Shown in pieces: positions 1 through 64,000 of a stretch of 64,000 bases of DNA (positions are counted from its first letter, which is position 1; each line of letters starts with the position of its first letter). The stretch lies in contig DASZZD010000059.1 in assembly GCA_035545015.1 (NCBI GenBank), positions 58,864 to 122,863 of the forward strand. Direction: 5' to 3'. The stretch comes from Phycisphaerae bacterium. GTDB taxonomy: Bacteria; Planctomycetota; Phycisphaerae; WQYP01. Under the pieces are notes generated by a model that was not told where the DNA came from, searched no databases, and worked only from the letters and a program-made list of their open reading frames with translations. Position numbers and translations under genes: made by a program.

Positions 1-859
1 GCCCCACAAACGTCCCGCCGCAGATGAACAGGATGTTCGTCGTGTCCACCTGAATGTACTGCTGCTCCGGATGCTTCCGCCCGCCCTGTGGCGGCACATT
101 CGCCAGCGTCCCCTCCAGCATCTTGAGCAGCGCCTGCTGCACGCCTTCCCCGCTCACATCCCGCGTGATCGAGACGTTCATGTTCGTCTTGCCGATCTTG
201 TCGATCTCATCAATGTAAATGATCCCGCGCTGCGCCGACTCCAGATCGTAATCCGCGTTCTGCAGCAGCTTCAGCAGCAGGTTCTCCACATCCTCCCCCA
301 CATACCCCGCCTCCGTCAGCGTCGTCGCATCCCCGATCGCAAACGGCACGTTCAAACACCGCGCCAACGTCTTCGCCAGCAGCGTCTTGCCTGAGCCCGT
401 CGGTCCGATCAACAGCACGTTGCTCTTATCAATCTCCACCTCTTCCCCGCCCGCCGCATCCGCATGCGCCAGCCGCTTATAATGATTGTGCACCGCCACC
501 GCCATCGCCCGCTTCGCCGCATCCTGTCCGATCACGTACTGATCCATGAACTCCTTGAGCTGCCGCGGACTCGGAATCTGACCGAACATCGGCCGGCTTC
601 CGGAAACCTTCCGCTTCTCCTGCCGAAATATGTTCTGGCACAGCTCCGTGCAGTTCGAACAAATGTAAATGTCGTTCGGCCCCTCCACCATCGGCCCCAC
701 CTCCCGCGACGATTTCCCGCAAAACGAGCAGTTCGTCACCTTCCGGCCCCGAAACCCGCCCCCGCCGCCTCCGCCGCCCCCCACGCTCCCCCCGCCCGAC
801 CCGCCGATCGATCCGCCGTTCCCCACGCCGCCGCCGCCATTGCCCGGTTGATTCGCCAT
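1..859 (-). CDS. clpX: ATP-dependent Clp protease ATP-binding subunit ClpX (N-terminal ~285 aa; C-terminus lies beyond window start)
   Basis: Minus-strand translation gives zinc-finger CSFCGKS...CSNCTELC, Walker [20 protein letters not shown] and IYIDEIDKI; start MANQPG at 859, preceded by a ~35-aa Gly-rich leader. Confidence 0.9.
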
Positions 860-1027
860 GAAATCAGCTTCCTATGCCTGCGCAAGATGGACTGTGTGCG
901 CCGACAACGCCTCCCCACACGCCACGATCCGTTCCAATGTTCGCACGTGCAAAAAAGGCAAAGCCAGCGCCACTATCCATTTATCATAGAGTTTGTCGGC
1001 ATGGCCGTCCAACCGCGGCCATCTTTT

Positions 1028-4000
1028 CTACCGCTTACCGGTCATCAACGCCTCCACCTTCTCCGCCATCCCTTCCCCCCGCAGCCCCGCCGCGACAATT
1101 CGTCCGTGTGGATCGACCAGGTAAATCTGTGGAATCCCCAACGCATACGGCTCCACTTCCGAACTGCCCCACCCCGACGCCGCCGCCTGAACCCACCCCG
1201 CCCCCGTCATCCCCTCCTCCTTCACATATTCCCGGGCCTTGTCCAAATCTCTGTCAAACGTCACCCCCATCACCGCCAGCCCCTCCTTCCGCCCCGCCGC
1301 CGCCGTCGCTTTAATGTTCGGCGTCTCCTCCACGCACGGCCCGCACCACGTCGCCCAGATATCCACCAACACCCACTTCCCGCGCAACTCCGACAAACTC
1401 ACCGCCGAGCCATCCAGCGTCCGCACCGTAAAGTCCGGCGCCTCCTTCCCCACCTTCACCTCCCGCACCGCCCCCATCGACAACTCGCCCACATCCACGT
1501 TCCCGCCATCCTTCGAAACCACGAGGTGACAAATCGTTTCCCCGACCTGCGACAATCCCTGCAACTCCTCCGTATCCACATTCGCATCCGGCGTCCCCGG
1601 CGGCGCCGGAACCGAAATCCGCAGCCGCAACGAATACGTCCCCGGCGGAACATTCGTTACCCGAAACCGCCCATCCGGCTCCATCTCCACCAGCGCCCGA
1701 AACTGATGCTCGTCTGGATTGCTCTTGGGCGCCTCCGGATGCCGCACCAGCCACCCCATCTTCTCTCGCTCGCTCCACCGATTGAACTCCGCCGGCACCG
1801 CCAGCGCCGCACCCTCCGCACTCAAATGACTGTCCGCCCCGGTCCACTTGTCCGCAATCTCCGCTGGCACATCCAGTTTCCCCGTCACCGTCGCCCCGCC
1901 CACCCACTGCACCTCCGTCGTCTTCCCCGACGCAATCGCCACCGGCGCGTCGCCATACCCTAAATCGTCGCGCCACTGAATGTGCCCCTGCTGCACCCGC
2001 TGCATACGCCGAACCGTCAGCTTCCCCTCCGGCACCCGATCCAGCGTCGCCACGCCCGCATCGTCGATGGCCACTTGGCTCCAATCCATGCTCACATGCG
2101 ATGCCGACGCCATGCCGCCCGCGCCGCTCCACAGCACGAACAACGTGCCCCTCGACGGCTTGTCACCCGCCTCGATCTTCAGCCGCAACTTCCCCCACGG
2201 ACGCAGCCGAATCTCCCCCGCCTCAGACTCGCTCACCCACGCATACCCCTCATCGCCGCTCACCCACAACCAGGTGTTCTGCCCCTGCGGATCAAAAGCA
2301 AATCGCCCCGCCGCATCGGTCCGCGTCTGTTCATAGCCGGTCGCCTTGTCATCCCGCACCTCCAAATCCCCGCGCGGATCGGTGCGAGCGACAATCGCCC
2401 CCGAAACGGGTTGCCCATCCGGACCGCGCACGATGCCCTTCGTGGGAATACCTGCCTGTAGCGCCGCCGAAGCCGTCAGATCGCCGGTGTCGTCCGCGAA
2501 TGGCCCGACAATTCTGGCCACATGCCCGGCGGCGCGGATCCGCAGCCAATGCGCGGAACGGTGCATGAAAAACCACGCATTCATGACACCCTGGGAATCC
2601 GCCAGCACCGGCAAGCCGCCACTTCCGCCATAAATGTCCGGTCCGCTCACTTCCGTCGCCTGCGCATCCGAAAGTGCCGCCCCGGTCCCCGCGTCCGTTG
2701 CCTTGATGGTCACTTTGCTGACCGGTGCGCACATGATTTTGTTCTCCCCCTCCGGCGTGAGCATGACCTTACCCTTAGGCGGAAACATGCCTGGCGCATC
2801 GACATACACCTGCACCGCTTCCCCCGGCACTCCCGGCCACACGAACCGCCCGTCCGCATCGGTTTGTGTCGCCCAATCAACACCATTCCATGCGGGCGTC
2901 ACCCGCGCGCCCCCAATCCCCTTCCCCCACCGATTCACCACCTGCCCCCGCAATGGCTTGGACGCTGCCAGATGCATCGTCATCACGACCGTTTCACCCG
3001 CCGCCACGTGCGCCTTGATCACCTGCGCCGCCTGATCGGGGACCTGCACCGCGCCGCTTACCTCCCCCGGCGGCACATCTGTAAGTTCCACCTTGCCTTC
3101 ACGATCCGTCTTGCCCAGCGACTGTGCGCCGGCCATCCCATAGACGCACACGCGCGCCCCAACCGCCGCCGTTCCATCCGCGCGTGTCACGGCCATCCGA
3201 ATGCGGCCCGCTTGCTTCGCTACCAGCCGCATCTGCCGCGCCCGAAGCGCCGGCAACGCCTTCTCGCTCATGTCTACCTCAGTGGTCGGCAAATACCACC
3301 CATCACCGTGTACCGCCACATAGCAAACCGTCCCCTCTCCGATCGGACAGACGCTATGCCACATGCCTTGACCATCCGTCGTCACCGTCTCGTAGGTTTT
3401 GTCCTCCGCAAACGATCCCTCCTCCGCATACCGTCGCGCACGCCGCGCTTGAACGAGCACATGCGCCCCGCCCACCGCCTTTCCCTGCGCATCCACAACA
3501 ATTCCGCCGATTTGCTCCCCCCGCGAAAGCCGAACCTGCGATTCCGCCGGCAACGCCCGAATGCGCGGGGAATCCATCCACATCGTTTCCTGCTGAAGGT
3601 AGCCCGGTGACGAGGTTTCCATATCCCAGTCCGTCGGCTCGCGCGCCGGCAGCGGCACCTCCGCCACCCCGTCCGCCCCCGCAACCACCGATCGCGCCGC
3701 CACGCCAAAGCCATACTCCACCGTCGCCCCGCTCACCGCCTTGCCCGTCGCATCATCCACCACCGTCACCCGCATCTCCCGCTGCCCCACATCCGCCGCC
3801 CGCCCCGCCGCGCAGAACACCCACACCGCGACCGTCGCAACCGCCAGCATCGCGCCTAAACCCTTCACCGCCAGCGTTTTTCTGCCCATCGTCCGCCTCG
3901 CTCCCTTCGCCAATCGTAAAATCGCCGGAGCCGCACGCCCCGTCAGCGTCCCACTTGCCACGCGCCCCGCCAACCCCATCGGCGCCGCCTTCGCGCTCTC

Positions 4001-4561
4001 CGTCACCGCCGCCAGCCCCGCCATTGACCACGCCATCCCCTTCCTCGCCAGCTTCTTCCGCAGCCGCCCCAGCGCCCGTTCCACCTGCTTGCCCGCCCCA
4101 TCCTCCGACGTCCCCAGCGCCTCGCCCACCTCCCGCAGCGTCAGCCCCTGATAAAACCGCAGCAGCACCGCCGTGCGATCCCGCGCCGGCAATCCCATCA
4201 CCAGCACATCGATGATCCGTACGAACTCCGCCTGCTCCACGTGCTCCGCCGCACTGATGTCGCACGACCGCATGGACACCTTCCGTTCATGAATGCTTCG
4301 CCGGCGCCGGGCGCGATTGGCCGCCCGGGCCGTGTGGCACGTCGCGCGAAAAAGCCACCCGCTCACGCGCGCCCGCTTCATCCCCCTCGCCACGCGCGCC
4401 AGCAGCATGAATACCGCCTGCGTCACATCCTCCGCAGTCGCCGGATCCCCGGTCTGCCGGCGCGCAACGGCATACATCCACCCGCTATGCCGGCGCACCA
4501 GCTCATGAAACGCCTCGGCCTCGCCCGCGGCGTAACGGCCCACCAATGTCTCATCATCCAT
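1028..4561 (-). CDS. ECF-type sigma-70 factor domain fused to a TM segment, ~850-aa periplasmic beta-rich region and C-terminal TlpA-like thioredoxin domain
   Basis: ORF 1028..4624; N-terminus has sigma-70 region 2/4 (ETLVGRYAAG...LTLREVGEALG), then a hydrophobic anchor (LGAMLAVATVAVWVF) and a C-terminal WATWCGPC thioredoxin motif; start at 4561 (MDDETL) or 4624. Confidence 0.75.
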   Translation of the reverse strand: MDDETLVGRYAAGEAEAFHELVRRHSGWMYAVARRQTGDPATAEDVTQAVFMLLARVARGMKRARVSGWLFRATCHTARAANRARRRRSIHERKVSMRSCDISAAEHVEQAEFVRIIDVLVMGLPARDRTAVLLRFYQGLTLREVGEALGTSEDGAGKQVERALGRLRKKLARKGMAWSMAGLAAVTESAKAAPMGLAGRVASGTLTGRAAPAILRLAKGARRTMGRKTLAVKGLGAMLAVATVAVWVFCAAGRAADVGQREMRVTVVDDATGKAVSGATVEYGFGVAARSVVAGADGVAEVPLPAREPTDWDMETSSPGYLQQETMWMDSPRIRALPAESQVRLSRGEQIGGIVVDAQGKAVGGAHVLVQARRARRYAEEGSFAEDKTYETVTTDGQGMWHSVCPIGEGTVCYVAVHGDGWYLPTTEVDMSEKALPALRARQMRLVAKQAGRIRMAVTRADGTAAVGARVCVYGMAGAQSLGKTDREGKVELTDVPPGEVSGAVQVPDQAAQVIKAHVAAGETVVMTMHLAASKPLRGQVVNRWGKGIGGARVTPAWNGVDWATQTDADGRFVWPGVPGEAVQVYVDAPGMFPPKGKVMLTPEGENKIMCAPVSKVTIKATDAGTGAALSDAQATEVSGPDIYGGSGGLPVLADSQGVMNAWFFMHRSAHWLRIRAAGHVARIVGPFADDTGDLTASAALQAGIPTKGIVRGPDGQPVSGAIVARTDPRGDLEVRDDKATGYEQTRTDAAGRFAFDPQGQNTWLWVSGDEGYAWVSESEAGEIRLRPWGKLRLKIEAGDKPSRGTLFVLWSGAGGMASASHVSMDWSQVAIDDAGVATLDRVPEGKLTVRRMQRVQQGHIQWRDDLGYGDAPVAIASGKTTEVQWVGGATVTGKLDVPAEIADKWTGADSHLSAEGAALAVPAEFNRWSEREKMGWLVRHPEAPKSNPDEHQFRALVEMEPDGRFRVTNVPPGTYSLRLRISVPAPPGTPDANVDTEELQGLSQVGETICHLVVSKDGGNVDVGELSMGAVREVKVGKEAPDFTVRTLDGSAVSLSELRGKWVLVDIWATWCGPCVEETPNIKATAAAGRKEGLAVMGVTFDRDLDKAREYVKEEGMTGAGWVQAAASGWGSSEVEPYALGIPQIYLVDPHGRIVAAGLRGEGMAEKVEALMTGKR

Positions 4562-4645
4562 GCCCTGTTTCCCTGTCCCCATCGCCATGCCCGCTGACCC
4601 CCAAAATCCGACGCACCTTTTCAAAAATCGCGAAAAATTCCTATT

Positions 4646-5368
4646 TCAGCGATTTTCAAAGAACGCCCGCACCCACGCCGCGGCCGAATCCATCGCAAAC
4701 GGTTTGCCCGTCCAGCCCTCGGCAGTGGCAGCCGGAACGCTGATCGCCGCAATTCCCGCCGAACGCGACACCACCACCGCCGTCGCCCCCTCGCCCAGCT
4801 CCAAAGCGTAGCGAGCGTACTCCTTTTTGTGCAGACCCGTTGTCGCCCGCCGGGCAAGATCCTGCGCAACGGCCGACCATTGCTCAGCCCACACCACCAG
4901 CACGCGCTCCGCACGCCCCGTCGCCAGCAGCCGCCCCGCCGCCGTCAGCGCGCCCGCCACCGCATCCTCGGGCGCAAACGCCAGCGTTTCGCACGGCCCC
5001 TTGATGCCAAACGCAATCGCCACCGCCGCCGCGATGCTCGAATACACGCTGCGCGAAAACAACCGCGGCGATGCGAATTTTCCCCCGGCCTCAAACATGC
5101 TGTCGAGATACCCCACCGTCGCATCGATCGCCCCCCACGCGCTCACGCAGATCAATCCAATTTCTTCCCCCGAAACCTCCACCGAATCGCTCATCGTCCA
5201 CGCCTGATGGGCCGCCCGGATCGCCAGCGCCGCCAGACGTTCTTGCGCCGCCACCTTTTCCACGGGCAAAATGTCGCAGCCGGGCGCGTGGGGAGCCACC
5301 TCCGCGATCGCCGCCACCTCGTCGGTAACGATCCCCGCCCCCGCAAGATACAAGACCCGCTCCATCAC
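4646..5368 (-). CDS. Truncated beta-ketoacyl synthase-like protein lacking the TACSS active-site Cys (chain-length-factor/ApeC-like partner)
   Basis: 240 aa with KS-like GIKGPCETLAFAPEDAVAGALTAAGRLL but no catalytic Cys/His half; ATGA overlap with the upstream KS gene. Confidence 0.7.
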   Translation of the reverse strand: MMERVLYLAGAGIVTDEVAAIAEVAPHAPGCDILPVEKVAAQERLAALAIRAAHQAWTMSDSVEVSGEEIGLICVSAWGAIDATVGYLDSMFEAGGKFASPRLFSRSVYSSIAAAVAIAFGIKGPCETLAFAPEDAVAGALTAAGRLLATGRAERVLVVWAEQWSAVAQDLARRATTGLHKKEYARYALELGEGATAVVVSRSAGIAAISVPAATAEGWTGKPFAMDSAAAWVRAFFENR

Positions 5369-6618
5369 CCTTCCTCCCGCGCGAACACCAGCGCCGTGTT
5401 GTTGCCGCCAAACGCAAAATTTGTGGACATCACCGCGCGCAGAGAACGCTCGCCACCCGCGTATATATGGTTGCGCGGCACAGGAAGCCGCATCGCGGGA
5501 TCGCCATCCCCTTCCTCACTCCCCGCATTCGGTGGGATGCAATTTTCACGGAGGGCCTGAATGCACAGAATCGCCTCCACCGCTCCCGCCGCCCCAAACG
5601 TGTGCCCGGTGCAGCGCTTCGTGGAACTCACCATCGGCAGCGGCGAGATGTTGCCGAAAAGCGTCCCCAGGGCGGCGGCTTCCATGGCGTCGTTGTCCTT
5701 CGTCCCGGTGCCATGGGCGTTGATGTAACCAATGTCGGCAGCCTGCAACCGGGCCCGTGCCAACGCATCGCGCATGGCGCGAATCGCCTGAACCCCGGCA
5801 GGATCGGGAGCGGTGATATGGTAGGCATCGCACGTGACGCCAAAGCCGCGCAAATAGGCAAGGATCGGAGCGTTGCGGGCGCGGGCGTGATCCGGGTGCT
5901 CCAGAATCAGCATGCCGGCGCCTTCGCCAACGGTCATGCCCGGACGATGCGCATCGAACGGCCGGCAACCCTCCGGGGCCGTCACTTTGAGCGCGTGAAA
6001 CCCCGACAACACCACCCGGCAAAGCGCTTCACTGCCCCCCACCAGGGCAATCTCGCATTCGCCCAACGCAATCGCGTCCGCGGCCGCGCCGATCGCCATG
6101 GCGCTGCCCACACACGTCGTCAGGCACACCTCCCGCAGCCCGGGCGAACGCGCCATGCGGTGGCGCCGGGCGAGCAGTTCGCCCACTTCGTAAGGCTGAA
6201 GCCGGCGCATGAGGCGGATATCGGCGGTGTCCGGGTTCTGCCGATATTGCGCGGCGAAGCGTTCGTTTTTGTCCATGCCGCACACGGTCGTGGCGACAAA
6301 CAGGCCGATCTCCTCGCCGTCGCCTTCGCGGAAACGCTCGGGGAGGCGGGCGTCGGCGAGGGCTTCGTCGGCCGCGAGGCAGGCGAGCTGCTGCGTGCGC
6401 GACAGGGCGTTCCAAAGGCGCGGGGGCAAATCGGCGGGGCAGGGTAGGTCGGCGGCACACCGGGCGACCTTCACGGAGCGCAGCGGATGGCCGGCCTCAA
6501 TTTCGGGCCACGGTTGCAGGACGTCGCGGGCGGCGGCGACGCCTTGCCATGTCACGGCAACGCCGATGCCCTGGGCGGTGACCGCCCCCATTCCTGTAAT
6601 GGCCACCGCTGAAGTCAT
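5365..6618 (-). CDS. Beta-ketoacyl-ACP synthase (KAS I/II family, FabF/ApeO-like)
   Basis: 417 aa; Cys in TTCVGSAMAIG, His motifs INAHGTGTKDND and GHTFGAAGAVE, C-terminal NFAFGGNNTALVF. Confidence 0.85.
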   Translation of the reverse strand: MTSAVAITGMGAVTAQGIGVAVTWQGVAAARDVLQPWPEIEAGHPLRSVKVARCAADLPCPADLPPRLWNALSRTQQLACLAADEALADARLPERFREGDGEEIGLFVATTVCGMDKNERFAAQYRQNPDTADIRLMRRLQPYEVGELLARRHRMARSPGLREVCLTTCVGSAMAIGAAADAIALGECEIALVGGSEALCRVVLSGFHALKVTAPEGCRPFDAHRPGMTVGEGAGMLILEHPDHARARNAPILAYLRGFGVTCDAYHITAPDPAGVQAIRAMRDALARARLQAADIGYINAHGTGTKDNDAMEAAALGTLFGNISPLPMVSSTKRCTGHTFGAAGAVEAILCIQALRENCIPPNAGSEEGDGDPAMRLPVPRNHIYAGGERSLRAVMSTNFAFGGNNTALVFAREEG

Positions 6619-6624
6619 AAGGCG

Positions 6625-7677
6625 TCACTTCTTGATGCCGTACATGTCGGGCGTGGCGGGGAGGATGGTGATCGATTCGATGACCGGCTTGGGTCCCTTG
6701 ACGGTGCCGTTGTCGTCGGAGACGGGGGTTTTGGCGATTTCGTCGACGACGGGCATGCCGTCGATGACCTGTCCGAAGGCGGTGTATTGGCCGTCGAGGT
6801 TGCTGTTTTTGGCGTGCATGATGAAGAACTGGGAGCCTGCGGAGTTGACGTCCTGGGAGCGCGCCATGGAGAGCACGCCGCGATCGTGTTGTTTGTCGGA
6901 GAACTCGGCGGTGATTTCGTAGCCGGGGCCGCCGGTGCCGGCGCGTCCCTCGACGTTGCCGGTCGAATCGCCGCCCTGGATCATGAAACCTTTGATGATG
7001 CGATGGAAAACGCTGCCGTCGTAGAACTTCTGGCGGGCAAGATTGATGAAATTGTCATCCGTGTGCGGAGCGACGTCGTAGGCAAACGTGACCTTGATGT
7101 CACCTTTATCCGTTTTGATGACGGCATATTGGAGCGGAACGATGTGCAGCACCGTGGGGCTGTAGCGCTGCAGGATGTCTTTTCGCTGGGCGTCCGGCAG
7201 GCCGCCGATTTCATTCTTGAATTTTGCGAATTCCTTGGCGCCCTGGCCGGGGTTGTAGAGGTTTTCGATCACGAGGGGCTCGGCATCTTTCCAGACGAGG
7301 ATGTAAGTGCCGCCGGAGCGGATGTCGGGATAGATGTTGTCGAGATTGATTTTGGTGGGATCGGCGCCGGGCGTTCCCGTTTTCGGATCGACCTTCTGGC
7401 CGTCGAAGGTGTAGAGGGTGAAGGCGGGCATGCCTTTGTCGTCGAGCGCATCTTTCGCGGGAGTGTAACCGTCCTTCAGGGCGGAGGCGTCATCGGCGAG
7501 GTGCACCGCTTTGGTGGGACCGTTGTAGAAGCCGAGGAGGAGGGGTTCATCGGGTTTGTCGTACCATTTGACGGGAAGGACGACATCGGCGCGGGCGGCG
7601 GTGGCGACGGCGCCGAGCAGAAGGGAAGAAAAGGCCGTTGCGAGGAATGCTTTTGTGAATTTATGCCGGGCGAGCAT
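6625..7677 (-). CDS. Secreted cyclophilin-type peptidyl-prolyl cis-trans isomerase with ~170-aa N-terminal extension
   Basis: C-terminal HRIIKGFMIQGGD...FFIMHAKNSNLDGQYTAFGQV cyclophilin fold; signal peptide MLARHKFTKAFLATAFSSLLLGAVATAARA (start at second Met, 7677); 7-bp gap to the KS gene. Confidence 0.85.
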   Translation of the reverse strand: MLARHKFTKAFLATAFSSLLLGAVATAARADVVLPVKWYDKPDEPLLLGFYNGPTKAVHLADDASALKDGYTPAKDALDDKGMPAFTLYTFDGQKVDPKTGTPGADPTKINLDNIYPDIRSGGTYILVWKDAEPLVIENLYNPGQGAKEFAKFKNEIGGLPDAQRKDILQRYSPTVLHIVPLQYAVIKTDKGDIKVTFAYDVAPHTDDNFINLARQKFYDGSVFHRIIKGFMIQGGDSTGNVEGRAGTGGPGYEITAEFSDKQHDRGVLSMARSQDVNSAGSQFFIMHAKNSNLDGQYTAFGQVIDGMPVVDEIAKTPVSDDNGTVKGPKPVIESITILPATPDMYGIKK

Positions 7678-7895
7678 GAGGGTCTCCGGAAAAGAGTTGA
7701 TGTGAATGGGAGATTGTATGCGGAAAGTTGCGCAAGGGGGAGGCTGGCGACGGCGGAGTGCGTTGTGTGTGACGGTTTTGCGGGAACTCGAGCGACAGAC
7801 ATCCCACAATGCATGAAATCTTACGCAAGCGCTTCTCCTGAGAGGCTGCCACATGTGGTTGATACGAAGACGGAAGCACTTCTTGCGACGTTGCG

Positions 7896-9497
7896 TTAGT
7901 GTGGGGCGGCTGCGGCTTGTTTGGCGGCGGCGCGCTGGTAGTAGGCGTAGCGGTCTTTGCCGCCGAGGGTGGGCAGGTCGATGTCGTTGCCAAATTGTTT
8001 GGAGAGGTCGAGGAAGGCCTGGTATTGGCGGCAGAGGAAGGCGGCGTTGAGGAGGGCGCTGCGGTCCTTGAGGTAGAGCGGCCGGTCGTCGGTGAGGCGG
8101 GACTTGTCGGAGAGGACGACATTGTAGGCGGCGTGGAGGTCCTGCCAGACCTGGGGGTCCTGGTAGAGGGAACCGGGGGGATCGACGAAGCCGTTGAGGC
8201 TTTGATAGACGGAGACGATGGTGAGGGAGATGCGGTTACGGGGGGTTCCGGTTTTGATGCATTGGCGGCCGAAGGTGACGGCGTCGGAGGGGTCGTTGTG
8301 CCACTGGGGGGAGAGGTAGAAGGCTTTGTTATCGCAGGCCTGGAAGTCGTCGGGGTCGGCGAGCATGGCGCGTTGGAACCAGGATTCCATGGTGTCGTCG
8401 CCGAGCTGGAGGTCCATGGAGAGGCGGACCATGTAGTCGGAGGCGGCGGCGTCGAAGGGGTCTTCGTGCCAGGCGGCCTCGGCGGCGTCGCGGGCTTTTT
8501 TGCAGCGTTCGTCGAAGAGTTGCCAGCCCTGGTCGGAGACGGTGTCGGCATATCCGCCGCCGCGGGCGACCCAGCCCCATTCTTCATAGAGGACGGCGAG
8601 GGCGACATCGCGTGCGGCGGTATGGGGGAGGACTTGATCGAGAACGGGTGTGAGTCGCGGGATGGCGGCTTCGGGGCCGGGCTGGTGGACGAGGGCGAGG
8701 CTGATGGCGAGGACGTTTCGTTCGAGGCGGGCCTGTCCGGGATGCTCGGCGACGAAGGCGGGCAGCAGCGCCAGGACGCGGGCGAGCTCCGAGTCGCTGG
8801 TGGCCTTGACGGTGACGTTGGAGGGCCAGTGGACGGAGTTCATGCAGGAGAGCAGCCAGCGGTGGAGGATGAATTTGACGCCGTCGGAGTAGGAGGAGTT
8901 GTCGAGCGCGGCGATGGCGGGATCGAGTTGTTTGACGGCGTGGTCAAGGGCCATCTGCTCGGAATTGAGGCCGTCGATGACATAAGCGAGATGGATGGCG
9001 GGGTCGCCGGGCTGGATATTGGCGGCGGCCTGAGCATCGATGGCGGCTTTGAGGGTGGGGTAGTCGATTTTGTCTGCGGCGATAACCCGGAGGGCGGGTT
9101 CGATTTTGTCGAGGATCTGTCCGCCGGTGGGGCCGTTTTTGTAGGGTGTGAGGAGGTAACGCTGGGTCCAGGCGTCATCGCGTTTTTGGTCACTGGCGGA
9201 GCGCGCGGCGCGGAGGTGTTTGGCGAGGTCGGGGAGGTTGGCGGCGAGGACATCGCGGACGGCGGGGCCGGTGTCGGGGCTGGCGGCGGCTTCGACGAGG
9301 GGAGCGAAGGCGTCGGCGGGAAGCGAGGGGATACGTGCGGTGGCGCTGTCGCGGGAGTCTGGATTCTGGAGTTGCTGGAGAAAGGCGGGGGCGTCGAAGG
9401 AATGGTCATCCGGGGTTTGGGCGTGGGCGAGCAGGGCGAGAAGCGGGGCGAGGGTGAGGGCGAGGGCGGCGGCGGCGAATGGTGGCAGGGGTTTCAT
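7896..9497 (-). CDS. Hypothetical secreted protein (possibly DUF4034-like)
   Basis: 533-aa ORF with cleavable signal peptide MKPLPPFAAAALALTLAPLLALLAHAQ; non-repetitive composition; the opposite-strand 666-aa ORF is a Gly-rich shadow. Confidence 0.6.
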   Translation of the reverse strand: MKPLPPFAAAALALTLAPLLALLAHAQTPDDHSFDAPAFLQQLQNPDSRDSATARIPSLPADAFAPLVEAAASPDTGPAVRDVLAANLPDLAKHLRAARSASDQKRDDAWTQRYLLTPYKNGPTGGQILDKIEPALRVIAADKIDYPTLKAAIDAQAAANIQPGDPAIHLAYVIDGLNSEQMALDHAVKQLDPAIAALDNSSYSDGVKFILHRWLLSCMNSVHWPSNVTVKATSDSELARVLALLPAFVAEHPGQARLERNVLAISLALVHQPGPEAAIPRLTPVLDQVLPHTAARDVALAVLYEEWGWVARGGGYADTVSDQGWQLFDERCKKARDAAEAAWHEDPFDAAASDYMVRLSMDLQLGDDTMESWFQRAMLADPDDFQACDNKAFYLSPQWHNDPSDAVTFGRQCIKTGTPRNRISLTIVSVYQSLNGFVDPPGSLYQDPQVWQDLHAAYNVVLSDKSRLTDDRPLYLKDRSALLNAAFLCRQYQAFLDLSKQFGNDIDLPTLGGKDRYAYYQRAAAKQAAAAPH

Positions 9498-9627
9498 GAT
9501 CTCCTCCCGGGGCGAGAAAAGTGCGCGGAACGTTGGTCCCTTGGGGATGCAGACGTGTTAAAGTATGCCGCGGAAGGGATGGGGAGCAAGAGAATTCAGC
9601 AGATGCGTTTGCTGGAGGAGGTGTTGG

Positions 9628-10764
9628 ATGCGACGTGTGCAGTGGGCCTTGGCGGTGGTTGGGATGGCGCTGGCGGCGGGGGCGGTGTTTGCGCGGGGGG
9701 CGAAGCGTGCGCCGGCGGGCGACGACGCGCGTGCGGCGGCGGAGGAGGGGATGGTGAGTTTGAAGGGGCATACGGACGGGATTACGGCGCTGGCGTTTTC
9801 ACCGGATGGGAAGCTGCTGGCGTCGGGGAGCGGGGACCGGACGATCATCATCTGGGACGTGCATTCGGGGAAGCAGTTGCATCGGCTGGAGGGGCATGAG
9901 GCGGCGATCACGTCGCTGAATTTTTCGCCGGATGGGAAGTACCTGGTCTCGAGCGCGGCGGAGTCGACGATCGATTTGTGGAATACCAAGACGTGGCAGA
10001 TCGACAGCTTGTATCAGGATGTGGATCCGGTGCTGACGGTGCGTTTTCTGGGGGCGTCGGACGGGTTCGTGTCGTTTGGGCCGTGGGCGCTGAGCATGTG
10101 GCAGGTGGGGAGCGGGGCGGCCAAGGCGCGGCGGATGTCGCCCGATGCGTTGCTGTCGGCGATGACCATCGCGAACGATGAGATTGTTTACGGGGACCGC
10201 AACGGGAACCTGGCGGTGTGGGATGGGACGGACCAGGATCCGACGGTGATTCATCGGCGGCCGAAGGCCTCGAAGGGTAGGAACTTCGTGGTGGGGTTGG
10301 GGCAGGGACGTGCGGGACATGTGATGGTGACGGATGAGGATGGGTTGTGGGATTGGGATCGGGGGACGGACAAGCTGTCGCTGGTGGCGCAGGATTGGTG
10401 GGGGGATCCGGTGGTGATGGATCATGGCAAATATGTGGCGACGGCCTATGGGGCGCGGTTGTGGCTGTGTGAGCCGGAGCTGAAAGAGGGAACGATGGTG
10501 TTCAAGACGGGATTTCCGGTGCATGCGGTGGCGGTGTCGCCGACGGGAGAGTATTGGGCGTATGGCGGCCGCGGGGAGTGGTCGAGCATGACGGAGTGGC
10601 GTCGGGGGTATGCATCGGAGGTGCGGCTGCTGAAGGTGGGGAATCTGGCGCATGCGTTTGCGTTGGCGGCGGCGCAGGGAGGAGAGGAGGAAGGGACGGG
10701 CGCCGGGCCCGCGCGGATGGTGGGGTGGGACGAGGAGGGGGGAGGGGACGCGGGGACGCCGTGA
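9628..10764 (+). CDS. WD40-repeat protein with signal peptide
   Basis: LKGHTDGITALAFSPDGKLLASGSGDRTIIIWDV and LEGHEAAITSLNFSPDGKYLVSS WD repeats; signal MRRVQWALAVVGMALAAGAVFA from Met at 9628. Confidence 0.75.
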   Translation: MRRVQWALAVVGMALAAGAVFARGAKRAPAGDDARAAAEEGMVSLKGHTDGITALAFSPDGKLLASGSGDRTIIIWDVHSGKQLHRLEGHEAAITSLNFSPDGKYLVSSAAESTIDLWNTKTWQIDSLYQDVDPVLTVRFLGASDGFVSFGPWALSMWQVGSGAAKARRMSPDALLSAMTIANDEIVYGDRNGNLAVWDGTDQDPTVIHRRPKASKGRNFVVGLGQGRAGHVMVTDEDGLWDWDRGTDKLSLVAQDWWGDPVVMDHGKYVATAYGARLWLCEPELKEGTMVFKTGFPVHAVAVSPTGEYWAYGGRGEWSSMTEWRRGYASEVRLLKVGNLAHAFALAAAQGGEEEGTGAGPARMVGWDEEGGGDAGTP

Positions 10765-10822
10765 GGCGACCGGTGAGGAGGTGGCCGGTATAATCGGCGC
10801 GCGTTGTGGTTGAGGAGTTTTC

Positions 10823-11731
10823 ATGCGCGTGCTTGTGACGGGCGGGGCGGGGTTTATCGGGTCGAATCTGGCGAAGCGGCTGGAGCGGGAGGGGCATGGG
10901 GTGACGGTGCTGGATAATTTTTCGTCGGGGAGTTTTGCGAATCTGGTGGATTTCGAGGGGGAGGTGGCGAGCGGGGAACATGGGGCGAATGAGCCATGTA
11001 CGAAGTGCGAGGTGATTTTTCATGAGGCATCGATCACGGACACGACGGTGACGGATCAGTTGCAGATGATGCGGAACAATGTGGAGGGGTTTCGGCATGT
11101 CTTGGGGTGGGCGGCGCGGTGGGGGGCGCGGGTGGTGTGGGCGTCGAGCGCGGCGGTGTATGGGAATCAGCCGGCGCCGAACCGGTTGACGGACAAGCCG
11201 GAGCCGTTGAATGTGTACGGGTATTCCAAGCTGGCGATGGAGCGGCTGGCGAAGCGGTGGGCGTCGGAGCATTCGGACGTGCCGATCATTGGGTTGCGGT
11301 ATTTCAACGTGTATGGTCCCGGGGAGAAGCACAAGGGGAAGTTTGCGAGCATGATTTATCAGTTGGCGCAGCAGATGAAGGGGGGGCATCGGCCACGGAT
11401 TTTCAAGTTTGGGGAGCAGAAGCGGGATTTTGTGTCGATCGAGGATGTGGTGGCGGCGAATCTGCTGGGGATGAAGGCGGATCATCCGCCGCAGGCGGGG
11501 GTATTTAACGTGGGGAGCGGGGCGGCGCATACGTTTAATGAGGTGGTGGCAGGGTTGAACGCGGCGCTGGCGACGGCGTACGAGCCGGAGTACATCGATA
11601 ATCCGTATGCCTTTTTTCAGGTGCATACGGAGGCGGATATCACCGAGACGCGGCGGGTGCTGGGGTATGCTCCGAAGTATACGGATGTGAAGGAGGGGAT
11701 ACGGGCGTATGCGGAGGCGGGGGGGTTGTAG
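10823..11731 (+). CDS. NAD-dependent epimerase/dehydratase (ADP-L-glycero-D-manno-heptose 6-epimerase-like)
   Basis: VLVTGGAGFIGSNL Rossmann motif, YGYSKL catalytic YxxxK, RYFNVYGPGEKHKGKFASMIYQ typical of HldD-type epimerases. Confidence 0.85.
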   Translation: MRVLVTGGAGFIGSNLAKRLEREGHGVTVLDNFSSGSFANLVDFEGEVASGEHGANEPCTKCEVIFHEASITDTTVTDQLQMMRNNVEGFRHVLGWAARWGARVVWASSAAVYGNQPAPNRLTDKPEPLNVYGYSKLAMERLAKRWASEHSDVPIIGLRYFNVYGPGEKHKGKFASMIYQLAQQMKGGHRPRIFKFGEQKRDFVSIEDVVAANLLGMKADHPPQAGVFNVGSGAAHTFNEVVAGLNAALATAYEPEYIDNPYAFFQVHTEADITETRRVLGYAPKYTDVKEGIRAYAEAGGL

Positions 11732-11792
11732 GGAAAAATTGGAAAAATTGGGTCGATGGGTTCAATTGGGGAGGGCGCGGTGTGGAGGTTTG

Positions 11793-12587
11793 ATGGGATT
11801 GGTTGTGCGACAGGGTGTGTGGGTGGCGGTGGTGTTGGTGGTGGGGGGGGGGGCGGTGTTGGGTATGGGGGTGGCGCGGGGGGAGGGTGGGGATGCGGGG
11901 GGGGGGGATGCGGTGAAGGTGTTGGGGGAGCGGTTGGGGGAGATGAAGGATGTGCGGACATTGCATGCGCGGTTTGTCTGTGAGAAGGATTTGGCACTAT
12001 TGGAGACGCCGCTGGTGAGTTCGGGGGAAGTGTGGATTCGGCGGGGCGGGGAGGGGGAGAAGGAGGGCGGCGCGGGCAGCGGGGCGGCGGTGCGATTTTC
12101 GACGGAGAAGCCGTATGTGTCAGAGTTGATTCTGGTGGAGGGGAAGGTGTATGCGCGGTCGCAGCATGAGGAGTCGTGGAGCAAGAGCAATCAATCGTCG
12201 CGGCCGGGGTTGACGGCGGTGATGGGGCAGTTGGGCGGGTGGGCGACCGGGGACGCGGGGAAGGTGTCGCAGATGTACAGCGTGGCGTTGGCGGCGGGGA
12301 AGGAGGCGGAGATACCGGCGGTGCCGAAGGAGGGGGGGGAGTTGCATGTGGAGGCGGGTGGGGGGGGGAAGGGGGTGGATGTGTTCGTGTTGACGCCGAC
12401 GAATGAGGATTTGGCGAAGGCGGTGAAGAAGATCACGTTGGCGGTGGATCGGGGGACGGGGGGGCTGGAGTATATTTCGATAGAGACGGAGCAGGGGGAT
12501 GTGACGCGGTATTGGTTTGGGGATGTGGAGCGGAATGGGGAGTTGCCGAAGGATGTGTTTGAGGCGAAGGAGGGGGAGGCCCGGTGA
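11793..12587 (+). CDS. LolA-like outer-membrane lipoprotein carrier family protein
   Basis: Signal peptide from Met 11793 (MGLVVRQGVWVAVVLVVGGGAVLG); LolA-like beta-barrel pattern (LHARFVCEKDLALLETPLVSSGEVWIRR...ILVEGKVYAR); sits before the MMPL gene. Confidence 0.6.
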   Translation: MGLVVRQGVWVAVVLVVGGGAVLGMGVARGEGGDAGGGDAVKVLGERLGEMKDVRTLHARFVCEKDLALLETPLVSSGEVWIRRGGEGEKEGGAGSGAAVRFSTEKPYVSELILVEGKVYARSQHEESWSKSNQSSRPGLTAVMGQLGGWATGDAGKVSQMYSVALAAGKEAEIPAVPKEGGELHVEAGGGGKGVDVFVLTPTNEDLAKAVKKITLAVDRGTGGLEYISIETEQGDVTRYWFGDVERNGELPKDVFEAKEGEAR

Positions 12588-12647
12588 TGGCGGTAAATGG
12601 CCACGAAAAACACGAAGGGCACGAAAGACGTGGTAATTGCTATGACC

Positions 12648-13241
12648 TCAGGGGGGCGGGGGCAGCGGGGATTGGGGCTGGGTGAGTAAGACGGGGAAGG
12701 CGGCTTCTGCGGGGGAGCGCTTGGTGATGGCTTCGTCGAGGACGCGGCGGAGGGTTTCGAGGTCGATGCCGGGGAGGGCGCCGGTGGGGATGGGGATGAA
12801 GGAGTTGACGGAGACAATCAGGAGGAAGCGGGGCTTGAGGAGGGCGGTGGCGAAGTTGTACCAGGGGGTGGTCTGTGCGTGTTGGGCGTGCTCAATATGA
12901 AGCGTGTCGGCGGTGAGGCGGAGGCGGACGGGGGTGGAGACGGGAATTTCGGAGCGGCAGCGGACGGTGGCGGCGCGGATGAAGCTGATGAGGAGGGGGA
13001 GGAGGGGGGCGGCGAAGAGGGCTGTGCGCAGGAGCATGTCGGGCAGGGGGTCGGGCGCGGCAGTTGTATCCGGAGGGAAGCGGGAGACGAGGATGCTGGC
13101 GGATGTGCCGCCCGCGAACAGTAGGAAGAGGAAGATGTAGAGAACGAGGCCGGTGGTGTTGCCCCAGCGGAAACGGCGGATGATCGATTGGGCTTCGGCG
13201 AGTTCTTCGGGGGAGAGGGTAAATTCGAGGGGGATGTCCAT
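12648..13241 (-). CDS. Hypothetical membrane protein
   Basis: 197-aa ORF with two hydrophobic helices (GLVLYIFLFLLFAGG; LLRTALFAAPLLPLLISFI); no recognisable family. Confidence 0.35.
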   Translation of the reverse strand: MDIPLEFTLSPEELAEAQSIIRRFRWGNTTGLVLYIFLFLLFAGGTSASILVSRFPPDTTAAPDPLPDMLLRTALFAAPLLPLLISFIRAATVRCRSEIPVSTPVRLRLTADTLHIEHAQHAQTTPWYNFATALLKPRFLLIVSVNSFIPIPTGALPGIDLETLRRVLDEAITKRSPAEAAFPVLLTQPQSPLPPPP

Positions 13242-13339
13242 GGGGGCATTCTAGCGACGGGCGGGAGGGGAGGCGGGGGCGGGAGGGGGAGGGTTGGTTT
13301 AGAATGCGGGGGTTGTTTGGCGCGCGTGGTTGATGGAAT

Positions 13340-16300
13340 GTGATGGGCATGGATCGGCGGGTGATGCGGCGTGCGGGGGTGGTGGTGGTGCTGGGGGTGA
13401 TGGGGGCGGTGTTTTCGTGGCTGTCGGCGGGGGTGCGGTGGAATGGGGATGTGCTGGCGTTTTTTTCGTCGGGGTCGGCGGAGGTGGGGAATGTGCGGGC
13501 GGCGGTGGAGGGCGGGGGGAGCGAAGGGCCGGGCGGAGAGTTGCGGATCGATGTGCATGGGGTTGATGGGAAGGCGGCGTCGCGGGCGGCGGTGGAGGCG
13601 GGCGCGCGGGAGTTGGCGGAGCGGTTGCGGGGGACGGGGTTGTTTCGGTGGGTGTGGAGCGGAGTGGACCCGGCGCGGGCGGCGGCGGCGTATGGGGAGC
13701 TGGTGGGGGAGGCGCCGGTGCTGGAAGATGTGGATGCGAAGGGGTTGGAGGGGCGGATGTCGGCGGGGGCGCTCGAGGCGCGGTTCGCGGCGGTGAAGGG
13801 GAAGCTGGCGGATCCGGATGGGGAGCTGTTGCTGCGGCAATTGCAGGGGGACCCCTTGGGACTGGGGAGCGCGGTGGGGGAGCGGCTGAGGGCGCTGGCG
13901 CCGGGTGGTGAGGGAAGTGGCGCGAGTTTGGACGATGGGGTGTTGGCGGCGCGGGATTCAGGCGGGGGGTGGCATGCGATGGTGGTGGCGGAGCCGGTGG
14001 CGGCGGCGTCGGACATGAAGGGGGCGGAGCAGGTGGTGGCGGCGACGGACGCGGCGGTGGCGGGGTTGAAGGGGCAGGGGTTGGCGGGGTGGGTGGTGGG
14101 GGCGCATCGGGGGTATGTGGAGAATGCGCAGCGGGTGAAGCGGGATGTGATGTGGGTGTCGGCGGCGGGCACGGTGGGGGTGGCGTTGCTGATTGCGGGA
14201 TTTTTTCGGCGGGTGCGGGCGGCGGCGTTGTGCATGATTCCGCCGTCGATCGGGGTGGGGATTGCGCTGGGGATAGCGGGGATTTTTCGCGTGGAGTTGC
14301 CGCTGCTGCTGTTGGGGTTTGCGGGGTTGTTGTGCGGGTCGACGACGGATTACGGTATCCAGTTGATCGCGGAGTGCCGGCGGCTGGCGCGGGAGGCGGG
14401 GGGCTGGCGGGAGGAGATTCCATGGCGTGCGGCGCGGCGGATGGTGGGGCCGATCTCGATGTCGGTGGCGACGAGCGTGACGGGGTTTGCGGCGTTGGGG
14501 CTGTCGGAGGCGCCGGGGCTGCGGGCGATGGGGTTGTTCGTGGCGGGGGCGACAGTGTGCATCTGGGTGGTGACGTTTGCGGTGATTCCGGTGTTTCTTG
14601 GGCCGTGGGTGTTGGGTTTCGCAAGCGGGAGGACTTGGCGGGCGCGGCGATGGATTTGGTGGGTGGGTGTGAGCGCGTTCGTGGTGGTGACGGTGGGGGT
14701 GTTTTTGCCGGCGGCGGGGCGGGTGCGGTTCAATGCCGATGCGCGGCGATTGGATGGATCGTCGGCGGCGCTGCTTTCAGACGAGGACAGTTTTTACAAG
14801 GTGTGGGGGGATATTCGGAATCAGGCGGTGGTGCTGGTGAGCGCGCCGACGGCGGCCGGGGCGCTCGAGGCGCAGGAGCGGGTGGCGGATTACCTGGGGG
14901 ATTTGCAGCGGGATGGGCGGATTGCGGGGGTGACGTCGGCGGCGGGGATTTTGCCGGATGAGGCGACGGCAGCGGCGCGCGTGGCGGCGTGGAAAAAATT
15001 CTGGACCCAGGAGCGGCGCGGGGAATTGCGGGACCGGTTGGCGGCGGCGGCGCGGGCGAATGGGTTTGCGCCGGCGGCGTTCGCGGCATATGCGGATCGG
15101 GTGGCGGAGGTGGCGGCGCCGGATGCGGAGCGGGAGTTGAAGGATTCGCCGGCGGCGCTGTTGCCGGGATTTATCAGCAAGGGGGCGGACGGTTCGGTGA
15201 CCTTGGCGATGGTTGTGCGGATGAATCCGGTGGGGGAGGCGGTGGGGGATGTGTCGTTGCGGCTTGCGACGGCGTGGGCGAAGGAGTTGCGGTTGCGGTT
15301 TGAGCAGTTGCCGGGAATAGAGACGCCGCGGATTCTTTCGGGGAACGTGCTGCTGTTTGATGCGACGGATCGGGCGCGGGCGGAGGCGGAGCGTTTTGCG
15401 CCGTGGTGCCTGGTGGCGATTTTGGTGCCGCTGTGGATTTACTACCGGTCGCTGCGTCGGGCGTGGCTGGTGACGGGGTGCCTGGTGGTGGGGTTTGTGT
15501 GGGTGCTGGGGGCGGCGGGGCTGATGGGGGGCGGATTGAATTTGTTGTCGCTGGTGCCGCTGCTGTTCACGCTGGGGGTGGCGGTGGATTATGGCGTGTA
15601 TGCGGCGGCGGGGGCGCGCGGGGATTTTTCGGAGGAGGAGGCGGGGCGGAAACGGCGGGCGACGGCGCTGTGCGCGATGACGACGATTGTGGGGTCGGGG
15701 GCGCTGGTGCTGGCGGGGCATCCGGCGCTGCGGTGGCTGGGGCTGACGCTGGTGGCGGGGATTGCGGGGGGGTATCTGACGGCGTTGTTTGTGGTGGGGC
15801 CGGTGGTGCGGTGGTCGGCGGCGCGCGCGGCGGGGATGCGGCGGTCGGTGGTGCGGCGCGTGGGAGGGTGGGTGTTGACGGCGGGGCTGGCGATGTTGAC
15901 AGTGCTGGTGGCGTTGCCGCCGTTGGTGGAGTGGCGGTTGTCGGCGGAGAGGCCGGCAGTGATCGAGGCGAAGGGGGATGCGCCGTTGCGGCAGATTGGG
16001 AGGCGGCAATTTGCGGTGGGAGATTCGTGGATGCGGTATCGGGCGACCTCCGGCGAGGCGGGGATTTGGGAAATTCGGCTTGCGGGGACGCCGGCGGAGC
16101 GCGGGCGGGCGGTGAGTCTGCTGGCGAGCCCGCTGGATTGCCGGATTGAATCGGAGATGCTGGATCAGTTGGATACACTGCTGCCGGCGGAGTGGTCGCG
16201 GTGGCTGCTGCTGCGGGCGGTAGGGGTGGATTTTGCGAGCTTGCCGGCGTGGATACCGGCGGAGGACCAGCAGGAGTTGTATGCGGCGGCGACCTCTTAT

Positions 16301-17608
16301 GAGGATCCGCATTCGTATCTGGCCCCGACGTATTCGCGGCTGTTGGCGTATCACGCGCTGCATGATGTGTCGCAGATGCTGATCGACAATCCGCTGATCG
16401 TGCCCAACACGTTTGCGTGCACGGGGGTGGTGTCGTTGCCGGGATATACGGGGGGTGGGGGGGGGGATGGGCATCTGCTGCTGGGGCGGGATTTTGATTT
16501 TGAGGGGGGGGAATCGTTCGGGCGGCAGAAGTCGGTGACGCTGGTGATACCGCCGGATGGCGAAGGCATTCCGTATGCGCATGTGGCGTGGCCCGGCTTG
16601 GAGGGCTGCGTGACGGGGATGAACCGGGAGAAGATTGCGTTGTTCATCAACGCGGCGGCGACAAAGGATTTTCGGCGGATCGGGACACCGACGATTCTGA
16701 TGGCGCGCGAGGTGCTCGAGCAGGCGCGGTCCATCGCGGATGCGGAGCGGATCATTCGGGGGACGCAGGTTTTCGTGTCGGACATCCTCGTGGTGGCGGA
16801 TGGAAAGACCGGCCAGGCGCGGGTGTTTGAGAAATCGCCGGGGGCGACGGCGGCTTACGATGTGGACGAATCCGTGGCGGTGACGAATCATCTGGTGACG
16901 CCGACGTTTGCGGATGATCCGGTGAACAAGGGGCGGATCAGCGACAGCACGACGATGCAGCGCTATCAGCGTGCGCGCGAGCTGCTGGATGGGATGAAGG
17001 GGAGCGTGACCCCGGAGAAATTGGCGGGGCTGCTGCGGGACAAGAAGGGCGTGGGGGGGAAGGACCTGGGGTATGGGAATCGCAATGCGATCGACGGGCT
17101 GATCGCGTGTCATTCGGTGATCATGGATGTGACGGCGGGGCGGATGTGGGTGGCGGGCTGGCCGAACGCGGAGGGGGAGTATTTGTGTTTTGATGTGCTG
17201 GGGCTGCTGAGCGGGCGGAGTGTGGCGGCGAGTGCGCCGAAGGGGGAGGGGGAGGATGTCTCGCGGGGGGCGATTCCTGCGGATAGGATACTGACCGATG
17301 GGCCGCCCTCGACCTGGCAGCGGGTGCTGGAGGGGCGGCGCGCCGGGGAGCGTGCGCAGGCGGCTTTTGCGGCAGGGGATTTGCGAGGGGCGCTGGCGGC
17401 GGCGGAGGAAGTGGTGGCGGCGAACCCGGGATTTTACCTGGGGCACGCGCTGCGGGGCCGGGCGCTGTTTGGCCTGGGCCGGTATGAGGAAGCGAAGGCG
17501 GCGTTGGAGCGGGCGCTGGATGCCGATCCGCCGTATGCGGCGCGGCGCAAGGGGCTCGAGGAACTTTTGGAGCAGTGCAAGAAACGGTTACACGACGGTA
17601 AGACATGA
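13340..17608 (+). CDS. MMPL/RND-superfamily exporter fused to a C-terminal peptidase-C45 (acyl-CoA:6-APA acyltransferase-like Ntn hydrolase) domain and TPR repeats
   Basis: Single 1422-aa ORF: two 6-TM bundles with large periplasmic loops (MMPL topology), then NTFACTGVV...LLGRDFDFEGG...GMNREKIALFINAA (C45/Ntn motifs) and C-terminal TPR (GDLRGALAAAEEVVAANPGFYLGHALRGRALFGLGRYEEAKAALERAL). Confidence 0.8.
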   Translation: MMGMDRRVMRRAGVVVVLGVMGAVFSWLSAGVRWNGDVLAFFSSGSAEVGNVRAAVEGGGSEGPGGELRIDVHGVDGKAASRAAVEAGARELAERLRGTGLFRWVWSGVDPARAAAAYGELVGEAPVLEDVDAKGLEGRMSAGALEARFAAVKGKLADPDGELLLRQLQGDPLGLGSAVGERLRALAPGGEGSGASLDDGVLAARDSGGGWHAMVVAEPVAAASDMKGAEQVVAATDAAVAGLKGQGLAGWVVGAHRGYVENAQRVKRDVMWVSAAGTVGVALLIAGFFRRVRAAALCMIPPSIGVGIALGIAGIFRVELPLLLLGFAGLLCGSTTDYGIQLIAECRRLAREAGGWREEIPWRAARRMVGPISMSVATSVTGFAALGLSEAPGLRAMGLFVAGATVCIWVVTFAVIPVFLGPWVLGFASGRTWRARRWIWWVGVSAFVVVTVGVFLPAAGRVRFNADARRLDGSSAALLSDEDSFYKVWGDIRNQAVVLVSAPTAAGALEAQERVADYLGDLQRDGRIAGVTSAAGILPDEATAAARVAAWKKFWTQERRGELRDRLAAAARANGFAPAAFAAYADRVAEVAAPDAERELKDSPAALLPGFISKGADGSVTLAMVVRMNPVGEAVGDVSLRLATAWAKELRLRFEQLPGIETPRILSGNVLLFDATDRARAEAERFAPWCLVAILVPLWIYYRSLRRAWLVTGCLVVGFVWVLGAAGLMGGGLNLLSLVPLLFTLGVAVDYGVYAAAGARGDFSEEEAGRKRRATALCAMTTIVGSGALVLAGHPALRWLGLTLVAGIAGGYLTALFVVGPVVRWSAARAAGMRRSVVRRVGGWVLTAGLAMLTVLVALPPLVEWRLSAERPAVIEAKGDAPLRQIGRRQFAVGDSWMRYRATSGEAGIWEIRLAGTPAERGRAVSLLASPLDCRIESEMLDQLDTLLPAEWSRWLLLRAVGVDFASLPAWIPAEDQQELYAAATSYEDPHSYLAPTYSRLLAYHALHDVSQMLIDNPLIVPNTFACTGVVSLPGYTGGGGGDGHLLLGRDFDFEGGESFGRQKSVTLVIPPDGEGIPYAHVAWPGLEGCVTGMNREKIALFINAAATKDFRRIGTPTILMAREVLEQARSIADAERIIRGTQVFVSDILVVADGKTGQARVFEKSPGATAAYDVDESVAVTNHLVTPTFADDPVNKGRISDSTTMQRYQRARELLDGMKGSVTPEKLAGLLRDKKGVGGKDLGYGNRNAIDGLIACHSVIMDVTAGRMWVAGWPNAEGEYLCFDVLGLLSGRSVAASAPKGEGEDVSRGAIPADRILTDGPPSTWQRVLEGRRAGERAQAAFAAGDLRGALAAAEEVVAANPGFYLGHALRGRALFGLGRYEEAKAALERALDADPPYAARRKGLEELLEQCKKRLHDGKT

Positions 17609-18342
17609 GCAACGATGCGAAGAGATTTGGCCGGGCGATGCTGGTGATGATGTGCGGGGCGGCGGTAACGTGGGGTGGCTGTCAGAGCGCGGGACAGCAG
17701 ACGGTGGGGGTGTCGGCGCCGACGGCGGAGCAGATGCGCGTGAAGGCGGCGCTGGCGCAATGGCCGCCGGAAGCGCCGGCGGGTTCGCTGACGGGCGTGA
17801 AGCGGACGTTTTTTTGCACGATCCGGATTTTGGGGCAACGGACGACGGCATCGGGGGTGCTGAGCTATTACGGGCCGCGGGATTTTCGCATCACGGCGGT
17901 GACGGAGCTGGGGGTGATTTTGTTTGATGCGCGGATGAATTGGGCGGGGGTGACGGTGCTGCGCGAGATGCCGGGGTTGCCGGTATCGAGCGTGGAGGCA
18001 TTGGTGGGGGATTTGTCGGCGGTGTTTCATTTGCCGGAGAATTTGAACGGTTTGTCACCGGCCGGCGGAGATCGGCTCATCCTGAAGCGGACGGAGGCGG
18101 ACACGCACAAGTACACGTGGACGTTTGACGCGGCGAGCGGGCGGCTGAAACAGATCGATGTGGATATGGGGGCGTTCGATACGCTGCACGTGCAGATCAA
18201 GGGCTATGACGGGCGGGGTTGGCCGATGGAACTGGTGATCTCGCGGAAGGCGCGGTTTTACACAGTGAATCTGAGTTTCACGGATGATCCGGTGGTGCGC
18301 CGGGACGGGGGCGCGGGCGGGAGCATGAGGGTGGGACCGTGA
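17605..18342 (+). CDS. Hypothetical lipoprotein
   Basis: Lipobox MLVMMCGAAVTWGGC; ATGA overlap with the MMPL stop and 4-nt overlap with the downstream ligase, so translationally coupled. Confidence 0.6.
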   Translation: MSNDAKRFGRAMLVMMCGAAVTWGGCQSAGQQTVGVSAPTAEQMRVKAALAQWPPEAPAGSLTGVKRTFFCTIRILGQRTTASGVLSYYGPRDFRITAVTELGVILFDARMNWAGVTVLREMPGLPVSSVEALVGDLSAVFHLPENLNGLSPAGGDRLILKRTEADTHKYTWTFDAASGRLKQIDVDMGAFDTLHVQIKGYDGRGWPMELVISRKARFYTVNLSFTDDPVVRRDGGAGGSMRVGP

Positions 18343-19634
18343 GTGGGTGGGGCGAGCATTTGTTCTGGGAAGAGGAGCGGTGGCGGGAGTTGCAGGCGCG
18401 TCGTGCGGCGGCGCACCTGCGGCAGGCGGCGAAGAGCGGGTTGTATGCGGGGCGCGGGTTGGAGGGCGTGGGGCAGATTGCGGCGCGGGAGTTGGAGAGC
18501 GTGTGGGGGCAGCTTCCGCTGACGAGCAAGGATGAACTTTCGGCGGCGGGGCGAAACGCGTGGGCCGTCAGAGCGGAAGATGTACGCGAATGGGTGTGCA
18601 CGTCGGGGACGACAGGGCGGCCGCTGGATGTGCCGATGACCGCGGGAGATTTGGAGCGATTGGCGGAGAACGAGGCGGCGGCGCTGTCGCTGGCGGGATT
18701 GCGTGCGGGGGATTTGTGCGTGCTGGCGGTGGGAATGGATCGGATGTTCGTGGCGGGGCTGGCGTATCACCGGGGAGCGCAGAAGATCGGGGCGGCGAGC
18801 GTGCGAGCGGGGGCGATCGTGGCGGCGCAGGGGGGGATGTTGCGGGAAATCGTGGGGCGGGTGGGAGGGCGTGGACAAAGAGTTTTTGTGATTGCGGTGC
18901 CTTCGTTTTTGACGGGGGTGGAGCGGCCAGATGGCGGGGTCGAAGCGGTGATTGCAATTGGGGAGCCGGTGCGGAATGAGGATGGCTCGGCGAATGTGTT
19001 GGCGCGGCGCGTGGGGGAACGTTTGGGATGCGCGGTGTTCTCGACGTATGCGTTGACGGAGACGTGCACGACGTTTGCGGAGGGGCCGGGATGCGTGGGC
19101 GGGCATGTGAATCCGGCGCTGGGGGTGGTGGAGATTGTGGATCCGGAGAGCGGGCGCGCGATGGAGGAGGGAGCGGTGGGGGAGGTGGTGGTGACGCCGC
19201 TGGGAGTGGAGGGGATGCCGCTGGTGCGGTTTCGGACGGGGGACATGGCGTGGCTGCGCGGGGGTCGGTGCGCGTGCGGGCGCACGACGCCGCGCGTGGG
19301 GCCGATCGTGGGGCGCCGGCAGCAATTGCTCAAGATACGGGGGACATCGGTGTATCCGGCGGCGATTCTGGAGGCGGTGCGCGGGACGGCGGGCGTGGCG
19401 GATTGCTGCATCATCGCGGAGAGCGAGCATGCGCTGAGCGACCGGGTGACGGTGGCGGTGGCCGTCGTTGAGGGGAAGGGAGAGGGCGTGCGCGGGGAAT
19501 TAAGCGGGCGCTTGCGGGCGCTGTTGCGGGTGGCGCCGGAGGTGCGGGTGGTCGGCGCGGGCGAGTTGCAGGAGCTGCAGCTTGCAGGAGGGCGGAAGGT
19601 GCAGCGGTTTGTGGATCGGCGGCACGGAATGTGA
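18339..19634 (+). CDS. Adenylate-forming enzyme of the phenylacetate-CoA ligase / CoF390 synthetase (PaaK) family; possible acyl-ACP/CoA synthetase
   Basis: AMP-binding motif TSGTTGRP, LLKIRGTSVYPAAILEAV typical of the PaaK family C-terminus. Confidence 0.8.
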   Translation: MSGWGEHLFWEEERWRELQARRAAAHLRQAAKSGLYAGRGLEGVGQIAARELESVWGQLPLTSKDELSAAGRNAWAVRAEDVREWVCTSGTTGRPLDVPMTAGDLERLAENEAAALSLAGLRAGDLCVLAVGMDRMFVAGLAYHRGAQKIGAASVRAGAIVAAQGGMLREIVGRVGGRGQRVFVIAVPSFLTGVERPDGGVEAVIAIGEPVRNEDGSANVLARRVGERLGCAVFSTYALTETCTTFAEGPGCVGGHVNPALGVVEIVDPESGRAMEEGAVGEVVVTPLGVEGMPLVRFRTGDMAWLRGGRCACGRTTPRVGPIVGRRQQLLKIRGTSVYPAAILEAVRGTAGVADCCIIAESEHALSDRVTVAVAVVEGKGEGVRGELSGRLRALLRVAPEVRVVGAGELQELQLAGGRKVQRFVDRRHGM

Positions 19635-19705
19635 AAAATCTTGTGAGGTCTGATGGGTGGGATTAAAGTGGAGCGCGGAGGGACATTCTCGGGCGGAGGA
19701 TTTCC

Positions 19706-20626
19706 ATGCAGAGCAATTGGCGTCGGGAACGGGCGAATCTGGCACTGATTATCACGTGCGGGGCGGTGGGCCTGGCGGTGGCGGTGCCGGCGATCGGGCA
19801 GGCGCGCGGCAACGCGCAGCGGACAGCGTGCGCGTCCAATTTGCATCAGTTGGGCATCGCGCTCAATACGTATGCGGCGGAGTTTGATTCATGGATGCCG
19901 CTGACGGGGACAAACTCGGCGACGCGCTACAACGTGCGGATGGCGGGAGACAAGGCGCCCAAGGGCGAGGCGCTGACGGACAACGATCCGTCGGCGGCGT
20001 TGTGGCTGGTAGTCGCCGACGGGATTGTCCGGCGGACGACGGTGTTTTTGTGTCCGGCGGATCCGTTTGCGGGACCGAATGGCGGCGGGCAGGCGGCGGC
20101 GCTGAAGGATGACAGCGGCAAGGCATACGAGACGTTTCAATCCGGCAAACAGTTGAGTTATTCGTCGCGCTATCCATGGACGGAGACGGACAAGGCGGCC
20201 AAGGCGGGTCCGTGGATGAGGCTGGTCACCATTCCGAGAGATGAGCCGGTGATGACGGACATGGCGCCTTACCTGAGTGCGAAGGCGCAGGCGGGGGAAG
20301 CGGTGACCGGACCGGCGGCGGCCAGTGCGCCGGCCGGGGGCAACGGCGGGCTGGTGCTGGGCGGCGGCTTGGACGCCGGACCCATGGTGAATTCGCCGAA
20401 CCACAACCAGGAAGGGCAGAACTTGTTGTTCGGAGATGCCCATGTCGAGTGGTCGGACGCGCCGCACTGGCAGGGGACGGGCGATCATTTGTGGACCGAA
20501 GTGGTGGATGACAAGCAGGTGGCGATCGATGCGGGGGAACTGCCGGCGGTGATTCCCGGCGGGGCGAAGGGGCCGTATGACATTGTGATGGTGCCCACAC
20601 GCTCGGCCAAGGGGGAATTGAAGTAA
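19706..20626 (+). CDS. DUF1559 / H-X9-DG-type prepilin-like protein
   Basis: N-terminal hydrophobic pseudopilin-like helix plus QRTACASNLHQLGIALNTY, and C-terminal HNQEGQNLLFGDAHVEW (H-X9-DG-like); family typical of Planctomycetota/Verrucomicrobiota. Confidence 0.7.
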   Translation: MQSNWRRERANLALIITCGAVGLAVAVPAIGQARGNAQRTACASNLHQLGIALNTYAAEFDSWMPLTGTNSATRYNVRMAGDKAPKGEALTDNDPSAALWLVVADGIVRRTTVFLCPADPFAGPNGGGQAAALKDDSGKAYETFQSGKQLSYSSRYPWTETDKAAKAGPWMRLVTIPRDEPVMTDMAPYLSAKAQAGEAVTGPAAASAPAGGNGGLVLGGGLDAGPMVNSPNHNQEGQNLLFGDAHVEWSDAPHWQGTGDHLWTEVVDDKQVAIDAGELPAVIPGGAKGPYDIVMVPTRSAKGELK

Positions 20627-20638
20627 CGGCGCGGGAGT

Positions 20639-21229
20639 TCAGGGAGCCGCGGGTTGAGTGGCGGGGCGGGCTTGGGCGAGTGCGTTGTAGCGTTGGACGG
20701 CGTCGTTGCGCTGGGAGATGAGGGACTGGATCGAGGCGGCGGCCTGTTTGAGCTCATCGACGGCTTTGTTGTATTGGGTGGCGAGATCGTTGTAACGGGA
20801 GACGGCGGCGTTGCGGTCGGCGGCGAGGGCTTCGACGCGCGCGGCGGAAGCTTTGAGGGCGGCATCCCGGGCATTGACGGCGGCGCTCCATTGGGTGAGG
20901 GCTTTTTTCTGTGCGTCGACCGTGGCCTGGAGGTCCTTGCGCTGGCTGGTGAGCCTGGCGACATCCTGGCGCGCGGTGTCAAGGTCTTTTTGGGTGGATT
21001 GGAGGGCGTCGTCGGTGCGGTTGATGCGGCTGCGGAATTCATCGAGATCGTCGTGGAGAGCGGCGATGGTTTTGGTCTGATCGTCGAGTTTGGCGGTGAG
21101 CGTTTGTTGGGCGGCTTGAGCGCCGAGGAGTTCGAGGTGGAGGGTGCGCGAGGCGGACCACTGGATGGCGCAGAGGCTGGCAAGAGTGAGCACGCCGAGG
21201 AAATTGATGCAGGTGAGAACGGTTTTCAT
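20639..21229 (-). CDS. Coiled-coil protein with N-terminal signal anchor (ExbBD-TonB operon accessory)
   Basis: MKTVLTCINFLGVLTLASLCA anchor, then Q/A/L-rich heptad coiled coil; 4-nt overlap with the exbD stop. Confidence 0.55.
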   Translation of the reverse strand: MKTVLTCINFLGVLTLASLCAIQWSASRTLHLELLGAQAAQQTLTAKLDDQTKTIAALHDDLDEFRSRINRTDDALQSTQKDLDTARQDVARLTSQRKDLQATVDAQKKALTQWSAAVNARDAALKASAARVEALAADRNAAVSRYNDLATQYNKAVDELKQAAASIQSLISQRNDAVQRYNALAQARPATQPAAP

Positions 21230-21672
21230 GGGGTGGGTGCTCCTGCGGCGACGGGTGTGTTGCCGATTTCGAAGGCGACTTTGTCGATGCCGGCGAGACG
21301 CGCCGCATCGAGCGCGCGGATGACGTCGCCGTGATGGGCGTCCTTGTCGGCGCTGATGAAGACGCGAAGGGCGGGGTTGGCCTGCCGGGCGGATTGGAGG
21401 GTGGCGGTGAGCTCATTGGTGGCGACGGGTTTCTTGTCCAGGAACAGACCGCCGGTTTTGTCGACAGAGATGTCGGCGTAATCCTTTTTGACATCGGTGG
21501 CGGCGGAAACGGCGGTGGGGAGGTTCACCGGGACGCTTTTGAGGTTGACCATGGAGAGGCTCACGAGCATGAAGGAGGCAAGGAGGAAGAACATGATGTC
21601 GATGAGGGGGATGATTTCGATGCGCGCTTCGGCGTTGTCCTGATGGAGGGTGGAGGAGAGTTTGAGGGGCAT
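21226..21672 (-). CDS. exbD: Biopolymer transport protein ExbD/TolR
   Basis: IEIIPLIDIMFFLLASFMLVS TM helix and periplasmic domain with ALRVFISADKDAHHGDVIRALDAARLAG. Confidence 0.85.
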   Translation of the reverse strand: MPLKLSSTLHQDNAEARIEIIPLIDIMFFLLASFMLVSLSMVNLKSVPVNLPTAVSAATDVKKDYADISVDKTGGLFLDKKPVATNELTATLQSARQANPALRVFISADKDAHHGDVIRALDAARLAGIDKVAFEIGNTPVAAGAPTP

Positions 21673-21690
21673 GGGAGGCCTTTCGATTGG

Positions 21691-22365
21691 TCAGTGGTCA
21701 GCGGTCAGGGAGGGGGTGAAGGATTCGAGGTCGTGGCCGTGGTGTTTGGCGGAGTGGGCGAGGAGTTCAGCGTGGTTGATGGTGCGTTCGAGGCGTGAGC
21801 GAAGGTGGGCGATGCGGCGGTTGAAGAAGTTGTAGGGCAGGAGGCAGAGGATGGCGATGGAGAGGCCGCAGGCGGTGGCGATGAGAGCTTCGGCGATGCC
21901 GCCGGAGACTTTGGAGGCGGCGAGTTGCTGGTCGCCGACGAAGCTGAAGGATCGCATGATGCCGGTGACGGTTCCCAGGAGGCCCAGGAGCGGGGAAAGG
22001 GTGATGAGGGTTCCAAGGATCCATTGGAGCCGCTCGGCGTGGGTGAGTTCATCGGAGGCTTTGAGCTGCATGGCGCCCAGGAAGGAGGAGCGGGCGTGGA
22101 GGAGGCCGGCATGGAGGGTGGAGAGGAAGGGATCGGCGGGGTTGTTGGACAGGCGGAGTGCGTCGGTGAAGCGGCCATCGGCGAGGGCGTCGAAAGTTTG
22201 GTCGAGAGTGTCGGCGTGCGTGCGCCGGCGGAGGTTGGCCCACCAGAGGGAGCGTTCGAGGATGACAGTGAGGGCGGCGAGGAGCGCCAGCAGGATGGGC
22301 CACATGATGGGGCCGCCCTTGATAAAGTAATCGACGAGGAGGTTTGCGAGCGGGGGGATGTGCAT
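21691..22365 (-). CDS. exbB: MotA/TolQ/ExbB proton-channel protein
   Basis: Three-TM ExbB pattern with [14 protein letters not shown] and [17 protein letters not shown]. Confidence 0.85.
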
Positions 22366-22388
22366 GGGACGTCCTTATGTGTTTGGAG

Positions 22389-23126
22389 TTAATGAGCGAG
22401 TTGGAACTCGATAGGGACTTCGTAAAGGCGGGGCTTTCCGGGGGGAAAATGCCAGGTATGGAGGACGGCGTCGCGCGCGGCCTGGTTGAGGAGTGGCCAT
22501 GGGGAGGGAGCAATGATGTCGATGTGGGTGACTTTGCCGGCGGGATTGACGGAAAACCGGAGGCGCACGGTGCCTTGCTGGTGTTCCAAGATGGCTTGGC
22601 GTGGATAGTCGGGGAGGGGCTGGTTGCCTTCACCTTGGCCGAGAGTGAGCTGCGCGACCTGCGGCGGCGGGGGCGGCGCAGGCGGAGGGGGGCCTGGGGC
22701 ACCGGCATGACCGTCGCCGGCGGCGCCTGAGGGGGGCATCGCGCCGGAGGCTTGTTCAGGGCTCACGAGGCGTGTAAGGCCGGCGATGGGGACGGCGAAG
22801 GAGAGCGCGGGATCCGGGGCGGCGACGGGGATCATGGCGGGGGCGGCGGGCAGGGCGGGAGGCTGGGGCGCGGCGGGGGCAGGGAGAGGGGTGGCGACGG
22901 GCGCAGGCTGGGGCGTGGGCGAGGGCGGCGGCGCCGGTTGAGGTTGCGGTGCCAGCGTAGCCTTGATCATCCGGGCCTGGACGGGCAGTGGCGGGGGCGG
23001 CTGAGACGTTGGGCGCGGGTAATGCAGGAGGAGGCCAAGCGTTCCCACGGCGGCGGCGAACAGCCAGAGCACGAGGGTAAAGAGCCCTGTGAGCGGGAGG
23101 GCATTGGTGTTGTTTTCAGAAGGCAT
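22389..23126 (-). CDS. tonB: TonB energy transducer
   Basis: Start MPSENNTNAL at 23126; N-terminal TM, Pro-rich spacer (PQPQPAPPPSPTPQPAPV), C-terminal TonB domain (GTVRLRFSVNPAGKVTHIDII...ARDAVLHTWHFPPG); the upstream part of ORF 22389..24020 is shadow. Confidence 0.8.
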   Translation of the reverse strand: MPSENNTNALPLTGLFTLVLWLFAAAVGTLGLLLHYPRPTSQPPPPLPVQARMIKATLAPQPQPAPPPSPTPQPAPVATPLPAPAAPQPPALPAAPAMIPVAAPDPALSFAVPIAGLTRLVSPEQASGAMPPSGAAGDGHAGAPGPPPPAPPPPPQVAQLTLGQGEGNQPLPDYPRQAILEHQQGTVRLRFSVNPAGKVTHIDIIAPSPWPLLNQAARDAVLHTWHFPPGKPRLYEVPIEFQLAH

Positions 23127-25410
23127 AGGAGAGCCCCAGGAAAAAGCCGCGGCGTTCGCCGTATTGGGCGGCAGAGACGCCAAGGCCGGAGCCATCGCGA
23201 AGCTGGTAACGTTCATCGAAGAGGTTGACGATATCGAAGCGGAGCTTGATGGTGTTGCGTCCCCAACTGTCGGCGTGGAAGGTGTGCTCGTAGCCGACGT
23301 TGACGGGATAGTAAGCGGGTTGCTGGCCGGTGTTGGCGAAGCCGGAGCGAAGACCGGAGGCGATGAGGATGTCGGCGTAGACGCGGTCGTCTTTCCAGGT
23401 ATAGGCGGCGCCGGCGGAGACGGTGAATTCGGATTCGTGGTCAAGCTTGATGTTGTGGTTCTGGATATAGGCGAGTTCGTCGTTGTCGAATTCAAACTGC
23501 TGGCTGACGATGTTGCTGGCGCTGGTGACGACCCAGCCGAAATTGCCGAAGAGGGAGAGGCCGCCGTCGGTATAGGTGGAACTGACTTCGGCGCCGTAGA
23601 CCTGTCCCTGGGCATAGTTATAGGGAGAGAGGATGACGGCGCTGCCGAACTGGCCGAGGTCGACGAGGTTACGGGCGTGTTTGTAGAAGGCGTCAAAGCC
23701 GACCTGCCAGGGCTTTGTGATCTGGCGGGTAATGCCGGCGTCGAAATAGTGGGAACGTTCAACGCGCGGGGGTCCGTCGAGGAAGTTGGCGGGGGCGTTG
23801 GTGGTGTTGGCGAAGAGATTGAGGGTGGAGGCGTGGACATCCTGCACGGGGGGCGGAACGAAGTAGCGGGCATAACCGGCGTGGAGAGTCGTTTTGTCGT
23901 CGAGCTTGAAGACGGCGTTGATGCGCGGGCTGATCTGGCCTTCGTGGTCGAAGTTGGCGTCGAAGCGGTCGAGGCGCAGGCCATAGTTGAGTGTGAGCTT
24001 GGGGGTGAGCTTCCATTCATCCTGGATGTAGGCGCCGGCTTCCATGGCGCGGTTGGCCGAGTCGTCGCCGATGGTCAGGGGACTGTCGGATATCTGGTTT
24101 CCATCGGGATCGGTAGGGAAGACGGCGGTCTGGGTATCGAGGTTCTCGGTGGTGTCGTCGAGGAGGAAGCCGCCGCGGAGGGTGTGCTGGTCGTTGAGGA
24201 TCAGCGAGCTGTCGAACTGGAGACCGTTGGTGACGAAGTTGTTGTAGACCTGCCCGGCGACGCCCTGGAAGATCAGGTCGTTCTGGAAATCCGGGACGAA
24301 ATCCAGGAGGCCGTAGCGGCTGAAGGCGGAGGCCTGGAAGGAGAAGTTGTCGAGGGTCTTCTGGAAAGAGAGGACGGTGTAGTATTCCTGCTCGTTCTGG
24401 TTTTCGTTGACGAAGCGAGAATCCGCTGCAGCGCCGTTGGCGGGTTGTCCGGCGAGGGAGAAGGCTGGGGCGAGACCGGGGGTATTAGGGAGCTGGAAGT
24501 TGGAATAGGAGGAGTTGACGAGGAGGCTGACGCGGGTTTCGCTGTCAATGCGGTAGTTGAGGTAAGAGAAGAATTTTTCCTGGTCGGTGTAATCGTGGAG
24601 GGCGTGGTGGGAGGCCGTGGGATTTTCGATGCCCAGGTCATCATGGGTATAGGAGCCGGAGAAGAAGTAGTCGAAGTTTTTGACAGAGCCGCCGGTTTCG
24701 AAGGAGGTGATAAGCTGGTCGAAGGAGCCGCCATAGATGGAGAATTCGGAGCCTTGGAGTGTTTGGCCGGACTTGGTTTGGACGTCGATGATGCCCGCGG
24801 TTCGGAAGCCGAATTGGGCGGGGAGGGTGCCGTCGATGAGGGAGGCGGAGCTGATGAGGTGGGTATCGAGTTCCTGGCCGAAGCCATTGAGAGGCTCGGG
24901 CAGGAGGACGCCGTTGACGCGGTAGGTGAGATTGCCGTGCTCGCCACGGACATGAACTTGCCCCAGAGAATCCTCAACGACGCCCGGAGCGCGGAGGAGG
25001 ACCTGCTGGAAGGAAGCATTTTGGCCGCCGGGGGTGTTTTGGATTTGATTCTGGCCAAGGGTGTAGGTTTCGGCGCCGAGGCTGGGAGCGATTTGTGAGC
25101 GGACGAGATCGAGGTCCGAGGAAACGACGACTTTGTTCAAGGAGGTGGCGGAGGCCGCAGGCTGCTTGGCGGGGGCCGTGACGGCTATGGGCTGGGGGGT
25201 GACGGCCATGACGCCAGAAGGCTGAGTGGTTGGCGGAGCTTGGGTAAGGGGCGCTGGGACGGTGGTGGGTGCGGGCGAGGGCGTGAGGACCGGAGCAGGA
25301 GTGATTTGAGGGAGAGAAGGAAGAGGCGCCAAGGGTTCGGTGGTTTGTGCCCAGGCGGGGCAGGAAGCAGCGATGGCGGCCATCGCCAGCAGAGGACGGA
25401 CAGGGATCAT
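23116..25410 (-). CDS. TonB-dependent outer-membrane receptor
   Basis: Signal peptide from Met 25410 (MIPVRPLLAMAAIAASCPAWAQ), plug region, C-terminal beta-barrel ending GFFLGLSYAF; overlaps the tonB start by 11 nt. Confidence 0.85.
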   Translation of the reverse strand: MIPVRPLLAMAAIAASCPAWAQTTEPLAPLPSLPQITPAPVLTPSPAPTTVPAPLTQAPPTTQPSGVMAVTPQPIAVTAPAKQPAASATSLNKVVVSSDLDLVRSQIAPSLGAETYTLGQNQIQNTPGGQNASFQQVLLRAPGVVEDSLGQVHVRGEHGNLTYRVNGVLLPEPLNGFGQELDTHLISSASLIDGTLPAQFGFRTAGIIDVQTKSGQTLQGSEFSIYGGSFDQLITSFETGGSVKNFDYFFSGSYTHDDLGIENPTASHHALHDYTDQEKFFSYLNYRIDSETRVSLLVNSSYSNFQLPNTPGLAPAFSLAGQPANGAAADSRFVNENQNEQEYYTVLSFQKTLDNFSFQASAFSRYGLLDFVPDFQNDLIFQGVAGQVYNNFVTNGLQFDSSLILNDQHTLRGGFLLDDTTENLDTQTAVFPTDPDGNQISDSPLTIGDDSANRAMEAGAYIQDEWKLTPKLTLNYGLRLDRFDANFDHEGQISPRINAVFKLDDKTTLHAGYARYFVPPPVQDVHASTLNLFANTTNAPANFLDGPPRVERSHYFDAGITRQITKPWQVGFDAFYKHARNLVDLGQFGSAVILSPYNYAQGQVYGAEVSSTYTDGGLSLFGNFGWVVTSASNIVSQQFEFDNDELAYIQNHNIKLDHESEFTVSAGAAYTWKDDRVYADILIASGLRSGFANTGQQPAYYPVNVGYEHTFHADSWGRNTIKLRFDIVNLFDERYQLRDGSGLGVSAAQYGERRGFFLGLSYAF

Positions 25411-25548
25411 AGGAAATCTCCAGTGGCGGCTGCGCGCGTCCGTGGGCACAGGGTCGCGATGACCCGCGCGCAGCGGTACGTGCGAAGGCGCTCGCATTTT
25501 TTGGAAAATGGCAGGAAAACGATCAGGCGCCGCCGAAGGCGGCACAGC

Positions 25549-25896
25549 TCAAGCCGATGCGTTCACATCGATGAGCGCCGGCGGGCCCCGGCACAAAATG
25601 ATCGTGATGAGAGGGGAGGGGTGCTGGCTGACGGATTGCATGGAAACGAAGGGAAGCCAGTCGCCGGCGATCATGATGTGAAGGGCGCCGGATTGAGAGA
25701 AGAGCGGTGCATGAAAGGCAGCGCAGACGGGGCAATTTTGCTCGGAGTGGTGATGCAGGGGCGGGAGGTAGTGAGGAGAACCTGCAGCTTGGATGGCATC
25801 TTCATGAGCGTGGTCGAGCTCGTGGTAGTATTGCGGCACGCCGGAAGCAAGTGCGGCAATCACGCCGAAGAGCAGTATGGCCACGAATTTCCACAT
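25549..25896 (-). CDS. Small secreted His/Cys-rich protein (DUF2946-like, putative metal-binding partner of the receptor)
   Basis: Signal peptide MWKFVAILLFGVIAALASG; HELDHAHED...LHHHSEQNCPVCAAFH motifs; directly upstream of the receptor gene. Confidence 0.45.
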   Translation of the reverse strand: MWKFVAILLFGVIAALASGVPQYYHELDHAHEDAIQAAGSPHYLPPLHHHSEQNCPVCAAFHAPLFSQSGALHIMIAGDWLPFVSMQSVSQHPSPLITIILCRGPPALIDVNASA

Positions 25897-26019
25897 GCAA
25901 GTCATTGTCATGTAGTGGTGGGTCGATGTCAATCCTGACGGGCAGTGTTTGGCAAAAATTTTCCGGCCCTGCGTTTGCGTGTCTGAACGCTTTGCAGTTC
26001 CTTTTCAGGAGAACCGATC

Positions 26020-26601
26020 ATGGCTCAACAGGATAAGTTGAAGAACAAGCGGGTCGCCATTCTGGCGACCGATGGGGTGGAGCAGGCGGAGTTGCTCGAA
26101 CCGAAGAAGGCTCTGGAGGAGGCAGGTGCGCGGGCGGAGGTGATTTCCGTGAAAGCCGGGAAGATCCGCGGGTGGGACATGAAGGACTGGGGGCAGGATA
26201 TCCCCGTGGACAAGACGCTGGATTCGGTGCGGGCGGAGGATTACGACGCGTTGGTGCTGCCGGGCGGGGCGATGAATCCGGACAAACTGCGGCGTCTGCC
26301 GGCGGTTCACAAGTTTGTATTGGCGTTCTTCGATGCGGGCAAACCGGTCGGCGCGATTTGTCACGGCCCATGGATTTTGATCGACACGGGCGTGGCGCGC
26401 GGCCGGAAACTGACCAGCTATGAGTCGATCCAGAGCGATTTGAAAAATGCGGGGGCGTTCTGGGTGGATGAGGAGGTCGTCGTGGATCAGGGACTGGTGA
26501 CGAGCCGGAAGCCTGCGGATCTGCCGGCGTTCAACAGAAAGCTGATCGAGGAGATCGGCGAAGGCATCCACGCCGGGCAGCGAGAGAAGGTGCATGGGTG
26601 A
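26020..26601 (+). CDS. DJ-1/PfpI family protein (type-1 glutamine amidotransferase-like)
   Basis: RVAILATDGVEQAEL...DALVLPGG...AICHGPW nucleophile-elbow Cys. Confidence 0.85.
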   Translation: MAQQDKLKNKRVAILATDGVEQAELLEPKKALEEAGARAEVISVKAGKIRGWDMKDWGQDIPVDKTLDSVRAEDYDALVLPGGAMNPDKLRRLPAVHKFVLAFFDAGKPVGAICHGPWILIDTGVARGRKLTSYESIQSDLKNAGAFWVDEEVVVDQGLVTSRKPADLPAFNRKLIEEIGEGIHAGQREKVHG

Positions 26602-26622
26602 GAGCGCGAGCGTATGGAAACG

Positions 26623-26656
26623 AAAAAGGCCGCTCCGATGGGGCGGCCTTTTTGTT
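26623..26656. terminator. Bidirectional rho-independent terminator between convergent genes
   Basis: AAAAAGGCCGC-tccgatgg-GGCGGCCTTTTTGTT: 10-bp GC stem flanked by A-run and T-run, between the DJ-1 stop (26601) and the SDR stop (26676). Confidence 0.6.
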
Positions 26657-26675
26657 GACGTGAGGGAGGCGGGCG

Positions 26676-27692
26676 TCAGTGGCCGTTGCGGCGGGATTGG
26701 GCGAGGGCGAATGTCGTCACGGCCGCGGTGGCGGCGCCCAGGGCGATCCAGTTGCGGTTTTTGTTGGCCCACACCTGGAGCGAGCGGGGTTTCGATTGCG
26801 AATCAAAGGGGCCGTGGGATCCTCGGTCGCCGTGGACGGGCTTCCAGAAGTTGTTGGGTTTGTCGTGGTCGGCGAGCTCGGGACGCTGCGAGCCGTCCCA
26901 GGCCGCATTGGCGAGGTAATGATCCAGGGCGGACGAAGCCAGTTTCTGGACCTGTGTGGATTCGATAGTTGGCCAGCCGACGAGAAATTCCTTGCGTTTG
27001 TGGTGAGCGGCGAAGTAGATAGCGTCGGCGGCGACTTCGGGCTGGTAGATGGTGCCGACGGGTTTGCTCTCGTGGGGCATTTTATTGAGGGTCCATTCGA
27101 ATTGCGTGGTGTTCACGCCGGGCAGGTGGACGAGGGTGATGTGGACGTTGGACTTCATGTGGAAGAGTTCGGTGCGGATGGATTCGGAGAATCCGACGAT
27201 GGCGTGTTTGGCTCCGCAGTAGGCGGATTGCAGGGGGATGGAGCGCTTGGCGAGCGCGGAGCCGATTTGCACGATGGTGCCCTTGTCGCGCGGAAGCATG
27301 TTGCGCAGCGCCGCCATGGTGCCGTAGACCTGGCCGAGGTACGTGACTTCGGTGATGTGTGCGAATTCCTGGGGAGAGAGCGCCACGAAGGGGGCGTAGG
27401 CGGAGACCATGGCGTTGTTGATCCAGACGTCGATGGGGCCGAATTCCTTGACGACGCGATCGGCGGCGGCGAAGACCTGGTCGGATTTGCTGACGTCGGT
27501 GGGAATGACCAGGGCTTTGGCGCCGTGATGCTCCACCTCGCGCTTGGCGGCGAAAAGCGCATCGACGTTGCGCGCGAGCAGCGCGAGCCGGGCGCGCTCC
27601 CCGAGACGCTGGGCGAATTGCCGGGCGGTTGCGCGGCCAACGCCGCCGGAGGCGCCCGTGATGACGACGGTTTCAACGGTATCTGCGGACAT
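26676..27692 (-). CDS. Short-chain dehydrogenase/reductase (SDR) with C-terminal membrane anchor
   Basis: VVITGASGGVGRA Rossmann motif, NNAM, catalytic YCGAKHA; C-terminal hydrophobic helix WIALGAATAAVTTFALA. Confidence 0.85.
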   Translation of the reverse strand: MSADTVETVVITGASGGVGRATARQFAQRLGERARLALLARNVDALFAAKREVEHHGAKALVIPTDVSKSDQVFAAADRVVKEFGPIDVWINNAMVSAYAPFVALSPQEFAHITEVTYLGQVYGTMAALRNMLPRDKGTIVQIGSALAKRSIPLQSAYCGAKHAIVGFSESIRTELFHMKSNVHITLVHLPGVNTTQFEWTLNKMPHESKPVGTIYQPEVAADAIYFAAHHKRKEFLVGWPTIESTQVQKLASSALDHYLANAAWDGSQRPELADHDKPNNFWKPVHGDRGSHGPFDSQSKPRSLQVWANKNRNWIALGAATAAVTTFALAQSRRNGH

Positions 27693-27729
27693 GGAACAGG
27701 CCTTCGAAAGACAAAAGGAACCGGATGCG

Positions 27730-29517
27730 TCAGGCGCCGTGCGGCACCATGCGATCCACCATCGACTTGATCGATTGCTTGATGATCCCCGCCTCGTTGG
27801 GATCGCCCTTGAGGACCGTCTTCGTGAAATTTTTGGCCTCTTCCAGGCTGATATGCGGCGGCAGGATGAACGTGTCCGGATCCGTCATCGCCTCGAAGAT
27901 CACCGGGCGATCGGCGGCCAGGGCGCGGTCCCACGCGGCGGCGACATCGTCCGGCTTTTCCACCCGAATGCCGGTGAAACCGAGCTGCTCGGCGAAACGG
28001 GCGTAGGGGAAATCAGGCAGGTCCTGCGAGGCTTCAAACTTGATGTCGCCGGTCATGATGCGCTGTTCCCAGGTGACCATGTTGAGATCGCGGTTGTTGA
28101 GCACCAGGCAGATGAGGCGCGGGTCGGACCATTCTTTCCAGTATTTGGCGGCGGTGATCATGGAATTGAGGCCGTTCATCTGCATCGCGCCGTCACCGGT
28201 CAAGGCGATCGAGACGCGGTCGGGGAAGCAGATTTTGGCGGCGACGGCGTAGGGAACGGCGGCGCCCATTGTGGCAAGATTGCCCGAGCCCGAGGCCATC
28301 ATGCCGTCGCGGATTTTCAGATCGCGCGCATACCAGTTGGCGGCGGTGCCCGAGTCGGCGGAGAGAATGCATTTGTCCGGCAGGCGCGGGGAAAGCTCCC
28401 AGAAGATGCGCTCCGGATTGATCGGCGTGGCGGTGTTCATCGACTGGGCTTCCACTTCCTTCCACCACTTGGCGATGCCTTTCTCAATCGTCTCGCGCCA
28501 GGAACGATCGGTCTTCTTTTCCAGCAGCGGAAGCAGCGCCTCGATGGTTTCGGCCGAATCGCCTTTGAGGTTCACTTCCATCGGATAGCGCAGCGACAGC
28601 ATGCGTCCATCGATGTCGATCTGCACCGCCTTCGCCTTGCCAATCTTGGGATAAAATTCGGGGTACGGGAAGGACGACCCGATCACGAGAAGCGTGTCGC
28701 AATCCATCATCAGGTCGTAGGAGGGCTTGGTGCCCAGCAGGCCGATGCAGCCGGTCACGTAGCCAAACGTATCCGGCAGGACCGCTTTGCCCAGCCACGC
28801 TTTCGCGACGCCGGCGCTTAGTTTTTCCGCGATGGCTTCCACCTGGTTGCGGGCGCGCAGGGCCCCGGCGCCCACGAGGATCGCCACGCGCTTGCCTTTG
28901 TTGAGCACCTCGGCGGCGCGCTGGAGGTCCTGCTGCCGCGGAATCATGCGCGGCGTTGGACAGCCCAGACCCGTGTGGATCGAATCGTGCACCTGCGGCG
29001 GCTCTTCGACGGCTTTCTCTTCCTGAATGTCCTTGGGAATGATCACGCAGGTGACGCTGCGCTGATCGATGGCGATGCGCAGGGCGCGGTCGATGGCGTG
29101 CTTGGCCGCCTTGGGCGAGGAGACCGTCGTGATGTACTCGGAGGCGACATCTTTGAAGAGATTCTGCAGGTCGACTTCCTGCTGGTAGCTGCCCCCCAGG
29201 ACGGCGGTGGCGGACTGGCCGATGATTGCGACGACCGGCTGGTGGTCCATCCTGGCGTCATACAGGCCGTTGAGCAGGTGGATCGCGCCGGGGCCGGAAG
29301 TAGCCATGCAGACCCCGACATCGCCGGTGAATTTGGCGTGCGCGCAGGCCATGAAGGCGGCAAGTTCCTCGTGGCGGGATTGCATGAAGCGGGGTTTGTC
29401 GTTCGCCCGGCGCAGCGCTCCCATCAGGCCGTTGATGCCATCACCGGGATACCCATAAATGCGTTCGATGCCCCATTGACTCAGGCGGGAAACGACGAAA
29501 TCGGAAACAGTTGCCAT
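27730..29517 (-). CDS. Thiamine-diphosphate-dependent pyruvate oxidase / pyruvate dehydrogenase (quinone)-like enzyme
   Basis: 595 aa; N-terminal IYGYPGDGINGLM, central FAD domain, ThDP-binding GDGAMQMNGLNSMITAAKY...NNRDLNMV. Confidence 0.85.
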   Translation of the reverse strand: MATVSDFVVSRLSQWGIERIYGYPGDGINGLMGALRRANDKPRFMQSRHEELAAFMACAHAKFTGDVGVCMATSGPGAIHLLNGLYDARMDHQPVVAIIGQSATAVLGGSYQQEVDLQNLFKDVASEYITTVSSPKAAKHAIDRALRIAIDQRSVTCVIIPKDIQEEKAVEEPPQVHDSIHTGLGCPTPRMIPRQQDLQRAAEVLNKGKRVAILVGAGALRARNQVEAIAEKLSAGVAKAWLGKAVLPDTFGYVTGCIGLLGTKPSYDLMMDCDTLLVIGSSFPYPEFYPKIGKAKAVQIDIDGRMLSLRYPMEVNLKGDSAETIEALLPLLEKKTDRSWRETIEKGIAKWWKEVEAQSMNTATPINPERIFWELSPRLPDKCILSADSGTAANWYARDLKIRDGMMASGSGNLATMGAAVPYAVAAKICFPDRVSIALTGDGAMQMNGLNSMITAAKYWKEWSDPRLICLVLNNRDLNMVTWEQRIMTGDIKFEASQDLPDFPYARFAEQLGFTGIRVEKPDDVAAAWDRALAADRPVIFEAMTDPDTFILPPHISLEEAKNFTKTVLKGDPNEAGIIKQSIKSMVDRMVPHGA

Positions 29518-29728
29518 GGAAAGAGGCCCTCCGCTGCATACGGCAATCCTGTTCGCCTAGCAAAGCGCGTGCGCGAGCTGGCCGGCCGGAGTCAGCCCAA
29601 GCGTTGCAAATGTTTTTTAAACCCGCTTCCGCGGGGTATTTCGTGCACTTTGCAAATCTTTAGCGGAGGTATTCCTCTTCCAAGGCATTTCATTTGCTGC
29701 CTAACCATGGGAAAAAACCTTGTGAGGA

Positions 29729-31024
29729 GTGCTTGTGCGTGTCACGTTCGACTATCCCAACTACCAGGGAATCGCTCCGGTCGACGTGCCGGACGAACGG
29801 CTGATGGGAGTCTGGGGGGTAAAAATCCTCGAAAATCACGATGAAATGGCGGAAATCCACCGCGGAATGAGTCAGCCCATCGGCAAACGCCGACTCCGCG
29901 AAGAGGCCGCGGGGAAGAAAAATGCCCTCATCCTTGTCGATGACGGCACGCGCGGCACGCCCGTGGCCAAGTTGTTGCCTCCGGTCATCGACGAACTCCA
30001 CGCGGCAGGACTTAAGGATGAGCAGATCCGCATCCTCACCGCTCAGGGCACCCACCGAAAAATGACCGACGATGAACTCAAAAAAAAGCTTGGCTCCTAT
30101 TTTGGAAAGCTCCAGGTCCATCAGCACAACTGGAAAGATGAGTCCAGCCTGCATGTGTTCGGCAAAACACAGGACGGAACGCTCGTCCGCGCCAACCGCC
30201 TGTTGAAGGAATCCGACTTCGTGATGGGCATCGGCGGCATCGTGCCACACCGGGTGAAAGGGTTCTCCGGCGGCGCGAAGATCGCCTTTCCCGGCGCCGC
30301 CGGCCCGGAAATCATGGACCGCAACCAGTGGGAAGCCTCCATGCAGATGAGCGAAACGGTCATGGGCGTGCCCGAAAACTCGATGCGCCTGCGCATGGAA
30401 GAAGCCGGCGAAATGGCTGGGCTGCGCTATATCGTGAACGTCGTGAGCGACGGCGCGGGCAAGATCGGCGGGTGCTTCTGCGGCGACGTTGTGGCCGCCC
30501 ATCGTGCCGGATGCAGGTTTTCACGCGAACTCACCGCCGCCAACATGCCCGGACGCGCCGATGTGCTGCTCATCGATTCCTATCCGGCGGACCGCGATTT
30601 CTGGCAGTCCGCCAAGGGACTCTATTCCGGAACCATGGCCGTCAAACGCGGCGGCACGATCATCATGGTAAGCCCGAACCCCGAGGGCGTCGCCAGCAAC
30701 CACAAGAACGTTCTGGAGATTGGTTATAAGCCCCATGCCGAGCTCGTCGCCATGGTGCAGCGGGGCGAGGTCGATGATCTTGTAGGCGTCGCAATTCTTG
30801 CCGACGTCGCGCAGATTCTCGACCACGCCCGCTGCGTCCTGGTTTCTCCGGGCATTAAGCCCGAGGAAGCGAAAAAGCTCGGCATGCACTGGGCGCCCGA
30901 CGGCACGTCGGCCGTGAAAGAAGCGCTTCAACACCATGGGCCATCAGCGAGGATCGCAGTTCTCAAGCATGGAGGCCACATTCTGCCCTTGGCAGATGAC
31001 AAGGCGATGGCTCGACCATCCTGA
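29729..31024 (+). CDS. Lactate racemase LarA-family (DUF2088) protein
   Basis: GTG start; LarA N-domain pattern LILVDDGTRGTP...LTAQGTHRKMTDDEL...GIGGIVPHRVKGFSGGAKI. Confidence 0.8.
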   Translation: MLVRVTFDYPNYQGIAPVDVPDERLMGVWGVKILENHDEMAEIHRGMSQPIGKRRLREEAAGKKNALILVDDGTRGTPVAKLLPPVIDELHAAGLKDEQIRILTAQGTHRKMTDDELKKKLGSYFGKLQVHQHNWKDESSLHVFGKTQDGTLVRANRLLKESDFVMGIGGIVPHRVKGFSGGAKIAFPGAAGPEIMDRNQWEASMQMSETVMGVPENSMRLRMEEAGEMAGLRYIVNVVSDGAGKIGGCFCGDVVAAHRAGCRFSRELTAANMPGRADVLLIDSYPADRDFWQSAKGLYSGTMAVKRGGTIIMVSPNPEGVASNHKNVLEIGYKPHAELVAMVQRGEVDDLVGVAILADVAQILDHARCVLVSPGIKPEEAKKLGMHWAPDGTSAVKEALQHHGPSARIAVLKHGGHILPLADDKAMARPS

Positions 31025-31041
31025 ATGGGGAGTCACGTTTC

Positions 31042-32328
31042 ATGCACCACCTGGCTCGAATGCTTCAGCGCAAGCCATCCGCACGCCCCTTTCTTTTTGC
31101 CACCGGCCTTGAATGCAGTTATCCGACGATCACCGACCACGACGGAAAAAAGATCCGTCGTGACGAGTATGAATCGACGGGCCACTACCGGCGATGGAAG
31201 GAGGATTTTGATCTCGTAAAGGACATGGAAATCAGCGTGCTGCGCTACGGGCCGCCCTATTACAAGGTGCACCGGTCGCGTGGACACTACGATTGGGATT
31301 TCGTGGATGAAACTTTCAACCGCCTGAAGCATTTGAAAATTTCGCCGATCGCCGACCTGTGTCATTTCGGCGTGCCCGACTGGGTTGAATCGTTTCAGAA
31401 CCCCGAATGGCCGGAGCATTTCGCGGAGTATGCGCGTGCGTTCGCCAAGCGCTATCCATGGGTCGGGATGTTCACGCCGGTCAATGAAATCTACGTGGCG
31501 GCCAGTTTCTCGGCGCTCGAAGGCGCGTGGAACGAACAACTCAAAAGCGATCACGCCTTCGTGAATGCGCTGAAGAATCTGATCAAGGCGACGATTCTGG
31601 CCGAGCGGGCGATTCTGGAAGTCAATCCCGATGCCGCATTCATTCAAAGCGAAGCCACCACCTACTATCATGCCTCCGATCCCGCCGCCCTGTCGCGCAC
31701 CCATTTTTTCAACGAGCGGCGCTTTTTGAGCCTCGATCTTTGCTATGGGGTGGAAGTGAGCTCCATGATGTATCAATATCTCCGGGATCACGGCATGAAA
31801 CGCGAGGAATATGAGTGGTTCATGTACAACGCGCGCGAGGTGGGGCCGGCCTGCATCATGGGGAACGATTATTACGCCATGAATGAGCATATGGTTCCCC
31901 CCGGCGACGGGCCGCCGACCGTGGCGGGGGAAGTTTACGGCTACTACATCCTCACCCGACAATACTACGAACGCTATCGCATGCCCGTCATGCACACCGA
32001 AACCAATCAGCTCAGTTGCAACCGGTCCGGGGATATCTGGCTGCGCAACATGTGGCTCAACATGCTGAAGCTCAAGGAAGACGGCGTGCCCCTCGTCGGC
32101 TTCACCTGGTATAGCCTCATCGACCAGGTCGATTGGGACAGCGGCCTGCGGCAGAACGCGGGGCACGTGAATCCCGTCGGCCTCTTCGATCTGGATCGCA
32201 AGGAGCGCGTGGTGGGCGGCAAGTACCGTGAAATGATCCGGAAATGGGGCCCCATGCTCGCCCGGGAAAGCCGCCGCCTCGATACGCACGTATTGGGGGA
32301 AGGAGGTTCCGGCGTCGGAGAAATTTGA
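31042..32328 (+). CDS. Glycoside hydrolase family-1-like protein
   Basis: FLFATGLECSYP N-terminus, TPVNEIYV (acid/base NEP-like) and HTETNQ (nucleophile TENG-like) regions. Confidence 0.6.
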   Translation: MHHLARMLQRKPSARPFLFATGLECSYPTITDHDGKKIRRDEYESTGHYRRWKEDFDLVKDMEISVLRYGPPYYKVHRSRGHYDWDFVDETFNRLKHLKISPIADLCHFGVPDWVESFQNPEWPEHFAEYARAFAKRYPWVGMFTPVNEIYVAASFSALEGAWNEQLKSDHAFVNALKNLIKATILAERAILEVNPDAAFIQSEATTYYHASDPAALSRTHFFNERRFLSLDLCYGVEVSSMMYQYLRDHGMKREEYEWFMYNAREVGPACIMGNDYYAMNEHMVPPGDGPPTVAGEVYGYYILTRQYYERYRMPVMHTETNQLSCNRSGDIWLRNMWLNMLKLKEDGVPLVGFTWYSLIDQVDWDSGLRQNAGHVNPVGLFDLDRKERVVGGKYREMIRKWGPMLARESRRLDTHVLGEGGSGVGEI

Positions 32329-32392
32329 GCCCTCTTCTCTAGTTGTGGAATCCCTTGTGATTTTGTGAGTTTTGTTAGCAGCAGGCGTGTTT

Positions 32393-35300
32393 ATGACTGA
32401 TCTCGTGCATTTGCGGCAACTCGTGGAGCAACCCCGCGTCCAGCGGCAGGATCATGAACAGCGCCGCGCCAAGGGCAAGGGCTTTGAGGTGGATGCCGGC
32501 GCGCTCGCGGCGCGCCTGGCGGACGAACTTGAAGGCGAAGTGCGCTTTGACCGCGGAAGCCGGGCGCTCTATTGCACCGATGGTTCCAACTATCGCCAGG
32601 TGCCGATCGGCGTGGTGCTGCCGAAACATGCCCGGGATGTGATCCGCACGGTGGCGGCCTGCCGGGACTTTGGGGCGCCGCTCTTCTCGCGCGGCGGCGG
32701 CACGAGCCTGGCCGGCCAGTCCTGCAATGTCGCCGTATGCATGGATTTTTCAAAATACATGAACGCCGTGGTGGAGATCGACACCGCCCGCAAACTCGGA
32801 CGCGTCTTGCCGGGTTGTGTCCTCGATGATTTACGCACCACCGCCAGAAAAAAAGGCCTCATGTTCGGCCCTGATCCCGCCACCCACACGCGCTGCACCC
32901 TCGGCGGCATGCTCGGCAACAACTCCTGCGGCAGCCACTCGCACCTCTCGCAATGGAACGGCCTGGGCGTCCGCACCAGCGACAACACCCATGAACTCGA
33001 GGTACTCACCTACGATGGCGTGCGGATGAGGGTGGGACCAACCAGCGACGAGGAATTGGAATCCATCATTCGCGCCGGCGGGAGACGCGGCGAAATTTAT
33101 GCCGGGATGAAGGCCATCCGCGATAAGTATGGCGACCTCATCCGCCAGCGCTATCCCAAAATTCCGCGCCGCGTCAGCGGTTACAACCTCGACGAACTGC
33201 TCCCTGAGAAGGGCTTTCACGTGGCGCGGGCGCTCGTGGGAACGGAGTCGACCTGCGTCACCATTCTTGAGGCGACGATGCATCTCGTGCCCAATCCGGA
33301 GCATCGCTCGCTGCTGGTGCTGGGATTCGAGGATATTTTCCAGGCCGGGGATCATGCGACGGATGTGCTCGAGTGGAAGCCGCTGACCTGCGAGGGCGTG
33401 GATCGGCTGCTCTTTGAATGGGAGCAGCAGCGCGGTGGACATGGCGAGGGACTGAAGCTGCTGCCCAAAGGTCATGCGTGGCTATACCTGGAATTCGGCG
33501 GGTCCACCAAGGAAGAGGCCGACGCCAATGCAAAGAAAGCCATGGAGGGCGTGAAAAAGTGGAAAAACGCGCCCAGTATGAAACTATTCGACGACAAGGA
33601 ACAGGAGGAGACGCTGTGGCAGGTGCGCGAGGGATCGCTGGGGGCGACGGCGTGGGTCCCCGGGCGTAAAGATAGCTGGGAAGGATGGGAGGATTCCGCC
33701 GTGCCGCCGGACCGGGTCGGCGACTATCTGCGCGATTTTCGCAAATTGCTCCAGAAGTTTAACTACGACACGAGCATTTACGGCCACCTGGGGCAGGGGT
33801 GCGTCCACTGCCGGATTCCCTTCGATTTCTACACCGCGGAGGGCGTGAAAACCTACAAAAACTTCGTCGAGGAAGCCTCCGACCTCGTGATGAAATATGG
33901 CGGCAGCTTCTCCGGCGAGCACGGCGACGGGCAATCGCGCGCGGAACTCCTTCCCAAGATGTTCGGCGAAGAACTCATCAACGCCTTCCGCGAGTTCAAA
34001 CGCCTCTGGGACCCGCAAAGCAAAATGAACCCCGGCAAGGTGGTCGATCCCTATCGCCAGACCGACAACCTGCGCCTCGGCCCCGACTACAACCCGCCTC
34101 AGCCCGAAACGCATTTCCACTATCCCACCGACAAGGGGTCGTGGTCGCGCGCCATCCTGCGCTGCGTCGGCATCGGCGCTTGCCGCAATCACGGCGGCCA
34201 GACCATGTGTCCCTCTTACATGGTCACGCGCGAGGAAGAACACTCCACACGCGGCCGCGCGCGGCTCCTGTGGGAAATGATGAACGGCGACGTGATCGAA
34301 GAAGGATGGAAAAGCGAGGAGGTCAAGGATTCGCTCGATCTCTGCCTCTCCTGCAAAGGTTGCAAGCATGATTGTCCGGTCAACGTGGACATGGCGACTT
34401 ATAAGGCCGAATTTCTGTCGCACTATTACGAGGGAAAAATTCGCCCGCGCCACGCGTTCGCGTTTGGCTTCATTCATGTCACCAGCGTGCTGGCATCCAA
34501 ATTCCCAGCCATCGCCAACCTGTTTACCCAAACGCCGCTGCTGAGAAACGTCGCCAAATTCATGGCCGGAATGGAGCAGAAACGGTCCATCCCGCCCTTC
34601 GCCCCCCAAAGCTTCAAAGACTGGTTCCGCAAACGCCCGCCCAGGAACGTTGGCAAACCCACCGTCATGCTGTTCGCCGACACCTTCAACAATTACTACA
34701 AGCCCGAAACTTCCAAGGCCGCCGTGGAAGTGCTCGAAGATGCCGGTTTCCACGTGCACGTGCCCATGGCCGATATGTGCTGTGGCCGCCCGCTTTATGA
34801 CTACGGCTTCGTGCCCACCGCCAAGCGCTGGGCGATGGATTTGATGATCAAGATGCAGCGCGAAATCGAAGCGGGCCTCCCGGTGGTCGTGCTGGAGCCA
34901 AGCTGCGCCGCCGTTTTCCGCGATGAGATAACCAACCTCTTTCCGCAGCAAAAGCTCGCCCAGCAGCTCGAAAAACAAACCTTCGTGCTCAGCGAATTCC
35001 TCGAAAAGCACGCCCCGAACTATCGGCCCCCGCGCCTGCTCCGCAAGGCCCTGCTGCATGGCCACTGCCACCACAAAGCGATCATGCACATGGATGATGA
35101 AAAAGCGCTGCTCAAAAAAATGGGCCTGGATTTCCGCGAGCCCGAGGATGGCTGCTGCGGCATGGCCGGCGCGTTCGGCTACGAAAAAGGCGATCACTAC
35201 AAGGTGAGCATCGGCGCCGGCGAACGCGTGCTGCTGCCCGAAGTGCGCAACGCCGCCCAAGACGAGCTCATCATCACCGACGGCTTCAGTTGCCGCGAGC

Positions 35301-35551
35301 AAATCGAGCAGGAAACCGACCGCCACGCGCTGCACCTGGCCGACGTGCTGGCCATGGCCATTCGCCATGGCGAGCACGGCGTCCCCGGTTTGCCCGAGCG
35401 CGAGCTGGTGCACAAAGAGAAAGCCGCACACCGCCGGGCCAATCTCCGCGCCGCTCTGGCCGCCGGAACCCTCCTGGCCGCCGGCGCCGCCGTCTGGTGG
35501 ACTCTCAAACAATCGCGCCCAAAACCACCACTTCCCGCCGCGCGCCGGTAG
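32393..35551 (+). CDS. FAD-linked oxidase fused to 4Fe-4S and CCG domains (YdiJ/D-2-hydroxyacid dehydrogenase-like)
   Basis: ~1050 aa; FAD-binding RGGGTSLAGQS, HGDGQSRAELLPKMFG, ferredoxin CxxCxxC (CLSCKGCKHDCP) and C-terminal CCG motifs (CCGMAGAFGY); ORF 32372 with probable start at 32393. Confidence 0.85.
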   Translation: MTDLVHLRQLVEQPRVQRQDHEQRRAKGKGFEVDAGALAARLADELEGEVRFDRGSRALYCTDGSNYRQVPIGVVLPKHARDVIRTVAACRDFGAPLFSRGGGTSLAGQSCNVAVCMDFSKYMNAVVEIDTARKLGRVLPGCVLDDLRTTARKKGLMFGPDPATHTRCTLGGMLGNNSCGSHSHLSQWNGLGVRTSDNTHELEVLTYDGVRMRVGPTSDEELESIIRAGGRRGEIYAGMKAIRDKYGDLIRQRYPKIPRRVSGYNLDELLPEKGFHVARALVGTESTCVTILEATMHLVPNPEHRSLLVLGFEDIFQAGDHATDVLEWKPLTCEGVDRLLFEWEQQRGGHGEGLKLLPKGHAWLYLEFGGSTKEEADANAKKAMEGVKKWKNAPSMKLFDDKEQEETLWQVREGSLGATAWVPGRKDSWEGWEDSAVPPDRVGDYLRDFRKLLQKFNYDTSIYGHLGQGCVHCRIPFDFYTAEGVKTYKNFVEEASDLVMKYGGSFSGEHGDGQSRAELLPKMFGEELINAFREFKRLWDPQSKMNPGKVVDPYRQTDNLRLGPDYNPPQPETHFHYPTDKGSWSRAILRCVGIGACRNHGGQTMCPSYMVTREEEHSTRGRARLLWEMMNGDVIEEGWKSEEVKDSLDLCLSCKGCKHDCPVNVDMATYKAEFLSHYYEGKIRPRHAFAFGFIHVTSVLASKFPAIANLFTQTPLLRNVAKFMAGMEQKRSIPPFAPQSFKDWFRKRPPRNVGKPTVMLFADTFNNYYKPETSKAAVEVLEDAGFHVHVPMADMCCGRPLYDYGFVPTAKRWAMDLMIKMQREIEAGLPVVVLEPSCAAVFRDEITNLFPQQKLAQQLEKQTFVLSEFLEKHAPNYRPPRLLRKALLHGHCHHKAIMHMDDEKALLKKMGLDFREPEDGCCGMAGAFGYEKGDHYKVSIGAGERVLLPEVRNAAQDELIITDGFSCREQIEQETDRHALHLADVLAMAIRHGEHGVPGLPERELVHKEKAAHRRANLRAALAAGTLLAAGAAVWWTLKQSRPKPPLPAARR

Positions 35552-35581
35552 AATCGGCCCCGTCTTTCCGGCGGTGCTCTT

Positions 35582-36499
35582 TTGGCGGCAGATGGTTCCA
35601 AAGTGGTCGTGATCGCGGCGGCGACGGTCAATATCGCCATCGCTATCGCCAAGTTCGTCGCCGCCGCACTCACCGGCTCCCCCTCCATGCTCTCCGAAGC
35701 CATCCACTCCGTCGTGGATGCCGGCAATGAACTCCTCCTCATCCTCGGCATGCGCCTCGCACGCCGGCCCCCCGATGACAACCATCCCTTCGGCCACGGT
35801 AAGGAAATCTACTTCTGGTCCTTCGTCGTCGGCATGGTCATCTTCGGCGTCGGCGGCGGACTCTCCCTCTATGAAGGCATCCTCCACCTCGTCCATCCCG
35901 GAGACCTCGCCGGCGCCGCGTGGAATTTCATCATCCTCGGCGTCGCCTTCGCCCTCGAATCCGTCTCCTGGTCCATCGCCATCCGCGAGTTCTGGCGCCG
36001 CAAATCCCGCGCGCAGGTCTCCATCTGGCAGGCCATCCGACGCACCAAAGACCCCACCGTCTTCATCGTGCTCCTCGAAGACACCGCCGACATCCTCGGC
36101 CTCCTGGTCGCCGCCGCCGCGCTCCTCCTCGTGCGCCTCACTCACTGGCCCTATTGGGATGGAATCGGCGCCGTGCTCATCGGCCTGATGCTCTGCGCCC
36201 TGGCACTCATCATGGTCCGCGAAAGCAAGGGCCTCCTCCTCGGCGAAAGCGCACGCCACGAAATCGTCGCCGCCGTCCAACGCATCGCCGCCGCCGATCC
36301 CCTCGTGCTCGAAGCCCGCTGCCCCCTGACCATGCAGCTTTCGCCGCAGCAGGTGCTGGTGAATCTCGAAATCGCCGTCAAGCCGGGCCTGACCGTCGAG
36401 GAGCTGCGCGAGGTGGTCGAGCGCATCGAGCGCGCGGTCCAGGCGCAGTTCACCGAGGTCGAACGCCTGTTCATCGAAGCGGTGCCTCCCGAAAAATAA
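35582..36499 (+). CDS. Cation diffusion facilitator (CDF) family metal efflux transporter
   Basis: 6-TM N-terminal domain with HSVVDAGNELLLILG and C-terminal cytoplasmic domain; ~300 aa. Confidence 0.85.
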   Translation: MAADGSKVVVIAAATVNIAIAIAKFVAAALTGSPSMLSEAIHSVVDAGNELLLILGMRLARRPPDDNHPFGHGKEIYFWSFVVGMVIFGVGGGLSLYEGILHLVHPGDLAGAAWNFIILGVAFALESVSWSIAIREFWRRKSRAQVSIWQAIRRTKDPTVFIVLLEDTADILGLLVAAAALLLVRLTHWPYWDGIGAVLIGLMLCALALIMVRESKGLLLGESARHEIVAAVQRIAAADPLVLEARCPLTMQLSPQQVLVNLEIAVKPGLTVEELREVVERIERAVQAQFTEVERLFIEAVPPEK

Positions 36500-36671
36500 T
36501 CCACATCATTCGATGCTCACGGCCGGGTGGGGGTATGTCCTTTGCAGGGTTAGCGCGTCGCGGTGCTGTCCATTCCAATTTTGGACAGCATCCACCGTTG
36601 CGCGTTCATCGCCCCCGCCGCCACTTCGCGTTTTTGTGGGAAGACCAGTGGCACAACTCTTTCACCCAGCC

Positions 36672-37337
36672 ATGAATACGGTCGCCCGCGTGCTTATCGT
36701 GGGAATTCCGCTCCTCTCGATTCTCGCCGGCACCGCCCTCACTTATGGCGTGGGCTGGTCCGACTGGGTGACGTACCGCCAACTTTTCCGCCAGCAAAAC
36801 GACGGTCCCGCCGAAGGCGGCCCCGGCGGAGTGCCCTTCTCCCACGCACATCACGTCAAAGGCCTCGGCATCGATTGCCGCTACTGCCATGCCACCGTCG
36901 AACAATCTCCCTTCGCCGGAATGCCCTCCACCAACACCTGCATGACCTGTCACTCCCAGATGTGGCTCCACGCCCCCATGCTGGCCCCCGTCCGCCAGTC
37001 CTGGATCACCAACACGCCTCTCCAATGGACCCGCGTCCACGATCTTCCCGATTACGTCTACTTCGATCACAGCATCCACGTCGCCAAAGGCATCGGCTGC
37101 TCCACCTGCCACGGCGATGTTTCCGAGATGCCCCTCATGCGCCGCGTCGTCGATCTGCAAATGCGATGGTGCCTCGATTGCCACCGCGATCCCGCAAAAC
37201 ACCTCCGACCACGCGATCAAATCTTCAACCCAAGCTGGGTCGAGCCCCCCGATCAACTCCAGCGCGGCCGCGCGCTGCTCCAGCAGTACCACATCCAGGT
37301 GGACCAACTCACCAATTGTTCCCTCTGTCACAGGTAG
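36672..37337 (+). CDS. actA: Alternative complex III subunit ActA (pentaheme cytochrome c)
   Basis: Five CxxCH motifs (CRYCH, CMTCH, CSTCH, CLDCH, CSLCH), N-terminal anchor; start at Met 36672 inside ORF 36513. Confidence 0.85.
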   Translation: MNTVARVLIVGIPLLSILAGTALTYGVGWSDWVTYRQLFRQQNDGPAEGGPGGVPFSHAHHVKGLGIDCRYCHATVEQSPFAGMPSTNTCMTCHSQMWLHAPMLAPVRQSWITNTPLQWTRVHDLPDYVYFDHSIHVAKGIGCSTCHGDVSEMPLMRRVVDLQMRWCLDCHRDPAKHLRPRDQIFNPSWVEPPDQLQRGRALLQQYHIQVDQLTNCSLCHR

Positions 37338-37338
37338 C

Positions 37339-40300
37339 AATGCGCGCCGACGACACGCAAACTCCGCACGACCATGAGGCCGAAGAACCGGTCTGGGAGA
37401 CCTGGCGCGAAGAATTCGCGCCCGGCGCCACCGACGCCGCTGCCGCCGCCTTCGATCGCCGCACGTTCATGAAGTTGACGGCCGCCAGCGCCGCGCTCGC
37501 CGCCGGCGCAGGCGCGCTCGGCGGATGCGAAGAACCCCAGCCCCCCGAAAAAATCGTCCCCTACGTCAACGCCCCCGAAGGCGTTATCCCCGGCGTGCCC
37601 GCCTTCTACGCCAGCGCCCTCACTATCGACGGCTGGGGATACGGCGTCATCGTCGAACAGCACGAAGGACGCCCCACCAAGGTCGAAGGCAATCCCGATC
37701 ACCCCTCCTCCCTCGGCGGCACCAACATCTTCGTGCAGGCCTCCATCCTCCAGCTTTACGATCCCGATCGCTCCCGCACGCTCCTCAAACTCGGCGGCTC
37801 CGACACCTGGGGCAATTTCCTCGAAGACCTCCGCCCCCACCTCGCCGACAAGAACGTCCGCATCCGCATCCTCACCCCCACCGTCACCTCCCACACCCTC
37901 GCCGACCAGATCGCCACCCTGCAAAAATCATTTCCCAACCTGCGCTGGCACCGCCACGATGGCCTGGGTACCAGCAACCGCTCCGCCGGCCTGCGCCAGA
38001 TCGCCGGCAACACCCCCCTCACCCCGGTCTACGATTTCACCAGGGCCCGCCGTGTCGTGTCGCTCGACGCCCATTTCCTCTTCGACGAGCCCGGCTCCAT
38101 CCGCTACGCGCGCGAAGTCGCCCAGCAACGCCGCATCCCCTTCAAAGACTTCGGCCCGCTCCCCACGCACCACGATCCCGCCAAACCCGTGCCGCGAAAT
38201 CTGCCCAAAGCCGACGATCTGCTCCGCCTGTACGTTGCCGAAAGCGCGATCACCTTCACCGGCGCCCGCGCCGATCACCGCCTGCCGACCAAAGCCGGCG
38301 ACATCCCCGCCCTCGCCGCCGGTCTCGCCCGCGCGCTGCAAAACCAAGACAGTCATCTCACCGGCGATCAGGCCGACTGGGTGCGCGCCGCTGCCGCGGA
38401 CCTCCAAAAAGCCGGCGACGCTTCCCTCATTCTCGTCGGCGAAAATCAGCCGCCCGAAGTCCACGCCCTCGCCCACGCGCTCAACGCCCAGCTCCAAAGC
38501 AAAGCCGTCCGCTACCTCCAACGCGTCGATTTCTCCGATGCCCGCAACCCCGACGATTCCCTCGCCGCCCTCGCCGACGATATGCACAAAGGCGATGTCG
38601 ATCTCCTCTTCATCCTCGATTGCAATCCCGTCTACACCTCCCTCGGCGACATCAACTTCGGCGACATGCTCGAACGCTATTCCAAATCCGGCCGCCTCGC
38701 CGTTCACCTCGGCCTCTACAGCGACGAAACCGCCGGCTACTGCCACTGGCACGTCCCGCTCTCCCATCCGCTCGAAGCCTGGGGCGATTGCCGCGGACAC
38801 GACGGCACCGCCTCCATCATCCAGCCGCTCATCCAACCCCTCTGGGCCAGCAAAAGCGCCATCGAATTCCTCGCCGGCCTCATCGCGCTCTCCGGAGGCT
38901 CCATCTCCGACCTCTACGCCAACGGCTACGACCTCGTCCGCCGCTACTGGCTCCCCACATGGAACGGTTCCGCCGGCGAGAAAGAGATGCGCTGGCGCAA
39001 GGCCCTCCGCGATGGCATCCTCCCCGATACCGCCGCCAAAGAAGTTCCCAACGTTCAAAACGCCCTGCGCAGCGCCCTCGCCCAAACCCTCGCCGCCGTC
39101 GATCGCCTCCCTCCCGCGCCCAAGCTTGAAATGAATTTCCGCCCCGATCCCTCCATCGGCGATGGCACGTGGGCCAACCACCCCTGGCTCCAGGAACTCC
39201 CCAAGCCCATCAACCGCATCACCTGGGACACGCCCCTCCTCATCAGCCCCAAAACCGCGCGCGATCTCCACCTCGCCGACACCGCCGAGCACAAAAACCG
39301 TGAACTCGGACCCATGGCCCGCTTCTCCCTCAACGGCTACGAGCAGGATGTCCCCGTCTGGGTCCAGCCTGGACAGCCCGATGACACCGTCACCGTCTAT
39401 CTCGGCGGCGGACGCTGGCGCGGCGGACACGTCCAATACAACATCGGCATCAACGTCAACCCCATGCGCACGCGCGACAATGCCTGGTCCGCCCCCATCT
39501 CCCTCGCCAAGGGCCCCAATCGTCACTCCGTCGCCTGCGTGCAAAACAGCCAGATCCTCGCCGACCGCGAAATCATCCACACCACTACCGTCGACGATCT
39601 CCCCAAAGCCGGCGGCCTCCACGCGCCCGATCTCTACGGCACCCAGACCGACTCCAACGGCCGCAAAGTCCACCTCTCCCTCTACGATGAAGACCGCTAC
39701 ACCGGCTACAAGTGGGGCATGGTCGTCGACCTCGCCGCCTGCATCGGCTGCAACGCCTGCGTCATCGCCTGCCAGGCCGAAAACAACATCCCCACCGTCG
39801 GCCGCGAGCAGGTCCTCCGCGCCCGCGAAATGCAATGGCTCCGCATCGACGCCTACTTCGGCAAAAAAGACACCCTCACCGCCGACGAACTGCCCCCCAA
39901 CCCGCGCATCCTCTTCCAGCCCATGATGTGCCAGCACTGCGAAGACGCCCCCTGCGAGCTCGTCTGCCCCGTCGGCGCCACCACCCACTCCAGCGAAGGC
40001 ATCAACGAGATGACCTACAACCGCTGCGTCGGCACGCGCTATTGCTCCAACAACTGCCCCTACAAAGTCCGCCGCTTCAATTTCCTCCAGTACAACGCCC
40101 ACGGCGATCTCACCGAGGAAATGCAGAAGAATCCCAACGTCACGGTGCGCAGCCGTGGCGTCATGGAAAAATGCACCTACTGCATCCAGCGCATCAACAT
40201 GGCCCGGATCGACGCCAAGCGCGACTGGTCGCGCAACGATGCCGCCGGGAAACCCACCACCATGCGCCGCACCGCTGCCGACCCCTGGGCCCCGCCCGTC

Positions 40301-40558
40301 GCCCTTCCCCAACTCAGCGTCGTGACCGCCTGCCAGCAGGCTTGCCCCGCCGAAGCCATCATCTTCGGCGATCTCAACGACATCGACACCTACGCCGCCA
40401 TCCTCAAAACTCAGGAACCCTGGGCTGCCGTCAGCTTCGGCGTCTTCACCGAGCTCAATACCCAGCCGCGCACCAGCTATCTCCCGCGCATCGAAAACCC
40501 CAACCCCGATTTCCACGCCCCCTCCTCCGCCGCCCAGCAGGGAGGGAGCCTCCAATGA
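37339..40558 (+). CDS. actB: Alternative complex III subunit ActB (molybdopterin-oxidoreductase-like Fe-S protein)
   Basis: Tat signal DRRTFMKLTAASAALAAGAGA; ferredoxin motifs CIGCNACVIAC, CQHCEDAPCELVCP, CSNNCPYK; start MRADDT at 37339 within ORF 36563..40558. Confidence 0.85.
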
Positions 40559-42012
40559 CCACCCACCTCGTCCCCGCCTTCCCCGATGAGGATCGCCGCG
40601 ATCCCGACATCAATCCCCACTTCACCTACGCCACCGCCACCGACAAAATCACCGGCATCGTCCACCAGCCCGTCTCCGCCGCCTGGCTCTTCGGCTTCGG
40701 CATCTCCTTCCTCGGCCTCATGCTCTTCAACGTCGCCGTCACCTGGCTCCTCGTCTGGGGCATCGGCGAATGGGGCGTCGATATCCCCGTCGGATGGGGC
40801 CTCGCCATCACCAACTTCGTCTGGTGGATCGGCATCGGCCACGCCGGCACCTTCATCTCCGCCTTCCTCCTCCTCCTCCGCCAGGAATGGCGCACCAGCA
40901 TCAACCGCTTCGCCGAGGCCATGACCCTCTTCGCTGTCATGTGCGCCGGCATGTTCCCGCTCCTCCATCTCGGACGCCCCTGGCTCTTCTACTTCCTCTT
41001 CCCCTATCCCAACACCATGGACCTCTGGCCCCAGTTCCGCAGTCCCCTCATCTGGGACGTCTTCGCCGTCTCCACCTATTTCACCGTCTCCCTGGTCTTC
41101 TGGTATGTCGGCCTCATCCCCGATCTCGCCACCCTCCGCGATCAGAAAACCCGCTCCCTCCTCTCACGCAAAGTCTACGGCTTCCTCTCCCTCGGCTGGC
41201 GCGGCGCTTCCCGACACTGGCACCGCTATCACAAGGCCTACATCCTCCTCGCCGGCCTCGCCGCCCCGCTCGTCGTCTCCGTCCACTCCGTCGTCGGTAT
41301 GGATTTCGCCGGCGGTATCGTCCCCGGCTGGCATTCCACCATCTTCCCTCCTTACTTCGTCGCCGGGGCCATTTACTCCGGCTTCGCCATGGTCGTCACC
41401 CTCGCCGTCCCCATGCGCGCCTTCTTCGGCCTCCAGGGCATGATCACCACCAAGCACCTCGATAACTGCGCCAAGCTCATGCTCGTCACCGGTCTCATCG
41501 TCTGTTACGGCTACTACACCGAAACCTTCCAGGGCTGGTACTCCGGCTCCCCTTACGAAATCGGCATGATGCGCGACCGCTGGTTCGGTCCCTACTGGCC
41601 CGCCTGGTGGCTCATCGTCTTTTGCAACTGCGTCGTCCCCCAGTTCTTCTGGTCCTATCGCATCCGCCGCTCCCCCTGGATCCTCTTCCTGTTGTCCAAT
41701 CTGATTCAATTAGGCATGTGGCTCGAACGCTTCGTCATCGTCTGCCAGTCCCTCCACCACGAATACCTCCCCTCCAAGTGGGCCATGTACTACCCCACCT
41801 TCTGGGATTGGGCCACCCTCGCCGGTACCCTCGGCCTCTTCTTCACCCTCTTCTTCCTCTTCTGCCGCTACCTCCCCGTCATCGCCGTCGCCGAAATCCG
41901 CGAGCTCGTCCACCGCAAAGCCGCCGGTGAAGGCACCGCCGCCGCCGTCCGACAGGTCGGCATGGCGCCTCCCTGGAACGATCCCCAGCGGGAGGTGAAC
42001 GCCCGTGAGTAA
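40555..42012 (+). CDS. actC: Alternative complex III subunit ActC (NrfD/PsrC-like membrane quinol-binding subunit)
   Basis: ATGA overlap with actB; ~10 TM helices; NrfD-like WLFGFGISFLG...GWGLAITNFVWWIGIGHAGT. Confidence 0.85.
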   Translation: MTTHLVPAFPDEDRRDPDINPHFTYATATDKITGIVHQPVSAAWLFGFGISFLGLMLFNVAVTWLLVWGIGEWGVDIPVGWGLAITNFVWWIGIGHAGTFISAFLLLLRQEWRTSINRFAEAMTLFAVMCAGMFPLLHLGRPWLFYFLFPYPNTMDLWPQFRSPLIWDVFAVSTYFTVSLVFWYVGLIPDLATLRDQKTRSLLSRKVYGFLSLGWRGASRHWHRYHKAYILLAGLAAPLVVSVHSVVGMDFAGGIVPGWHSTIFPPYFVAGAIYSGFAMVVTLAVPMRAFFGLQGMITTKHLDNCAKLMLVTGLIVCYGYYTETFQGWYSGSPYEIGMMRDRWFGPYWPAWWLIVFCNCVVPQFFWSYRIRRSPWILFLLSNLIQLGMWLERFVIVCQSLHHEYLPSKWAMYYPTFWDWATLAGTLGLFFTLFFLFCRYLPVIAVAEIRELVHRKAAGEGTAAAVRQVGMAPPWNDPQREVNARE

Positions 42013-42547
42013 GCATGTCCCCAAAATCTACGGCATCGTCGGCGAATTCTCCTCCGCCGACGCCATCCTCGATGCCGCCAAACACGCCACCGAGGCCGGA
42101 TACACCCACGCCGAAGCCTATACCCCCTTCCCCGTCGAAGGCCTCGCCGAAGCCCTCGATTTTCATCACTCCCCCGTCGCCTTCCTGACGCTCATCGCCG
42201 GAATCCTCGGCGGCGCCACCGGCTTCTTCATGTGCTGGTACGCCAACGTCATCAGCTACGCCTGGGATGTCGGCGGACGCCCGCGCAACTCCTGGCCCGC
42301 CTGGATCCCCATCACCTTCGAACTCACCGTCCTCTTCGCCGCCCTCACCGCCGCCATCTCCATGATCGCCCTCAACGGCCTCCCGCGCCTCCACCACCCC
42401 ATCTTCGAAACCCCCCACTTCACCGACGCCTCCCGCGACCGCTTCTTCCTCTGCATCGAAGCCAAAGACCCCAAATTCACCCCCGAATCCGCTACCACCT
42501 TCCTCCACCACCAGGGCGCCCTCGCCGTCTCGGAGGTGATGGAATGA
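42005..42547 (+). CDS. actD: Alternative complex III subunit ActD (DUF3341)
   Basis: IYGIVGEFSSADAILDAAKHATEAGYTHAEAYTPFPVEGL plus 2 TM helices; overlaps actC and actE. Confidence 0.8.
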   Translation: MSKHVPKIYGIVGEFSSADAILDAAKHATEAGYTHAEAYTPFPVEGLAEALDFHHSPVAFLTLIAGILGGATGFFMCWYANVISYAWDVGGRPRNSWPAWIPITFELTVLFAALTAAISMIALNGLPRLHHPIFETPHFTDASRDRFFLCIEAKDPKFTPESATTFLHHQGALAVSEVME

Positions 42548-43200
42548 GGCTGGAAAAATACAAAAACCAAATCCTCTTGCCCCCGCACCTCCATTGCTGC
42601 TCTTCGTGGCCCTTCGTGTTCCTCGTGTTCTTCGTGCTGAACGTCGTCGGCTGCAAGCGCCAGGACATGGCCGACCAGGCCCGCTTCAAACCCTTCGCAC
42701 CCAGCAGCTTCTATCCCGATGGCGCTTCCGCCCGCCTCCCCGTCCCCCACACCGTCTCCCGCAGTACCCCCGACATCAACCTCGACGAAGGCCAGCTCTG
42801 GCAAACCGCTCTCCCCCTCACCACCCCCGCTCCCTTCCCCATCACCCCCGCCGATCTCCGCCGCGGACAGCAGGTCTTCACCATCTACTGCACCCCTTGC
42901 CACGGCCAGCTTGGCGACGGCAACGGCATGATCCCCCAGCGCGGCTTCCTCCACCCGCCCACCTACCACTCCGACCGTCTCCGCAACGCCCCCGACGCCT
43001 ACTTCTACAACGTCATCACCAACGGCATCGGCGCCATGTACCCCTACGCCGACCGCGTCGCCCCCGATGACCGCTGGCGCGTCGTCGCCTACATCCGCGC
43101 CCTGCAACTCAGCCAGTACGCCCCTCCCCAGGACGCCCCCGGCGCCGCCCCAACCGCAACCGCCCCAGCAACCGGCAACGGTAGGGGGGCTACGCCATGA
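42544..43200 (+). CDS. actE: Alternative complex III subunit ActE (monoheme cytochrome c lipoprotein)
   Basis: ATGA overlap; lipobox NVVGC; single CTPCHG heme motif. Confidence 0.8.
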   Translation: MRLEKYKNQILLPPHLHCCSSWPFVFLVFFVLNVVGCKRQDMADQARFKPFAPSSFYPDGASARLPVPHTVSRSTPDINLDEGQLWQTALPLTTPAPFPITPADLRRGQQVFTIYCTPCHGQLGDGNGMIPQRGFLHPPTYHSDRLRNAPDAYFYNVITNGIGAMYPYADRVAPDDRWRVVAYIRALQLSQYAPPQDAPGAAPTATAPATGNGRGATP

Positions 43201-44393
43201 TGCGCCGCAACCCCATCGCCATCTTCCTCCCCCTCCTCATCGGCATCGCCGCCGGCATCGCCTGCCTCATCGCCGCGCTCAATCCCGCCACCCGCACCGA
43301 TTTCTTCGTCGCCTATCTCTTCGCCTGCTGGTTCTGGCTCGGCATCTCCCTGGGCGCGCTGGTCATGCCCATGCTCCACACCCTCACCGGCGGCGAGTGG
43401 GGCCGCGCCGTCCGACGCATCGGCGAAGCCGCCTCCCTCGTCACACCCCTCATGCTCATCCTCTGGATCCCCCTCGCCTTCGGCCTCCCGCACCTCTTCG
43501 TCTGGGCCAACCCCGATATCGTCGCTAAAGAAACCGTCCTCCAGCACCGCACCCCCTACCTCAACGTCCCCTTCTTCCTCCTCCGCACCGCCGGCTACTT
43601 CGCCATCTGGATCGCCCTGGTCTTCATCCAGTTCACACTCTCCCGCAAGGTCGAACGCACCGGCAATGAGCACACCCGCTCCGCCCTCCGCGGTTGGTCC
43701 GCCGCCGGCCTCATCATCTACCTCATGACCATGACCCACGCCTCCTACGACTGGCTCATGTCCCGCGACATCGACTTCTACTCCACCACCTACGGCTTCG
43801 TCATCACCACCGGACAAACCCTCGCTGGCCTCGCCTTCATCACCCTCATCCTCGCCTTCGTCGGCCGCCACGAAAAACCCCACCCCCTCGCCCTCTCCAC
43901 CAAACGAGGCATCCTCATCGACGTCGGCAACATCCTCCTCACCCTCGTCATCCTCTGGACCTACGTCACCTTCATGCAGCTCCTCGTCATCTGGATGGGA
44001 AACACCGGCGAAGACAACAACTACTTCCTCCAACGCGGCCTCGGCCAGCCCTCCCCCTGGCGCTGGATCGGCCTGGCCATCATCCTCCTCCATTTCTTTG
44101 TCCCCTTCTTCCTCCTGCTCTTCCGCGGCGCCAAGGGATATCTCCCCGCCCTCACCTCCATCGCCGCCGTCCTCTTCCTGATCCACTTCGTCGAAGTCTT
44201 CTGGCTCATCGCTCCCTCCGGCGAGCACAAAGGCCCCGTCTTCCATCTCGCCTGGGTAGATTTCGTCGCGCCCGTCGCCGTCGGAGGCCTCTGGCTTGCA
44301 CTCTTCTTCTTCCTCCTCCCCGAACGACTCGCCGCCGCCGCCGCCGCTATCAACAATCCGCCTCCCGCCGAAAGCGAGGTGGCCCATGCCTGA
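43197..44393 (+). CDS. actF: Alternative complex III subunit ActF (second NrfD-like membrane subunit)
   Basis: ATGA overlap; ~10 TM, NrfD-like. Confidence 0.8.
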   Translation: MMRRNPIAIFLPLLIGIAAGIACLIAALNPATRTDFFVAYLFACWFWLGISLGALVMPMLHTLTGGEWGRAVRRIGEAASLVTPLMLILWIPLAFGLPHLFVWANPDIVAKETVLQHRTPYLNVPFFLLRTAGYFAIWIALVFIQFTLSRKVERTGNEHTRSALRGWSAAGLIIYLMTMTHASYDWLMSRDIDFYSTTYGFVITTGQTLAGLAFITLILAFVGRHEKPHPLALSTKRGILIDVGNILLTLVILWTYVTFMQLLVIWMGNTGEDNNYFLQRGLGQPSPWRWIGLAIILLHFFVPFFLLLFRGAKGYLPALTSIAAVLFLIHFVEVFWLIAPSGEHKGPVFHLAWVDFVAPVAVGGLWLALFFFLLPERLAAAAAAINNPPPAESEVAHA

Positions 44394-44898
44394 CGCCCCA
44401 CGCCCCGCCCCCGCCTCCATCCACGCAGGTCACGAACTCAAAGGCGTCGCCCACCGCGGCATCGGTATCTTCATCCTCTGGTTCTTCGGCACCGCCGTCG
44501 CCCTCTTCATCCTCCTCTGGCTCTTCCTCGCCTACGAAGTCCACCGCGAATCTCGCAATGAGGCCGGCCCCTTCGCCCTCGGAACCGACCGCCCCACCAC
44601 CCTCCCTCAGCCCCTCCAGCCCAGTATCGCCCGCAACGTCCTCCCCTGGCAGGACCTCCCCCCGCTCCGTGACGGCCAGCTCCAACACCTTAATTCCGCC
44701 GGCCCCATCCCCGGTGACCCCGCCCACGTCCACATCCCTATCGACCACGCCATGCAGCTCTTCCTCCAACACGGCGGCCTGAGCACCAAACCCAACCCCG
44801 CCGCCACCACCCCCGCCTCCCCCCCCCGCTCCGCCGAAACCCAACCCTGGATCATCCCCAACCAGGACCGCCCACGCACTGTGGAGAACCGCACATGA
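44386..44898 (+). CDS. Small single-TM membrane protein (possible ActG-like subunit)
   Basis: Start MPDAPRP at 44386, overlapping the actF stop; one TM (GIGIFILWFFGTAVALFILLWLFLAY); position matches ActG of some ACIII operons. Confidence 0.45.
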   Translation: MPDAPRPAPASIHAGHELKGVAHRGIGIFILWFFGTAVALFILLWLFLAYEVHRESRNEAGPFALGTDRPTTLPQPLQPSIARNVLPWQDLPPLRDGQLQHLNSAGPIPGDPAHVHIPIDHAMQLFLQHGGLSTKPNPAATTPASPPRSAETQPWIIPNQDRPRTVENRT

Positions 44899-45848
44899 CC
44901 CGCGTCAGCGCAATTACCCATTACCATTTACCAATTACCAAAACGCTCCTCGCGCTGACCCTCCTCCTCGCCGCCGCCCTCCCCCTGCGCGCCGAAGTCC
45001 CCACCGCCTCCACCCGCCCCGCCCAGCTCGACGGCGTCAAAATCATCCAGCTCCTCGGCCACAAAGTCCCCGGCGATATCCAGTTCCACGACGAACACGG
45101 CAACACCGTCACCCTCGCACAACTCCAGTCCGGACGCCCCGTCGTCCTCGCCCTCGTCTACTTCTCCTGCCCCGCCCTCTGCACCGTCATCCTCAACGAC
45201 ATGCTCTCCACCCTCAAGGTCATGCCCCTCACCCTCGGCAAAGATTACGACGTCTGGACCATCAGCTTCGATCCCCGCGAAACCCCCGCCGTCGCCTCCG
45301 CCAAGCACGACGAATACGTCCGCGCCTACGACCACACCAAATACTTCGGCAACGCCGCACCCCTCGGCAACACCGGCGCCAACTGGCATTTCCTCACCGG
45401 CGACCAGGCCAACATCACACGCCTCACCCAGGCCGTCGGCTTCCATTACAAATGGGACAACGCCTCCCAGCAGTTCTATCATCCCGCCGGCCTCACCATC
45501 CTCTCCCCCGACCGCACCATCTCCCGCTATTTCTTCGGCGTCAATTTCGAACCCACCGATCTCCGCCTCTCCCTCGACGAAGCCGCCCACGGAAAAGTCG
45601 GCTCCATCACCGACACCATCCTCCTCTGCTGCTATCACTACGATCCCACCACCGGCCGCTACGGCCTCGCCGTCGTACGCCTCCTCCAGATCTTCGGCGC
45701 GCTGACCATCCTCGTCATCGGCGGCGGCCTCGCTTACCTCTTCCACATCGACCGCCGACGCACCAGGGCGCTCCTCCCAGCCTCCACACGCTCCGCCCGC
45801 ACCTCCGTCAGCCTCGGATCGCCCGCGCCGGGGAGGCCCTATGAATAA
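44895..45848 (+). CDS. sco1: SCO1/SenC copper chaperone (thioredoxin-like)
   Basis: CPALC (CxxxC) motif with downstream His, signal peptide; 5' end overlaps the heptamer-repeat array, so the start is uncertain. Confidence 0.75.
   Translation: MTRVSAITHYHLPITKTLLALTLLLAAALPLRAEVPTASTRPAQLDGVKIIQLLGHKVPGDIQFHDEHGNTVTLAQLQSGRPVVLALVYFSCPALCTVILNDMLSTLKVMPLTLGKDYDVWTISFDPRETPAVASAKHDEYVRAYDHTKYFGNAAPLGNTGANWHFLTGDQANITRLTQAVGFHYKWDNASQQFYHPAGLTILSPDRTISRYFFGVNFEPTDLRLSLDEAAHGKVGSITDTILLCCYHYDPTTGRYGLAVVRLLQIFGALTILVIGGGLAYLFHIDRRRTRALLPASTRSARTSVSLGSPAPGRPYE
44911..44943. repeat. CAATTAC heptamer tandem array (copy 1, at the 5' end of sco1)
   Basis: caattac-ccattac-catttac-caattac-caaaacg. Confidence 0.6.
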
Positions 45849-46809
45849 CGGCTTCCATCTCGTCCCCCCGCGCGCCTCCACGATGGCTTACCACATCGAC
45901 AGCCTCGTGCTGTTCCTCCTCTGCGTCACCGCCTTCTTCACCATCCTCATCTTCACCCTCATCATCGTCTTCGTCGTCAAGTACCGCCGCAAACACCCCT
46001 CCGACATCGGCAAAAATATCGGCGACCACCACTGGCTCGAATGGACCTGGATCATCATCCCCTCCCTCATCGAAGTCGTTATGTTCGTCTGGGGCGCAGC
46101 TCTCTACATCCGCATGTCACGACCCCCCGCCAACGCGCTCGAAATCCAGGTCATCGGCAAACAGTGGATGTGGAAAATCCAGCACCCCTCAGGCCGCAAG
46201 GAAATCGACGAACTCCACGTCCCCGTCGGTCGCCCCATCAAGCTCGTCATGACCTCCCAGGATGTCATCCACTCCTTCTTCATCCCCGACTTCCGCATCA
46301 AACAGGATGTCGTCCCCGGACGCTATTCCACCGAGTGGTTCACCCCTACCCAGATTGGACAGTACCACCTCTTCTGCTCCGAATACTGCGGCACCGGCCA
46401 CGCCAGCATGGCCGGCCGCGTCGTCGTCATGTCCCCCGGCGACTACGCCAAGTGGGAAGCCGACGTCCCCCTCGACCAGTCCCCCGAAGCCTCCGGCGCC
46501 AAGCTCTTCCTCCAGTACGGCTGCATGACCTGCCACGGCCAGCAGGCCCCCTCCCTCGCCGGCATCTACGGCCGCCAGCAAACCATGTCCACCGGCGAAG
46601 TCGTCACCGTCGATGACAACTACCTCCGCGAATCCATCCTCAACTCCCGCGCCAAAATCGTCGCCGGATACCCCCCCGTCATGCCCGGCTATCAAGGCCA
46701 ACTCTCCGAAGAACAGGTCATGGACCTCATCTCCTACATCAAATCCCTCAAAGGCGCCGCCACCCCCCCCGCCCCCAACCTCCCCCAAAACGGAGGAAGC
46801 CCGCCATGA
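45841..46809 (+). CDS. coxB: Cytochrome c oxidase subunit II with C-terminal cytochrome c domain (caa3-type)
   Basis: CuA site HSFFIPDF...[12 protein letters not shown] plus CMTCHG heme c domain; 2 TM. Confidence 0.9.
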
Positions 46810-46831
46810 TCCGCCCAAGCGCATCGAAGTC

Positions 46832-46865
46832 CCAATTACCAATTACCAATTACTCAATTACTTCG
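46832..46865. repeat. CCAATTA heptamer tandem array (copy 2, coxB-ctaD intergenic)
   Basis: ccaatta-ccaatta-ccaatta-ctcaatta-cttcg; the 20-mer ccaattactcaattacttcg matches the right arm at 50964-50983. Confidence 0.65.
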
Positions 46866-46873
46866 AGCCTGCT

Positions 46874-48559
<1,686 letters not shown>

Positions 48560-48560
48560 C

Positions 48561-48593
48561 CCAATTGCCAATTACCAATTACCAATTACTTCC
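48561..48593. repeat. CCAATTA heptamer tandem array (copy 3, ctaD-coxC intergenic)
   Basis: ccaattg-ccaatta-ccaatta-ccaatta-cttcc. Confidence 0.65.
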
Positions 48594-48608
48594 CTCGAAC
48601 GGTGCAAA

Positions 48609-49247
48609 ATGACCAGCACCCCCTTCATCCACCACCAGTTCGACGACGCGCTCCAGCAACGCGAAGCCGCCACCCTCGGCATGTGGACCTTCCTCGCCAC
48701 CGAAGTCCTCTTCTTCGGCGGTCTCATGATGTCCTACGTCATCTACCGCTACACCTGGCCCGAAGCCTGGGTCGAAGGCTCCCACCACCTCAAGGAATAC
48801 CTCGGGGCCACCAACACCGGCGTCCTCCTCACCTCCTCCCTCACCGTCGCACTCGCCGTCCACTTCACCCAGCTCAAAGCCCGCATCCCCACCCTCGTCT
48901 GCCTCATCCTCACCCTCATCCTCGGCCTCTGCTTCCTCGGCATCAAAGGCACCGAATACGTCATCGAATATCACGAGCACCTCATCCCCGCCATCGACTA
49001 CCACCCCACCGACGTCATCGACATCCGTCACGTCCAGCTCTTCATGCTCTTCTACTTCCTCATGACCCTCCTCCACGCCACCCACATGACCGTCGGCATT
49101 GGCCTGCTCGTCTTCCTCATCATCCAGGTCTCCCGCGGCCGCTACGTCGACGGCAACCCCAACCACGTCGAAATCATCGGCCTCTACTGGCACTTCGTCG
49201 ACCTCGTCTGGATCTTCCTCTTCCCACTCCTCTATCTGGTGAGATGA
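48609..49247 (+). CDS. coxC: Cytochrome c oxidase subunit III
   Basis: 5-TM subunit III pattern ([18 protein letters not shown]...[14 protein letters not shown]...[19 protein letters not shown]). Confidence 0.9.
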
Positions 49248-49648
49248 TGTCCGAGGAATCCCACAAAATCATCACCATACCCTGGATGTTCATCGTCTAC
49301 ATCGCCCTCATGATCCTCCTCGGATCCACCATCCTCGCCGCACATTTCACCATCGGCGCCCTCGGCCTCCTCATCGCCCTCATCATCGCCGCCACCAAGG
49401 CCTTCCTCGTCATCCTCTATTACATGCACATCCGCGTCGAATCCCGAACCACCTGGATCTTCGTCGGCGCCGGATTCATCTGGCTCACCATCATGATCTG
49501 CCTCACCGCCGGCGACTACGTCACACGCCCCTGGCTCGCACGCACCGACGAAGTCAACCCCCACGAATCCATGATCATCCCCCCGCCCCCTGGCATGCGC
49601 CGCCAACCCCCCCAATCCCCCACCATCATCCCCTTCCAAAACCGCTGA
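49244..49648 (+). CDS. caa3-type cytochrome oxidase subunit IV-like small membrane protein
   Basis: ATGA overlap with coxC; MMSEESHK start at 49244; three hydrophobic helices. Confidence 0.6.
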
Positions 49649-49796
49649 ATCTAAAACTATTCATTCGTGTCAATGTGTATGACTATCTCAAAACTCCTCC
49701 CTTCGCCCACAAGATCGTCCCGCCGCAATCCCATCATCGGCGTCCATCGGTCGTCCCTCGCCAGCCACATCCCGCTCCCTCCAATCCTCCCACCTC

Positions 49797-49943
49797 CATT
49801 CGTGTAAATTCGTGCACATTCGTGGACACTTCCCGTCGTCGTCCCCTTTCGTGTTCTTCGTGCCTTTCGTGGCCATTTACGTCGTCGTCGGGGGAGGTGG
49901 GGGGGACCCGCCGTCGTCCTCCGTGCCCTCCGTGCGCTCCGTG
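49797..49943. repeat. Periodic YTCGTG direct-repeat array (3 blocks of 3 units, 9-10 bp period) interleaved with CGTCGTCGTC motifs, upstream of the FNT gene
   Basis: cattcgtg/taaattcgtg/cacattcgtg ... tttcgtg/ttcttcgtg/cctttcgtg ... cctccgtg/ccctccgtg/cgctccgtg, with ccgtcgtcgtcc, acgtcgtcgtcg and ccgtcgtcct spacers. Confidence 0.7.
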
Positions 49944-49994
49944 GTTAACTTTTAATTGCCGCCTCGCCCCGACATGAACTTTCGTGGAGCGGTT

Positions 49995-50870
49995 ATGCCC
50001 GAAACCTCCCAGCAAACCCAGGCCAAGGTCGATAAACGCAAGTCTCCTTCCGGCAAAATTCTCTACGGCGCCATCGTCGCCGAAGCCGAGGAAGAACTAG
50101 ACCGCCCCTCCTCAGGCCTCTTCTGGTCCGGCCTCGCCGCCGGACTCTCCATGGGCTTCTCCATCTTCACCATGGCCCTTATCCACTCCCACCTCCCCCA
50201 CGAAAAATGGGCCCCGCTCCTCGTCAGCTTCGGCTACTCCCTCGGTTTCCTCGTCGTCATCCTCGGCCGCCAGCAGCTCTTCACCGAAAACACCCTCACC
50301 CCCATCCTCCCCCTCCTCCGTCGCCCCTCCGTCTTCGTCTTCTTCAACGTCCTCCGCCTCTGGATCGTCGTCTTCGTCGCCAACATGATCGGTGCCTGCG
50401 CCATGGCCCTCGTCCTCGCCAAATGCCCCGTCCTCCCCGAAGAAGCCCGCAAAAGCCTCATCGAGCTCTCCATGCAGGGCATGCACAAACCCTTCGGCAC
50501 CATGGTCCTCCGCGCCATCTACGCCGGCTGGCTCATCGCTCTCATCGTCTGGCTCTTGCCCTTCGCCGAGGCCGCACGCATCTGGGTCATCATCATCATC
50601 ACCTACGTCGTCTCCCTCGCCGAGCTCCCCCACTCCGTCGCCGGTGCCGTCGAAGCCTTCATCACCTCCTGGCACGGCGATGCCTCCTGGCCCGATGCCC
50701 TCTTCGGCTACATCGCCCCCACCCTCATCGGCAACGCCATCGGCGGCGTCACCCTCGTCGCCGCCCTCAACCACGCCCAGGTCCTCGCCTCCGGCGAATC
50801 CCTCGACACCGCCCACCAACAATCCCAACAATCTCAACAATCCCAACCCAAAGACACCGGCCTCCCCTGA
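49995..50870 (+). CDS. Formate/nitrite transporter (FNT) family channel
   Basis: FNT signatures GRQQLFTENTL (ELFTGN-like), LPHSVAGAVE (FEHSIANM-like), IGNAIGGVTLV; 6 TM; ORF 49956 with probable start at MPETSQ. Confidence 0.8.
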   Translation: MPETSQQTQAKVDKRKSPSGKILYGAIVAEAEEELDRPSSGLFWSGLAAGLSMGFSIFTMALIHSHLPHEKWAPLLVSFGYSLGFLVVILGRQQLFTENTLTPILPLLRRPSVFVFFNVLRLWIVVFVANMIGACAMALVLAKCPVLPEEARKSLIELSMQGMHKPFGTMVLRAIYAGWLIALIVWLLPFAEAARIWVIIIITYVVSLAELPHSVAGAVEAFITSWHGDASWPDALFGYIAPTLIGNAIGGVTLVAALNHAQVLASGESLDTAHQQSQQSQQSQPKDTGLP

Positions 50871-50877
50871 CCCCCTC

Positions 50878-50983
50878 GAAGTAATTGAGTAATGAAGTTA
50901 ATTGAGTAACTGAGACCCGCGATCCCAACCCCCGCATCGCTAGTCCCAATTACTCAATTAACCCAATTAACTCAATTACTTCG
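50878..50983. repeat. Inverted pair of CAATTAC heptamer-repeat arms around a GC-rich spacer (large hairpin, MITE-like or bidirectional terminator) between convergent genes
   Basis: Left arm gaagtaattgagtaatgaagttaattgagtaactgag; right arm cccaattactcaattaacccaattaactcaattacttcg; the arms are approximate reverse complements. Confidence 0.6.
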
Positions 50984-51938
50984 TCCCCCTCCTCCTCCCC
51001 ACCATCACCACCGCCCCCATCACCAGCACCCCCACCGTCGCCGGCTCCGGCACCTCCGGCGCCGTCGCAAACACCGTCCCCGAATCCGCCGTATAACTCG
51101 CCAACGGATCATCCGAAAACACCACAAATTGCGCCGTGTTCCCCGCATCGATCACCGCCTGACCGTCCCCCAGATTCGCAAACGCATCCGCCTGCAACGT
51201 CGCATCCACGGAAATCGCCACGCCTCCGCCCCCCGGCACGAAAAACGTCACCGCCTCCGTCGGCGCTGTCGAATCGTTGATCACCGTCCCGTCCGCGTGC
51301 AGCGATTTCGTCACCCCCAACCCCAGCGTCGTCAGCGGCATGTTCGGAAGACCGTGAATCACCGCCGACGCCGATACCTCACCCGTGAAAAAACCCCCAA
51401 ATACCGCATCCCCCGTCGTAAAATTTCCCTCCGGCGTCACCGCCACCTCCAGCGACAACTCCAGCGTGAACTTCGACCCCACCGGATTGCTCGACGTGAA
51501 ACGCAAAACATCCCCCCACTTCACCGTGTCCGCCGCATGCGCGTTCGCCACCCCGTCCGCATCGATCGAATCCGCCCCCCCAGCATCCGAAAACGCCGAA
51601 ATCGTCGAATGCAACGCCCCGATCTCCGCCTCATCCTCCACATTTCCCCCCGCCGCCTGGGGCTCCAGCAACATCTTGTCCGGTATCCACGCCGTCCCCG
51701 ACGTGTTCGCAAACGTCGTCCCCGTGATCCTCGTCTTCGCCACCTCCCCGTCGCTCGAAAAATTGTGGCTATCCATCCCCTGATTCCCCATCTCCGTCCC
51801 ATCCACCACCACCCCAACCCCCGCCGACGCCGTCACCGCCCCGTTATCCTGCACATAAAAACCCTCTGCCCCCGTCCCCCCCGCCATCACCGCCGCCCCC
51901 GCCACAACCACCCACAAAAAACCGCGCTGCCGCCTCAT
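50976..51938 (-). CDS. PEP-CTERM sorting-domain secreted protein
   Basis: C-terminal VPEPATVGVLVMGAVVMVGRRRGTK (PEP + TM + Arg cluster); signal peptide MRRQRGFLWVVVAGAAVMAGG from Met 51938. Confidence 0.75.
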   Translation of the reverse strand: MRRQRGFLWVVVAGAAVMAGGTGAEGFYVQDNGAVTASAGVGVVVDGTEMGNQGMDSHNFSSDGEVAKTRITGTTFANTSGTAWIPDKMLLEPQAAGGNVEDEAEIGALHSTISAFSDAGGADSIDADGVANAHAADTVKWGDVLRFTSSNPVGSKFTLELSLEVAVTPEGNFTTGDAVFGGFFTGEVSASAVIHGLPNMPLTTLGLGVTKSLHADGTVINDSTAPTEAVTFFVPGGGGVAISVDATLQADAFANLGDGQAVIDAGNTAQFVVFSDDPLASYTADSGTVFATAPEVPEPATVGVLVMGAVVMVGRRRGTK

Positions 51939-52065
51939 ACCCAGCTCCTTCTTTCCGACCACACCTCAATCCACAAACCCACAACCCACCACCATACTCC
52001 CCGCCACCCCTCTTGTCATCCATATTTCTACGCCTTTCGATACAAAGCATGCCGCCCCAAAGGTG

Positions 52066-52090
52066 GCATCGGCGTCCCGCCGATGTTCAT
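52066..52090. repeat. Palindromic 22-25-mer tgNCATCGGCGtcccGCCGATGttc (copy A)
   Basis: Perfect 8-bp inverted repeat catcggcg/cgccgatg with a 4-nt spacer; identical copy at 54274-54299. Confidence 0.6.
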
Positions 52091-52108
52091 CCACCGACCA
52101 ACCGCAAC

Positions 52109-52150
52109 CCCCTCATATAGCCCCCGGCTTGCCGGGGATCACGCCCCGCC
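52109..52150. repeat. ~40-bp hairpin repeat atatagCCCCCGGCttgGCCGGGGatcacgccccgc (left copy)
   Basis: The reverse complement matches 61521-61560 (25/25 identical core atccccggcaagccgggggctatat, plus flanks with one small indel). Confidence 0.6.
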
Positions 52151-52221
52151 GCCAAACCTGTATACGCAGCATCGCCCGTGAGTATCTATGGGATAGTCCA
52201 ACGACGTTCACACCACCACCA

Positions 52222-52560
52222 TCACCCCCCACCGCCACAAAAATCCCCGCGGCTTTCCATGAAGCCCGACAGCCACCCCGCGACCGCCGGCCAAGCCCGC
52301 TTTGTTTTCCACAGGTCCTTCATTACCTCGACCTCAACATCGCGCTCCGCCAGCAGCCGCTTGAGCCGGACGTTCTCTTTCTCTAGCTCGCGCAGCCGCT
52401 CGACCTCCGGCTGCTCCATCCGCCGAACTTACGCCGCCACGCATGGACACTCGACTCCGACACGCCCTGCCCCCCGCGCCAGCTCCACCACCGTGACCTG
52501 CCCCGACTCGGCCTCCGGCAGCAGCGCCGCCATCTGCTCTTCGCTGAACCGCTTCTTCAT
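52222..52560 (-). pseudogene. IS3-family transposase OrfA remnant (frameshifted; no orfB)
   Basis: Minus-strand MKKRFSEEQMAALLPEAESGQVTVVELARGQGVSESSVHAWRRKFGG, then after a 1-nt deletion MEQPEVERLRELEKENVRLKRLLAERDVEVEVMKDL (HTH + leucine zipper of IS3 OrfA); no DDE transposase follows. Confidence 0.65.
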
Positions 52561-52851
52561 ACGACTTCCTGCCTTTCTTGGCTGGAAAGTCTATCCACCC
52601 GGTGGCGTCATTTTAGGGCGCACGGCAATGATCAGCGGCTGCTTGCTTCCTTGACCACCATGCAATTATCATGAACGTCTTCGCTGCAACGCTGACCACA
52701 CCGACGGTCGACCGTCTCACAACTCCACGGCGCTTCAGCGGGTGTGGCACGACTATCCGATTGAACCGGCGAAGTGAACAAAATTTCCGCTCTTTTGATT
52801 TCCCTTGAATCGGGTCCTTGGGAAAAGTTCTTTAACGTTGAGGACTCGCAG

Positions 52852-53973
52852 ATGGGTATATACGAATCGCGAATTCCGTCGCTGGCATTAGCCTCGCTCG
52901 TCATCCTTGGAATCAACTTGGCAGCGGGCGCCGATGAGCCGCCCAAGCCCGTCACATCTGTTGCCGGGGCGGCATGGGCGCAATATGAGGAGCTGAAACT
53001 TGCGCAGCAGAAGTATCCGACATTCGCTTTACCTACGGCGAAAGAGACAAGCAACGCGATGAATTTAGGCTGGCTTTCGGCGAACTACACCGCGCGCTTT
53101 GCCGCGGCGCGATTCATCTGGGAATCATTCCCGAACGATGCTCGGAAATGGGATGCGGCTTTCGAGGTGGTCTCCCTGGGTAGTTTCCTGGGAGACCGCG
53201 GCATCCTTTCGCCGGAAGAAAAGCAGTTGGCAGAAAGACTGCAAGCACTGCTGCTAAGCGATCCCACTGTGCCTGCGGATACAAGAGGCCGTGCCGCCGT
53301 CGTGGATTTCAGCCAGCGGTTGAAATCTGCAGCGAAAGACGGCACAGGACGCAACATGGCCCTCTTGGCAACCCAGCTCGACGAGTTGGGCCAGCAGTAT
53401 CCAAAGGCGGATGGGCTGGACATGCTCGCTTATGACGCTTATCGAGCGTTGCAGCACACCGATCCCGCCGCCGCCGAGGAGTGGGCCCGAAAAACTCAGG
53501 CTAATCCAAACCAGTCTTTGGCTGGCTACGCCAAGGGTATTGTCGCGAAAATCGACTCCGCTCGCCGCCCGATGGAAATGAAATTCACCGCGTTCGATGG
53601 CCGGGAAGTGGACCTGAGCAAACTGCGCGGCAAAGTGGTGTTGCTCGATTTCTGGGGCACGTGGTGCGGCCCGTGTGTCGAGGAACTTCCCTTCATCCGG
53701 AAGCTCCACGCCTCGTATGGTAGCCAGGGTTTGGAGATAATCGGCATTCTGGCGGATGGCGCATCCCGGGAAAAGCTCACCAGTTTTTTGGAGAAAAACG
53801 AAATCACTTGGCCGCAGGATTACGACGGGAAAGTCACTGACAATGAATTTGCGAAAAAATACGCCGTGAAGGAGTTTCCGACAATCATGCTCCTGAACAA
53901 GGAGGGCGTCGTCGTTTCCAACGCGCGAGGAGAAGCGCTTGAAAAACAAATCCGGGAACTCCTCGGATTGTGA
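52852..53973 (+). CDS. TlpA-like periplasmic thiol-disulfide oxidoreductase (thioredoxin fold) with N-terminal helical domain
   Basis: WGTWCGPCVEELP active site; signal peptide after Met 52852 (ORF from 52774); lower GC than neighbours. Confidence 0.8.
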   Translation: MGIYESRIPSLALASLVILGINLAAGADEPPKPVTSVAGAAWAQYEELKLAQQKYPTFALPTAKETSNAMNLGWLSANYTARFAAARFIWESFPNDARKWDAAFEVVSLGSFLGDRGILSPEEKQLAERLQALLLSDPTVPADTRGRAAVVDFSQRLKSAAKDGTGRNMALLATQLDELGQQYPKADGLDMLAYDAYRALQHTDPAAAEEWARKTQANPNQSLAGYAKGIVAKIDSARRPMEMKFTAFDGREVDLSKLRGKVVLLDFWGTWCGPCVEELPFIRKLHASYGSQGLEIIGILADGASREKLTSFLEKNEITWPQDYDGKVTDNEFAKKYAVKEFPTIMLLNKEGVVVSNARGEALEKQIRELLGL

Positions 53974-54273
53974 ACAGTTAAGCGAACACGACGGATCCAG
54001 AAAAGACTGCTATTTATAAATCGGGGCTAATAAGGGAGTCAGGAGTCATTTCAACGGGGGGGGGGGGAAACATGCGACGCCGCCAACTCCAAATATCGCG
54101 AAAAACCCGCAAGATATAAAAATGTAAACATCATGCCATGCGACACGCCCAGCGCTTCCTCGCACCCGCCCTCACCCCGCACCGCCTCACTCGCCACTCT
54201 ACCCCCGCCATCCCGCCCGCGTCCATAAAAATCGCCCTCATCCCTCTTCCCGGATGTGGCCATCTTTTTGTGA

Positions 54274-54299
54274 CATCGGCGTCCCGCCGATGTTCGGCC
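54274..54299. repeat. Palindromic 22-25-mer (copy B, direct orientation)
   Basis: gacatcggcgtcccgccgatgttc; flanks the IS3 remnant plus the TlpA-like gene together with copy A. Confidence 0.6.
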
Positions 54300-54473
54300 G
54301 AAGGCCGATGGCTGAGGGCGCGCGGATGCTTATTTTCGGACACCGGCCCTCTGCGGGCTGGACTCACCCCGCGGAGGGGGGGGTGGGCGTGTGGAGTTGG
54401 CGGTTGGTGGGGTGGTTTGCGGAGGCACAAGGGACCCACCCCGCGGTGGGGGTGGGCTTGGGTGCGTGGGGGG

Positions 54474-57400
54474 TTAGGGAGAGGTGAGGGCGGTGCGCAT
54501 GTTTTGGAGGGTGTCTTTGGGGGGGATGTGGGGGAGGTCGCGGTAGGGGTCGGTGGAGGGGTCGAAGGGACAGAGGGAGGAGAATTGGCAGTCGGTGCAG
54601 GGGGCTTGGCCGCGGGAGCGGTAGGGGGAGGGGGCGATTTTTCCGGAGACGAGTTCGGCGGCGAGGGAGGCGACTTTCCAGCGGGCGAAGTCGAGGAGGA
54701 GCTGGAAGTCCTGGTGGGGGAGCATGTCGGAGTTTTTGGGGATGCCGCCGTCTTTTTTGTAGCCGATGTTGAACCAGTTGCTTTTGTCGCCGGCGTCTTC
54801 GGAGGGGAGGATGGCGTGGTCGAGGAGGTGGGCGGCGGATTCATCGACGATGCCGCGGGGTTTTTGGAATTGCTGGTAGAAGGCGTCGGAGTTTTGGTCG
54901 GGGGCGTCTTCGGGGGCGGGGACGCTTTTCTGGCGGATGCCCAGGGGGATGTAGAGCGCGGCGCGGGGTTGTTTGTGGGCGAGGTCGCGCATGACGAGGC
55001 CGTAGACGGGGAGTTGGAGGGAGAGACCCCAGAAGACCATGGCGAGGTCGAGATCGCGTTTGGCGGCGCTTTTGTAGTCCATGACGGAGACGTCGGGGAC
55101 GGAGACGTTGGGAGCGGGAGCGTTGCCGTGCGCGGGAGTGGCGTCGACGCGGTCGATTTTTCCGGTGACGGCGACGGAGCGGCCGTTGTTCATGGGGATG
55201 CGGAGGACGGGGAGTCGTCGGAGGGTGCCGGGGGGCGGATTTGGGGGCGGGTCGGGGTCGCGGGTTTTGCCGAAGGTGACTTCGACGCCGATGGGCCGCA
55301 TGTCGCCCTGGCAGGCGCGGCGCCGGTCGGCTTCGAGGACGATGCCGAGGGAGCGTGTGGTGCGTTGGCGTTGTTTGTCGTAGCTGGGGAGTTTTTCCTG
55401 GAGCTCTGCGTGGAGTTCGCGGGCAGCGGCGTCGACTTCGTGTTCGAGGGCGCGGCGGAGGTCATGCTCGTGGCAATCGGGCCAGAGGAAGTCGCCGGCG
55501 ATGACGCGGGCGTAGAAGCGTTCGAGGATGCGGTGGTAGAGGGTGCCGAGGTTGAGGGCGTCGAGGGCGAGGAGCTGGCGGGGCTTGAGGCCGAGGGTGT
55601 AGTGCATGAAGTATTGGAGGGGGCAGGCGGCGAATTTTTCGAGCTGGCTGACGGACATGCGGAGTTCGTCGGCGGGGGGGTAGAAGCGCTGGGCGAGGGG
55701 GAGTGCGAGGCGGATTTCCTGGCGGTCGCGGACGCTGGGCCAGACGGCATTGCGGGCGGCGGCGACTTTGGGATCGGTGGTGGTGACGACCCAGTCGTAG
55801 AGCGGGATGAGGGGATCGGCGGGATTCACGGTGTTGCGGTCGATGGCGCGGCGGACCCAGGAGACGGTGGCGGCGAGGAGATCATCGACGGTGGAGAGGC
55901 GGTCGATGCTGGTGCGGGTGGCGGCGTCGAAGGAGCGTTTGACGGGGCGGAGGTGGTGGCGTTCGAGGGAGCGTTCGATGTGGGCGATGTAGCGGCTGCG
56001 GACGACGGCTTTGCCGGCGCGATCGGCGAGGGGGTAGCTGATGATGAGGGATTGAGAGGCGCGGGTGAGGGCGAGGTAATCGAAGAGGATTTCGTCGCTG
56101 AGAGTTTCGGGTTCGGGCTCGCCGTCGAGGAGGGCGCGCTGGGTGGCGGAGAGGAGTGCGTCTTCATCGAGGACGCGGGGGAAGGCACCTTCGAGAGCGC
56201 CCAGGAGGAGGACGAGTTTCATTTCGGGGACGCCGCCGCCCCAGGCGCGGGAGACGGTGCTGACGACGACCTGATCGACGGTGGCGGGGATGAGGCCGAG
56301 GGTGAGGCGTTCGAGAGCGGTGGCGAGGACTTCGGCGAAGCGCGGCCAGGAGATGGGGCGGTTGAGGAGGAGATTTTCGAGGGCGCCGGAAGGGCCGAGG
56401 ATTTCGGCGATACCGTTCCAGGCCTGCTGGTGGAGCATGGCGTCTTCGTTGCGTGCGGAGCGGCGGGCGGTGTCGACCCAGGCGGCGAGCTGGTCTTCGG
56501 CGTGGAGGGTGCGGAGGAGTTGCCAGAGCCAGCGGACTTTGGCGGCGCCATCGTCGGAGAGCACGGCGTCGGGGTCTGCATGTTGCGTCGGGGAAGGCGG
56601 GGCGAGGAGCTGGTGGGTGTGTTGGCGGAGGGTGTTGAGGCGGGCGAGGAGGGCGGGAGCTTCGGGGTCGTTGGGGTCGGCCCATTGCCAGGGGGCGGAC
56701 CAGTCGCCGCGGAGGAGACCGTGGGCGAGGACGTAGTTTTCGAGTTCGGCGACGGCGTCTTCGGATGCGCCGGCGAGGCCGGTTTTGAGGAAGAGGAGGA
56801 GGTCTTCGCCAGCGGGGGAGGCGGCGGCGGTGTGGACGCGGACGGCGACGGCGGCGCGGAGGAGTTCGACGAGGGGGTGGTGGCTGACGCTGCGGCGCTG
56901 GTCGATAAAGAAGGGGATGTCGTGCTGGGCGAAGATGCGGCGGACGGCGTCACCGTAGCCGGAGGGGCCGTCGAGGCGGGGGACGATGAGGGCGATGTTG
57001 CGGTAGCGGAGGGCGGCGGAGAGTGCGCGTTCGCGGATGGTTTGGGCGGCGGCGCGGACTTCGGTTTCGGGGTCGCTGGATTGCCAGAGTTCGACGGCGG
57101 GGGAATCGGCGGGCGGAGGGGTGAGGGTGGAGAAGAGGTCGGGGGTTTCGGTGCGGGGGGCGGTGCGCACGGGGGAGGGTTCGTCGAAAAGGGATTCGAC
57201 GGCGCGGAGTTCGGGGGCGGCGAGTCGCCATGGGTCGCGCATGGGGGCGATGCCTTCGATGGGGAGGGAGTGGCGGCGGAGTTCGTCGCGCAAGCGCCAG
57301 TACATGCGCGTGGTGCGGGCGAAGGGGGAGGCGTCGGCGGGCGGTTTGCGGGTGGGGTGGTGGGTTTGGGCGGCGAGGGAGGGATCGGCGAGGATGGTGA

Positions 57401-58205
57401 TGGTGGTGTGGAGGGCGCGTTTGGCGAGGGCGACGAGGAGGCGGATTTCGAGATAGGACATGGTGGTGAAGCCATCGACCCAGAGTTGGGGTTGCTCTTC
57501 GGGGGCGCCAATGATGGCGGCGAGGGCGGGGGCGTGGGGGTTGGGGTCGGGGCGTTCGAGATCGAGGGCGGCGCGGTGGAGGACTTTTTCGAAATCCCAG
57601 GCGTCGGCGCGTTCGATTTTGTCGGACCAACCTTCGAGGATGATGGCGAGGTCGAGGAGTTTGCGGATGGCGAGGTCGCCGCCGAGACGGTCGGGAGGTG
57701 ACTGCGCGATGAGGTCCCGGAGGCTGGCGCCGGTGTGGCCGGCCTGGCGGAGTTCGCGGAGGAGGGAGTCGAGTTTTTCGATGAAGCCGCGGCGATGGGC
57801 GACGGAACGGAAGGCGTGGAGTTGGGAGCGGTGTTCGCGGAGGACTTCGTCGAGGAGGACGGCGCGGGCGACGTCGTCGAGGATTTTTTTGCCGGCGGGG
57901 GCGGCGCCGTGGGTGTCAGCGAGCCAGCCGGCGTCGCGGGCGATGAGGGTGGCGAGGCGTCGGAAGCTGACGACTTTTGCGCGGAAGGAGCCGATGGGCC
58001 TTTCGTTGGCGCCGCCGCCAGTGAGGAGGAGGCGTTCGGCGGTGAAGGTGCCTTGTTCGGGGACGATCCACCAGAGGGGTCCGCCGCCTTGGCCCGGTGC
58101 GGTCCCGGCGCCGAGGGGATCGCGCTGGAGTTCCTGGCGGAGTTGCCGGGCGCAGAGCCAGGTTTTGCCGGTACCTGCGCGGCCGATGAGGAAGCGGATG
58201 CCCAC
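54474..58205 (-). CDS. AddB-like PD-(D/E)XK nuclease / helicase-nuclease subunit B family protein (no AddA partner in window)
   Basis: GTG start; N-terminal P-loop GRAGTGKTWL; C-terminal RecB-like nuclease with Cys cluster CTDCQFSSLCPF (AddB-type Fe-S). Confidence 0.8.
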   Translation of the reverse strand: MGIRFLIGRAGTGKTWLCARQLRQELQRDPLGAGTAPGQGGGPLWWIVPEQGTFTAERLLLTGGGANERPIGSFRAKVVSFRRLATLIARDAGWLADTHGAAPAGKKILDDVARAVLLDEVLREHRSQLHAFRSVAHRRGFIEKLDSLLRELRQAGHTGASLRDLIAQSPPDRLGGDLAIRKLLDLAIILEGWSDKIERADAWDFEKVLHRAALDLERPDPNPHAPALAAIIGAPEEQPQLWVDGFTTMSYLEIRLLVALAKRALHTTITILADPSLAAQTHHPTRKPPADASPFARTTRMYWRLRDELRRHSLPIEGIAPMRDPWRLAAPELRAVESLFDEPSPVRTAPRTETPDLFSTLTPPPADSPAVELWQSSDPETEVRAAAQTIRERALSAALRYRNIALIVPRLDGPSGYGDAVRRIFAQHDIPFFIDQRRSVSHHPLVELLRAAVAVRVHTAAASPAGEDLLLFLKTGLAGASEDAVAELENYVLAHGLLRGDWSAPWQWADPNDPEAPALLARLNTLRQHTHQLLAPPSPTQHADPDAVLSDDGAAKVRWLWQLLRTLHAEDQLAAWVDTARRSARNEDAMLHQQAWNGIAEILGPSGALENLLLNRPISWPRFAEVLATALERLTLGLIPATVDQVVVSTVSRAWGGGVPEMKLVLLLGALEGAFPRVLDEDALLSATQRALLDGEPEPETLSDEILFDYLALTRASQSLIISYPLADRAGKAVVRSRYIAHIERSLERHHLRPVKRSFDAATRTSIDRLSTVDDLLAATVSWVRRAIDRNTVNPADPLIPLYDWVVTTTDPKVAAARNAVWPSVRDRQEIRLALPLAQRFYPPADELRMSVSQLEKFAACPLQYFMHYTLGLKPRQLLALDALNLGTLYHRILERFYARVIAGDFLWPDCHEHDLRRALEHEVDAAARELHAELQEKLPSYDKQRQRTTRSLGIVLEADRRRACQGDMRPIGVEVTFGKTRDPDPPPNPPPGTLRRLPVLRIPMNNGRSVAVTGKIDRVDATPAHGNAPAPNVSVPDVSVMDYKSAAKRDLDLAMVFWGLSLQLPVYGLVMRDLAHKQPRAALYIPLGIRQKSVPAPEDAPDQNSDAFYQQFQKPRGIVDESAAHLLDHAILPSEDAGDKSNWFNIGYKKDGGIPKNSDMLPHQDFQLLLDFARWKVASLAAELVSGKIAPSPYRSRGQAPCTDCQFSSLCPFDPSTDPYRDLPHIPPKDTLQNMRTALTSP

Positions 58206-58251
58206 GAGCGTGCTCCGATGATGCTGATCCCTGCGCCCCCAATTTTGTGAA

Positions 58252-58467
58252 TTAAAGATCTTGCGGTCTCAACCCGGTGCTACGTGCGATGCGTGCCATC
58301 ATGTGCGGTCCGATCTCGACTCCATCGTGAAAGGCCCACACCTAATCTGGCCATCCATGTCGCGACAGAACCCGATGAGAGCCTCCCGCGCCCCGCTTGA
58401 TCGTCCACTCGATTCGGAATAGCGCGGCGAGTACGCGCTTGGCCTTGTGACTGCCCCACGCGCTCAA
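58252..58467 (-). pseudogene. hicA: hicA-like mRNA-interferase toxin gene, apparently inactivated (no ATG; in-frame TAG)
   Basis: Minus strand: (TTG)SAWGSHKAKRVLAALFRIEWTIKRGAGGSHRVLSRHGWPD-TAG-VWAFHDGVEIGPHMMARIARSTGLRPQDL; HicA/YcfA-like with an internal stop. Confidence 0.5.
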
Positions 58468-58673
58468 GCGGCCTCCACGAAATGCTGGGCGATGGATGGG
58501 ATTTTTTCTCCGTGCTCGATCCGGTCCGCCAGCACGCGCAGAGCCAGTGCCTGGGCTTTCATCGTCGCCTGCTTGCGCGTGCGGCCGTAGACGAGGACTC
58601 CTGGCAGATCTCGCACCTCGGCGATCCAGCGTTTATCTGTCTCTCGTTCAACTTCCACGGTAAAGTGCGTCAT
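58464..58673 (-). CDS. hicB: HicB-family antitoxin
   Basis: MTHFTVEVERETDKRWIAEVRDLPGVLVYGRTRKQATMKAQALALRVL (UPF0150/HicB N-domain); start at 58673 within ORF 58464..58700. Confidence 0.7.
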   Translation of the reverse strand: MTHFTVEVERETDKRWIAEVRDLPGVLVYGRTRKQATMKAQALALRVLADRIEHGEKIPSIAQHFVEAA

Positions 58674-58818
58674 CGTCAACCTCGTTGTTGCAAAAATCAC
58701 TTCGCGCTTCGAGTCAGGCGCGGCGAGCGACGTTCGGCGATTGTATCCCTTCGCTTCACTGGTTGCCTACCATCGTCATCGTTGTGCGGTCCTTTGCACC
58801 TGCTTGATGGGAGTTCTC

Positions 58819-59808
58819 ATGCAATACACGCGGCTTGGCAATACGGGGCTTCATGTTTCGCGGGTGTGTCTGGGGTGCATGTCGTATGGGGCGCCGGGGC
58901 GGGGGACGCATCCGTGGTCGTTGGATCTGGAGGCGTCGCGGCCGTTTATTCGAAGGGCGCTGGAACTTGGCATTACGTTTTTTGATACGGCGAATGTGTA
59001 CTCGGATGGGACGTCGGAGGAGTTTCTGGGGACGCTGGTGAAGGAGGTGGCGAGGACGTATCCGCGGGAGTCGCTGGTGATCGCGACGAAGGTGCATGGG
59101 CGGATGCGGCCGGATGCGAATGGGCGCGGGCTTTCGCGGAAGGCGATTTTGCAGGAGATCGATGCGTCCTTGCGGCGGTTGGGAATGGAGTATGTGGATC
59201 TGTATCAGATTCACCGGCTGGATGCGGAGACGCCGATCGAGGAGACGCTCGAGGCGCTGCATGATGTGGTGAAGGCGGGCAAGGCGCGGTATGTGGGGGC
59301 GTCGTCGATGTATGCGTGGCAGTTTGCCAAGGCGCTTTTTGCGGCGGATCGGTTGGGGCTGACGCGGTTTGTGTCGATGCAGAATCATTACAATCTGCTG
59401 TATCGGGAGGAGGAGCGGGAGATGAATCCGCTGTGCCGGGATCAGGGGGTGGGGATTATTCCGTGGAGTCCGCTGGCGCGCGGGCGGCTGACGCGGGCGT
59501 GGCAGACGCAGACAGAGCGGACGGCTTCGGATGTGTTTGGGGGGAAGTTGTATGGGCAGACGCAGGAGGCGGATCGGGCGGTGGTGGAGCGGCTGGGGGA
59601 GGTTGCGGAGCAGGTGCAGCGGCCGCGGGCGCAGGTGGCGCTGGCGTGGCTGTTGGCGCAGCCGGGGGTGACTGCGCCGATCATTGGGGCGACGAAGATG
59701 GGGCACCTGGAGGATGCGGCGGCGGCGGTGGATTTGCGGTTGTCAGCGGAGCAGGTGGCGGCGCTGGAGGAGCGGTATGTGCCGCATCCGGTGCTGGGGA
59801 TTTCCTAA
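58819..59808 (+). CDS. Aldo/keto reductase
   Basis: MQYTRLGNTGLHVSRVCLGCMSYG, FFDTANVYSDGTSEE, catalytic tetrad context, ~330 aa; start at Met 58819 within ORF 58741. Confidence 0.9.
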   Translation: MQYTRLGNTGLHVSRVCLGCMSYGAPGRGTHPWSLDLEASRPFIRRALELGITFFDTANVYSDGTSEEFLGTLVKEVARTYPRESLVIATKVHGRMRPDANGRGLSRKAILQEIDASLRRLGMEYVDLYQIHRLDAETPIEETLEALHDVVKAGKARYVGASSMYAWQFAKALFAADRLGLTRFVSMQNHYNLLYREEEREMNPLCRDQGVGIIPWSPLARGRLTRAWQTQTERTASDVFGGKLYGQTQEADRAVVERLGEVAEQVQRPRAQVALAWLLAQPGVTAPIIGATKMGHLEDAAAAVDLRLSAEQVAALEERYVPHPVLGIS

Positions 59809-59817
59809 AGTAGCCCA

Positions 59818-60096
59818 TTGGTGCGTCACTGCCCACGGGTTACAATCGCTGGCGTGACACTTGCGATCAAACAAAACGTGACCATTCAACCGGGTGGTGT
59901 CGTTCATCTGGCATCACCGGAGCTTCGGGAGGGGGCGCAGGCGGAGGTTATCGTGCTGGTCACCGATGCGGCCGACGCGGGGAGTCGGCTTGATGCGTTC
60001 CGTGCGTTGCAGGAAAGCCTGGATCTTACGCCGGCCGGCGCCGAGAAGTGGGCCGCCGATGCCGCGGCTGAGCGACAAGCGTTCGGCGCGCAATGA
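59818..60096 (+). CDS. vapB: AbrB/MazE-fold VapB-like antitoxin
   Basis: TLAIKQNVTIQPGGVVHLASPELREGAQAEVIVLV swapped-hairpin pattern; alternative GTG start at 59854; GC3 ~70 %. Confidence 0.5.
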   Translation: MVRHCPRVTIAGVTLAIKQNVTIQPGGVVHLASPELREGAQAEVIVLVTDAADAGSRLDAFRALQESLDLTPAGAEKWAADAAAERQAFGAQ

Positions 60097-60360
60097 TCCA
60101 TCTCGACACCAATTTTCTGATTGCAAGCTTGCTCCCCCGGAACATCGGAAAACCAGCGACTTTCGCAATGGCTTGCCTCCGGGCAGGCCGTAGGTCTGGA
60201 TGTGATCGTCTGGGCAGAATTTCTGTGCGGTCCGGTGGTACCGCAGCAAGCTGCGCTGGCGGCGGGCGCAATCGCGGTCACGTCCAGCGAAAACCTTGTG
60301 AATGACAAGGTCCTCGGCGGAGCACGTCGTGATGCCAACGCTTGGCGCCATTTCCCATAG
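60093..60360 (+). pseudogene. vapC: vapC-like PIN-domain toxin remnant (frameshifted and truncated)
   Basis: MIHLDTNFLIASLLP in frame 0, then in frame +1 ...LSQWLASGQAVGLDVIVWAEFLCGPVVPQQAALAAGAIAVTSS; ATGA overlap with vapB; the C-terminal PIN acidic residues are missing. Confidence 0.4.
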
Positions 60361-60645
60361 CGTGGCACGATCTACGGTTTGCTCTTCAAAGGGAAACGCA
60401 CCGAGCGCCATGTCGATGTCGATGCCGGCGCTGCTTCTGACAAGCAACACGCGGTGTTCCAGGGCAAATTTTCGCGCGTCGCGCAACCGTCCCGGGAAAT
60501 GCTCCAGGACCGGATCCACGTAAGCGGCTTCTGCCCCGAGCCCCGTCAGCAGCGTCAGGTCGACATCCTGCGTGTACGCGGCATTCCCCAGCGTTGCACG
60601 GCCAAACCGCCGATGAAACAGAATCGCCAGCTTCGCTGCCGGCAA
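60270..60645 (-). CDS. Nucleotidyltransferase-like fragment (possible TA/Abi-type NTase), C-terminally degenerate
   Basis: MPAAKLAILFHRRFG...HRVLLVRSSAGIDIDMALGAFPFEE...EDLVIHKVFAGRDRD, then junk composition; overlaps the antisense of the vapC remnant. Confidence 0.3.
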
Positions 60646-60691
60646 AACGCTTCCACTTCCACGGCCGCTGCCAGAACCCCCGAAAGTTCAC

Positions 60692-60910
60692 TCACGACTT
60701 TCTCGGACGCATGAAGAGGGCTTGCTGTTCCACCAGGCCGGACCAGTTTGGCCGGTCGCGCCATGCATTTTGTATCGTTCCCAGCGAGTGCAGTTTGCGA
60801 AGGGCTTCCTCGTCGGTCATCGCGGCGGCTTCCTGGACGCGGATGCGCTCCAAGGCTTCCGCGGCTTCGAGGTATTTCCTGGTCGGGAATTCCGTGGGTG
60901 GATGCTTCAT
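60692..60910 (-). CDS. Hypothetical small protein
   Basis: 72 aa from Met 60910 (MKHPPTEFPTRKYLEAAEALERIRVQEAAAMTDEEALRKLHSLG...); GC3 ~73 %. Confidence 0.35.
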   Translation of the reverse strand: MKHPPTEFPTRKYLEAAEALERIRVQEAAAMTDEEALRKLHSLGTIQNAWRDRPNWSGLVEQQALFMRPRKS

Positions 60911-60914
60911 GCGT

Positions 60915-61373
60915 TTAGTATACCGCGCGGGAACGGGCATTCTCTCCCCGCTCCGCCCATGGTCGCCGGCACCAGTGCCACACCCCCAGTTCTCCCGCGA
61001 GCACTGCGGCCAGGACCACTCCGGTGACGATTCCGCCCAGCATCCACTGCGCTTCCGATGCGGTGATGGCTCCGCCCAGTGCCAGGTCCCCGAGCCCCGG
61101 TCCGGCGGCGAGGGTTCCCTCGAACCCAGCGGCCGCGGTTCCCAGCAGGACAAATGTCCACCAGCGCGGCAGAAAACGCGTCACGTGAAACGCTCCCACC
61201 ATCATCACCAACATGCCCAGCAGCTCCCGGCCGTCATATCCGCGCTGCAACGGCGCGGTACCACTTCCCGCTACCGCCATCGTGAGCAGCATCAATATCC
61301 CGTAGACCAGCATCAATGCCACGCCCGCCACGATCCGCGGCAGCGGCCTGTCTAGCATGCGTTGGGCAGCCAT
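60915..61373 (-). CDS. Hypothetical 4-TM membrane protein
   Basis: 152 aa with four hydrophobic helices; GC3 ~75 %. Confidence 0.4.
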   Translation of the reverse strand: MAAQRMLDRPLPRIVAGVALMLVYGILMLLTMAVAGSGTAPLQRGYDGRELLGMLVMMVGAFHVTRFLPRWWTFVLLGTAAAGFEGTLAAGPGLGDLALGGAITASEAQWMLGGIVTGVVLAAVLAGELGVWHWCRRPWAERGENARSRAVY

Positions 61374-61520
61374 GGGCGGCTTCCTTCAACCGTACTTTCC
61401 ATCCCTCCTACGGCTGCGGGGGCCTCCAGGTTCGGATGCTTCTCGGTGCTGGCGGGCCAAGGTGATCGCATCTGAAGGGTTCAGATTGTGCCTATCCGGT
61501 TTGATCGACGACCTTTAGTG

Positions 61521-61560
61521 CTGCGGGGCTATCCCCGGCAAGCCGGGGGCTATATGGGAT
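61521..61560. repeat. ~40-bp hairpin repeat, inverted copy of 52109-52150
   Basis: ctgcggggctatccccggcaagccgggggctatatgggat. Confidence 0.6.
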
Positions 61561-61566
61561 TGAAAA

Positions 61567-62430
61567 TCAACCTTCGCCCGCACTTGGCTGGCCTTTGCCG
61601 TCGTCGGCGTCGTAGGCGCCGGCCTGTTCGGTGCCTTTGAGGTCGAGGCGTTCGACGCTGAGGGCGTGGCCGCCGATGTCGTCGATGGAGGCGAGGATGC
61701 CGCACATGCGGGGGTCGCCGGTGGCGACTTCGAAGAACTGGGGCATGCCGGTGGTCATGAATTTGAGGATGCGTTCCTTGCGGCGGCCGAGGATGCTGTC
61801 ATAGGGGCCGCACATGCCGAGGTCGGTGACGAGGGCGGTGGTGGCGCCGTTGTCGCCGCGGACGATGCGGGCGTCGGCGGTGGGGACGTGAACGTGGGTG
61901 CCGAAGCAGACGGAGACGCGGCCGGCGACGTACCACCCCATGGCGACTTTTTCGCTGCTAACCTCGGCGTGGAAATCGAGGACTTTGATCTTCACCTCTG
62001 GCGGGATTTTGGCGAGAAGGGCGTCGACGGTGCGGAAGGGATCGTCCATCGGGGGCTGCATGTGAAGGCGGCCCATGACGCTCATGACGGCGACCTTTGT
62101 GCCGTTTTTGGCGGCGACGATGGTAAGGCCCTTGCCGACGGCGGTGGGGGGGAAGTTGCCGGGGCGGACGAGGCGGTCGCTGGTTTCGAGGAGGGGGAGG
62201 ACCTCGCGTTTGCGGTAGGTGTGGTCGCCGAGGGTGCAGCAATCGACGCCGGTGCGGAGGATTTTTTCGAAGAGGAGGGGGGTAAGCCCGCTGCCTCCGG
62301 CGGCATTTTCGGCATTGGCGACGACGAAGTCGATGCCGCGTTCGGTGATGATTTTGGGGAGGAGTTCGGCGACGACCAGTCGGCCGGGCTTTCCGACGAT
62401 GTCCCCGATGCAGAGGATTTTGATGGACAT
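61567..62430 (-). CDS. ymdB: YmdB-family metallophosphoesterase (2',3'-cyclic-nucleotide phosphodiesterase)
   Basis: MSIKILCIGDIVGKPGR...VVANAENAAGGSG...GDHTYRKRE, characteristic of TIGR00282. Confidence 0.85.
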   Translation of the reverse strand: MSIKILCIGDIVGKPGRLVVAELLPKIITERGIDFVVANAENAAGGSGLTPLLFEKILRTGVDCCTLGDHTYRKREVLPLLETSDRLVRPGNFPPTAVGKGLTIVAAKNGTKVAVMSVMGRLHMQPPMDDPFRTVDALLAKIPPEVKIKVLDFHAEVSSEKVAMGWYVAGRVSVCFGTHVHVPTADARIVRGDNGATTALVTDLGMCGPYDSILGRRKERILKFMTTGMPQFFEVATGDPRMCGILASIDDIGGHALSVERLDLKGTEQAGAYDADDGKGQPSAGEG

Positions 62431-62596
62431 GGGAGCACTGTACCGGCGCGCTGCCGGGCCGCCAAACGGCGGGGGTGGGAGCTTAAGTTTCGTCCGTGCG
62501 GAGAGGACGGGACATTCGTCTTGAAGGCTCCAGACTCAAGCACGAAGAGATAAAGGGATGAAGGGCACGAAGGCGCTGGGGAGAATCGGAAAAAGA

Positions 62597-62645
62597 ACGC
62601 CCCGCACATGCCTGCGAGCAGTGTGCGGGGCGTAGCCAGTTGTAA
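62597..62645 (-). terminator. Rho-independent terminator read on the minus strand
   Basis: Minus strand ACGCCCCGCACA-ctgctcgcaggca-TGTGCGGGGCGT followed by TCTTTTTCC; lies at the end of an ORF-free low-GC region. Confidence 0.55.
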
Positions 62646-63117
62646 CGTTGGATGGGGGCTGGGGTCTGGGTTGTGAGCTCAGAAATTTTTAAAAAATCGC
62701 GTTGGCGTAAAGTATGAGATTGGCGGGAATGTCCGCCAAAGTGTCCGAAGACCCACATTATGTCGGTGTTAAGATGCCGCACACATGGGCGTTCGGTGTC
62801 AAAACAACAGGTAAAGACCCCTAAGTACGTTTCCTATCTTCACAAGTAAGGGCTTTACGAGCCTTTACGGACGTTATACACAGGTTATCCGCAAGAGATG
62901 TGCCAATCTCCTACCGAACACAGGGGGATACAGGGGAGTCACAAGTCGGTTTGTTGGCTGTAGTTAGGGGTGGTGAGAACGTGTTGCAACGAGGACTGGC
63001 GGGGGTGGCGGGGGGGAGCGGATGACTTTTCCCCAGAGATGCGGAAAGAGGGACGGGCAAGGAACGTTCGGCGCATGGGCGGGCGCGGGGCGGGAAAGCG
63101 GATAGAATGGTGTTCTT

Positions 63118-64000
63118 ATGACCGCTGATGCCCCATCGTCTGAGTCCGCCTTTCCGGAGCCGGCGCCTGTGGAGGGCGCGGGGGAAGCCTTGCCGGTGGG
63201 GGCGGAGGAATCGGCGGGCGGCACGGAAGAGGCACCGCTGCGGCCGGACCCGGCGCAGATTCACCAGTTGCGCTTTGCGCTCAAGCACGATTTGCAGAAA
63301 CGGATCGATGTGTATTTGCGCGATCGGCTGCCGGCGTATTCGCGGGCGATGATCCAGAAGCTGATTCGGACGGGGGCGGTGATTGTGAACGGGCGGGCGG
63401 CGAAGAGTTCGACGGTGTTGCGGAACGGGGACACGCTGGAGGTGCTGCTGCCCAAGGCGCGGCCGGACCGGCTGTTTCCGGAAGACATCCCGCTCAACAT
63501 TGTGTATGAAGACGACCAGCTCATCGCACTCAACAAGCAGGCGAATCTGATCGTGCATCCGGCGCGGGGCCATTGGTCGGGGACGCTGATCAACGCGCTG
63601 CTGCATCATGCGCAGCAGACGCACTCGACGCTTTCGAGCGGATCGGATCCGTGGCGGCCGGGGATCATTCATCGGCTGGACCGGGACACGACGGGGCTGA
63701 TTCTGATCGCCAAGACGGACGAGGCGCACTGGCGGCTGGCGGGGCAGTTCGAGCGGCGGACGATCAAGAAGACGTACCTGGCGATCGTGCATGGGAACGT
63801 GGAGCTGGATTCGGATCTGATCGATGCGCCGCTGGCGGTGCATGCGAAAACGCGCGAGAAATATGGGGTGCGGCCGGACATCGGCAAAGCGGCGCAGACG
63901 GTGTACACGGTGCGGGAGCGGTTCCAGATTTCGAGCCATGCGCATTACACGCTGGTGGAGCTGGCGCCCAGGACGGGGCGGACGCACCAGTTGCGGGTGC
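63118..64000 (+). CDS. rluD: RluA-family pseudouridine synthase with S4 domain (RluD-like), 3' end beyond window
   Basis: S4 domain (RIDVYLRDRLPAYSRAMIQKLIRTGAVIVNG) and catalytic HRLDRDTTGLILIAKT; no stop before the window end. Confidence 0.8.
   Translation, partial: MTADAPSSESAFPEPAPVEGAGEALPVGAEESAGGTEEAPLRPDPAQIHQLRFALKHDLQKRIDVYLRDRLPAYSRAMIQKLIRTGAVIVNGRAAKSSTVLRNGDTLEVLLPKARPDRLFPEDIPLNIVYEDDQLIALNKQANLIVHPARGHWSGTLINALLHHAQQTHSTLSSGSDPWRPGIIHRLDRDTTGLILIAKTDEAHWRLAGQFERRTIKKTYLAIVHGNVELDSDLIDAPLAVHAKTREKYGVRPDIGKAAQTVYTVRERFQISSHAHYTLVELAPRTGRTHQLRV

What the first reader, a model, noticed from the sequence alone, without database searches (positions are those of the whole stretch)
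1028..4624. ECF sigma factor covalently fused to a membrane anchor, a large periplasmic region and a TlpA-type thioredoxin domain
Residues ~20-190 are a canonical ECF sigma-70 (regions 2 and 4). The same polypeptide continues through a TM helix into ~850 periplasmic residues and ends in a thioredoxin domain with WATWCGPC. This puts sigma factor, anti-sigma-like anchor and a redox-active sensor domain in one chain. That suggests envelope thiol/redox sensing with release of the sigma domain by proteolysis. The locus also encodes a second TlpA-like protein (52852-53973) with a very similar active-site stretch.
Basis: partly seen in the sequence, partly recalled or inferred. Interest (0 to 1): 0.6.

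Follow-up and report, generated by a model that had tools for sequence, protein, structure and literature searches.

The report
Membrane-tethered sigma factor with periplasmic thioredoxin
One gene of a Phycisphaerae (Planctomycetota) genome joins an ECF sigma factor, a membrane helix, a rigid array of beta-sandwich domains and a TlpA/ResA-type thioredoxin in one chain; it is a real, recurrent but uncharacterised variant of the known sigma factors with a transmembrane C-terminal extension.

Summary
ORF 1028-4624 (-) is uninterrupted. It encodes an ECF sigma domain (Pfam r2 and r4 above threshold; TIGR02937 78.6 bits against a cut-off of 42.9), one transmembrane helix, about 775 residues of CarboxypepD_reg-type beta-sandwiches, and a ResA/TlpA-fold domain with WATWCGPC.

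The fusion is not an artefact. An 89%-identical protein from another metagenome has the same architecture, as do at least 21 further clusters at 50% identity, including one in cultured Tautonia plasticadhaerens.

- The sigma part belongs to a large Planctomycetota/Verrucomicrobiota family. It has a conserved post-sigma4 linker (RGVxxS..AAPAGL) and one TM helix, followed by variable periplasmic domains such as TonB_C and WD40.
- The periplasmic array plus thioredoxin is itself a conserved unit of about 910 residues. It occurs with only a membrane anchor, or fused to BlaR1-type M56 signal transducers that are paired with a BlaI repressor gene.

So the unit most likely acts as an input module, and the sigma domain is probably released by regulated proteolysis, as in IutY. 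Redox sensing is possible but not shown: half of the sigma-array fusions lack the thioredoxin and a third of the rest have lost CxxC.

Verdict: new variant of a known kind, moderate interest.

The parts
1028..4624 (-). Whole ORF (1198 codons from the TTG; the stop codon is 1028-1030). The likely true start is ATG M22 at 4561 (NCBI model, 1177 aa) or ATG M13 at 4588 (JGI homologue).
4049..4516 (-). ECF sigma domain, residues 37-192. Sigma2 is residues 42-108 (window 4301-4501) and sigma4 is residues 138-190 (window 4055-4213). No sigma3 or sigma1.
   Evidence: AlphaFold2 model pLDDT 93-97 over most of it; Foldseek matches to solved ECF sigmas
3872..4039 (-). Conserved cytoplasmic linker, residues 196-251. 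Motif 1 is KGMAWSMAGLAAVTESAKAAPMGL (family consensus RGVxxSxAALAxxLxxxAxxAAPAGL). Motif 2 is LAKGARRTMGRK, directly before the TM helix (family consensus L.KG.LK.M...K.K).
   Evidence: predicted as two short helices plus the start of the TM helix, pLDDT 75-84; 96.4% identical to P0002
3803..3871 (-). Single transmembrane helix, residues 252-274 (AVKGLGAMLAVATVAVWVFCAAG).
1475..3793 (-). Periplasmic array of about eight or nine beta-sandwich (CarboxypepD_reg / transthyretin-like) domains, residues 278-1050. The order of the domains is conserved along the whole length in relatives.
   Evidence: (all-beta, mean pLDDT 85.4, pTM 0.72)
1031..1474 (-). C-terminal TlpA/ResA-type thioredoxin-fold domain, residues 1051-1198. 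The active site WATWCGPC is at window 1334-1357 and the cis-Pro motif GIPQ at window 1127-1138.
   Evidence: (ResA, TlpA-like and DsbE structures: TM 0.78-0.88, rmsd 2.0-2.7 A)
1..859 (-). Next gene downstream on the same strand: clpX (N-terminal C4 zinc finger and AAA+ domain). It runs off the left end of the window and is separated from the fusion gene by 168 bp. It is listed as context only; a functional link is not shown.

Best explanation
This is a single-chain transmembrane signalling protein of a family largely confined to Planctomycetota and Verrucomicrobiota.

Anatomy:
- A complete ECF sigma domain sits in the cytoplasm.
- It is tied to the inner membrane by a conserved linker of about 55 residues and one TM helix.
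- A rigid unit of about 920 residues projects into the periplasm. It consists of a beta-sandwich array capped by a TlpA/ResA-type thioredoxin domain with a WCGPC site.

Proposed mechanism:
- While tethered, and possibly folded back on its own linker, the sigma domain cannot form free holoenzyme.
- A change in the periplasmic unit makes it a substrate for periplasmic proteases. The change could be damage, unfolding, ligand or partner binding, or a change in the redox state of the CxxC.
- A site-2 protease then cuts the TM helix, and the sigma domain with its linker is released to direct transcription.

Shown here: the architecture, the topology prediction, conservation of every part, recurrence of the fusion, and re-use of the same periplasmic unit on BlaR1-type transducers.

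Inferred only: tethering as the off-state, proteolytic release, the nature of the signal, and the regulon.
For: 1. The fusion is real and under selection.
- An independent metagenome holds an 89%-identical protein, P0002, with the same architecture.
- Identity to P0002 by region is sigma 96.6%, linker 96.4%, TM 95.7%, thioredoxin 95.3% and array 85.5%.

2. The fusion is recurrent.
- Of the 150 best relatives among 1.84 billion representatives, 44 are sigma + TM + array fusions, and 21 of those carry the thioredoxin domain.
- One is QDV32883.1 of the cultured Tautonia plasticadhaerens. Another comes from a Gemmataceae MAG.

3. The sigma + linker + TM part is a conserved cassette used with many different periplasmic domains.
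- Partners include TonB_C (24 of 120 nearest sigma relatives), WD40, FG-GAP, glyoxalase and FKBP.
- This is the pattern of an output module with interchangeable inputs.

4. The same array + thioredoxin unit of about 910 residues is fused to Peptidase_M56 (BlaR1) transducers.
- This holds for 28 of the 150 relatives.
- In the one fused member whose contig was read, a Penicillinase_R (BlaI) repressor gene lies directly upstream, and a split version of the same arrangement occurs in L007.
- BlaR1 systems signal through their extracytoplasmic C-terminal domain (established knowledge).

5. Structure predictions.
- The AlphaFold2 model of residues 22-290 is confident (pLDDT 84, pTM 0.74), including the linker helices.
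- Its sigma2/sigma4 arrangement is closer to anti-sigma-bound ECF sigmas (CnrH-CnrY rmsd 7.2 A, SigW-RsiW 9.6 A) than to RNAP-bound ones (22-28 A).

6. Experimental precedent for release of a fused sigma by Prc and RseP: IutY (PMC5411451, PMC8999054). Precedent for activation by truncation: SCO4117 (PMC8999054).
Against: - No protease site, site-2 protease gene or regulon was identified. Nothing in the window links the gene to a target.
- No anti-sigma domain is detectable, so an auto-inhibited state is inferred only from a model whose coordinates could not be inspected.
- AlphaFold tends to predict compact sigmas in any case.
- Pinto et al. 2020 (PMC7671368) argue that planctomycetal C-terminal extensions arise by fortuitous insertion of duplicated sigma cassettes, so some fusions may have no regulatory logic.
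- The periplasmic juxtamembrane segment is only about 8 residues. Site-1 cleavage would therefore have to remove folded domains.
- A covalently attached linker would remain on the sigma domain after intramembrane cleavage. If the linker is inhibitory, another step is needed.
- The census of architectures rests on simple rules (phmmer hits, hydropathy, HExxH), checked with Pfam on only 8 proteins.
Confidence: 0.55

Rival explanations
1. Thiol/redox sensor. The redox state of the WCGPC pair is the signal: oxidation or reduction changes the stability or the partners of the C-terminal thioredoxin domain, and this gates proteolysis and sigma release. This is a special case of the best explanation.
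For: - The CxxC and the cis-Pro are intact, and the thioredoxin domain is 95.3% identical to the 89% relative, with the CxxC kept (WCVPC there).
- 14 of 21 sigma-fused thioredoxin domains keep WATWC[GA]PC.
- The domain is always C-terminal, where it could act as a cap against tail-specific proteases (inference).
- The fold matches ResA/TlpA reductases.
Against: - 23 of 44 sigma + array fusions have no thioredoxin domain, and 7 of 21 that have one lack the CxxC.
- No CcdA/DsbD or other redox gene was found among the window ORFs scanned with Pfam (several ORFs had no hit) or among the called genes next to relatives.
- Loss of CxxC is not significantly more frequent in sigma-fused forms than in the others (7/21 against 16/101, Fisher p = 0.07), so nothing marks the sigma-fused domains as special.
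Confidence: 0.25
2. The periplasmic unit is primarily an enzyme or structural envelope protein: a membrane-anchored reductase held on a rigid stalk. The sigma cassette merely replaced its N-terminal anchor. The sigma domain is either a by-product of a fortuitous insertion or reports only on turnover of the protein.
For: - The most common form of the unit has only a short N-terminal anchor (54 of 150).
- Other N-terminal partners are enzymes, for example FGE-sulfatase in P0167.
- Pinto et al. 2020 document capture of downstream coding sequence by duplicated sigma cassettes in Planctomycetes.
Against: - The sigma domain and the linker are the most conserved parts between the two close relatives (about 96.5%).
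- The sigma domain passes the ECF thresholds.
- The fusion recurs in at least 21 distant clusters.
- The other recurrent N-terminal partner is also a signal transducer (BlaR1, with BlaI). This is hard to explain by chance.
Confidence: 0.15
3. The sigma factor works while still tethered, like a ToxR/CadC-type membrane-bound regulator. It recruits RNA polymerase to promoters near the membrane without any cleavage, and the periplasmic unit modulates this allosterically or by oligomerisation.
For: - The linker is long enough (about 55 residues) and conserved.
- No protease site or dedicated protease gene was found.
- The periplasmic unit is predicted to be rigid (pTM 0.72), which would suit mechanical or allosteric coupling.
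Against: - No precedent was found for a sigma factor acting while membrane-bound. The characterised fused sigmas are activated by cleavage or truncation (PMC5411451, PMC8999054).
- The predicted compact sigma2/sigma4 state is not the RNAP-bound one.
Confidence: 0.08
4. Artefact: a frameshift, a mis-assembly or a read-through joins a separate sigma gene to a separate periplasmic protein gene.
For: The contig is a third-party assembled MAG. A split version of the related BlaR1 architecture does occur in one long-read genome (L007).
Against: - There is no stop or frame change in 3597 bases.
- The same single ORF occurs in an independent JGI assembly (P0002), in a complete genome of a cultured strain (P0184), and in at least 20 other clusters.
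- The TM helix needed to put the thioredoxin outside the cell lies exactly at the junction.
Confidence: 0.02

Closest known systems
IutY of Pseudomonas putida (ECF243), a sigma/anti-sigma hybrid of cell-surface signalling
   Same: One polypeptide with an N-terminal ECF sigma domain, a single TM helix and a periplasmic C-terminal domain. The sigma domain is released by Prc and RseP (PMC5411451, PMC8999054). This is the best mechanistic analogue.
   Different: IutY carries a FecR-type anti-sigma domain and periplasmic domain and works with a TonB-dependent receptor. Here no FecR domain is found, the linker is unrelated, the periplasmic part is a beta-sandwich array plus thioredoxin, and no conserved receptor gene is nearby.
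Actinobacterial ECF48/ECF52/ECF53 (for example SCO4117)
   Same: An ECF sigma with a long C-terminal extension that contains TM helices and an extracytoplasmic domain. Activation by proteolytic processing is proposed (PMC8999054).
   Different: Those proteins have a zinc-finger (ZAS) anti-sigma domain before the TM helix and carbohydrate-binding or proline-rich ectodomains. The linker here has no Cys or His and gives no zf-HC2 hit.
Planctomycetal ECF sigmas with variable C-terminal extensions (ECF57 / 'ECF01-Gob'; the clade analysed by Pinto et al. 2020)
   Same: The same phylum and the same general layout. WD40-bearing relatives (P0014, P0015, P0020, P0023) share the post-sigma4 linker and a single TM helix in my alignment. 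A diversity of Pfam domains in the extensions is described in PMC7671368.
   Different: ECF57 is described as having WD40-type extensions and two conserved cysteines in sigma2 and sigma4 (PMC8999054). This protein has Ala and Arg at the columns where the WD40-type relatives carry Cys and has no WD40. Its nearest sigma relatives are TonB_C fusions of 350-470 aa. I could not run the ECF-group HMMs.
BlaR1/MecR1-type M56 sensor-transducers with a BlaI/MecI repressor
   Same: The same periplasmic array + thioredoxin unit is the C-terminal ectodomain of M56 transducers in relatives. Both are one-chain transmembrane signalling proteins whose output involves proteolysis.
   Different: This protein has no M56 protease domain and only one TM helix. 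Its output is a sigma factor, not cleavage of a repressor.
TlpA / ResA / CcmG (DsbE) / Etrx extracytoplasmic thiol-disulfide oxidoreductases
   Same: A thioredoxin fold with the family's insertion, a CxxC, a cis-Pro, and an extracytoplasmic, membrane-anchored location.
   Different: Scores are far below the equivalog cut-offs (ResA 63.6 against 170; TlpA 63.2 against 230). The active site is the classical thioredoxin WCGPC. The domain sits at the end of an array of about 775 residues and is covalently linked to a sigma factor.

Membership tests
ECF (group 4) sigma-70 factors | Sigma2 and sigma4 regions present and above the curated thresholds | tested here: met
   Sigma70_r2 29.5 bits (gathering score 24), Sigma70_r4 33.9 (24.1), r4_2 33.4 (25.7). 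TIGR02937 78.6 bits against a cut-off of 42.9.
ECF (group 4) sigma-70 factors | No sigma3 or sigma1.1/1.2 regions | tested here: met
   No Sigma70_r3, r1_1 or r1_2 hit at E <= 0.1. The best structural matches are solved ECF sigmas such as SigW, CnrH, AlgU and SigE.
ECF (group 4) sigma-70 factors | Binds core RNAP and directs transcription from specific promoters | not testable with these tools
No autoregulatory promoter motif is shared with four homologous loci.
Sigma/anti-sigma hybrids of the IutY/FecI-FecR type (ECF243) | A FecR-type anti-sigma domain between the sigma domain and the TM helix | tested here: not met
   No FecR (PF04773) or other anti-sigma Pfam hit anywhere in the protein at E <= 0.1.
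Sigma/anti-sigma hybrids of the IutY/FecI-FecR type (ECF243) | Genetic linkage to a TonB-dependent receptor that has a signalling domain | tested here: not met
   The neighbours are clpX, two KAS-like genes and a cyclophilin gene. A TonB-dependent receptor exists at 23116-25545 but it is 18 kb away. No such gene lies next to relatives.
Sigma/anti-sigma hybrids of the IutY/FecI-FecR type (ECF243) | Release of the sigma domain by Prc and RseP | not testable with these tools
   Inferred by analogy only.
ECF48/52/53 sigma-ZAS-TM fusions | A zinc-binding anti-sigma motif (HxxxCxxC, zf-HC2) after sigma4 | tested here: not met
   Residues 196-251 contain no Cys and no His, and there is no zf-HC2 hit.
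ECF57 (planctomycetal, WD40-type extensions) | A C-terminal extension rich in WD40-like repeats | tested here: not met
   No WD40 hit; the extension is CarboxypepD_reg plus Redoxin.
ECF57 (planctomycetal, WD40-type extensions) | Two conserved cysteines, one in sigma2 and one in sigma4 | tested here: not met
   At the alignment columns where P0017, P0018, P0020, P0023 and P0025 have Cys (..GVCRR....LCxLEG..), the query has Ala (YAVARR) and Arg (LLRFYQG).
ECF57 (planctomycetal, WD40-type extensions) | Score against the ECF-group HMM of the ECF classification | not testable with these tools
   The ECF Hub/ECFfinder group models are not available here, and the supplement of PMC7826278 is not held.
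PVC family of membrane-tethered ECF sigmas (defined here, not a curated family) | A post-sigma4 motif RG[VI]xxSxxxLxxxLxxxxxxAAPxGL, followed about 30 residues later by L.KG.LK.M...K.K and a single TM helix | tested here: met
   The query has KGMAWSMAGLAAVTESAKAAPMGL ... LAKGARRTMGRK, then the TM helix at 252-274. The regular expression for motif 1 matches 79 of the 120 listed nearest sigma relatives. G175, P194 and L197 are nearly invariant in alignment A1.
TlpA/ResA/DsbE-type extracytoplasmic thiol-disulfide oxidoreductases | A thioredoxin fold of the TlpA/ResA type | tested here: met
   Foldseek TM 0.78-0.88 and rmsd 2.0-2.7 A to ResA (1su9, 1st9), to Bacteroides TlpA-like proteins (4grf, 3fkf) and to DsbE (3gl3). 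Redoxin and AhpC-TSA are above the Pfam thresholds.
TlpA/ResA/DsbE-type extracytoplasmic thiol-disulfide oxidoreductases | A CxxC active site and a cis-proline loop | tested here: met
   WATWCGPC at residues 1090-1097 and GIPQ at 1163-1166.
TlpA/ResA/DsbE-type extracytoplasmic thiol-disulfide oxidoreductases | Equivalog-level identity with ResA, TlpA or DsbE | tested here: not met
   ResA NF002854 63.6 bits (cut-off 170); TlpA NF047696 63.2 (230); dsbE TIGR00385 45.8 (123).
TlpA/ResA/DsbE-type extracytoplasmic thiol-disulfide oxidoreductases | Reductase activity, with electrons supplied by CcdA/DsbD | not testable with these tools
   No CcdA/DsbD hit among the window ORFs scanned with Pfam (several ORFs had no hit). 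The rest of the genome was not available.
BlaR1/MecR1 M56 transducers | A Peptidase_M56 domain with HExxH within four TM helices | tested here: not met
   No M56 hit and a single TM helix in the query. The M56 domain is present in relatives that share only the periplasmic unit.

The most novel reading that the evidence does not exclude
Planctomycetota and Verrucomicrobiota possess a plug-and-play envelope-signalling system. A conserved periplasmic 'probe' of about 910 residues, a rigid beta-sandwich scaffold capped by a WCGPC thioredoxin, is wired to either of two proteolysis-based outputs: a membrane-tethered ECF sigma, or a BlaR1/BlaI pair. The redox-dependent stability of the C-terminal thioredoxin cap would decide whether periplasmic proteases can degrade the probe and trigger intramembrane release of the sigma. 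That would be a previously undescribed way to couple the periplasmic thiol-redox state directly to transcription. The conserved post-sigma4 linker would act as a built-in minimal anti-sigma element.
Probability: 0.2. Interest if true: 0.7.

Novelty: new variant of a known kind. Interest (0 to 1): 0.45.

Why it matters
ECF sigmas with transmembrane C-terminal extensions are abundant in Planctomycetota, but none from this phylum has been characterised, and their extensions have been discussed as possibly fortuitous.

This example shows three things:
- A defined, recurrent architecture in which every part is under purifying selection.
- A conserved linker + TM cassette that is shared across many different ectodomains.
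- The same ectodomain re-used on BlaR1-type transducers.

Together these argue that the extensions are real input modules. They also give a concrete, testable system, because the architecture occurs in the cultured, fully sequenced Tautonia plasticadhaerens.

If the thioredoxin cap gates release of the sigma domain, this would be a new route from the redox state of the envelope to gene expression. If not, the protein remains a useful model for how a covalently tethered sigma is switched on.

Tried and rejected
- **Frameshift or mis-assembly.** Rejected: the ORF is uninterrupted and the same chain occurs in independent assemblies and in a complete genome.
- **A known anti-sigma domain in residues 196-251.** There is no Pfam or NCBIfam hit, and a profile of 35 family linkers found nothing in the PDB at E <= 10.
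- **Two-TM topology, which would put the C-terminus in the cytoplasm.** Rejected for the query. The post-sigma4 stretch stays below the hydropathy threshold, only one segment exceeds 1.4, and all ectodomain types in the family are extracytoplasmic ones.
- **ECF57 membership.** The two diagnostic cysteines and WD40 are absent. ECF-group HMMs are not available.
- **Conserved gene neighbourhood or regulon.** Five loci with sigma-array-thioredoxin genes share no neighbour. Acyltransferase (PF01553), DegT and KAS genes each recur in only 2 of 5, which is too weak to use. clpX lies downstream only in the 89% relative, which is too close for synteny to be informative.
- **Autoregulatory ECF promoter.** No GGAAC..CGT-type motif is shared upstream of five genes. 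The consensus scan gave only a sigma70-like site in front of clpX.
- **Paralogues in the window.** There is no second sigma or array, only the distant TlpA-like gene.
- **Genome-collection scan.** It gave one weak match to the redoxin domain only, so the organism's own genome and close relatives could not be examined.
- **Enrichment of CxxC loss in sigma-fused forms.** Not significant (p = 0.07).
- **Linker-sigma contacts in the AlphaFold model.** They could not be inspected because coordinates are not exposed.

Full report
**1. Observation**

The minus-strand ORF 1028-4624 is open for 1198 codons.
- Pfam finds Sigma70_r2 (residues 42-108) and Sigma70_r4/r4_2 (138-190), all above their gathering scores. 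It also finds four stretches of CarboxypepD_reg (109.6 bits), and Redoxin and AhpC-TSA at 1057-1183.
- NCBIfam's ECF superfamily model TIGR02937 scores 78.6 bits against a cut-off of 42.9. The ResA, TlpA and DsbE models match the C-terminus but far below their equivalog cut-offs.
- A hydropathy scan finds one hydrophobic segment only, at residues 252-274. The sequence KGARRTMGRK precedes it, which predicts sigma inside and the C-terminal 920 residues outside.
- WATWCGPC is at residues 1090-1097 and the cis-Pro context GIPQ at 1163-1166.
- The TTG at 4624 is probably not the start. NCBI's model of the identical protein (P0001, 'MAG TPA: Phycisphaerae bacterium', on a 127-kb contig) begins at M22. 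The JGI homologue begins at M13.

**2. The fusion is not an artefact and is under selection**

P0002, from an unrelated JGI metagenome, is 89% identical and has the same single-chain architecture. Identity by region is 96.6% for sigma, 96.4% for the linker, 95.7% for the TM helix and 95.3% for the thioredoxin domain. It is only 85.5% for the array, and 76-77% in the middle of the array. Both ends of the protein, and the piece that joins them, are therefore the most constrained parts.

**3. The sigma half is a cassette**

I aligned the N-termini of the relatives and searched with residues 22-290. Both show a family signature directly after sigma4:
- RG[VI]xxSxAALAxxLxxxAxxAAPAGL (here KGMAWSMAGLAAVTESAKAAPMGL);
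- a short Ala/Gly-rich stretch;
- a second motif, L.KG.LK.M...K.K (here LAKGARRTMGRK);
- a single TM helix.

The nearest sigma relatives (40-46% identity) are proteins of 350-470 residues. In 24 of the 120 listed, the ectodomain is TonB_C. Other members carry WD40, FG-GAP, glyoxalase, FKBP or CarboxypepD_reg domains. Where sources give names, nearly all are Planctomycetota or Verrucomicrobiota: Phycisphaerae, Gemmataceae, Humisphaera, Tautonia, Opitutus and Limisphaerales.

The linker has no Cys or His, gives no hit to any anti-sigma family, and as a profile matches nothing in the PDB.

AlphaFold2 with a 117-sequence alignment models residues 22-290 confidently (pLDDT 84.2, pTM 0.74). The linker forms two short helices plus the TM helix, at pLDDT 75-84. 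Foldseek places the model closest to ECF sigmas crystallised with their anti-sigmas: CnrH-CnrY at rmsd 7.2 A, SigW-RsiW at 9.6 A, and AlgU-MucA and SigE-RseA at 10-12 A. It is far from RNAP-bound sigmas, at 22-28 A. This fits a closed, linker-occupied state. It is weak evidence, because I could not read the contacts.

**4. The periplasmic half is a module of its own**

An exhaustive phmmer search of 1.84 billion representatives gave 1271 proteins at E <= 1e-30. In most of the 150 best, one alignment stretch covers query residues about 280-1191 at 25-31% identity. The domain order is thus conserved from end to end and is not a variable repeat number.

AlphaFold2 models the 921 residues with mean pLDDT 85.4 and pTM 0.72. 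The model is all-beta up to about residue 1050 and then takes a thioredoxin fold. The C-terminal domain superposes on ResA, Bacteroides TlpA-like proteins and DsbE at 2.0-2.7 A. The array resembles Ig-like arrays of adhesins and pilins.

I sorted the 149 relatives other than the query's own identical copy (P0001) with simple rules (phmmer against the query's parts, hydropathy, HExxH):

| Architecture | Number |
|---|---|
| Short N-terminal anchor + array + thioredoxin | 54 |
| M56-like four-TM N-terminus + array | 28 (26 with thioredoxin) |
| Sigma + TM + array | 44 (21 with thioredoxin, 23 without) |
| Other N-terminal domains + array + thioredoxin | 21 |
| Short N-terminal anchor + array, no thioredoxin | 2 |

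Pfam confirmed the following on a sample of eight proteins:
- Peptidase_M56 in P0195, P0207 and P0235;
- sigma regions in P0150 and P0171;
- FGE-sulfatase in P0167.

The M56 fusion P0195 is preceded, with a 4-nt overlap, by a Penicillinase_R (BlaI-type) gene. In a 4.27-Mb contig the same arrangement occurs split into BlaI, M56, a small ORF and array + thioredoxin.

One sigma-array-thioredoxin member is QDV32883.1 of the cultured Tautonia plasticadhaerens, which UniProt automatically names 'Thiol-disulfide oxidoreductase ResA'.

**5. How much does the thioredoxin matter?**

The CxxC is intact here, and in the close relative it reads WCVPC. Of the 21 sigma-fused thioredoxin domains, 14 keep WATWC[GA]PC and 7 have lost the cysteines. 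Among non-sigma forms, 85 keep it and 16 have lost it. The difference is not significant (Fisher p = 0.07).

Together with the 23 sigma-array fusions that have no thioredoxin at all, this shows that the array is the obligate partner of the sigma cassette and the thioredoxin is an optional cap. Redox sensing is therefore a possible reading for this protein, not a demonstrated one.

**6. Context**

- Downstream on the same strand, after 168 bp, lies clpX (1-859), with its own sigma70-like promoter match.
- Upstream are two KAS-like genes (4646-6618) and a cyclophilin gene.
- Five loci with sigma-array-thioredoxin genes share no neighbour.
- No common promoter motif was found.
- The window holds no second sigma or array.
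- The second TlpA-like gene (52852-53973) is 31% identical in the thioredoxin domain and shares the WCGPCVEE stretch. It lies 48 kb away in a compositionally distinct island.

**7. Mechanism**

Shown:
- a complete ECF sigma covalently tethered by a conserved linker and one TM helix to a rigid periplasmic unit;
- the cassette-like behaviour of both halves;
- re-use of the same ectodomain on BlaR1/BlaI systems, whose ectodomain is the sensor (established knowledge).

Inferred:
- the tether, perhaps helped by the linker, keeps sigma off;
- a change in the ectodomain exposes it to periplasmic proteases;
- a site-2 protease then frees sigma.

The precedents are IutY, released by Prc and RseP (PMC5411451, PMC8999054), and SCO4117 (PMC8999054).

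One speculative refinement follows from the position of the thioredoxin. It is always the C-terminal cap, so its redox-dependent stability could decide whether tail-specific proteases gain access.

Rivals are listed separately: a pure redox sensor; an enzyme with a fortuitously captured sigma (Pinto et al. 2020, PMC7671368); a sigma that acts while tethered; and an artefact.

**8. Comparison and novelty**

The kind is known. ECF sigmas with regulatory, TM-containing C-terminal extensions are described (PMC7826278, PMC8999054), and planctomycetal ECFs with diverse extensions have been analysed (PMC7671368). This protein fails the defining features of ECF243/IutY (no FecR domain), of ECF48/52/53 (no ZAS) and of ECF57 (no WD40, and no conserved Cys pair).

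I found no description, in the literature that could be searched, of any of the following:
- the sigma-array-TlpA architecture;
- the conserved PVC linker;
- the sharing of this ectodomain with BlaR1-type transducers.

It is a new variant of a known kind. It is already present in databases under automatic names but is uncharacterised. Interest is moderate (0.45).

**9. In passing**

The window shows an extraordinary GC skew that depends on position and is independent of gene orientation. Third-codon-position skew reaches -0.8 to +0.8. This remains unexplained.

Noticed in passing
whole window, 1-64000; sign changes at about 5.6-6.2 kb, about 30-34 kb and about 52.6-54.4 kb: The GC skew is enormous and varies smoothly along the window (1-kb windows range from -0.45 to +0.53).

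- It depends on position, not on gene strand. GC skew at third codon positions of Pfam-supported genes, expressed on the + strand, runs: -0.58 (sigma fusion), +0.06 (KAS), +0.73 (gene at 7896-9497), about +0.7 (9.5-25 kb), -0.2 (30-35 kb), -0.55 (36-42 kb), about 0 (53 kb), +0.8 (AddB, AKR, YmdB).
- G excess goes together with T excess on the same strand.
- The profile is sawtooth-shaped. It rises quickly at about 6 kb and about 53 kb, 47 kb apart, and declines slowly in between.
- Five other Planctomycetota loci have |skew| <= 0.08.
- DnaA-box-like 9-mers are more frequent than in shuffles (12 against 4.2) but do not cluster at the jumps.

The shape resembles origin-centred 'N-domain' skew, or a gradient set by time spent single-stranded, but on a scale not expected for a bacterial chromosome. 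Unexplained.
   Followed up: partly
window 1-859 (-): clpX (zinc finger CSFCGK..CSNC plus AAA+ domain) lies directly downstream of the sigma-fusion gene on the same strand, as it does in the contig of the 89% relative. ClpXP degrades the cytoplasmic remnants left by intramembrane proteolysis in other ECF systems. Here the linkage could be chance: the relative is too close for synteny to be informative, and other family members lack clpX nearby.
   Followed up: partly
window 52600-54400, containing the gene at 52852-53973 (+): The second TlpA-like gene consists of an anchor, about 230 helical residues and a thioredoxin domain with WGTWCGPC. It sits in a 1.8-kb island of lower G+C (0.56-0.58) and near-zero skew, exactly between a strongly negative and a strongly positive skew domain. 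This may be a recent insertion.
   Followed up: partly
window 4646-17608: A run of envelope and lipid genes: two KAS-like genes (one a Ketoacyl-synt_2-type partner), a cyclophilin with a long N-terminal extension, a 533-aa secreted protein with no Pfam hit, a WD40 protein, an NAD-dependent epimerase, a LolA-like protein, and a 1422-aa MMPL + acyltransferase (AAT) + TPR fusion. The set is reminiscent of aryl-polyene or lipid-export clusters.
   Followed up: no
window 22389-25545 (-): A TonB_C-containing ORF and a TonB-dependent receptor ORF overlap as listed (22389-24020 and 23116-25545), so one of the starts is over-extended. The TonB_C protein is not sigma-fused, although TonB_C is the commonest ectodomain among the nearest sigma relatives.
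   Followed up: no
L007 6464-10484 (ENA contig_3768, 4.27 Mb): A BlaI-type repressor gene, a 290-aa M56 gene, a 101-aa ORF and an 827-aa array + thioredoxin gene lie in a row. This looks like a split, or frameshifted, version of the single-chain M56-array-thioredoxin proteins.
   Followed up: no
P0017, P0024 (relatives): Gemmata-type sigma + TM + CarboxypepD_reg proteins end in a different thioredoxin-like domain (Thioredoxin_7 / Thioredoxin_2, with the motif YCGWC). Thioredoxin-fold caps may therefore have been attached to sigma-tethered arrays more than once.
   Followed up: no
window 1001-1022: An 8-bp-stem hairpin (ATGGCCG..CGGCCAT) lies immediately after the stop codon of the fusion gene. 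The T-run lies on the + strand, so the scan scores it as a terminator for the opposite strand, not for the fusion gene.
   Followed up: no

Follow-up and report, generated by a model that had tools for sequence, protein, structure and literature searches.

A lipid transporter of the RND/MMPL type, a predicted 13th transmembrane helix (TM13), a C45 enzyme domain and a TPR region are encoded as one continuous chain in a Phycisphaerae bacterium. The fusion gene is real and conserved in uncultured Phycisphaerae bacteria and is not an assembly error. It is considered reasonably probable that its product acts in the inner membrane, exporting an envelope lipid of the aryl-polyene/flexirubin-like kind (type II PKS/FAS-derived), and is equipped with its own periplasmic amidase or transacylase for cargo processing. 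No paper on an MMPL-C45 fusion was found in the literature. The gene and its parts lie as follows in the window, that is, the whole stretch of 64,000 nucleotides that was analysed.

13340..17608, plus strand: fusion gene, 1422 codons, RND/MMPL transporter followed by TM13, C45 domain and TPR (ORF, Pfam, NCBIfam)
13340..15835, plus strand: RND/MMPL lipid transporter, aa 1-832 (AF2, Foldseek, conserved Asp-Tyr pairs)
15848..15946, plus strand: predicted 13th TM helix, aa ~837-869, hydrophobic core aa 840-865 (hydropathy, AF2)
15977..17209, plus strand: C45 Cys-Ntn hydrolase/acyltransferase domain, aa ~880-1290 (NCBIfam NF040521, AF2, Foldseek)
16418..16420, plus strand: Cys1027 codon (checked), predicted Ntn nucleophile and autoproteolytic site A1026/C1027
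17312..17602, plus strand: C-terminal TPR region, five helices, aa ~1325-1421 (Pfam TPR_2/TPR_19, AF2)

Reading frame and transporter half

The frame 13340..17608 has zero internal stops across its 1422 codons, which confirms the uninterrupted 1422-aa ORF described in the initial annotation. A database copy (P0001) with 100% identity to the fusion protein is 1421 aa long, and the start is therefore probably the ATG at 13343. HMM searches found both families expected from the first reading of the sequence, Pfam MMPL at aa 224-444 (30.2 bits, cut-off 20.5) and AAT/C45 at aa 1045-1237 (46.9 bits, cut-off 23.2). The NCBIfam model C45_proenzyme (NF040521) aligns over its full length with aa 916-1269 (140.5 bits, cut-off 85, 7e-41), and TPR_2/TPR_19 score over cut-off at aa 1338-1401. 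The C45/Ntn character of the C-terminal part, with which Foldseek agrees, and the terminal TPR, also seen as helices by AF2, were thus read correctly; the three C45 motifs originally quoted are located at aa 1023, 1047 and 1093.

AF2 predictions cover the protein as two part models, the transporter half and the C45-TPR half. The transporter model (pLDDT 90, pTM 0.86) consists of 12 TM helices (TM1 aa 2-31; TM2-6 aa 255-419; TM7 aa 436-460; TM8-12 aa 668-832) plus two domains that face the periplasm (aa ~34-254 and ~461-667), so that, with the Pfam and Foldseek matches, the full 12-TM MMPL/RND transporter is borne out. The closest solved structure is HpnN (5khn, E 2e-22), followed by MmpL3/4/5. 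All of these share the 12-TM fold, the two periplasmic domains and the Asp-Tyr proton-relay pairs, here D337/Y338 in TM4 and D750/Y751 in TM10. D337 is kept in 49/49 homologues and D750 in 48/49. From these pairs and the HpnN/MmpL-like fold, the pump half looks competent. Identity to HpnN and MmpL3/4/5 is just 13-19%, and the protein scores far under the cut-offs of the HpnN and MMPL equivalog models; unlike the fusion, these transporters have neither a 13th helix nor a periplasmic enzyme domain.

The C45 domain and its side of the membrane

The C45 model (pLDDT 91.9, pTM 0.92) finds isopenicillin-N acyltransferase (IAT, 2x1c; E 2e-14, TM 0.72) as its best Foldseek match, and then acid ceramidase and NAAA. 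IAT (peptidase family C45; PDB 2X1C/2X1D) belongs to the same Pfam/NCBIfam family and has a self-cleaving Cys nucleophile, a property that the fusion may share. Identity is 18%, and IAT is a soluble peroxisomal fungal enzyme using acyl-CoA, whereas the C45 domain of the fusion is membrane-tethered, predicted to be periplasmic and followed by a TPR tail. Acid ceramidase (ASAH1) and NAAA, whose likeness includes the alpha-subunit, are Cys-Ntn hydrolases of N-acyl lipid amides and have the Cys / Arg-x-x-Asp / Asn catalytic arrangement in common with the fusion. They differ in being eukaryotic lysosomal enzymes of MEROPS family C89, with 13-15% identity.

The alpha-subunit is predicted to comprise aa ~880-1026 and the beta-subunit to begin at C1027. 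This residue immediately precedes a beta-strand in the AF2 model, and the Cys column of the family is aligned onto residue 1 of the NAAA beta-subunit. C1027 is invariant (58/58 sequences), as are F1052, D1053, N1095, N1183, R1211, R1233, D1234 and H1258; R1050 is conserved in 57/58. With its Cys-Ntn catalytic set (Cys plus Arg/Asp/Asn) kept, the domain looks competent.

TM13 is a long helix in both AF2 models and lies directly after the Arg-rich cytoplasmic loop RWSAARAAGMRRSVVRR; it is predicted to carry the C-terminal domains across the membrane. An MMPL-only homologue (P0029) stops just short of its position. The stand-alone relatives (n=89) bear an N-terminal hydrophobic anchor in 81 cases and a lipobox-like motif in 8, and in fusions to an acyltransferase or deacetylase the C45 domain again follows positively charged residues and a TM helix. 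Because of TM13 and the signal peptides of the stand-alone relatives, the C45 domain is placed, by prediction, in the periplasm. A structure prediction had been suggested at the outset to find the side of the C45 domain; the part models show an additional helix, and the domain is predicted to be periplasmic.

Conservation and gene neighbourhood

Full-length fused homologues form ~23 protein clusters at 39-86% identity, to which P0038 is added at 28%; a second fused clade measures ~1,285-1,310 aa. The fusion is present in ~17/28 GTDB species loci found, all of them Phycisphaerae/Planctomycetota, and among the best 150 family representatives, 23 are fusions with a length of 1,200 aa or more. The architecture thus recurs in many independent assemblies. 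The probability is negligible that the fusion is an artefact of sequencing or assembly in which the loss of a stop codon merged separate MMPL and C45-TPR genes. Copies in two indel-rich long-read assemblies (L009, L035) are fragmented, hence errors do arise in such MAGs, and a genuinely split arrangement exists in another phylum: a Bdellovibrionales MAG has LolA, a 712-aa MMPL homologue (hhalign 99.9%, E 2e-31), a C45-TPR gene with a 4-nt overlap and a small ORF, in this order. However, the L009 and L035 copies are broken at many places and the junction is not the break point, and the same in-frame fusion, with linker and TM13 conserved, occurs in all these clusters and species genomes and in the second clade. 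Its recurrence across independent genomes effectively refutes an artefact.

On sequence evidence, the C45-TPR protein is a recurrent, mostly stand-alone secreted component of aryl-polyene/flexirubin-like clusters in several phyla. Other fusions, PF01553-C45 and Polysacc_deac_1-C45, tie it to lipid-anchor enzymes. A C45-GT2 protein (P0153, a partial record) is at odds with a simple periplasmic topology. Close relatives whose gene encodes MMPL alone or MMPL plus lipoprotein lack a C45 gene within 10 kb, and the enzyme is therefore dispensable to the module in some lineages. The following neighbouring genes in the window are relevant to the module.

4646..5368, minus strand: chain-length-factor-like (CLF-like) KS, as in ApeC (Pfam Ketoacyl-synt_2, PF13723)
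5365..6618, minus strand: beta-ketoacyl synthase (KS), 417 aa, partner of the CLF-like gene, same pathway in relatives
11709..12587, plus strand: LolA-like periplasmic carrier, counterpart of ApeL / flexirubin-cluster LolA2 (Pfam LolA 3.6e-7)
17605..18342, plus strand: probable lipoprotein (…TWGGC), 245 aa, ApeN/LolB-like partner, start overlapping the fusion stop
18339..19634, plus strand: PaaK/FlxY-like adenylate-forming ligase, start overlapping the lipoprotein gene by 4 nt

Translational coupling, proposed initially for the whole group, holds for the lipoprotein and ligase genes with their overlapping starts (ATGA at 17605-17608 for the lipoprotein) and not for the LolA-like gene, which is 752 bp upstream of the fusion gene here and directly adjoins the transporter gene in relatives. 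Homologues of the lipoprotein are the C-terminal extension of P0033, an MMPL-lipoprotein fusion (E 7e-11), and the gene that follows P0029; 2/14 members of its family match DUF3261 (best E 2e-4). The ligase matches NCBIfam FlxY_rubin (6e-90, 302 bits, under the cut-off of 520) and is kept downstream in nearly all related loci. Here the remaining pathway genes are not adjacent to the module; only the KS/CLF pair is near, 7 kb upstream. CLF-like homologues adjoin the ligase gene in L009, L010, L011 and L035, and the loci of relatives add KS, CLF (PF13723), ApeP/ApeI-like dehydratases, ACP, PF01553 and Lip_A acyltransferases, a NodB-like deacetylase, GT2/DUF2062 and radical SAM genes. This conserved context supports the original idea of a dedicated acyl-lipid maturation and export machine.

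Related systems and proposed function

The closest known system is the export module of aryl-polyene (APE) clusters, as in E. coli CFT073 (c1192-c1190) and Xenorhabdus doucetiae. Its ApeL-ApeM-ApeN order, LolA-like / RND / lipoprotein, is that of the fusion module, and a role in bringing a polyketide-like lipid to the outer membrane has been proposed for it (PMC8253772; bioRxiv 10.1101/2020.12.19.423268). Both modules are associated with KS/CLF/dehydratase/ACP/acyltransferase/GT2 genes. E. coli ApeM is a detectable homologue of the fusion transporter, a weak link at 24% identity (E 2e-18); it has 772 aa and terminates after TM12, whereas the fusion continues with TM13, C45 and TPR, and the CFT073 ape cluster lacks C45 and TPR genes. 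The lipoprotein gave no significant match to ApeN by BLAST or hhalign, and the LolA-like protein none to E. coli ApeL. The ligase is FlxY/PaaK-like and not ApeH-like as in APE clusters, and the lipoprotein, unlike that of the APE module, is DUF3261-like only marginally. In NCBIfam, the downstream ligase and the upstream carrier find their best matches in the flexirubin components FlxY and LolA2 (LolA2_flexi), both with scores under the equivalog cut-offs, and the module is hosted by a planctomycete and not by one of the Bacteroidota. No paper reporting a C45 component of flexirubin clusters was found.

A cytoplasmic C45 domain, using acyl-CoA or acyl-ACP like fungal IAT and loading the cargo before export, is very improbable. 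IAT, the sole characterised C45 enzyme, does take acyl-CoA, and an adenylating ligase gene lies two genes downstream; yet the C-terminus of RND transporters is cytoplasmic, and in the fusion TM12 is succeeded by one more helix, whose N-terminal flank is positively charged. Signal anchors or lipoprotein signals are also found on the stand-alone relatives. It is also doubtful that the C45-TPR part is a non-enzymatic lipid-binding or docking module, such as a cap receiving cargo or recruiting the LolA-like carrier. TPR repeats are protein-interaction modules, and since P0033 and P0024 have a lipoprotein fused at the same C-terminal position, this position may be a mere docking site for periplasmic partners. 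Nevertheless, the full catalytic set is invariant in fused and stand-alone members with identity down to ~30%, which is not expected of a purely structural domain.

The cargo might instead be another lipid, either lipid A/LPS-linked, another glycolipid with an unusual acyl chain or hopanoid-like, remodelled by C45 in the periplasm; this is rather unlikely. It would fit HpnN, a hopanoid transporter, as the nearest solved structure, the ADP-heptose 6-epimerase gene (LPS core) that many loci have immediately before the LolA-like gene, and the Kdo hydroxylase and heptosyltransferase genes close by. In Thermoanaerobaculia, genes of the Lip_A_acyltrans type (LpxL/PatA-like) are coupled to C45, and in L040 and L041 such genes are fused to GT2; a CrtI-like desaturase occurs in L040 and L042, and no ammonia-lyase or aryl-starter gene was seen. 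Against it stand the HpnN equivalog score (80 vs a cut-off of 752) and the APE/flexirubin-type marks, namely KS, CLF (PF13723), ApeP-ApeI-like dehydratase and ACP, the FlxY-like ligase and the LolA2_flexi similarity. The two cargo assignments overlap, as export with periplasmic editing is the same mechanism in both.

In the favoured aryl-polyene/flexirubin-like export, the N-terminal 830 residues would act as a proton-motive-force-driven RND/MMPL lipid transporter with an HpnN/MmpL3-like fold, the counterpart of ApeM. TM13 would lead the chain back out, setting the C45 domain and the short TPR cap beside the periplasmic domains of the transporter. Self-cleavage of the domain at A1026/C1027 is proposed by analogy, since C45 and Ntn enzymes all process themselves; the beta-subunit and TPR would stay non-covalently bound to the alpha-subunit, itself tethered to the pump. 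In the emerging lipid, the freed Cys1027 may target an acyl bond of the amide (or ester) type, so that either a piece of the lipid, acyl or head group, would be released or the acyl group would be transferred onto a periplasmic acceptor. For delivery to the outer membrane, the LolA-like carrier and the LolB/DUF3261-like lipoprotein would take over the product. MmpL3 and the antigen 85 mycolyltransferases offer a functional analogy only: lipid export is followed by extracytoplasmic acyl transfer onto the exported lipid, but they are separate proteins, and Ag85 is a Ser alpha/beta-hydrolase and not a Cys-Ntn enzyme. If the proposal is true, the pigment-like lipid cargo is probably edited by the pump itself in the course of export.

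The fused gene and its distribution

At 13340-17608 on the forward strand, one unbroken ORF of 1422 codons encodes an RND/MMPL transporter, a C45 Cys-Ntn domain and TPR repeats, as the initial annotation had it, and the motifs quoted there are located at aa 1023, 1047 and 1093. The domain assignment also holds in Pfam, where all three kinds of model exceed their gathering scores: MMPL (PF03176) at aa 224-444 with 30.2 bits against 20.5, AAT/peptidase C45 (PF03417) at aa 1045-1237 with 46.9 bits against 23.2, and, at aa 1338-1401, TPR_2 with 30.7 bits against 27 and TPR_19 with 31.3 bits against 25. The NCBIfam model of C45 proenzymes (NF040521) is matched end to end at aa 916-1269 (140.5 bits; cut-off 85).

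The fusion architecture is already present in public databases under generic names. A 1421-aa protein from a Phycisphaerae MAG (P0001) is 100% identical to the fusion protein and is named by NCBI only as "C45 family autoproteolytic acyltransferase/hydrolase". Literature searches for an MMPL-C45-TPR fusion found no relevant paper. With the whole protein as query, 22 further full-length fused proteins were obtained at 39-86% identity, together with a more remote one (P0038) at 28%. When GTDB was scanned with a single genome for each species, 28 related loci came up, all in Phycisphaerae/Planctomycetota MAGs; the fused gene, with its segments in the order MMPL, C45, TPR, is present at about 17. 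Locus L017 belongs to a MAG assigned to Phycisphaera mikurensis. When the C45 part by itself was searched exhaustively with HMMER, 1651 representative clusters matched, 255 of them at E<1e-30; the best 150 of these 1651 include 23 proteins no shorter than 1,200 aa, in which the C45 domain starts at about residue 800-890. A second, more distant fused clade of about 1,300 aa has MMPL, C45 and TPR matches (Pfam) in the sampled members, and one of its genes is located on a 6.9-Mb contig. The explanation that the fusion is a read-through artefact of sequencing or assembly is excluded, because the same architecture recurs and is conserved across many independent assemblies. The seemingly split copies at two loci (L009 and L035) are broken at many points, and their source assemblies are rich in indels.

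Transporter, connecting helix and enzyme

The model of aa 1-870 (AlphaFold, AF2; alignment A4 of 49 sequences; pLDDT 90, pTM 0.86) follows the plan TM1, periplasmic domain, TM2-6, TM7, second periplasmic domain and TM8-12, with a further helix at aa 837-869. Hydropathy agrees with the model on 12 TM helices and on large periplasmic domains between TM1-2 and TM7-8. In Foldseek, the closest full-length fold match is HpnN, a hopanoid exporter (E 2e-22); MmpL3/4/5 come next. An Asp-Tyr pair is conserved in TM4 (D337 in 49/49 sequences of A4, Y338 in 38/49) and another in TM10 (D750 in 48/49, Y751 in 46/49); we take these pairs to be the proton relay, as in MmpL3. Given the RND plan, the fold matches and the Asp-Tyr pairs, the modelled transporter half looks complete and functional. 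The NCBIfam models of HpnN, HAE3 and MMPL transporters match both halves of this N-terminal part far below their equivalog cut-offs, and an HpnN orthologue is ruled out (TIGR03480, 80 bits against 751.85; NF052374, 20.7 against 1100). Another enzyme-transporter fusion occurs in the same transporter family: a 1017-aa MMPL homologue from Desulfurivibrionaceae (P0039) carries SAM-methyltransferase domains.

The C-terminus of RND transporters is cytoplasmic. In the fusion protein, an Arg-rich loop (RWSAARAAGMRRSVVRR) and then a 13th hydrophobic helix (core aa 840-865) come after TM12, as seen by hydropathy and in the AF2 models; the C45-TPR part should therefore be periplasmic. An MMPL-only homologue of 841 aa (P0029) ends within the Arg-rich tail, just short of TM13. 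Independent support for the predicted location comes from family members that lack the transporter. Among the stand-alone proteins of 500-640 aa, 81 of 89 have an N-terminal hydrophobic segment and 8 of 89 a lipobox-like motif (e.g., LLLGAC in Thermoanaerobaculia proteins), and where C45 is fused to other enzymes, a positively charged stretch and a TM helix again precede the C45 part. A third architecture is represented by two proteins of about 1,070-1,120 aa (P0033 and P0024, loci L005 and L036), in which a lipoprotein is fused to the C-terminus of the MMPL transporter; the fused part matches the lipoprotein of the window with E 7e-11, and its lipobox signal peptide serves as the 13th helix. 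The C45 fusion and the lipoprotein fusion each use an extra helix; joining the pump C-terminus to a periplasmic partner in this way is thus a recurring solution. In a partial Bacteroidota record on a 2.5-kb contig (P0153), C45 is followed by GT2 with no predicted TM helix between them, a layout that conflicts with the expectation of a periplasmic C45 and a cytoplasmic GT2 and that may reflect a gene-call artefact or a different topology.

The model of aa 830-1422 (AF2, 58 sequences; pLDDT 91.9, pTM 0.92) contains TM13, an Ntn-type alpha-beta-beta-alpha sandwich and five C-terminal TPR helices. Its top Foldseek match is isopenicillin-N acyltransferase, IAT (2X1C/2X1D, E 2e-14, TM(target) 0.72), followed by acid ceramidase and NAAA, both as uncleaved precursors, with bile-salt hydrolases and penicillin V acylase at a greater distance. 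Acid ceramidase and NAAA are lipid-amide hydrolases. The comparison with IAT rests on the fold search, since TPR matches dominate the PDB profile search by sequence and the single-sequence PDB match to IAT is weak (E 0.015).

In alignment A3 (58 sequences of the C45 part), the candidate nucleophile C1027 is invariant (58/58) and T1028 nearly so. F1052, D1053, N1095, N1183, R1211, R1233, D1234 and H1258 are each conserved in 58/58, and R1050 in 57/58. The preceding residue is Ala in 43/58 and Gly in 15/58, which is compatible with cleavage, and the Cys column of the family is aligned with residue 1 of the mature NAAA beta-subunit. A smaller MAFFT alignment of 22 sequences (A2) put this column on P1022 of the window protein, a misplacement caused by a 5-residue insertion N-terminal to C1027 in the Phycisphaerae clade. 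Loss of the nucleophile is ruled out by A3, by variable-length insertions at the same spot in other members (e.g., P0075, with the same spacing) and by the AF2 model, in which C1027 directly precedes a beta-strand starting at residue 1028. With its fold match, the invariant C1027 and the partner residues, the C45 domain looks fully equipped and is predicted to have all the features expected of an active, self-cleaving Cys-Ntn enzyme.

Other roles for this part of the protein appear unlikely. A purely structural or docking function of C45-TPR is hard to reconcile with the invariant catalytic set, and the topology is against a cytoplasmic domain using acyl-CoA. The same predicted periplasmic location makes a beta-lactam acyltransferase role (acyl-CoA:6-APA/isopenicillin-N) improbable; no penicillin pathway genes are present.

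Gene neighbourhood and C45-TPR outside the fusion

The stop codon of the fusion gene overlaps the start of a gene for a probable lipoprotein of 245 aa (ATGA), which in turn overlaps a PaaK-like ligase gene by 4 nt. The top NCBIfam match of the ligase is the flexirubin ligase FlxY (6e-90, below cut-off), and that of the LolA-like protein encoded upstream is flexirubin LolA2. The LolA-like and lipoprotein genes flank the transporter gene in the window and in more than 20 loci, and the order LolA-like, transporter, lipoprotein, ligase is kept in nearly all related loci, with or without C45. Orthologous loci continue into genes for KS, a CLF-like protein (PF13723), an ApeP/ApeI-like dehydratase and ACP, and they also contain PF01553 and Lip_A (LpxL/PatA-like) acyltransferases, a NodB-like deacetylase, GT2/DUF2062 and radical SAM proteins, with a CrtI-like desaturase in some. 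Surroundings with KS, CLF, ACP, dehydratase, acyltransferase and GT genes were found at L001, L009, L040 and L041/L042. Within the window, only a KS and CLF pair from this lipid-synthesis set is nearby, 7 kb upstream of the fusion gene:

Lipid-synthesis genes near the fusion gene in the window
5365-6618, reverse strand: KS gene
4646-5368, reverse strand: CLF-like gene, partner of the KS gene

The C45-TPR enzyme is also found apart from the pump. In a Bdellovibrionales MAG, the gene order is ACP-KS-CLF, LolA, a 712-aa transporter, a separate C45-TPR gene that overlaps the transporter gene by 4 nt, and a small ORF. This transporter is homologous to that of the window over its whole length (hhalign 99.9%, E 2e-31), and the arrangement is the split form of the fusion gene. 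Thermoanaerobaculia have a C45-TPR gene of the lipoprotein type that overlaps the gene for a Lip_A acyltransferase and adjoins a KS/CLF pair. Other members are fused to different enzymes, namely a PF01553 acyltransferase (P0213, in a cluster with MMPL, ApeI-like, KS and ACP genes) and a polysaccharide deacetylase (P0077 and P0223). Through these independent fusions, the enzyme is linked to the building and export of the lipid anchor and not to polyene synthesis.

Directly upstream of the LolA-like gene, at 10823-11731, the window encodes an ADP-glyceromanno-heptose 6-epimerase (TIGR02197, above cut-off), which is kept at the same place in L009-L011, L013, L015, L024, L031 and L035; this may indicate a link of the exported lipid with LPS, or lineage synteny only. 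The gap between the LolA-like and fusion genes (12588-13339) measures 752 bp, compared with 127 bp in the closest relative (L013). It holds a putative minus-strand ORF at 12648-13241 (197 aa) with the look of a two-TM membrane protein and with no Pfam or NCBIfam match. Its third codon positions are 74% C, so that the forward strand is G-rich even beneath an oppositely oriented ORF; in the fusion gene, G occupies 72% of third positions and C 11%. The GC skew of the window (about +0.4 or -0.4) changes sign several times, following gene orientation. Across fusion-gene orthologues, with L001, L011, L012, L013 and L015 among the loci considered, the skew ranges from +0.43 (L013) to -0.43 (L011), most values being near 0. 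Such extreme strand composition suggests a mutational or codon bias that is linked to the strand and specific to the lineage. Downstream of the ligase, 19706-22730 holds a DUF1559 (planctomycete prepilin-like) gene, kept in L013 too, and several consecutive small ORFs that match no family. An unusual sigma-factor fusion lies at 1028-4624 on the reverse strand: its 1198-aa ORF combines N-terminal sigma-70 regions 2 and 4, three CarboxypepD_reg-like domains and a C-terminal redoxin/AhpC-TSA domain.

Cargo, proposed mechanism and meaning

The order of the LolA-like, transporter and lipoprotein genes is that of ApeL, ApeM and ApeN in the aryl-polyene (APE) cluster of E. coli, and the role proposed for the three products is transport of the APE lipid to the outer membrane (PMC8253772; bioRxiv 10.1101/2020.12.19.423268). 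E. coli ApeM is 24% identical to the fusion transporter over 379 aa (E 2e-18), evidence of homology that stops short of orthology, and the E. coli cluster is without any C45 gene. No match was found between the LolA-like protein and E. coli ApeL. An identity of the lipoprotein with ApeN was not significant by direct comparison (BLAST and hhalign), and DUF3261 is matched weakly by 2 of 14 lipoprotein family members (best E 2e-4). The ligase is FlxY/PaaK-like, and orthology with ApeH is ruled out.

We consider it probable, though well short of certain, that the system is a pump with a tethered periplasmic Cys-Ntn enzyme that edits the exported lipid. The pump would take a finished or nearly finished lipid out of the inner membrane. 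Having cut itself at A1026|C1027 to become active, and with its alpha-subunit keeping it attached to the pump, the tethered enzyme would hydrolyse or transfer an acyl group on the emerging lipid, and the product would be handed to the LolA-like carrier and then to the LolB/DUF3261-like lipoprotein. The division of labour between MmpL3 and antigen 85 in mycobacteria offers a parallel to this pairing of a pump with a cargo-editing enzyme.

The head group of the known APE lipid contains GalNAc-phosphate-glycerol (bioRxiv 10.1101/2020.12.19.423268), and the top, weak match of the clusters' GT2 is a GalNAc-phosphate transferase. The target of the C45 domain is plausibly an amide, because its closest relatives act on amides, the clusters encode GT2 and a NodB-like N-deacetylase, and the APE head group contains GalNAc. 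A different cargo, such as an LPS-linked or other glycolipid, is possible: the gene kept immediately upstream encodes an ADP-heptose epimerase, LpxL-like genes occur, and the loci read showed no aryl-starter gene (e.g., ammonia lyase). The logic of export plus editing is the same for such a cargo.

A bolder version of the export-plus-editing scheme, which we put forward tentatively and with less confidence than the scheme itself, is that the fusion is the first RND lipid exporter covalently coupled to a far-side cargo-modifying enzyme, a pump-fed, self-cleaving periplasmic Cys-Ntn transacylase or amidase carrying out a so-far-unknown last step by which aryl-polyene-like lipids mature or become attached to the outer membrane. 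This step could, for instance, be N-acyl exchange or removal on a hexosamine head group made by GT2 and the NodB-like deacetylase. On this view, clusters of Myxococcota, Acidobacteriota and Bdellovibrionota would encode the same missing enzyme as a stand-alone C45-TPR protein.

Aryl-polyene-type clusters have been counted among the biosynthetic gene clusters with the widest distribution in bacteria (bioRxiv 10.1101/2020.12.19.423268), and the finishing and outer-membrane delivery of their lipids is still a proposal (PMC8253772). In this regard, the conserved fusion, its split form and the fusions to acyltransferase and deacetylase mark the C45-TPR enzyme as an unremarked component of the export step. 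What is new, on purely computational grounds, is a periplasmic Ntn enzyme built into an export module of the Ape type. Computational so far, the fusion is a clear, conserved and testable lead on how widespread lipids are finished; if the proposal is true, periplasmic enzymes that edit the cargo can be built directly into RND lipid pumps.

Follow-up and report, generated by a model that had tools for sequence, protein, structure and literature searches.

Among known bacterial heptanucleotide repeats are the STRR of heterocystous cyanobacteria and the ‘long simple sequence repeats’ of Mrazek et al. 2007, both as summarized in later papers (PMC4692102, PMC4679880). Directly repeated TAACTGA units in marine Beggiatoaceae, cyanobacteria and Bacteroidetes are start-proximal heptamers without a Shine-Dalgarno (SD) sequence (MacGregor 2015, PMC4679880), for which a translational role has been suggested, the candidate binders being S1, Csp or CsrA (PMC4679880), and heptamer repeats near start codons have also been described in Nostoc (bioRxiv 10.1101/2022.06.06.494920). 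Xanthomonas and Nostoc have G-rich heptamer repeats, GGGAATC and GGGGA(T/C)T, that fold into G-quadruplexes (Rehm et al. 2015, PMC4692102). In the TMV omega leader, three ACAAUUAC repeats and a run of AUUAC adjoin the AUG (sequence from PMC9502800); by its title, the 1989 paper of Gallie and Kado (cited in PMC5382211) presents this leader as functionally equivalent to an SD in E. coli. Here we show that four loci (A1-A4) in a 64-kb stretch of DNA, hereafter the window, are copies of one heptanucleotide tandem repeat family with the unit CCAATTA, of the STRR / long-simple-sequence-repeat class.

Arrays of the ACIII-cox operon

By its sequence, the window derives from a Phycisphaerae MAG (Planctomycetota), a GC-rich host; its CtaD is 100% and 96% identical to Phycisphaerae MAG proteins. 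A preliminary description gave the genome a GC content of ~67%, while the window actually lies at ~58-69%, averaging roughly 64%. We refer to related loci by their CtaD identity: L122 (96%), L123 (88%), L249 (83%), L251 (81%) and L124-126 (80%), with L001 being a same-species MAG contig. The gene content of the operon (ACIII actA-G-like, SCO1, COX2, COX1, COX3 and COX4) agrees with the Pfam families found on the orthologous locus L122. Its array-free junctions, originally given as tight ATGA overlaps, are instead overlaps of 4, 8 or 1 nt, not all of them ATGA.

The arrays are real and non-random, as indicated by Tandem Repeats Finder calls (Table 1) for A1 (period 7, 4.4 copies, 83% matches), A2 (4.1 copies, 95% matches) and A3 (4.1 copies, 95% matches) and by an excess over expected counts. 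The window contains 14 copies of CAATTAC where 2.07 are expected, a count reached in 0 shuffles, and CCAATTACCAATTA, with at most 3 mismatches, occurs 10 times against 1.29 expected. All CCAATTA-type arrays of the window fall within one 6-kb stretch (simulated p = 0.003), and no dispersed copies were found in the other 58 kb.

Table 1 Features of the operon and its arrays (window coordinates).
Feature	Position	Strand	Remarks
sco1 (SCO1/SenC) ORF	44895..45848	+	ATG overlaps actG-like stop (ATGA)
A1, degenerate array CAATTAC x4.4	44911..44941	+	sco1 codons 6-16, AITHYHLPIT, ahead of signal/TM segment
coxB (COX2 with cytochrome c domain)	45841..46809	+	Stop TGA 46807-46809 overlaps mini-ORF 1 ATG
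Relay mini-ORF 1, 23 codons	46806..46877	+	Starts on ancestral ctaD SD+ATG(A); TGA overlaps present ctaD ATG
A2 insert, 64 nt	46810..46873	+	Non-repeat left flank, 7-bp inverted termini TCGAAGT/ACTTCGA, array
A2 array, (CCAATTA)3 + CTCAATTA	46832..46861	+	Ends 12 nt upstream of ctaD ATG
ctaD (COX1)	46874..48559	+	100% identity to Phycisphaerae MAG protein
Relay mini-ORF 2, 18 codons	48556..48612	+	ATG overlaps ctaD stop; TGA overlaps coxC ATG
A3 insert	48560..48608		ATGACC on each side
A3 array, CCAATTG + (CCAATTA)3	48561..48589	+	Ends 19 nt upstream of coxC ATG
coxC (COX3)	48609..49247	+	From ORF list and L122 Pfam families
A4 left arm, antisense-type units (GAAGTAATTGAGTAATGAAGTTAATTGAGTAACTGAG)	50878..50914	+	8 nt after formate/nitrite-transporter stop
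A4 GC-rich spacer (hairpin loop region)	50915..50944		From sequence and fold
A4 right arm (CCCAATTACTCAATTAACCCAATTAACTCAATTACTTCG)	50945..50983	+	Last unit, on - strand, supplies TAA stop of convergent gene
Convergent PEP-CTERM-type gene	50976..51962	-	TAA stop 50976-50978

A2 and A3 occupy the coxB/ctaD and ctaD/coxC spacers, as initially described. A1 had been placed exactly at the actG-like/sco1 junction, but that junction is an ATGA overlap (44895-44898) and A1 lies within the sco1 ORF. A1-A3 all run on the sense strand, the only orientation that is stop-free in every frame. They have no inverted partner. The 20-mer said to be shared between A2 and the A4 right arm, CCAATTACTCAATTACTTCG, is exact in A2 only; the right arm matches it at 17/20, as does the left arm on the - strand, and the exact core common to A2 and the right arm is the 14-mer ACTCAATTACTTCG.

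A4 is a true inverted pair that folds into a long hairpin on each strand (-46.8 kcal/mol, z -13.2 on the + strand; -63.7 kcal/mol, z -10.9 on the - strand) and ends in a 16-bp inverted repeat. Its arms, previously taken for clean heptamers, are degenerate with a period of 8-9 (AGTAATTG x4.2, 75% matches; CCCAATTAA x3.9). The left arm includes TAACTGA and TAATTGA units. No U-tract was found at the A4 hairpin.

Insertion at gene boundaries and signs of constraint

L122 carries arrays at all four places, and no CCAATTA array is present in the orthologous operon of L123, L249 or L124-126, where the junctions are plain ATGA overlaps or short SD spacers and coxB/ctaD is a direct ATGA overlap. In particular, A1 is not present in sco1 of L123, L124 or L249. 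We show that the arrays are recent, lineage-specific insertions that postdate the divergence from the 88% relative and predate that from the 96% relative, that the insertion points are gene boundaries of the ACIII-cox operon, and that at ctaD and coxC the inserts fell on the ATGA(CC) start/stop overlap of the ancestor, which they duplicated, leaving A2 and A3 bracketed by ATGA/ATGACC. Since relatives manage without these arrays, the operon does not require them.

The ancestral ctaD start arrangement (SD+ATGA) is seen in L123, L124 and L249, and an SD of the GGAG type lies 6-12 nt before the ctaD ATG in every relative. In the window, the ancestral SD now precedes the ATG of mini-ORF 1 while CUUCGAGCCUGCU precedes the ctaD ATG, with no SD between the end of the A2 array and that ATG. 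The distances from old to new ATG, 68 nt for ctaD and 53 nt for coxC, are both 2 mod 3, so that each mini-ORF stop overlaps the real start.

Copying between loci is evident from the non-repeat flanks that the copies have in common. The A2 insert is a paralogue of A4's right half, CGCATCG..AGT flank included, the two sharing CGCATCG..AGTCCCAATTAC and ACTCAATTACTTCG, while A1 and the L122 A4 right arm share CCCGCG(C/T)CAGCG and the array. We show that sequence was exchanged among copies, the A4 right arm being A2-like in the window and A1-like in L122. Single copies are plausibly decayed doublets, with A2 equalling A4's right half together with 7 nt left over from the left terminus.

Between the window and L122, 163/1232 third codon positions differ (13.2%), as opposed to 2/113 positions of the A2 and A3 inserts taken together (P = 1.8e-5; 0/64 for A2, 2/49 for A3) and 0/~55 positions of their GC-rich non-repeat flanks (P = 4e-4). 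The nearby coxD-FNT spacer is just 77% identical to L122. Divergence of the A2/A3 inserts below the synonymous rate indicates constraint on these sequences. Slower mutation of AT-rich sequence in a GC-rich genome may account for part of the low divergence within the arrays, but this account fails for the GC-rich flanks, which also show low divergence.

These comparisons bear on a possible, though in our view doubtful, alternative in which the arrays are functionless selfish or neutral DNA, simple-sequence or MITE/REPIN-like, that spreads by slippage, template switching or transposition and persists only where it is harmless, namely at gene boundaries, in stop-free orientation and in viable frames. 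Absence from relatives at 88-80% identity that keep plain overlaps, copying of arrays along with their flanks, the duplicated brackets and 16-bp A4 termini, and the fast turnover of A4, whose strong hairpin is not conserved in L122 (z -1.95 and -2.55), all fit such DNA. Of the three frames that such an insertion can produce, two are viable, and the frames of A1-A3 are compatible with chance (P ~0.3). The repeat unit also differs among relatives: in L251 each junction of the orthologous operon bears other arrays, with units of 7-8 nt, and L123 has another unit at ctaD/coxC, so the conserved feature is not the unit sequence. Against this alternative, the A2/A3 inserts, their GC-rich flanks included, evolve ~7x slower than synonymous sites, and the rest of the window lacks dispersed copies. 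The same evidence partly supports the earlier proposal of a MITE-like family, for which common termini and flanks, brackets and A4 termini speak and to which the missing dispersed copies are unfavourable.

Comparison with L122 also bears on phase variation, in which 7-nt slippage would shift the frame and so turn expression of sco1, ctaD or coxC on or off. A unit of seven is not divisible by three, A1 is located in an ORF, and the frame relations of A2/A3 are set by copy number. Yet the copy number of A1-A3 is the same in L122 despite 13% synonymous divergence; the array part of A1 is identical there, although its 3' flank has diverged, and A1 is also identical in L001, which covers A1 only of the three arrays. 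Core respiratory genes are unlikely switch targets and arrays of ~4 copies rarely slip, which makes contingency repeats hardly credible here.

A role in RNA processing or stability appears improbable. Here the AU-rich arrays would be entry sites for RNase E/G or Y and the inverted pairs RNase III substrates or 3'-exonuclease barriers, segmenting the polycistronic mRNA and setting subunit stoichiometry, as for REP/BIME in E. coli operons. The 3' end of the transcription unit carries A4, whose hairpin is very stable; no structure is predicted for A2 and A3; the junction arrays of L251 and L123 are mostly inverted pairs that form hairpins between the stop codon and the next SD; and in other genomes 14-23% of arrays lie within 150 nt of an inverted partner. 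However, A1-A3 lack such a partner and the A4 hairpin is not kept in the sister lineage L122.

Start-proximal arrays in other genomes and a proposed translational reading

Arrays of (CCAATTA)≥3 occur at more than 100 loci in filamentous cyanobacteria. In a census of 130 such arrays, mostly from cyanobacterial genomes, 47/130 are sense arrays directly upstream of the start codon of an ORF of at least 100 codons, at distances of -1 to +54 nt (median ~7; 40/47 within 17 nt), while only 5 of the same set are antisense and start-proximal, each at least 35 nt away (binomial P = 1e-9). An SD-like motif accompanies only 2/51 start-proximal cases (from the 130 low-GC arrays and 10 arrays with GC≥0.5). 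A Planctomycetales contig carries (CCAATTA)10 1 nt upstream of a GTG start. The orientation bias is not seen in GC-rich metagenome contigs (24 sense versus 20 antisense), a set selected by CTTC ends and with noisy ORF calls. Genes downstream of start-proximal arrays belong to 38 unrelated families, and the repeat is therefore not specific to respiratory operons. In viral contigs, control heptamers of matched composition turn up as often as CCAATTA (8-29 loci versus 12), so the unit itself is probably not special, a result that again suits selfish or neutral DNA; the strong sense-strand, start-adjacent bias of the 130 arrays does not, and it points to initiation rather than to RNA cleavage. Two results speak in part against the preliminary description: the motif is missing from the orthologous operons at 88%, 83% and 80% CtaD identity, and in other genomes it stands before 38 unrelated families.

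Our preferred reading, in which our confidence is evenly divided, is that these heptanucleotide simple-sequence repeats (STRR/LSSR class) act as leaders lacking an SD or as relay mini-ORFs. Each insert would give the mRNA a G-free, unstructured (CCAAUUA)n leader 12-19 nt before the AUG in place of the SD. Judging from the geometry, the old SD and AUG would start a mini-ORF of 23 or 18 codons, whose translation would traverse the stop-free array and end on a UGA overlapping the real AUG, and termination-reinitiation would relay ribosomes from coxB to ctaD and onward to coxC. Ribosomes may also be helped to load independently of an SD on the A/U/C-rich single strand, by binding of the S1 type such as that of the TMV omega leader. 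The A4 hairpin between convergent genes would most likely be a REP-like 3'-end barrier, or merely tolerated.

Of the roles proposed in the preliminary description, translation enhancers for uncoupled genes are the best supported, if indirectly, through the SD-less start-adjacent bias elsewhere, the loss of the ctaD SD and the conservation of the inserts. That proposal is weaker in two respects, as the genes are probably still coupled through the mini-ORFs and predicted accessibility of the start regions is not improved (mean P(unpaired) 0.37 for ctaD and 0.52 for coxC versus 0.42-0.67 in array-less relatives). The bias in strand and towards start codons, together with the lack of promoter-like sites, argues against regulator-binding arrays, which were also proposed at first. 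More broadly, signals at the DNA level seem very improbable, whether the arrays were to bind a transcription factor or nucleoid protein or to serve ctaD and coxC as AT-rich internal promoters. The arrays are AT-rich islands in a GC-rich genome, and heptad repeats are regulator sites in some other systems described in published work, such as the ctxAB promoter and SARP regulators; but a sigma-70-like promoter match was found at 0 arrays, orientation with respect to the downstream gene shows a strong strand bias, the position is next to the start codon and not that of a promoter, a period of 7 bp does not keep phase with the DNA helix, and one copy (A1) lies within a coding region.

Comparison with known repeat systems

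The TMV omega leader, which also has a poly(CAA) tract, is G-poor and unstructured like the arrays, and CAAUUAC is the heptamer repeated in A1-A3, a likeness that may extend to how the elements work; omega is a plant-virus leader without evolutionary relationship to the arrays. The REP/BIME/REPIN elements of proteobacteria are short and intergenic, occur also in operons and form long hairpins as inverted doublets, in which they resemble the A4 and L251 pairs. A REP unit is itself an imperfect palindrome, whereas the arms here consist of tandem 7-9-mers, and dispersed copies are lacking in the window.

Like the GGGAATC-type repeats of Xanthomonas and Nostoc, the arrays are intergenic heptamers, often between co-directional genes and often in inverted pairs, whose positions are conserved while length and sequence vary among close relatives. 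Being G-free on the sense strand, the window arrays cannot form G-quadruplexes. They share with the TAACTGA repeats a fixed orientation a few nt before start codons, in place of a recognisable SD, and CCAATTA likewise precedes unrelated genes, essential ones among them. In contrast to TAACTGA, which contains stop codons in forward orientation, CCAATTA is stop-free in the gene-proximal orientation and can be read through. The TAACTGA repeats occur in other phyla, and here the arrays lie between overlapping cistrons, where they create relay mini-ORFs.

With the STRR and long simple sequence repeats, as outlined in the papers citing them, the arrays share head-to-tail 7-nt units in a few to tens of copies and a mostly intergenic location, with many loci per genome in repeat-rich lineages. 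They differ from those accounts in their GC-rich Phycisphaerae host, in their short length (~4 copies), in their position on former ATGA overlaps within a polycistronic respiratory operon, and in that one copy is translated in Sco1. The arrays are a further example of known bacterial heptanucleotide repeats, with instructive details, rather than a new kind of element.

Heptamer arrays around the ACIII-cox operon

The four array loci of the ACIII-cox region, A1 in sco1, A2 and A3 upstream of ctaD and coxC, respectively, and the inverted pair A4, are real tandem repeats. CAATTAC has 14 occurrences in the window (2.07 expected) and the 14-mer CCAATTACCAATTA, with up to three mismatches, has 10 (1.29 expected), both counts being far above shuffles. 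All four loci fall within 6.1 kb (simulated p = 0.003), and a fuzzy scan found no CCAATTA-type arrays in the remaining 58 kb of the window. A1-A3 each have at least three head-to-tail 7-nt units, above chance, as the preliminary description proposed for all four loci, whereas Tandem Repeats Finder resolves the A4 arms only as degenerate repeats with a longer period. The 20-mer that the preliminary description reported as common to A2 and the A4 right arm is exact only in A2, with both A4 arms matching at 17/20 positions. The GC content given there as ~67% compares with a window mean of about 64%. We assign the four-locus family to the heptanucleotide tandem repeats (STRR/LSSR class), here in a new phylum and an unusually informative setting.

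A2, A3, and A4 are intergenic, and both A2 and A3 lie in sense orientation, ending 12 and 19 nt before the ATG, respectively. A1, originally placed at the actG/sco1 junction, is instead inside the sco1 ORF; the junction itself is an ATGA overlap. It occupies codons 6-16 in frame at the 5′ end of the gene and is translated as MTRVSAITHYHLPITK, followed by a hydrophobic segment.

C is in extreme excess on the coding strand. GC skew is about -0.4 where genes lie on the + strand and +0.3 to +0.5 over - strand genes, changing sign near 6 kb, 30-34 kb, and 53 kb, such that mRNAs from the window are very C-rich and G-poor. Other short tandem repeats are also present. At the junction of the exbB-like and exbD-like genes, the third CTGACCN unit supplies the TGA stop of the upstream gene, with the next ATG 18 nt further on; this unit is similar to the CTGACCA arrays of a relative, L250. 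A second repeat family is built of TTCGTG or TCCGTG cores in 9-10-nt tandem units. At the actE-like signal peptide, where this family has one set in the window, L122 (the locus of the relative with 96% CtaD identity) has (GTCTTTC)6 and L250 has (TCTTCGTG)4, so that tandem repeats here encode a hydrophobic signal segment.

Repeat arrays and associated genes in the window and in related loci (array periods and copy numbers of A1-A4 from Tandem Repeats Finder)
Feature	Position	Strand	Description
A1	window 44911-44941		period 7, 4.4 copies
A2	window 46832-46861		period 7, 4.1 copies
A3	window 48561-48589		period 7, 4.1 copies
A4 arms	window 50878-50914 and 50945-50978		degenerate, period 8-9
Convergent gene	window 50976-51962	-	
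(CTGACCN)x3	window 21688-21708	-	exbB-like/exbD-like junction
exbB-like gene	window 21691-22365	-	
exbD-like gene	window 21226-21672	-	
TTCGTG/TCCGTG family	window 49798-49945	+	three triplets, coxD-FNT (formate/nitrite-transporter gene) spacer, conserved in L122
TTCGTG/TCCGTG family	window 12590-12645	-	one set
TTCGTG/TCCGTG family	window 42600-42640	+	one set, in actE-like lipoprotein signal peptide
L122 array	L122 20064-20096		(CATTTGT)4.6 between aldo-keto reductase and GFO/IDH/MocA oxidoreductase genes, 13 nt before ATG
L123 array pair	L123 3566-3660		ctaD/coxC, GACAAGG-type, (GACAAGGT)3 + inverted (GTCACCGT)4
L251 operon	ERZ12293633 scaffold_4616, 370-8080		ACIII-cox
L251 array			actD/actE, GAAACGC / CGTTTCG
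L251 array			sco1 5′ end (place of A1), (AAAACTC)7.7
L251 array			sco1/coxB, GAATGAC / ATTCGTC
L251 array			coxB/ctaD, AATGACG / TTCGTCA
L251 array			ctaD/coxC, GACAAGGA / TGTCCCCT
L251 array			coxC/coxD, TGGTGAAG / CCACTTAA

Recent insertion on start/stop overlaps and copying between loci

Comparison with relatives shows the arrays to be recent insertions on start/stop overlaps. The window CtaD is 100% identical to a Phycisphaerae MAG protein encoded on a 127-kb contig; identity to a protein from GCA_035548175.1 is 96%. In L122, Pfam recovers the orthologous order of ACIII (actA-G-like), sco1, coxB, ctaD, coxC, and coxD, then the formate/nitrite-transporter and convergent genes. The preliminary description had treated absence from close relatives' operons as evidence against its reading; arrays are present at all four places in L122, whereas junction comparison and scanning found no CCAATTA arrays in the same operon of L123 (CtaD 88%), L249 (83%), and L124-126 (80%). 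In the latter loci, coxB and ctaD meet in a direct ATGA overlap behind a GGAG-type Shine-Dalgarno (SD) sequence, and sco1 begins MTRTFSLLL, without the AITHYHLPIT segment. At the coxB end, the window retains the ancestral SD and ATGA; a 64-nt insert follows, and then a second ATGAC opens an unchanged ctaD (MTLIAP). This A2 insert is bracketed by ATGA(T/C)C, and the 49-nt insert before coxC has ATGACC on either side. ATGACC opens all three invaded cistrons, while coxB and coxD open otherwise and are array-free.

Different arrays occur at the boundaries of other relatives. At every ACIII-cox junction, L251 (CtaD 81%) has 7-8-nt arrays of other units, mostly inverted pairs (potential hairpins) followed by an SD and ATG, with junction gaps of up to 277 nt versus the 4-nt overlaps of other relatives. 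The array pair at ctaD/coxC of L123 folds to a hairpin of -39 kcal/mol (z -3.3), its first array lengthening the CtaD C-terminus, and L249 has (AAAACGC)4 at actD/actE. Boundary arrays thus characterise the lineage, with units that turn over and sites that extend beyond respiratory genes, such as the exbB/exbD-like junction of the window and the start of an unrelated oxidoreductase gene in L122. The proposal that the arrays mark respiratory operons is not supported. L251 also has a pair, (CACAGAGG)/(CTCTGTGA), between its ornithine decarboxylase and ffh genes.

Sequence flanking the repeats records how the copies in the window are related. A2 and the A4 right arm have a common non-repeat prefix, CGCATCG..AGTCCCAATTAC, and suffix, ACTCAATTACTTCG, while the A4 right arm of L122 instead shares CCCGCGCCAGCG and a CCATTTA-type array with A1. 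As the shared flanks differ by lineage, the A4 right-arm site was supplied by one sister array in the window lineage and by another in that of L122. The junctions of the copied segments lie at short homologies (..CCCGC). The array copies are related by copying between loci and not by independent slippage, in a pattern compatible with ectopic conversion or template switching.

A mobile origin, suggested in the preliminary description as a MITE-like family, finds part of what it predicts. A4 has perfect 16-bp terminal inverted repeats (CGAAGTAATTGAGTAA / TTACTCAATTACTTCG) and A2 has 7-bp ones (TCGAAGT / ACTTCGA), with none at A1 and A3. The ATGA(T/C)C duplication of A2 is separated from its inverted termini by 14 and 7 extra nt, and A4 has CCCCCT at both flanks, which could be chance in C-rich DNA. 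Some support for a MITE/REPIN-like reading comes from the copying, from the duplicated ATGA/ATGACC, and from A4's 16-bp inverted termini. The multiple dispersed copies expected of a MITE were not seen in the window, where none lie beyond the 6-kb stretch. A4 shares the inverted doublet of REP/REPIN elements, but the units here are tandem repeats, not palindromes.

In contrast to A2 and A3, A4 has been remodelled between the window and L122, with hairpin z-scores of -13 and -11 in the window and only -1.95 and -2.55 in L122. The A4 hairpin is a putative barrier between the convergent genes. It was rejected as an intrinsic (Rho-independent) terminator, as the hairpin is AU-rich and followed by CUUCGUCCCCC (+) / GAGGGGGUC (-), and the terminator scan was negative. 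Promoter and terminator scans found nothing at any of the arrays, and Rfam returned only sub-threshold chance matches there (E 0.2-0.8), one of them between a miRNA model and the A4 hairpin. The last two codons and TAA stop of the convergent gene, whose product has a PEP-CTERM-like sorting signal at its C-terminus (VPEPATVGVLVMGAVVMVGRRRGTK, then stop), come from the terminal repeat unit; the L122 stop is also array-supplied, two codons earlier.

Constraint on the inserts and translation of ctaD and coxC

The A2 and A3 inserts have changed less than the synonymous rate predicts. When the window is compared with L122, differences are found at 163/1232 third codon positions (13.2%) and at 3.3% of first and second positions, and the coxD-FNT spacer is only 77% identical; by comparison, the A2 insert differs at 0/64 sites and the A3 insert at 2/49. 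Two or fewer differences in 113 sites have P = 1.8e-5 at the synonymous rate, and the GC-rich non-repeat flanks alone (0/~55) have P = 4e-4. The array part of A1 is also identical, while the codons right after it have changed, with an indel of 12 nt. Unit numbers of A1-A3 are equal in the window and L122, as is that of A1 in L001, a same-species MAG contig covering A1 only; with no copy-number differences in these comparisons, a phase-variable contingency repeat was rejected.

(CCAATTA)n is stop-free in every frame, while TAA occurs in each frame of its complement. At A2 and A3, the duplicated upstream ATG and old SD open a mini-ORF running across the array. The predicted products are 23 and 18 residues, and each TGA overlaps the real ATG of ctaD or coxC. 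These frame relations have a chance probability of ~0.3 and give no evidence of selection. There is no SD between the A2 array and the ctaD ATG, and coxC is preceded only by a weak GGUG, with no canonical ribosome-binding site between A3 and its ATG. Folding predicts A2 and A3 to be unstructured. With the arrays, the 100-nt start region has a lower overall folding energy, without any rise in predicted unpaired probability at -20 to +12. The idea that the array opens the start site was dropped, as predicted start-region accessibility is no better.

The simplest reading of this arrangement is that the mini-ORFs would be translated and ctaD and coxC coupled to them in relay through termination-reinitiation, perhaps together with SD-independent loading of ribosomes onto the G-free leader. 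If either the leader or the relay reading is true, the arrays would provide a simple, portable, SD-independent way to start translation. The main rival, that these are selfish repeats that are merely tolerated, we consider possible but doubtful. Were the leader and relay readings wrong, the locus would still record simple repeats invading gene boundaries and then being copied between them. A broader proposal, which we put forward as improbable, is that tandem G-poor heptamers are a general cross-phylum platform for SD-less initiation, read by an ssRNA-binding factor with a ~7-nt footprint (such as S1 or a cold-shock-domain protein), and that selection in this clade acts on the presence of an array at each junction and not on its sequence. 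Such selection would explain the persistence of junction arrays despite turnover of their units (CCAATTA, AAAACTC, GAATGAC, GACAAGG, and others), the conservation of the inserts below the synonymous rate, and the relay mini-ORFs in place of ATGA coupling.

The CCAATTA unit elsewhere and comparison with known repeats

A (CCAATTA)3 scan in which each species was represented by one genome gave at least 120 loci. About 100 of the matches listed are in filamentous cyanobacteria (Nostocales or Oscillatoriales), the other listed hosts being Chloroflexota, Acidobacteriota, Bacteroidota, CPR bacteria, and Gammaproteobacteria; also listed is a Planctomycetales MAG with 10 copies at 66.6% GC. Outside the window, the unit has a strong start-codon and strand bias. 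Among the matches listed, we analyzed the orientation of 130 arrays at loci below 50% GC, relative to ORFs of at least 100 codons. Of these listed arrays, 47 are in sense just upstream of an ORF start (-1 to +54 nt, median ~7, 40 within 17 nt) versus five start-proximal in antisense, all at least 35 nt away (P = 1e-9), while gene ends are unbiased (35 versus 36 on the two sides). An SD-like motif accompanies 2 of 51 start-proximal cases listed, and the 42 closest precede 38 unrelated protein families.

A metagenome scan (at least 120 matches) required arrays to end in CTTC and is therefore a biased set. Many of the listed arrays come from contigs with 50-68% GC, and an inverted partner accompanies 23%. 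Their orientation showed no bias, in a set that is selected and has noisy ORF calls. In viral contigs, three composition-matched control heptamers occur at 17, 29, and 8 loci versus 12 for CCAATTA. As controls are equally frequent there, we rejected CCAATTA as a special cross-phylum unit, and the unit itself is probably not special.

Some individual contigs are rich in the unit. Contig Ga0101944_10000053 (387 kb) has five CCAATTA arrays in 13 kb and is one of four long contigs (57-60% GC) with many such arrays from one metagenome, several of the arrays being hairpin pairs or lying directly before an SD and ATG. In three loci from Chloroflexota and other GC-rich contigs, 3-4 units lie inside long ORFs in the stop-free orientation, one of them within a histidine-kinase ATPase domain. 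These may be translated as PITNYQL-type insertions.

The locus is a clean natural experiment: close relatives provide versions of the operon that have the inserts, lack them, or have others in their place. The original start/stop overlap can still be read, and constraint on the inserts can be measured. It extends the heptamer-repeat phenomenon to Planctomycetota.

Heptanucleotide repeats have been recognised for decades in cyanobacteria, Xanthomonas, and Beggiatoaceae. The CCAATTA unit of the window is shared with the classical hosts of STRR/LSSR repeats, the filamentous cyanobacteria. A string search for the CCAATTA tandem gave no match in the collection of papers covered. Heptamer simple-sequence repeats are described as over-represented, intergenic, and often in inverted pairs (PMC4692102; introduction of PMC4679880). 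The works-like parallel to the window arrays is the TMV omega leader. Gallie and Kado reportedly found in 1989 that this leader replaces the SD in E. coli. It is described as having ACAAUUAC repeats next to the AUG (PMC9502800). The cold-shock domain is described as binding 6-7 nt; its affinity for ATTGG/CCAAT, at first claimed to be high, was later found weak, with a Kd of about 5 µM (PMC1904285). A cold-shock protein is kept only as a speculative candidate for binding the arrays. There is also a likeness to the TAACTGA arrays described by MacGregor (2015, PMC4679880), which adjoin start codons without an SD in Beggiatoaceae, cyanobacteria, and Bacteroidetes, and for which a translational role is proposed there with S1, Csp, or CsrA as candidate binders. 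Similar start-codon-adjacent arrays of other units are described in Nostoc (bioRxiv 10.1101/2022.06.06.494920). A2 and A3 resemble the TAACTGA-type leaders both in their fixed sense orientation upstream of the start and in the absence of a canonical ribosome-binding site before it.
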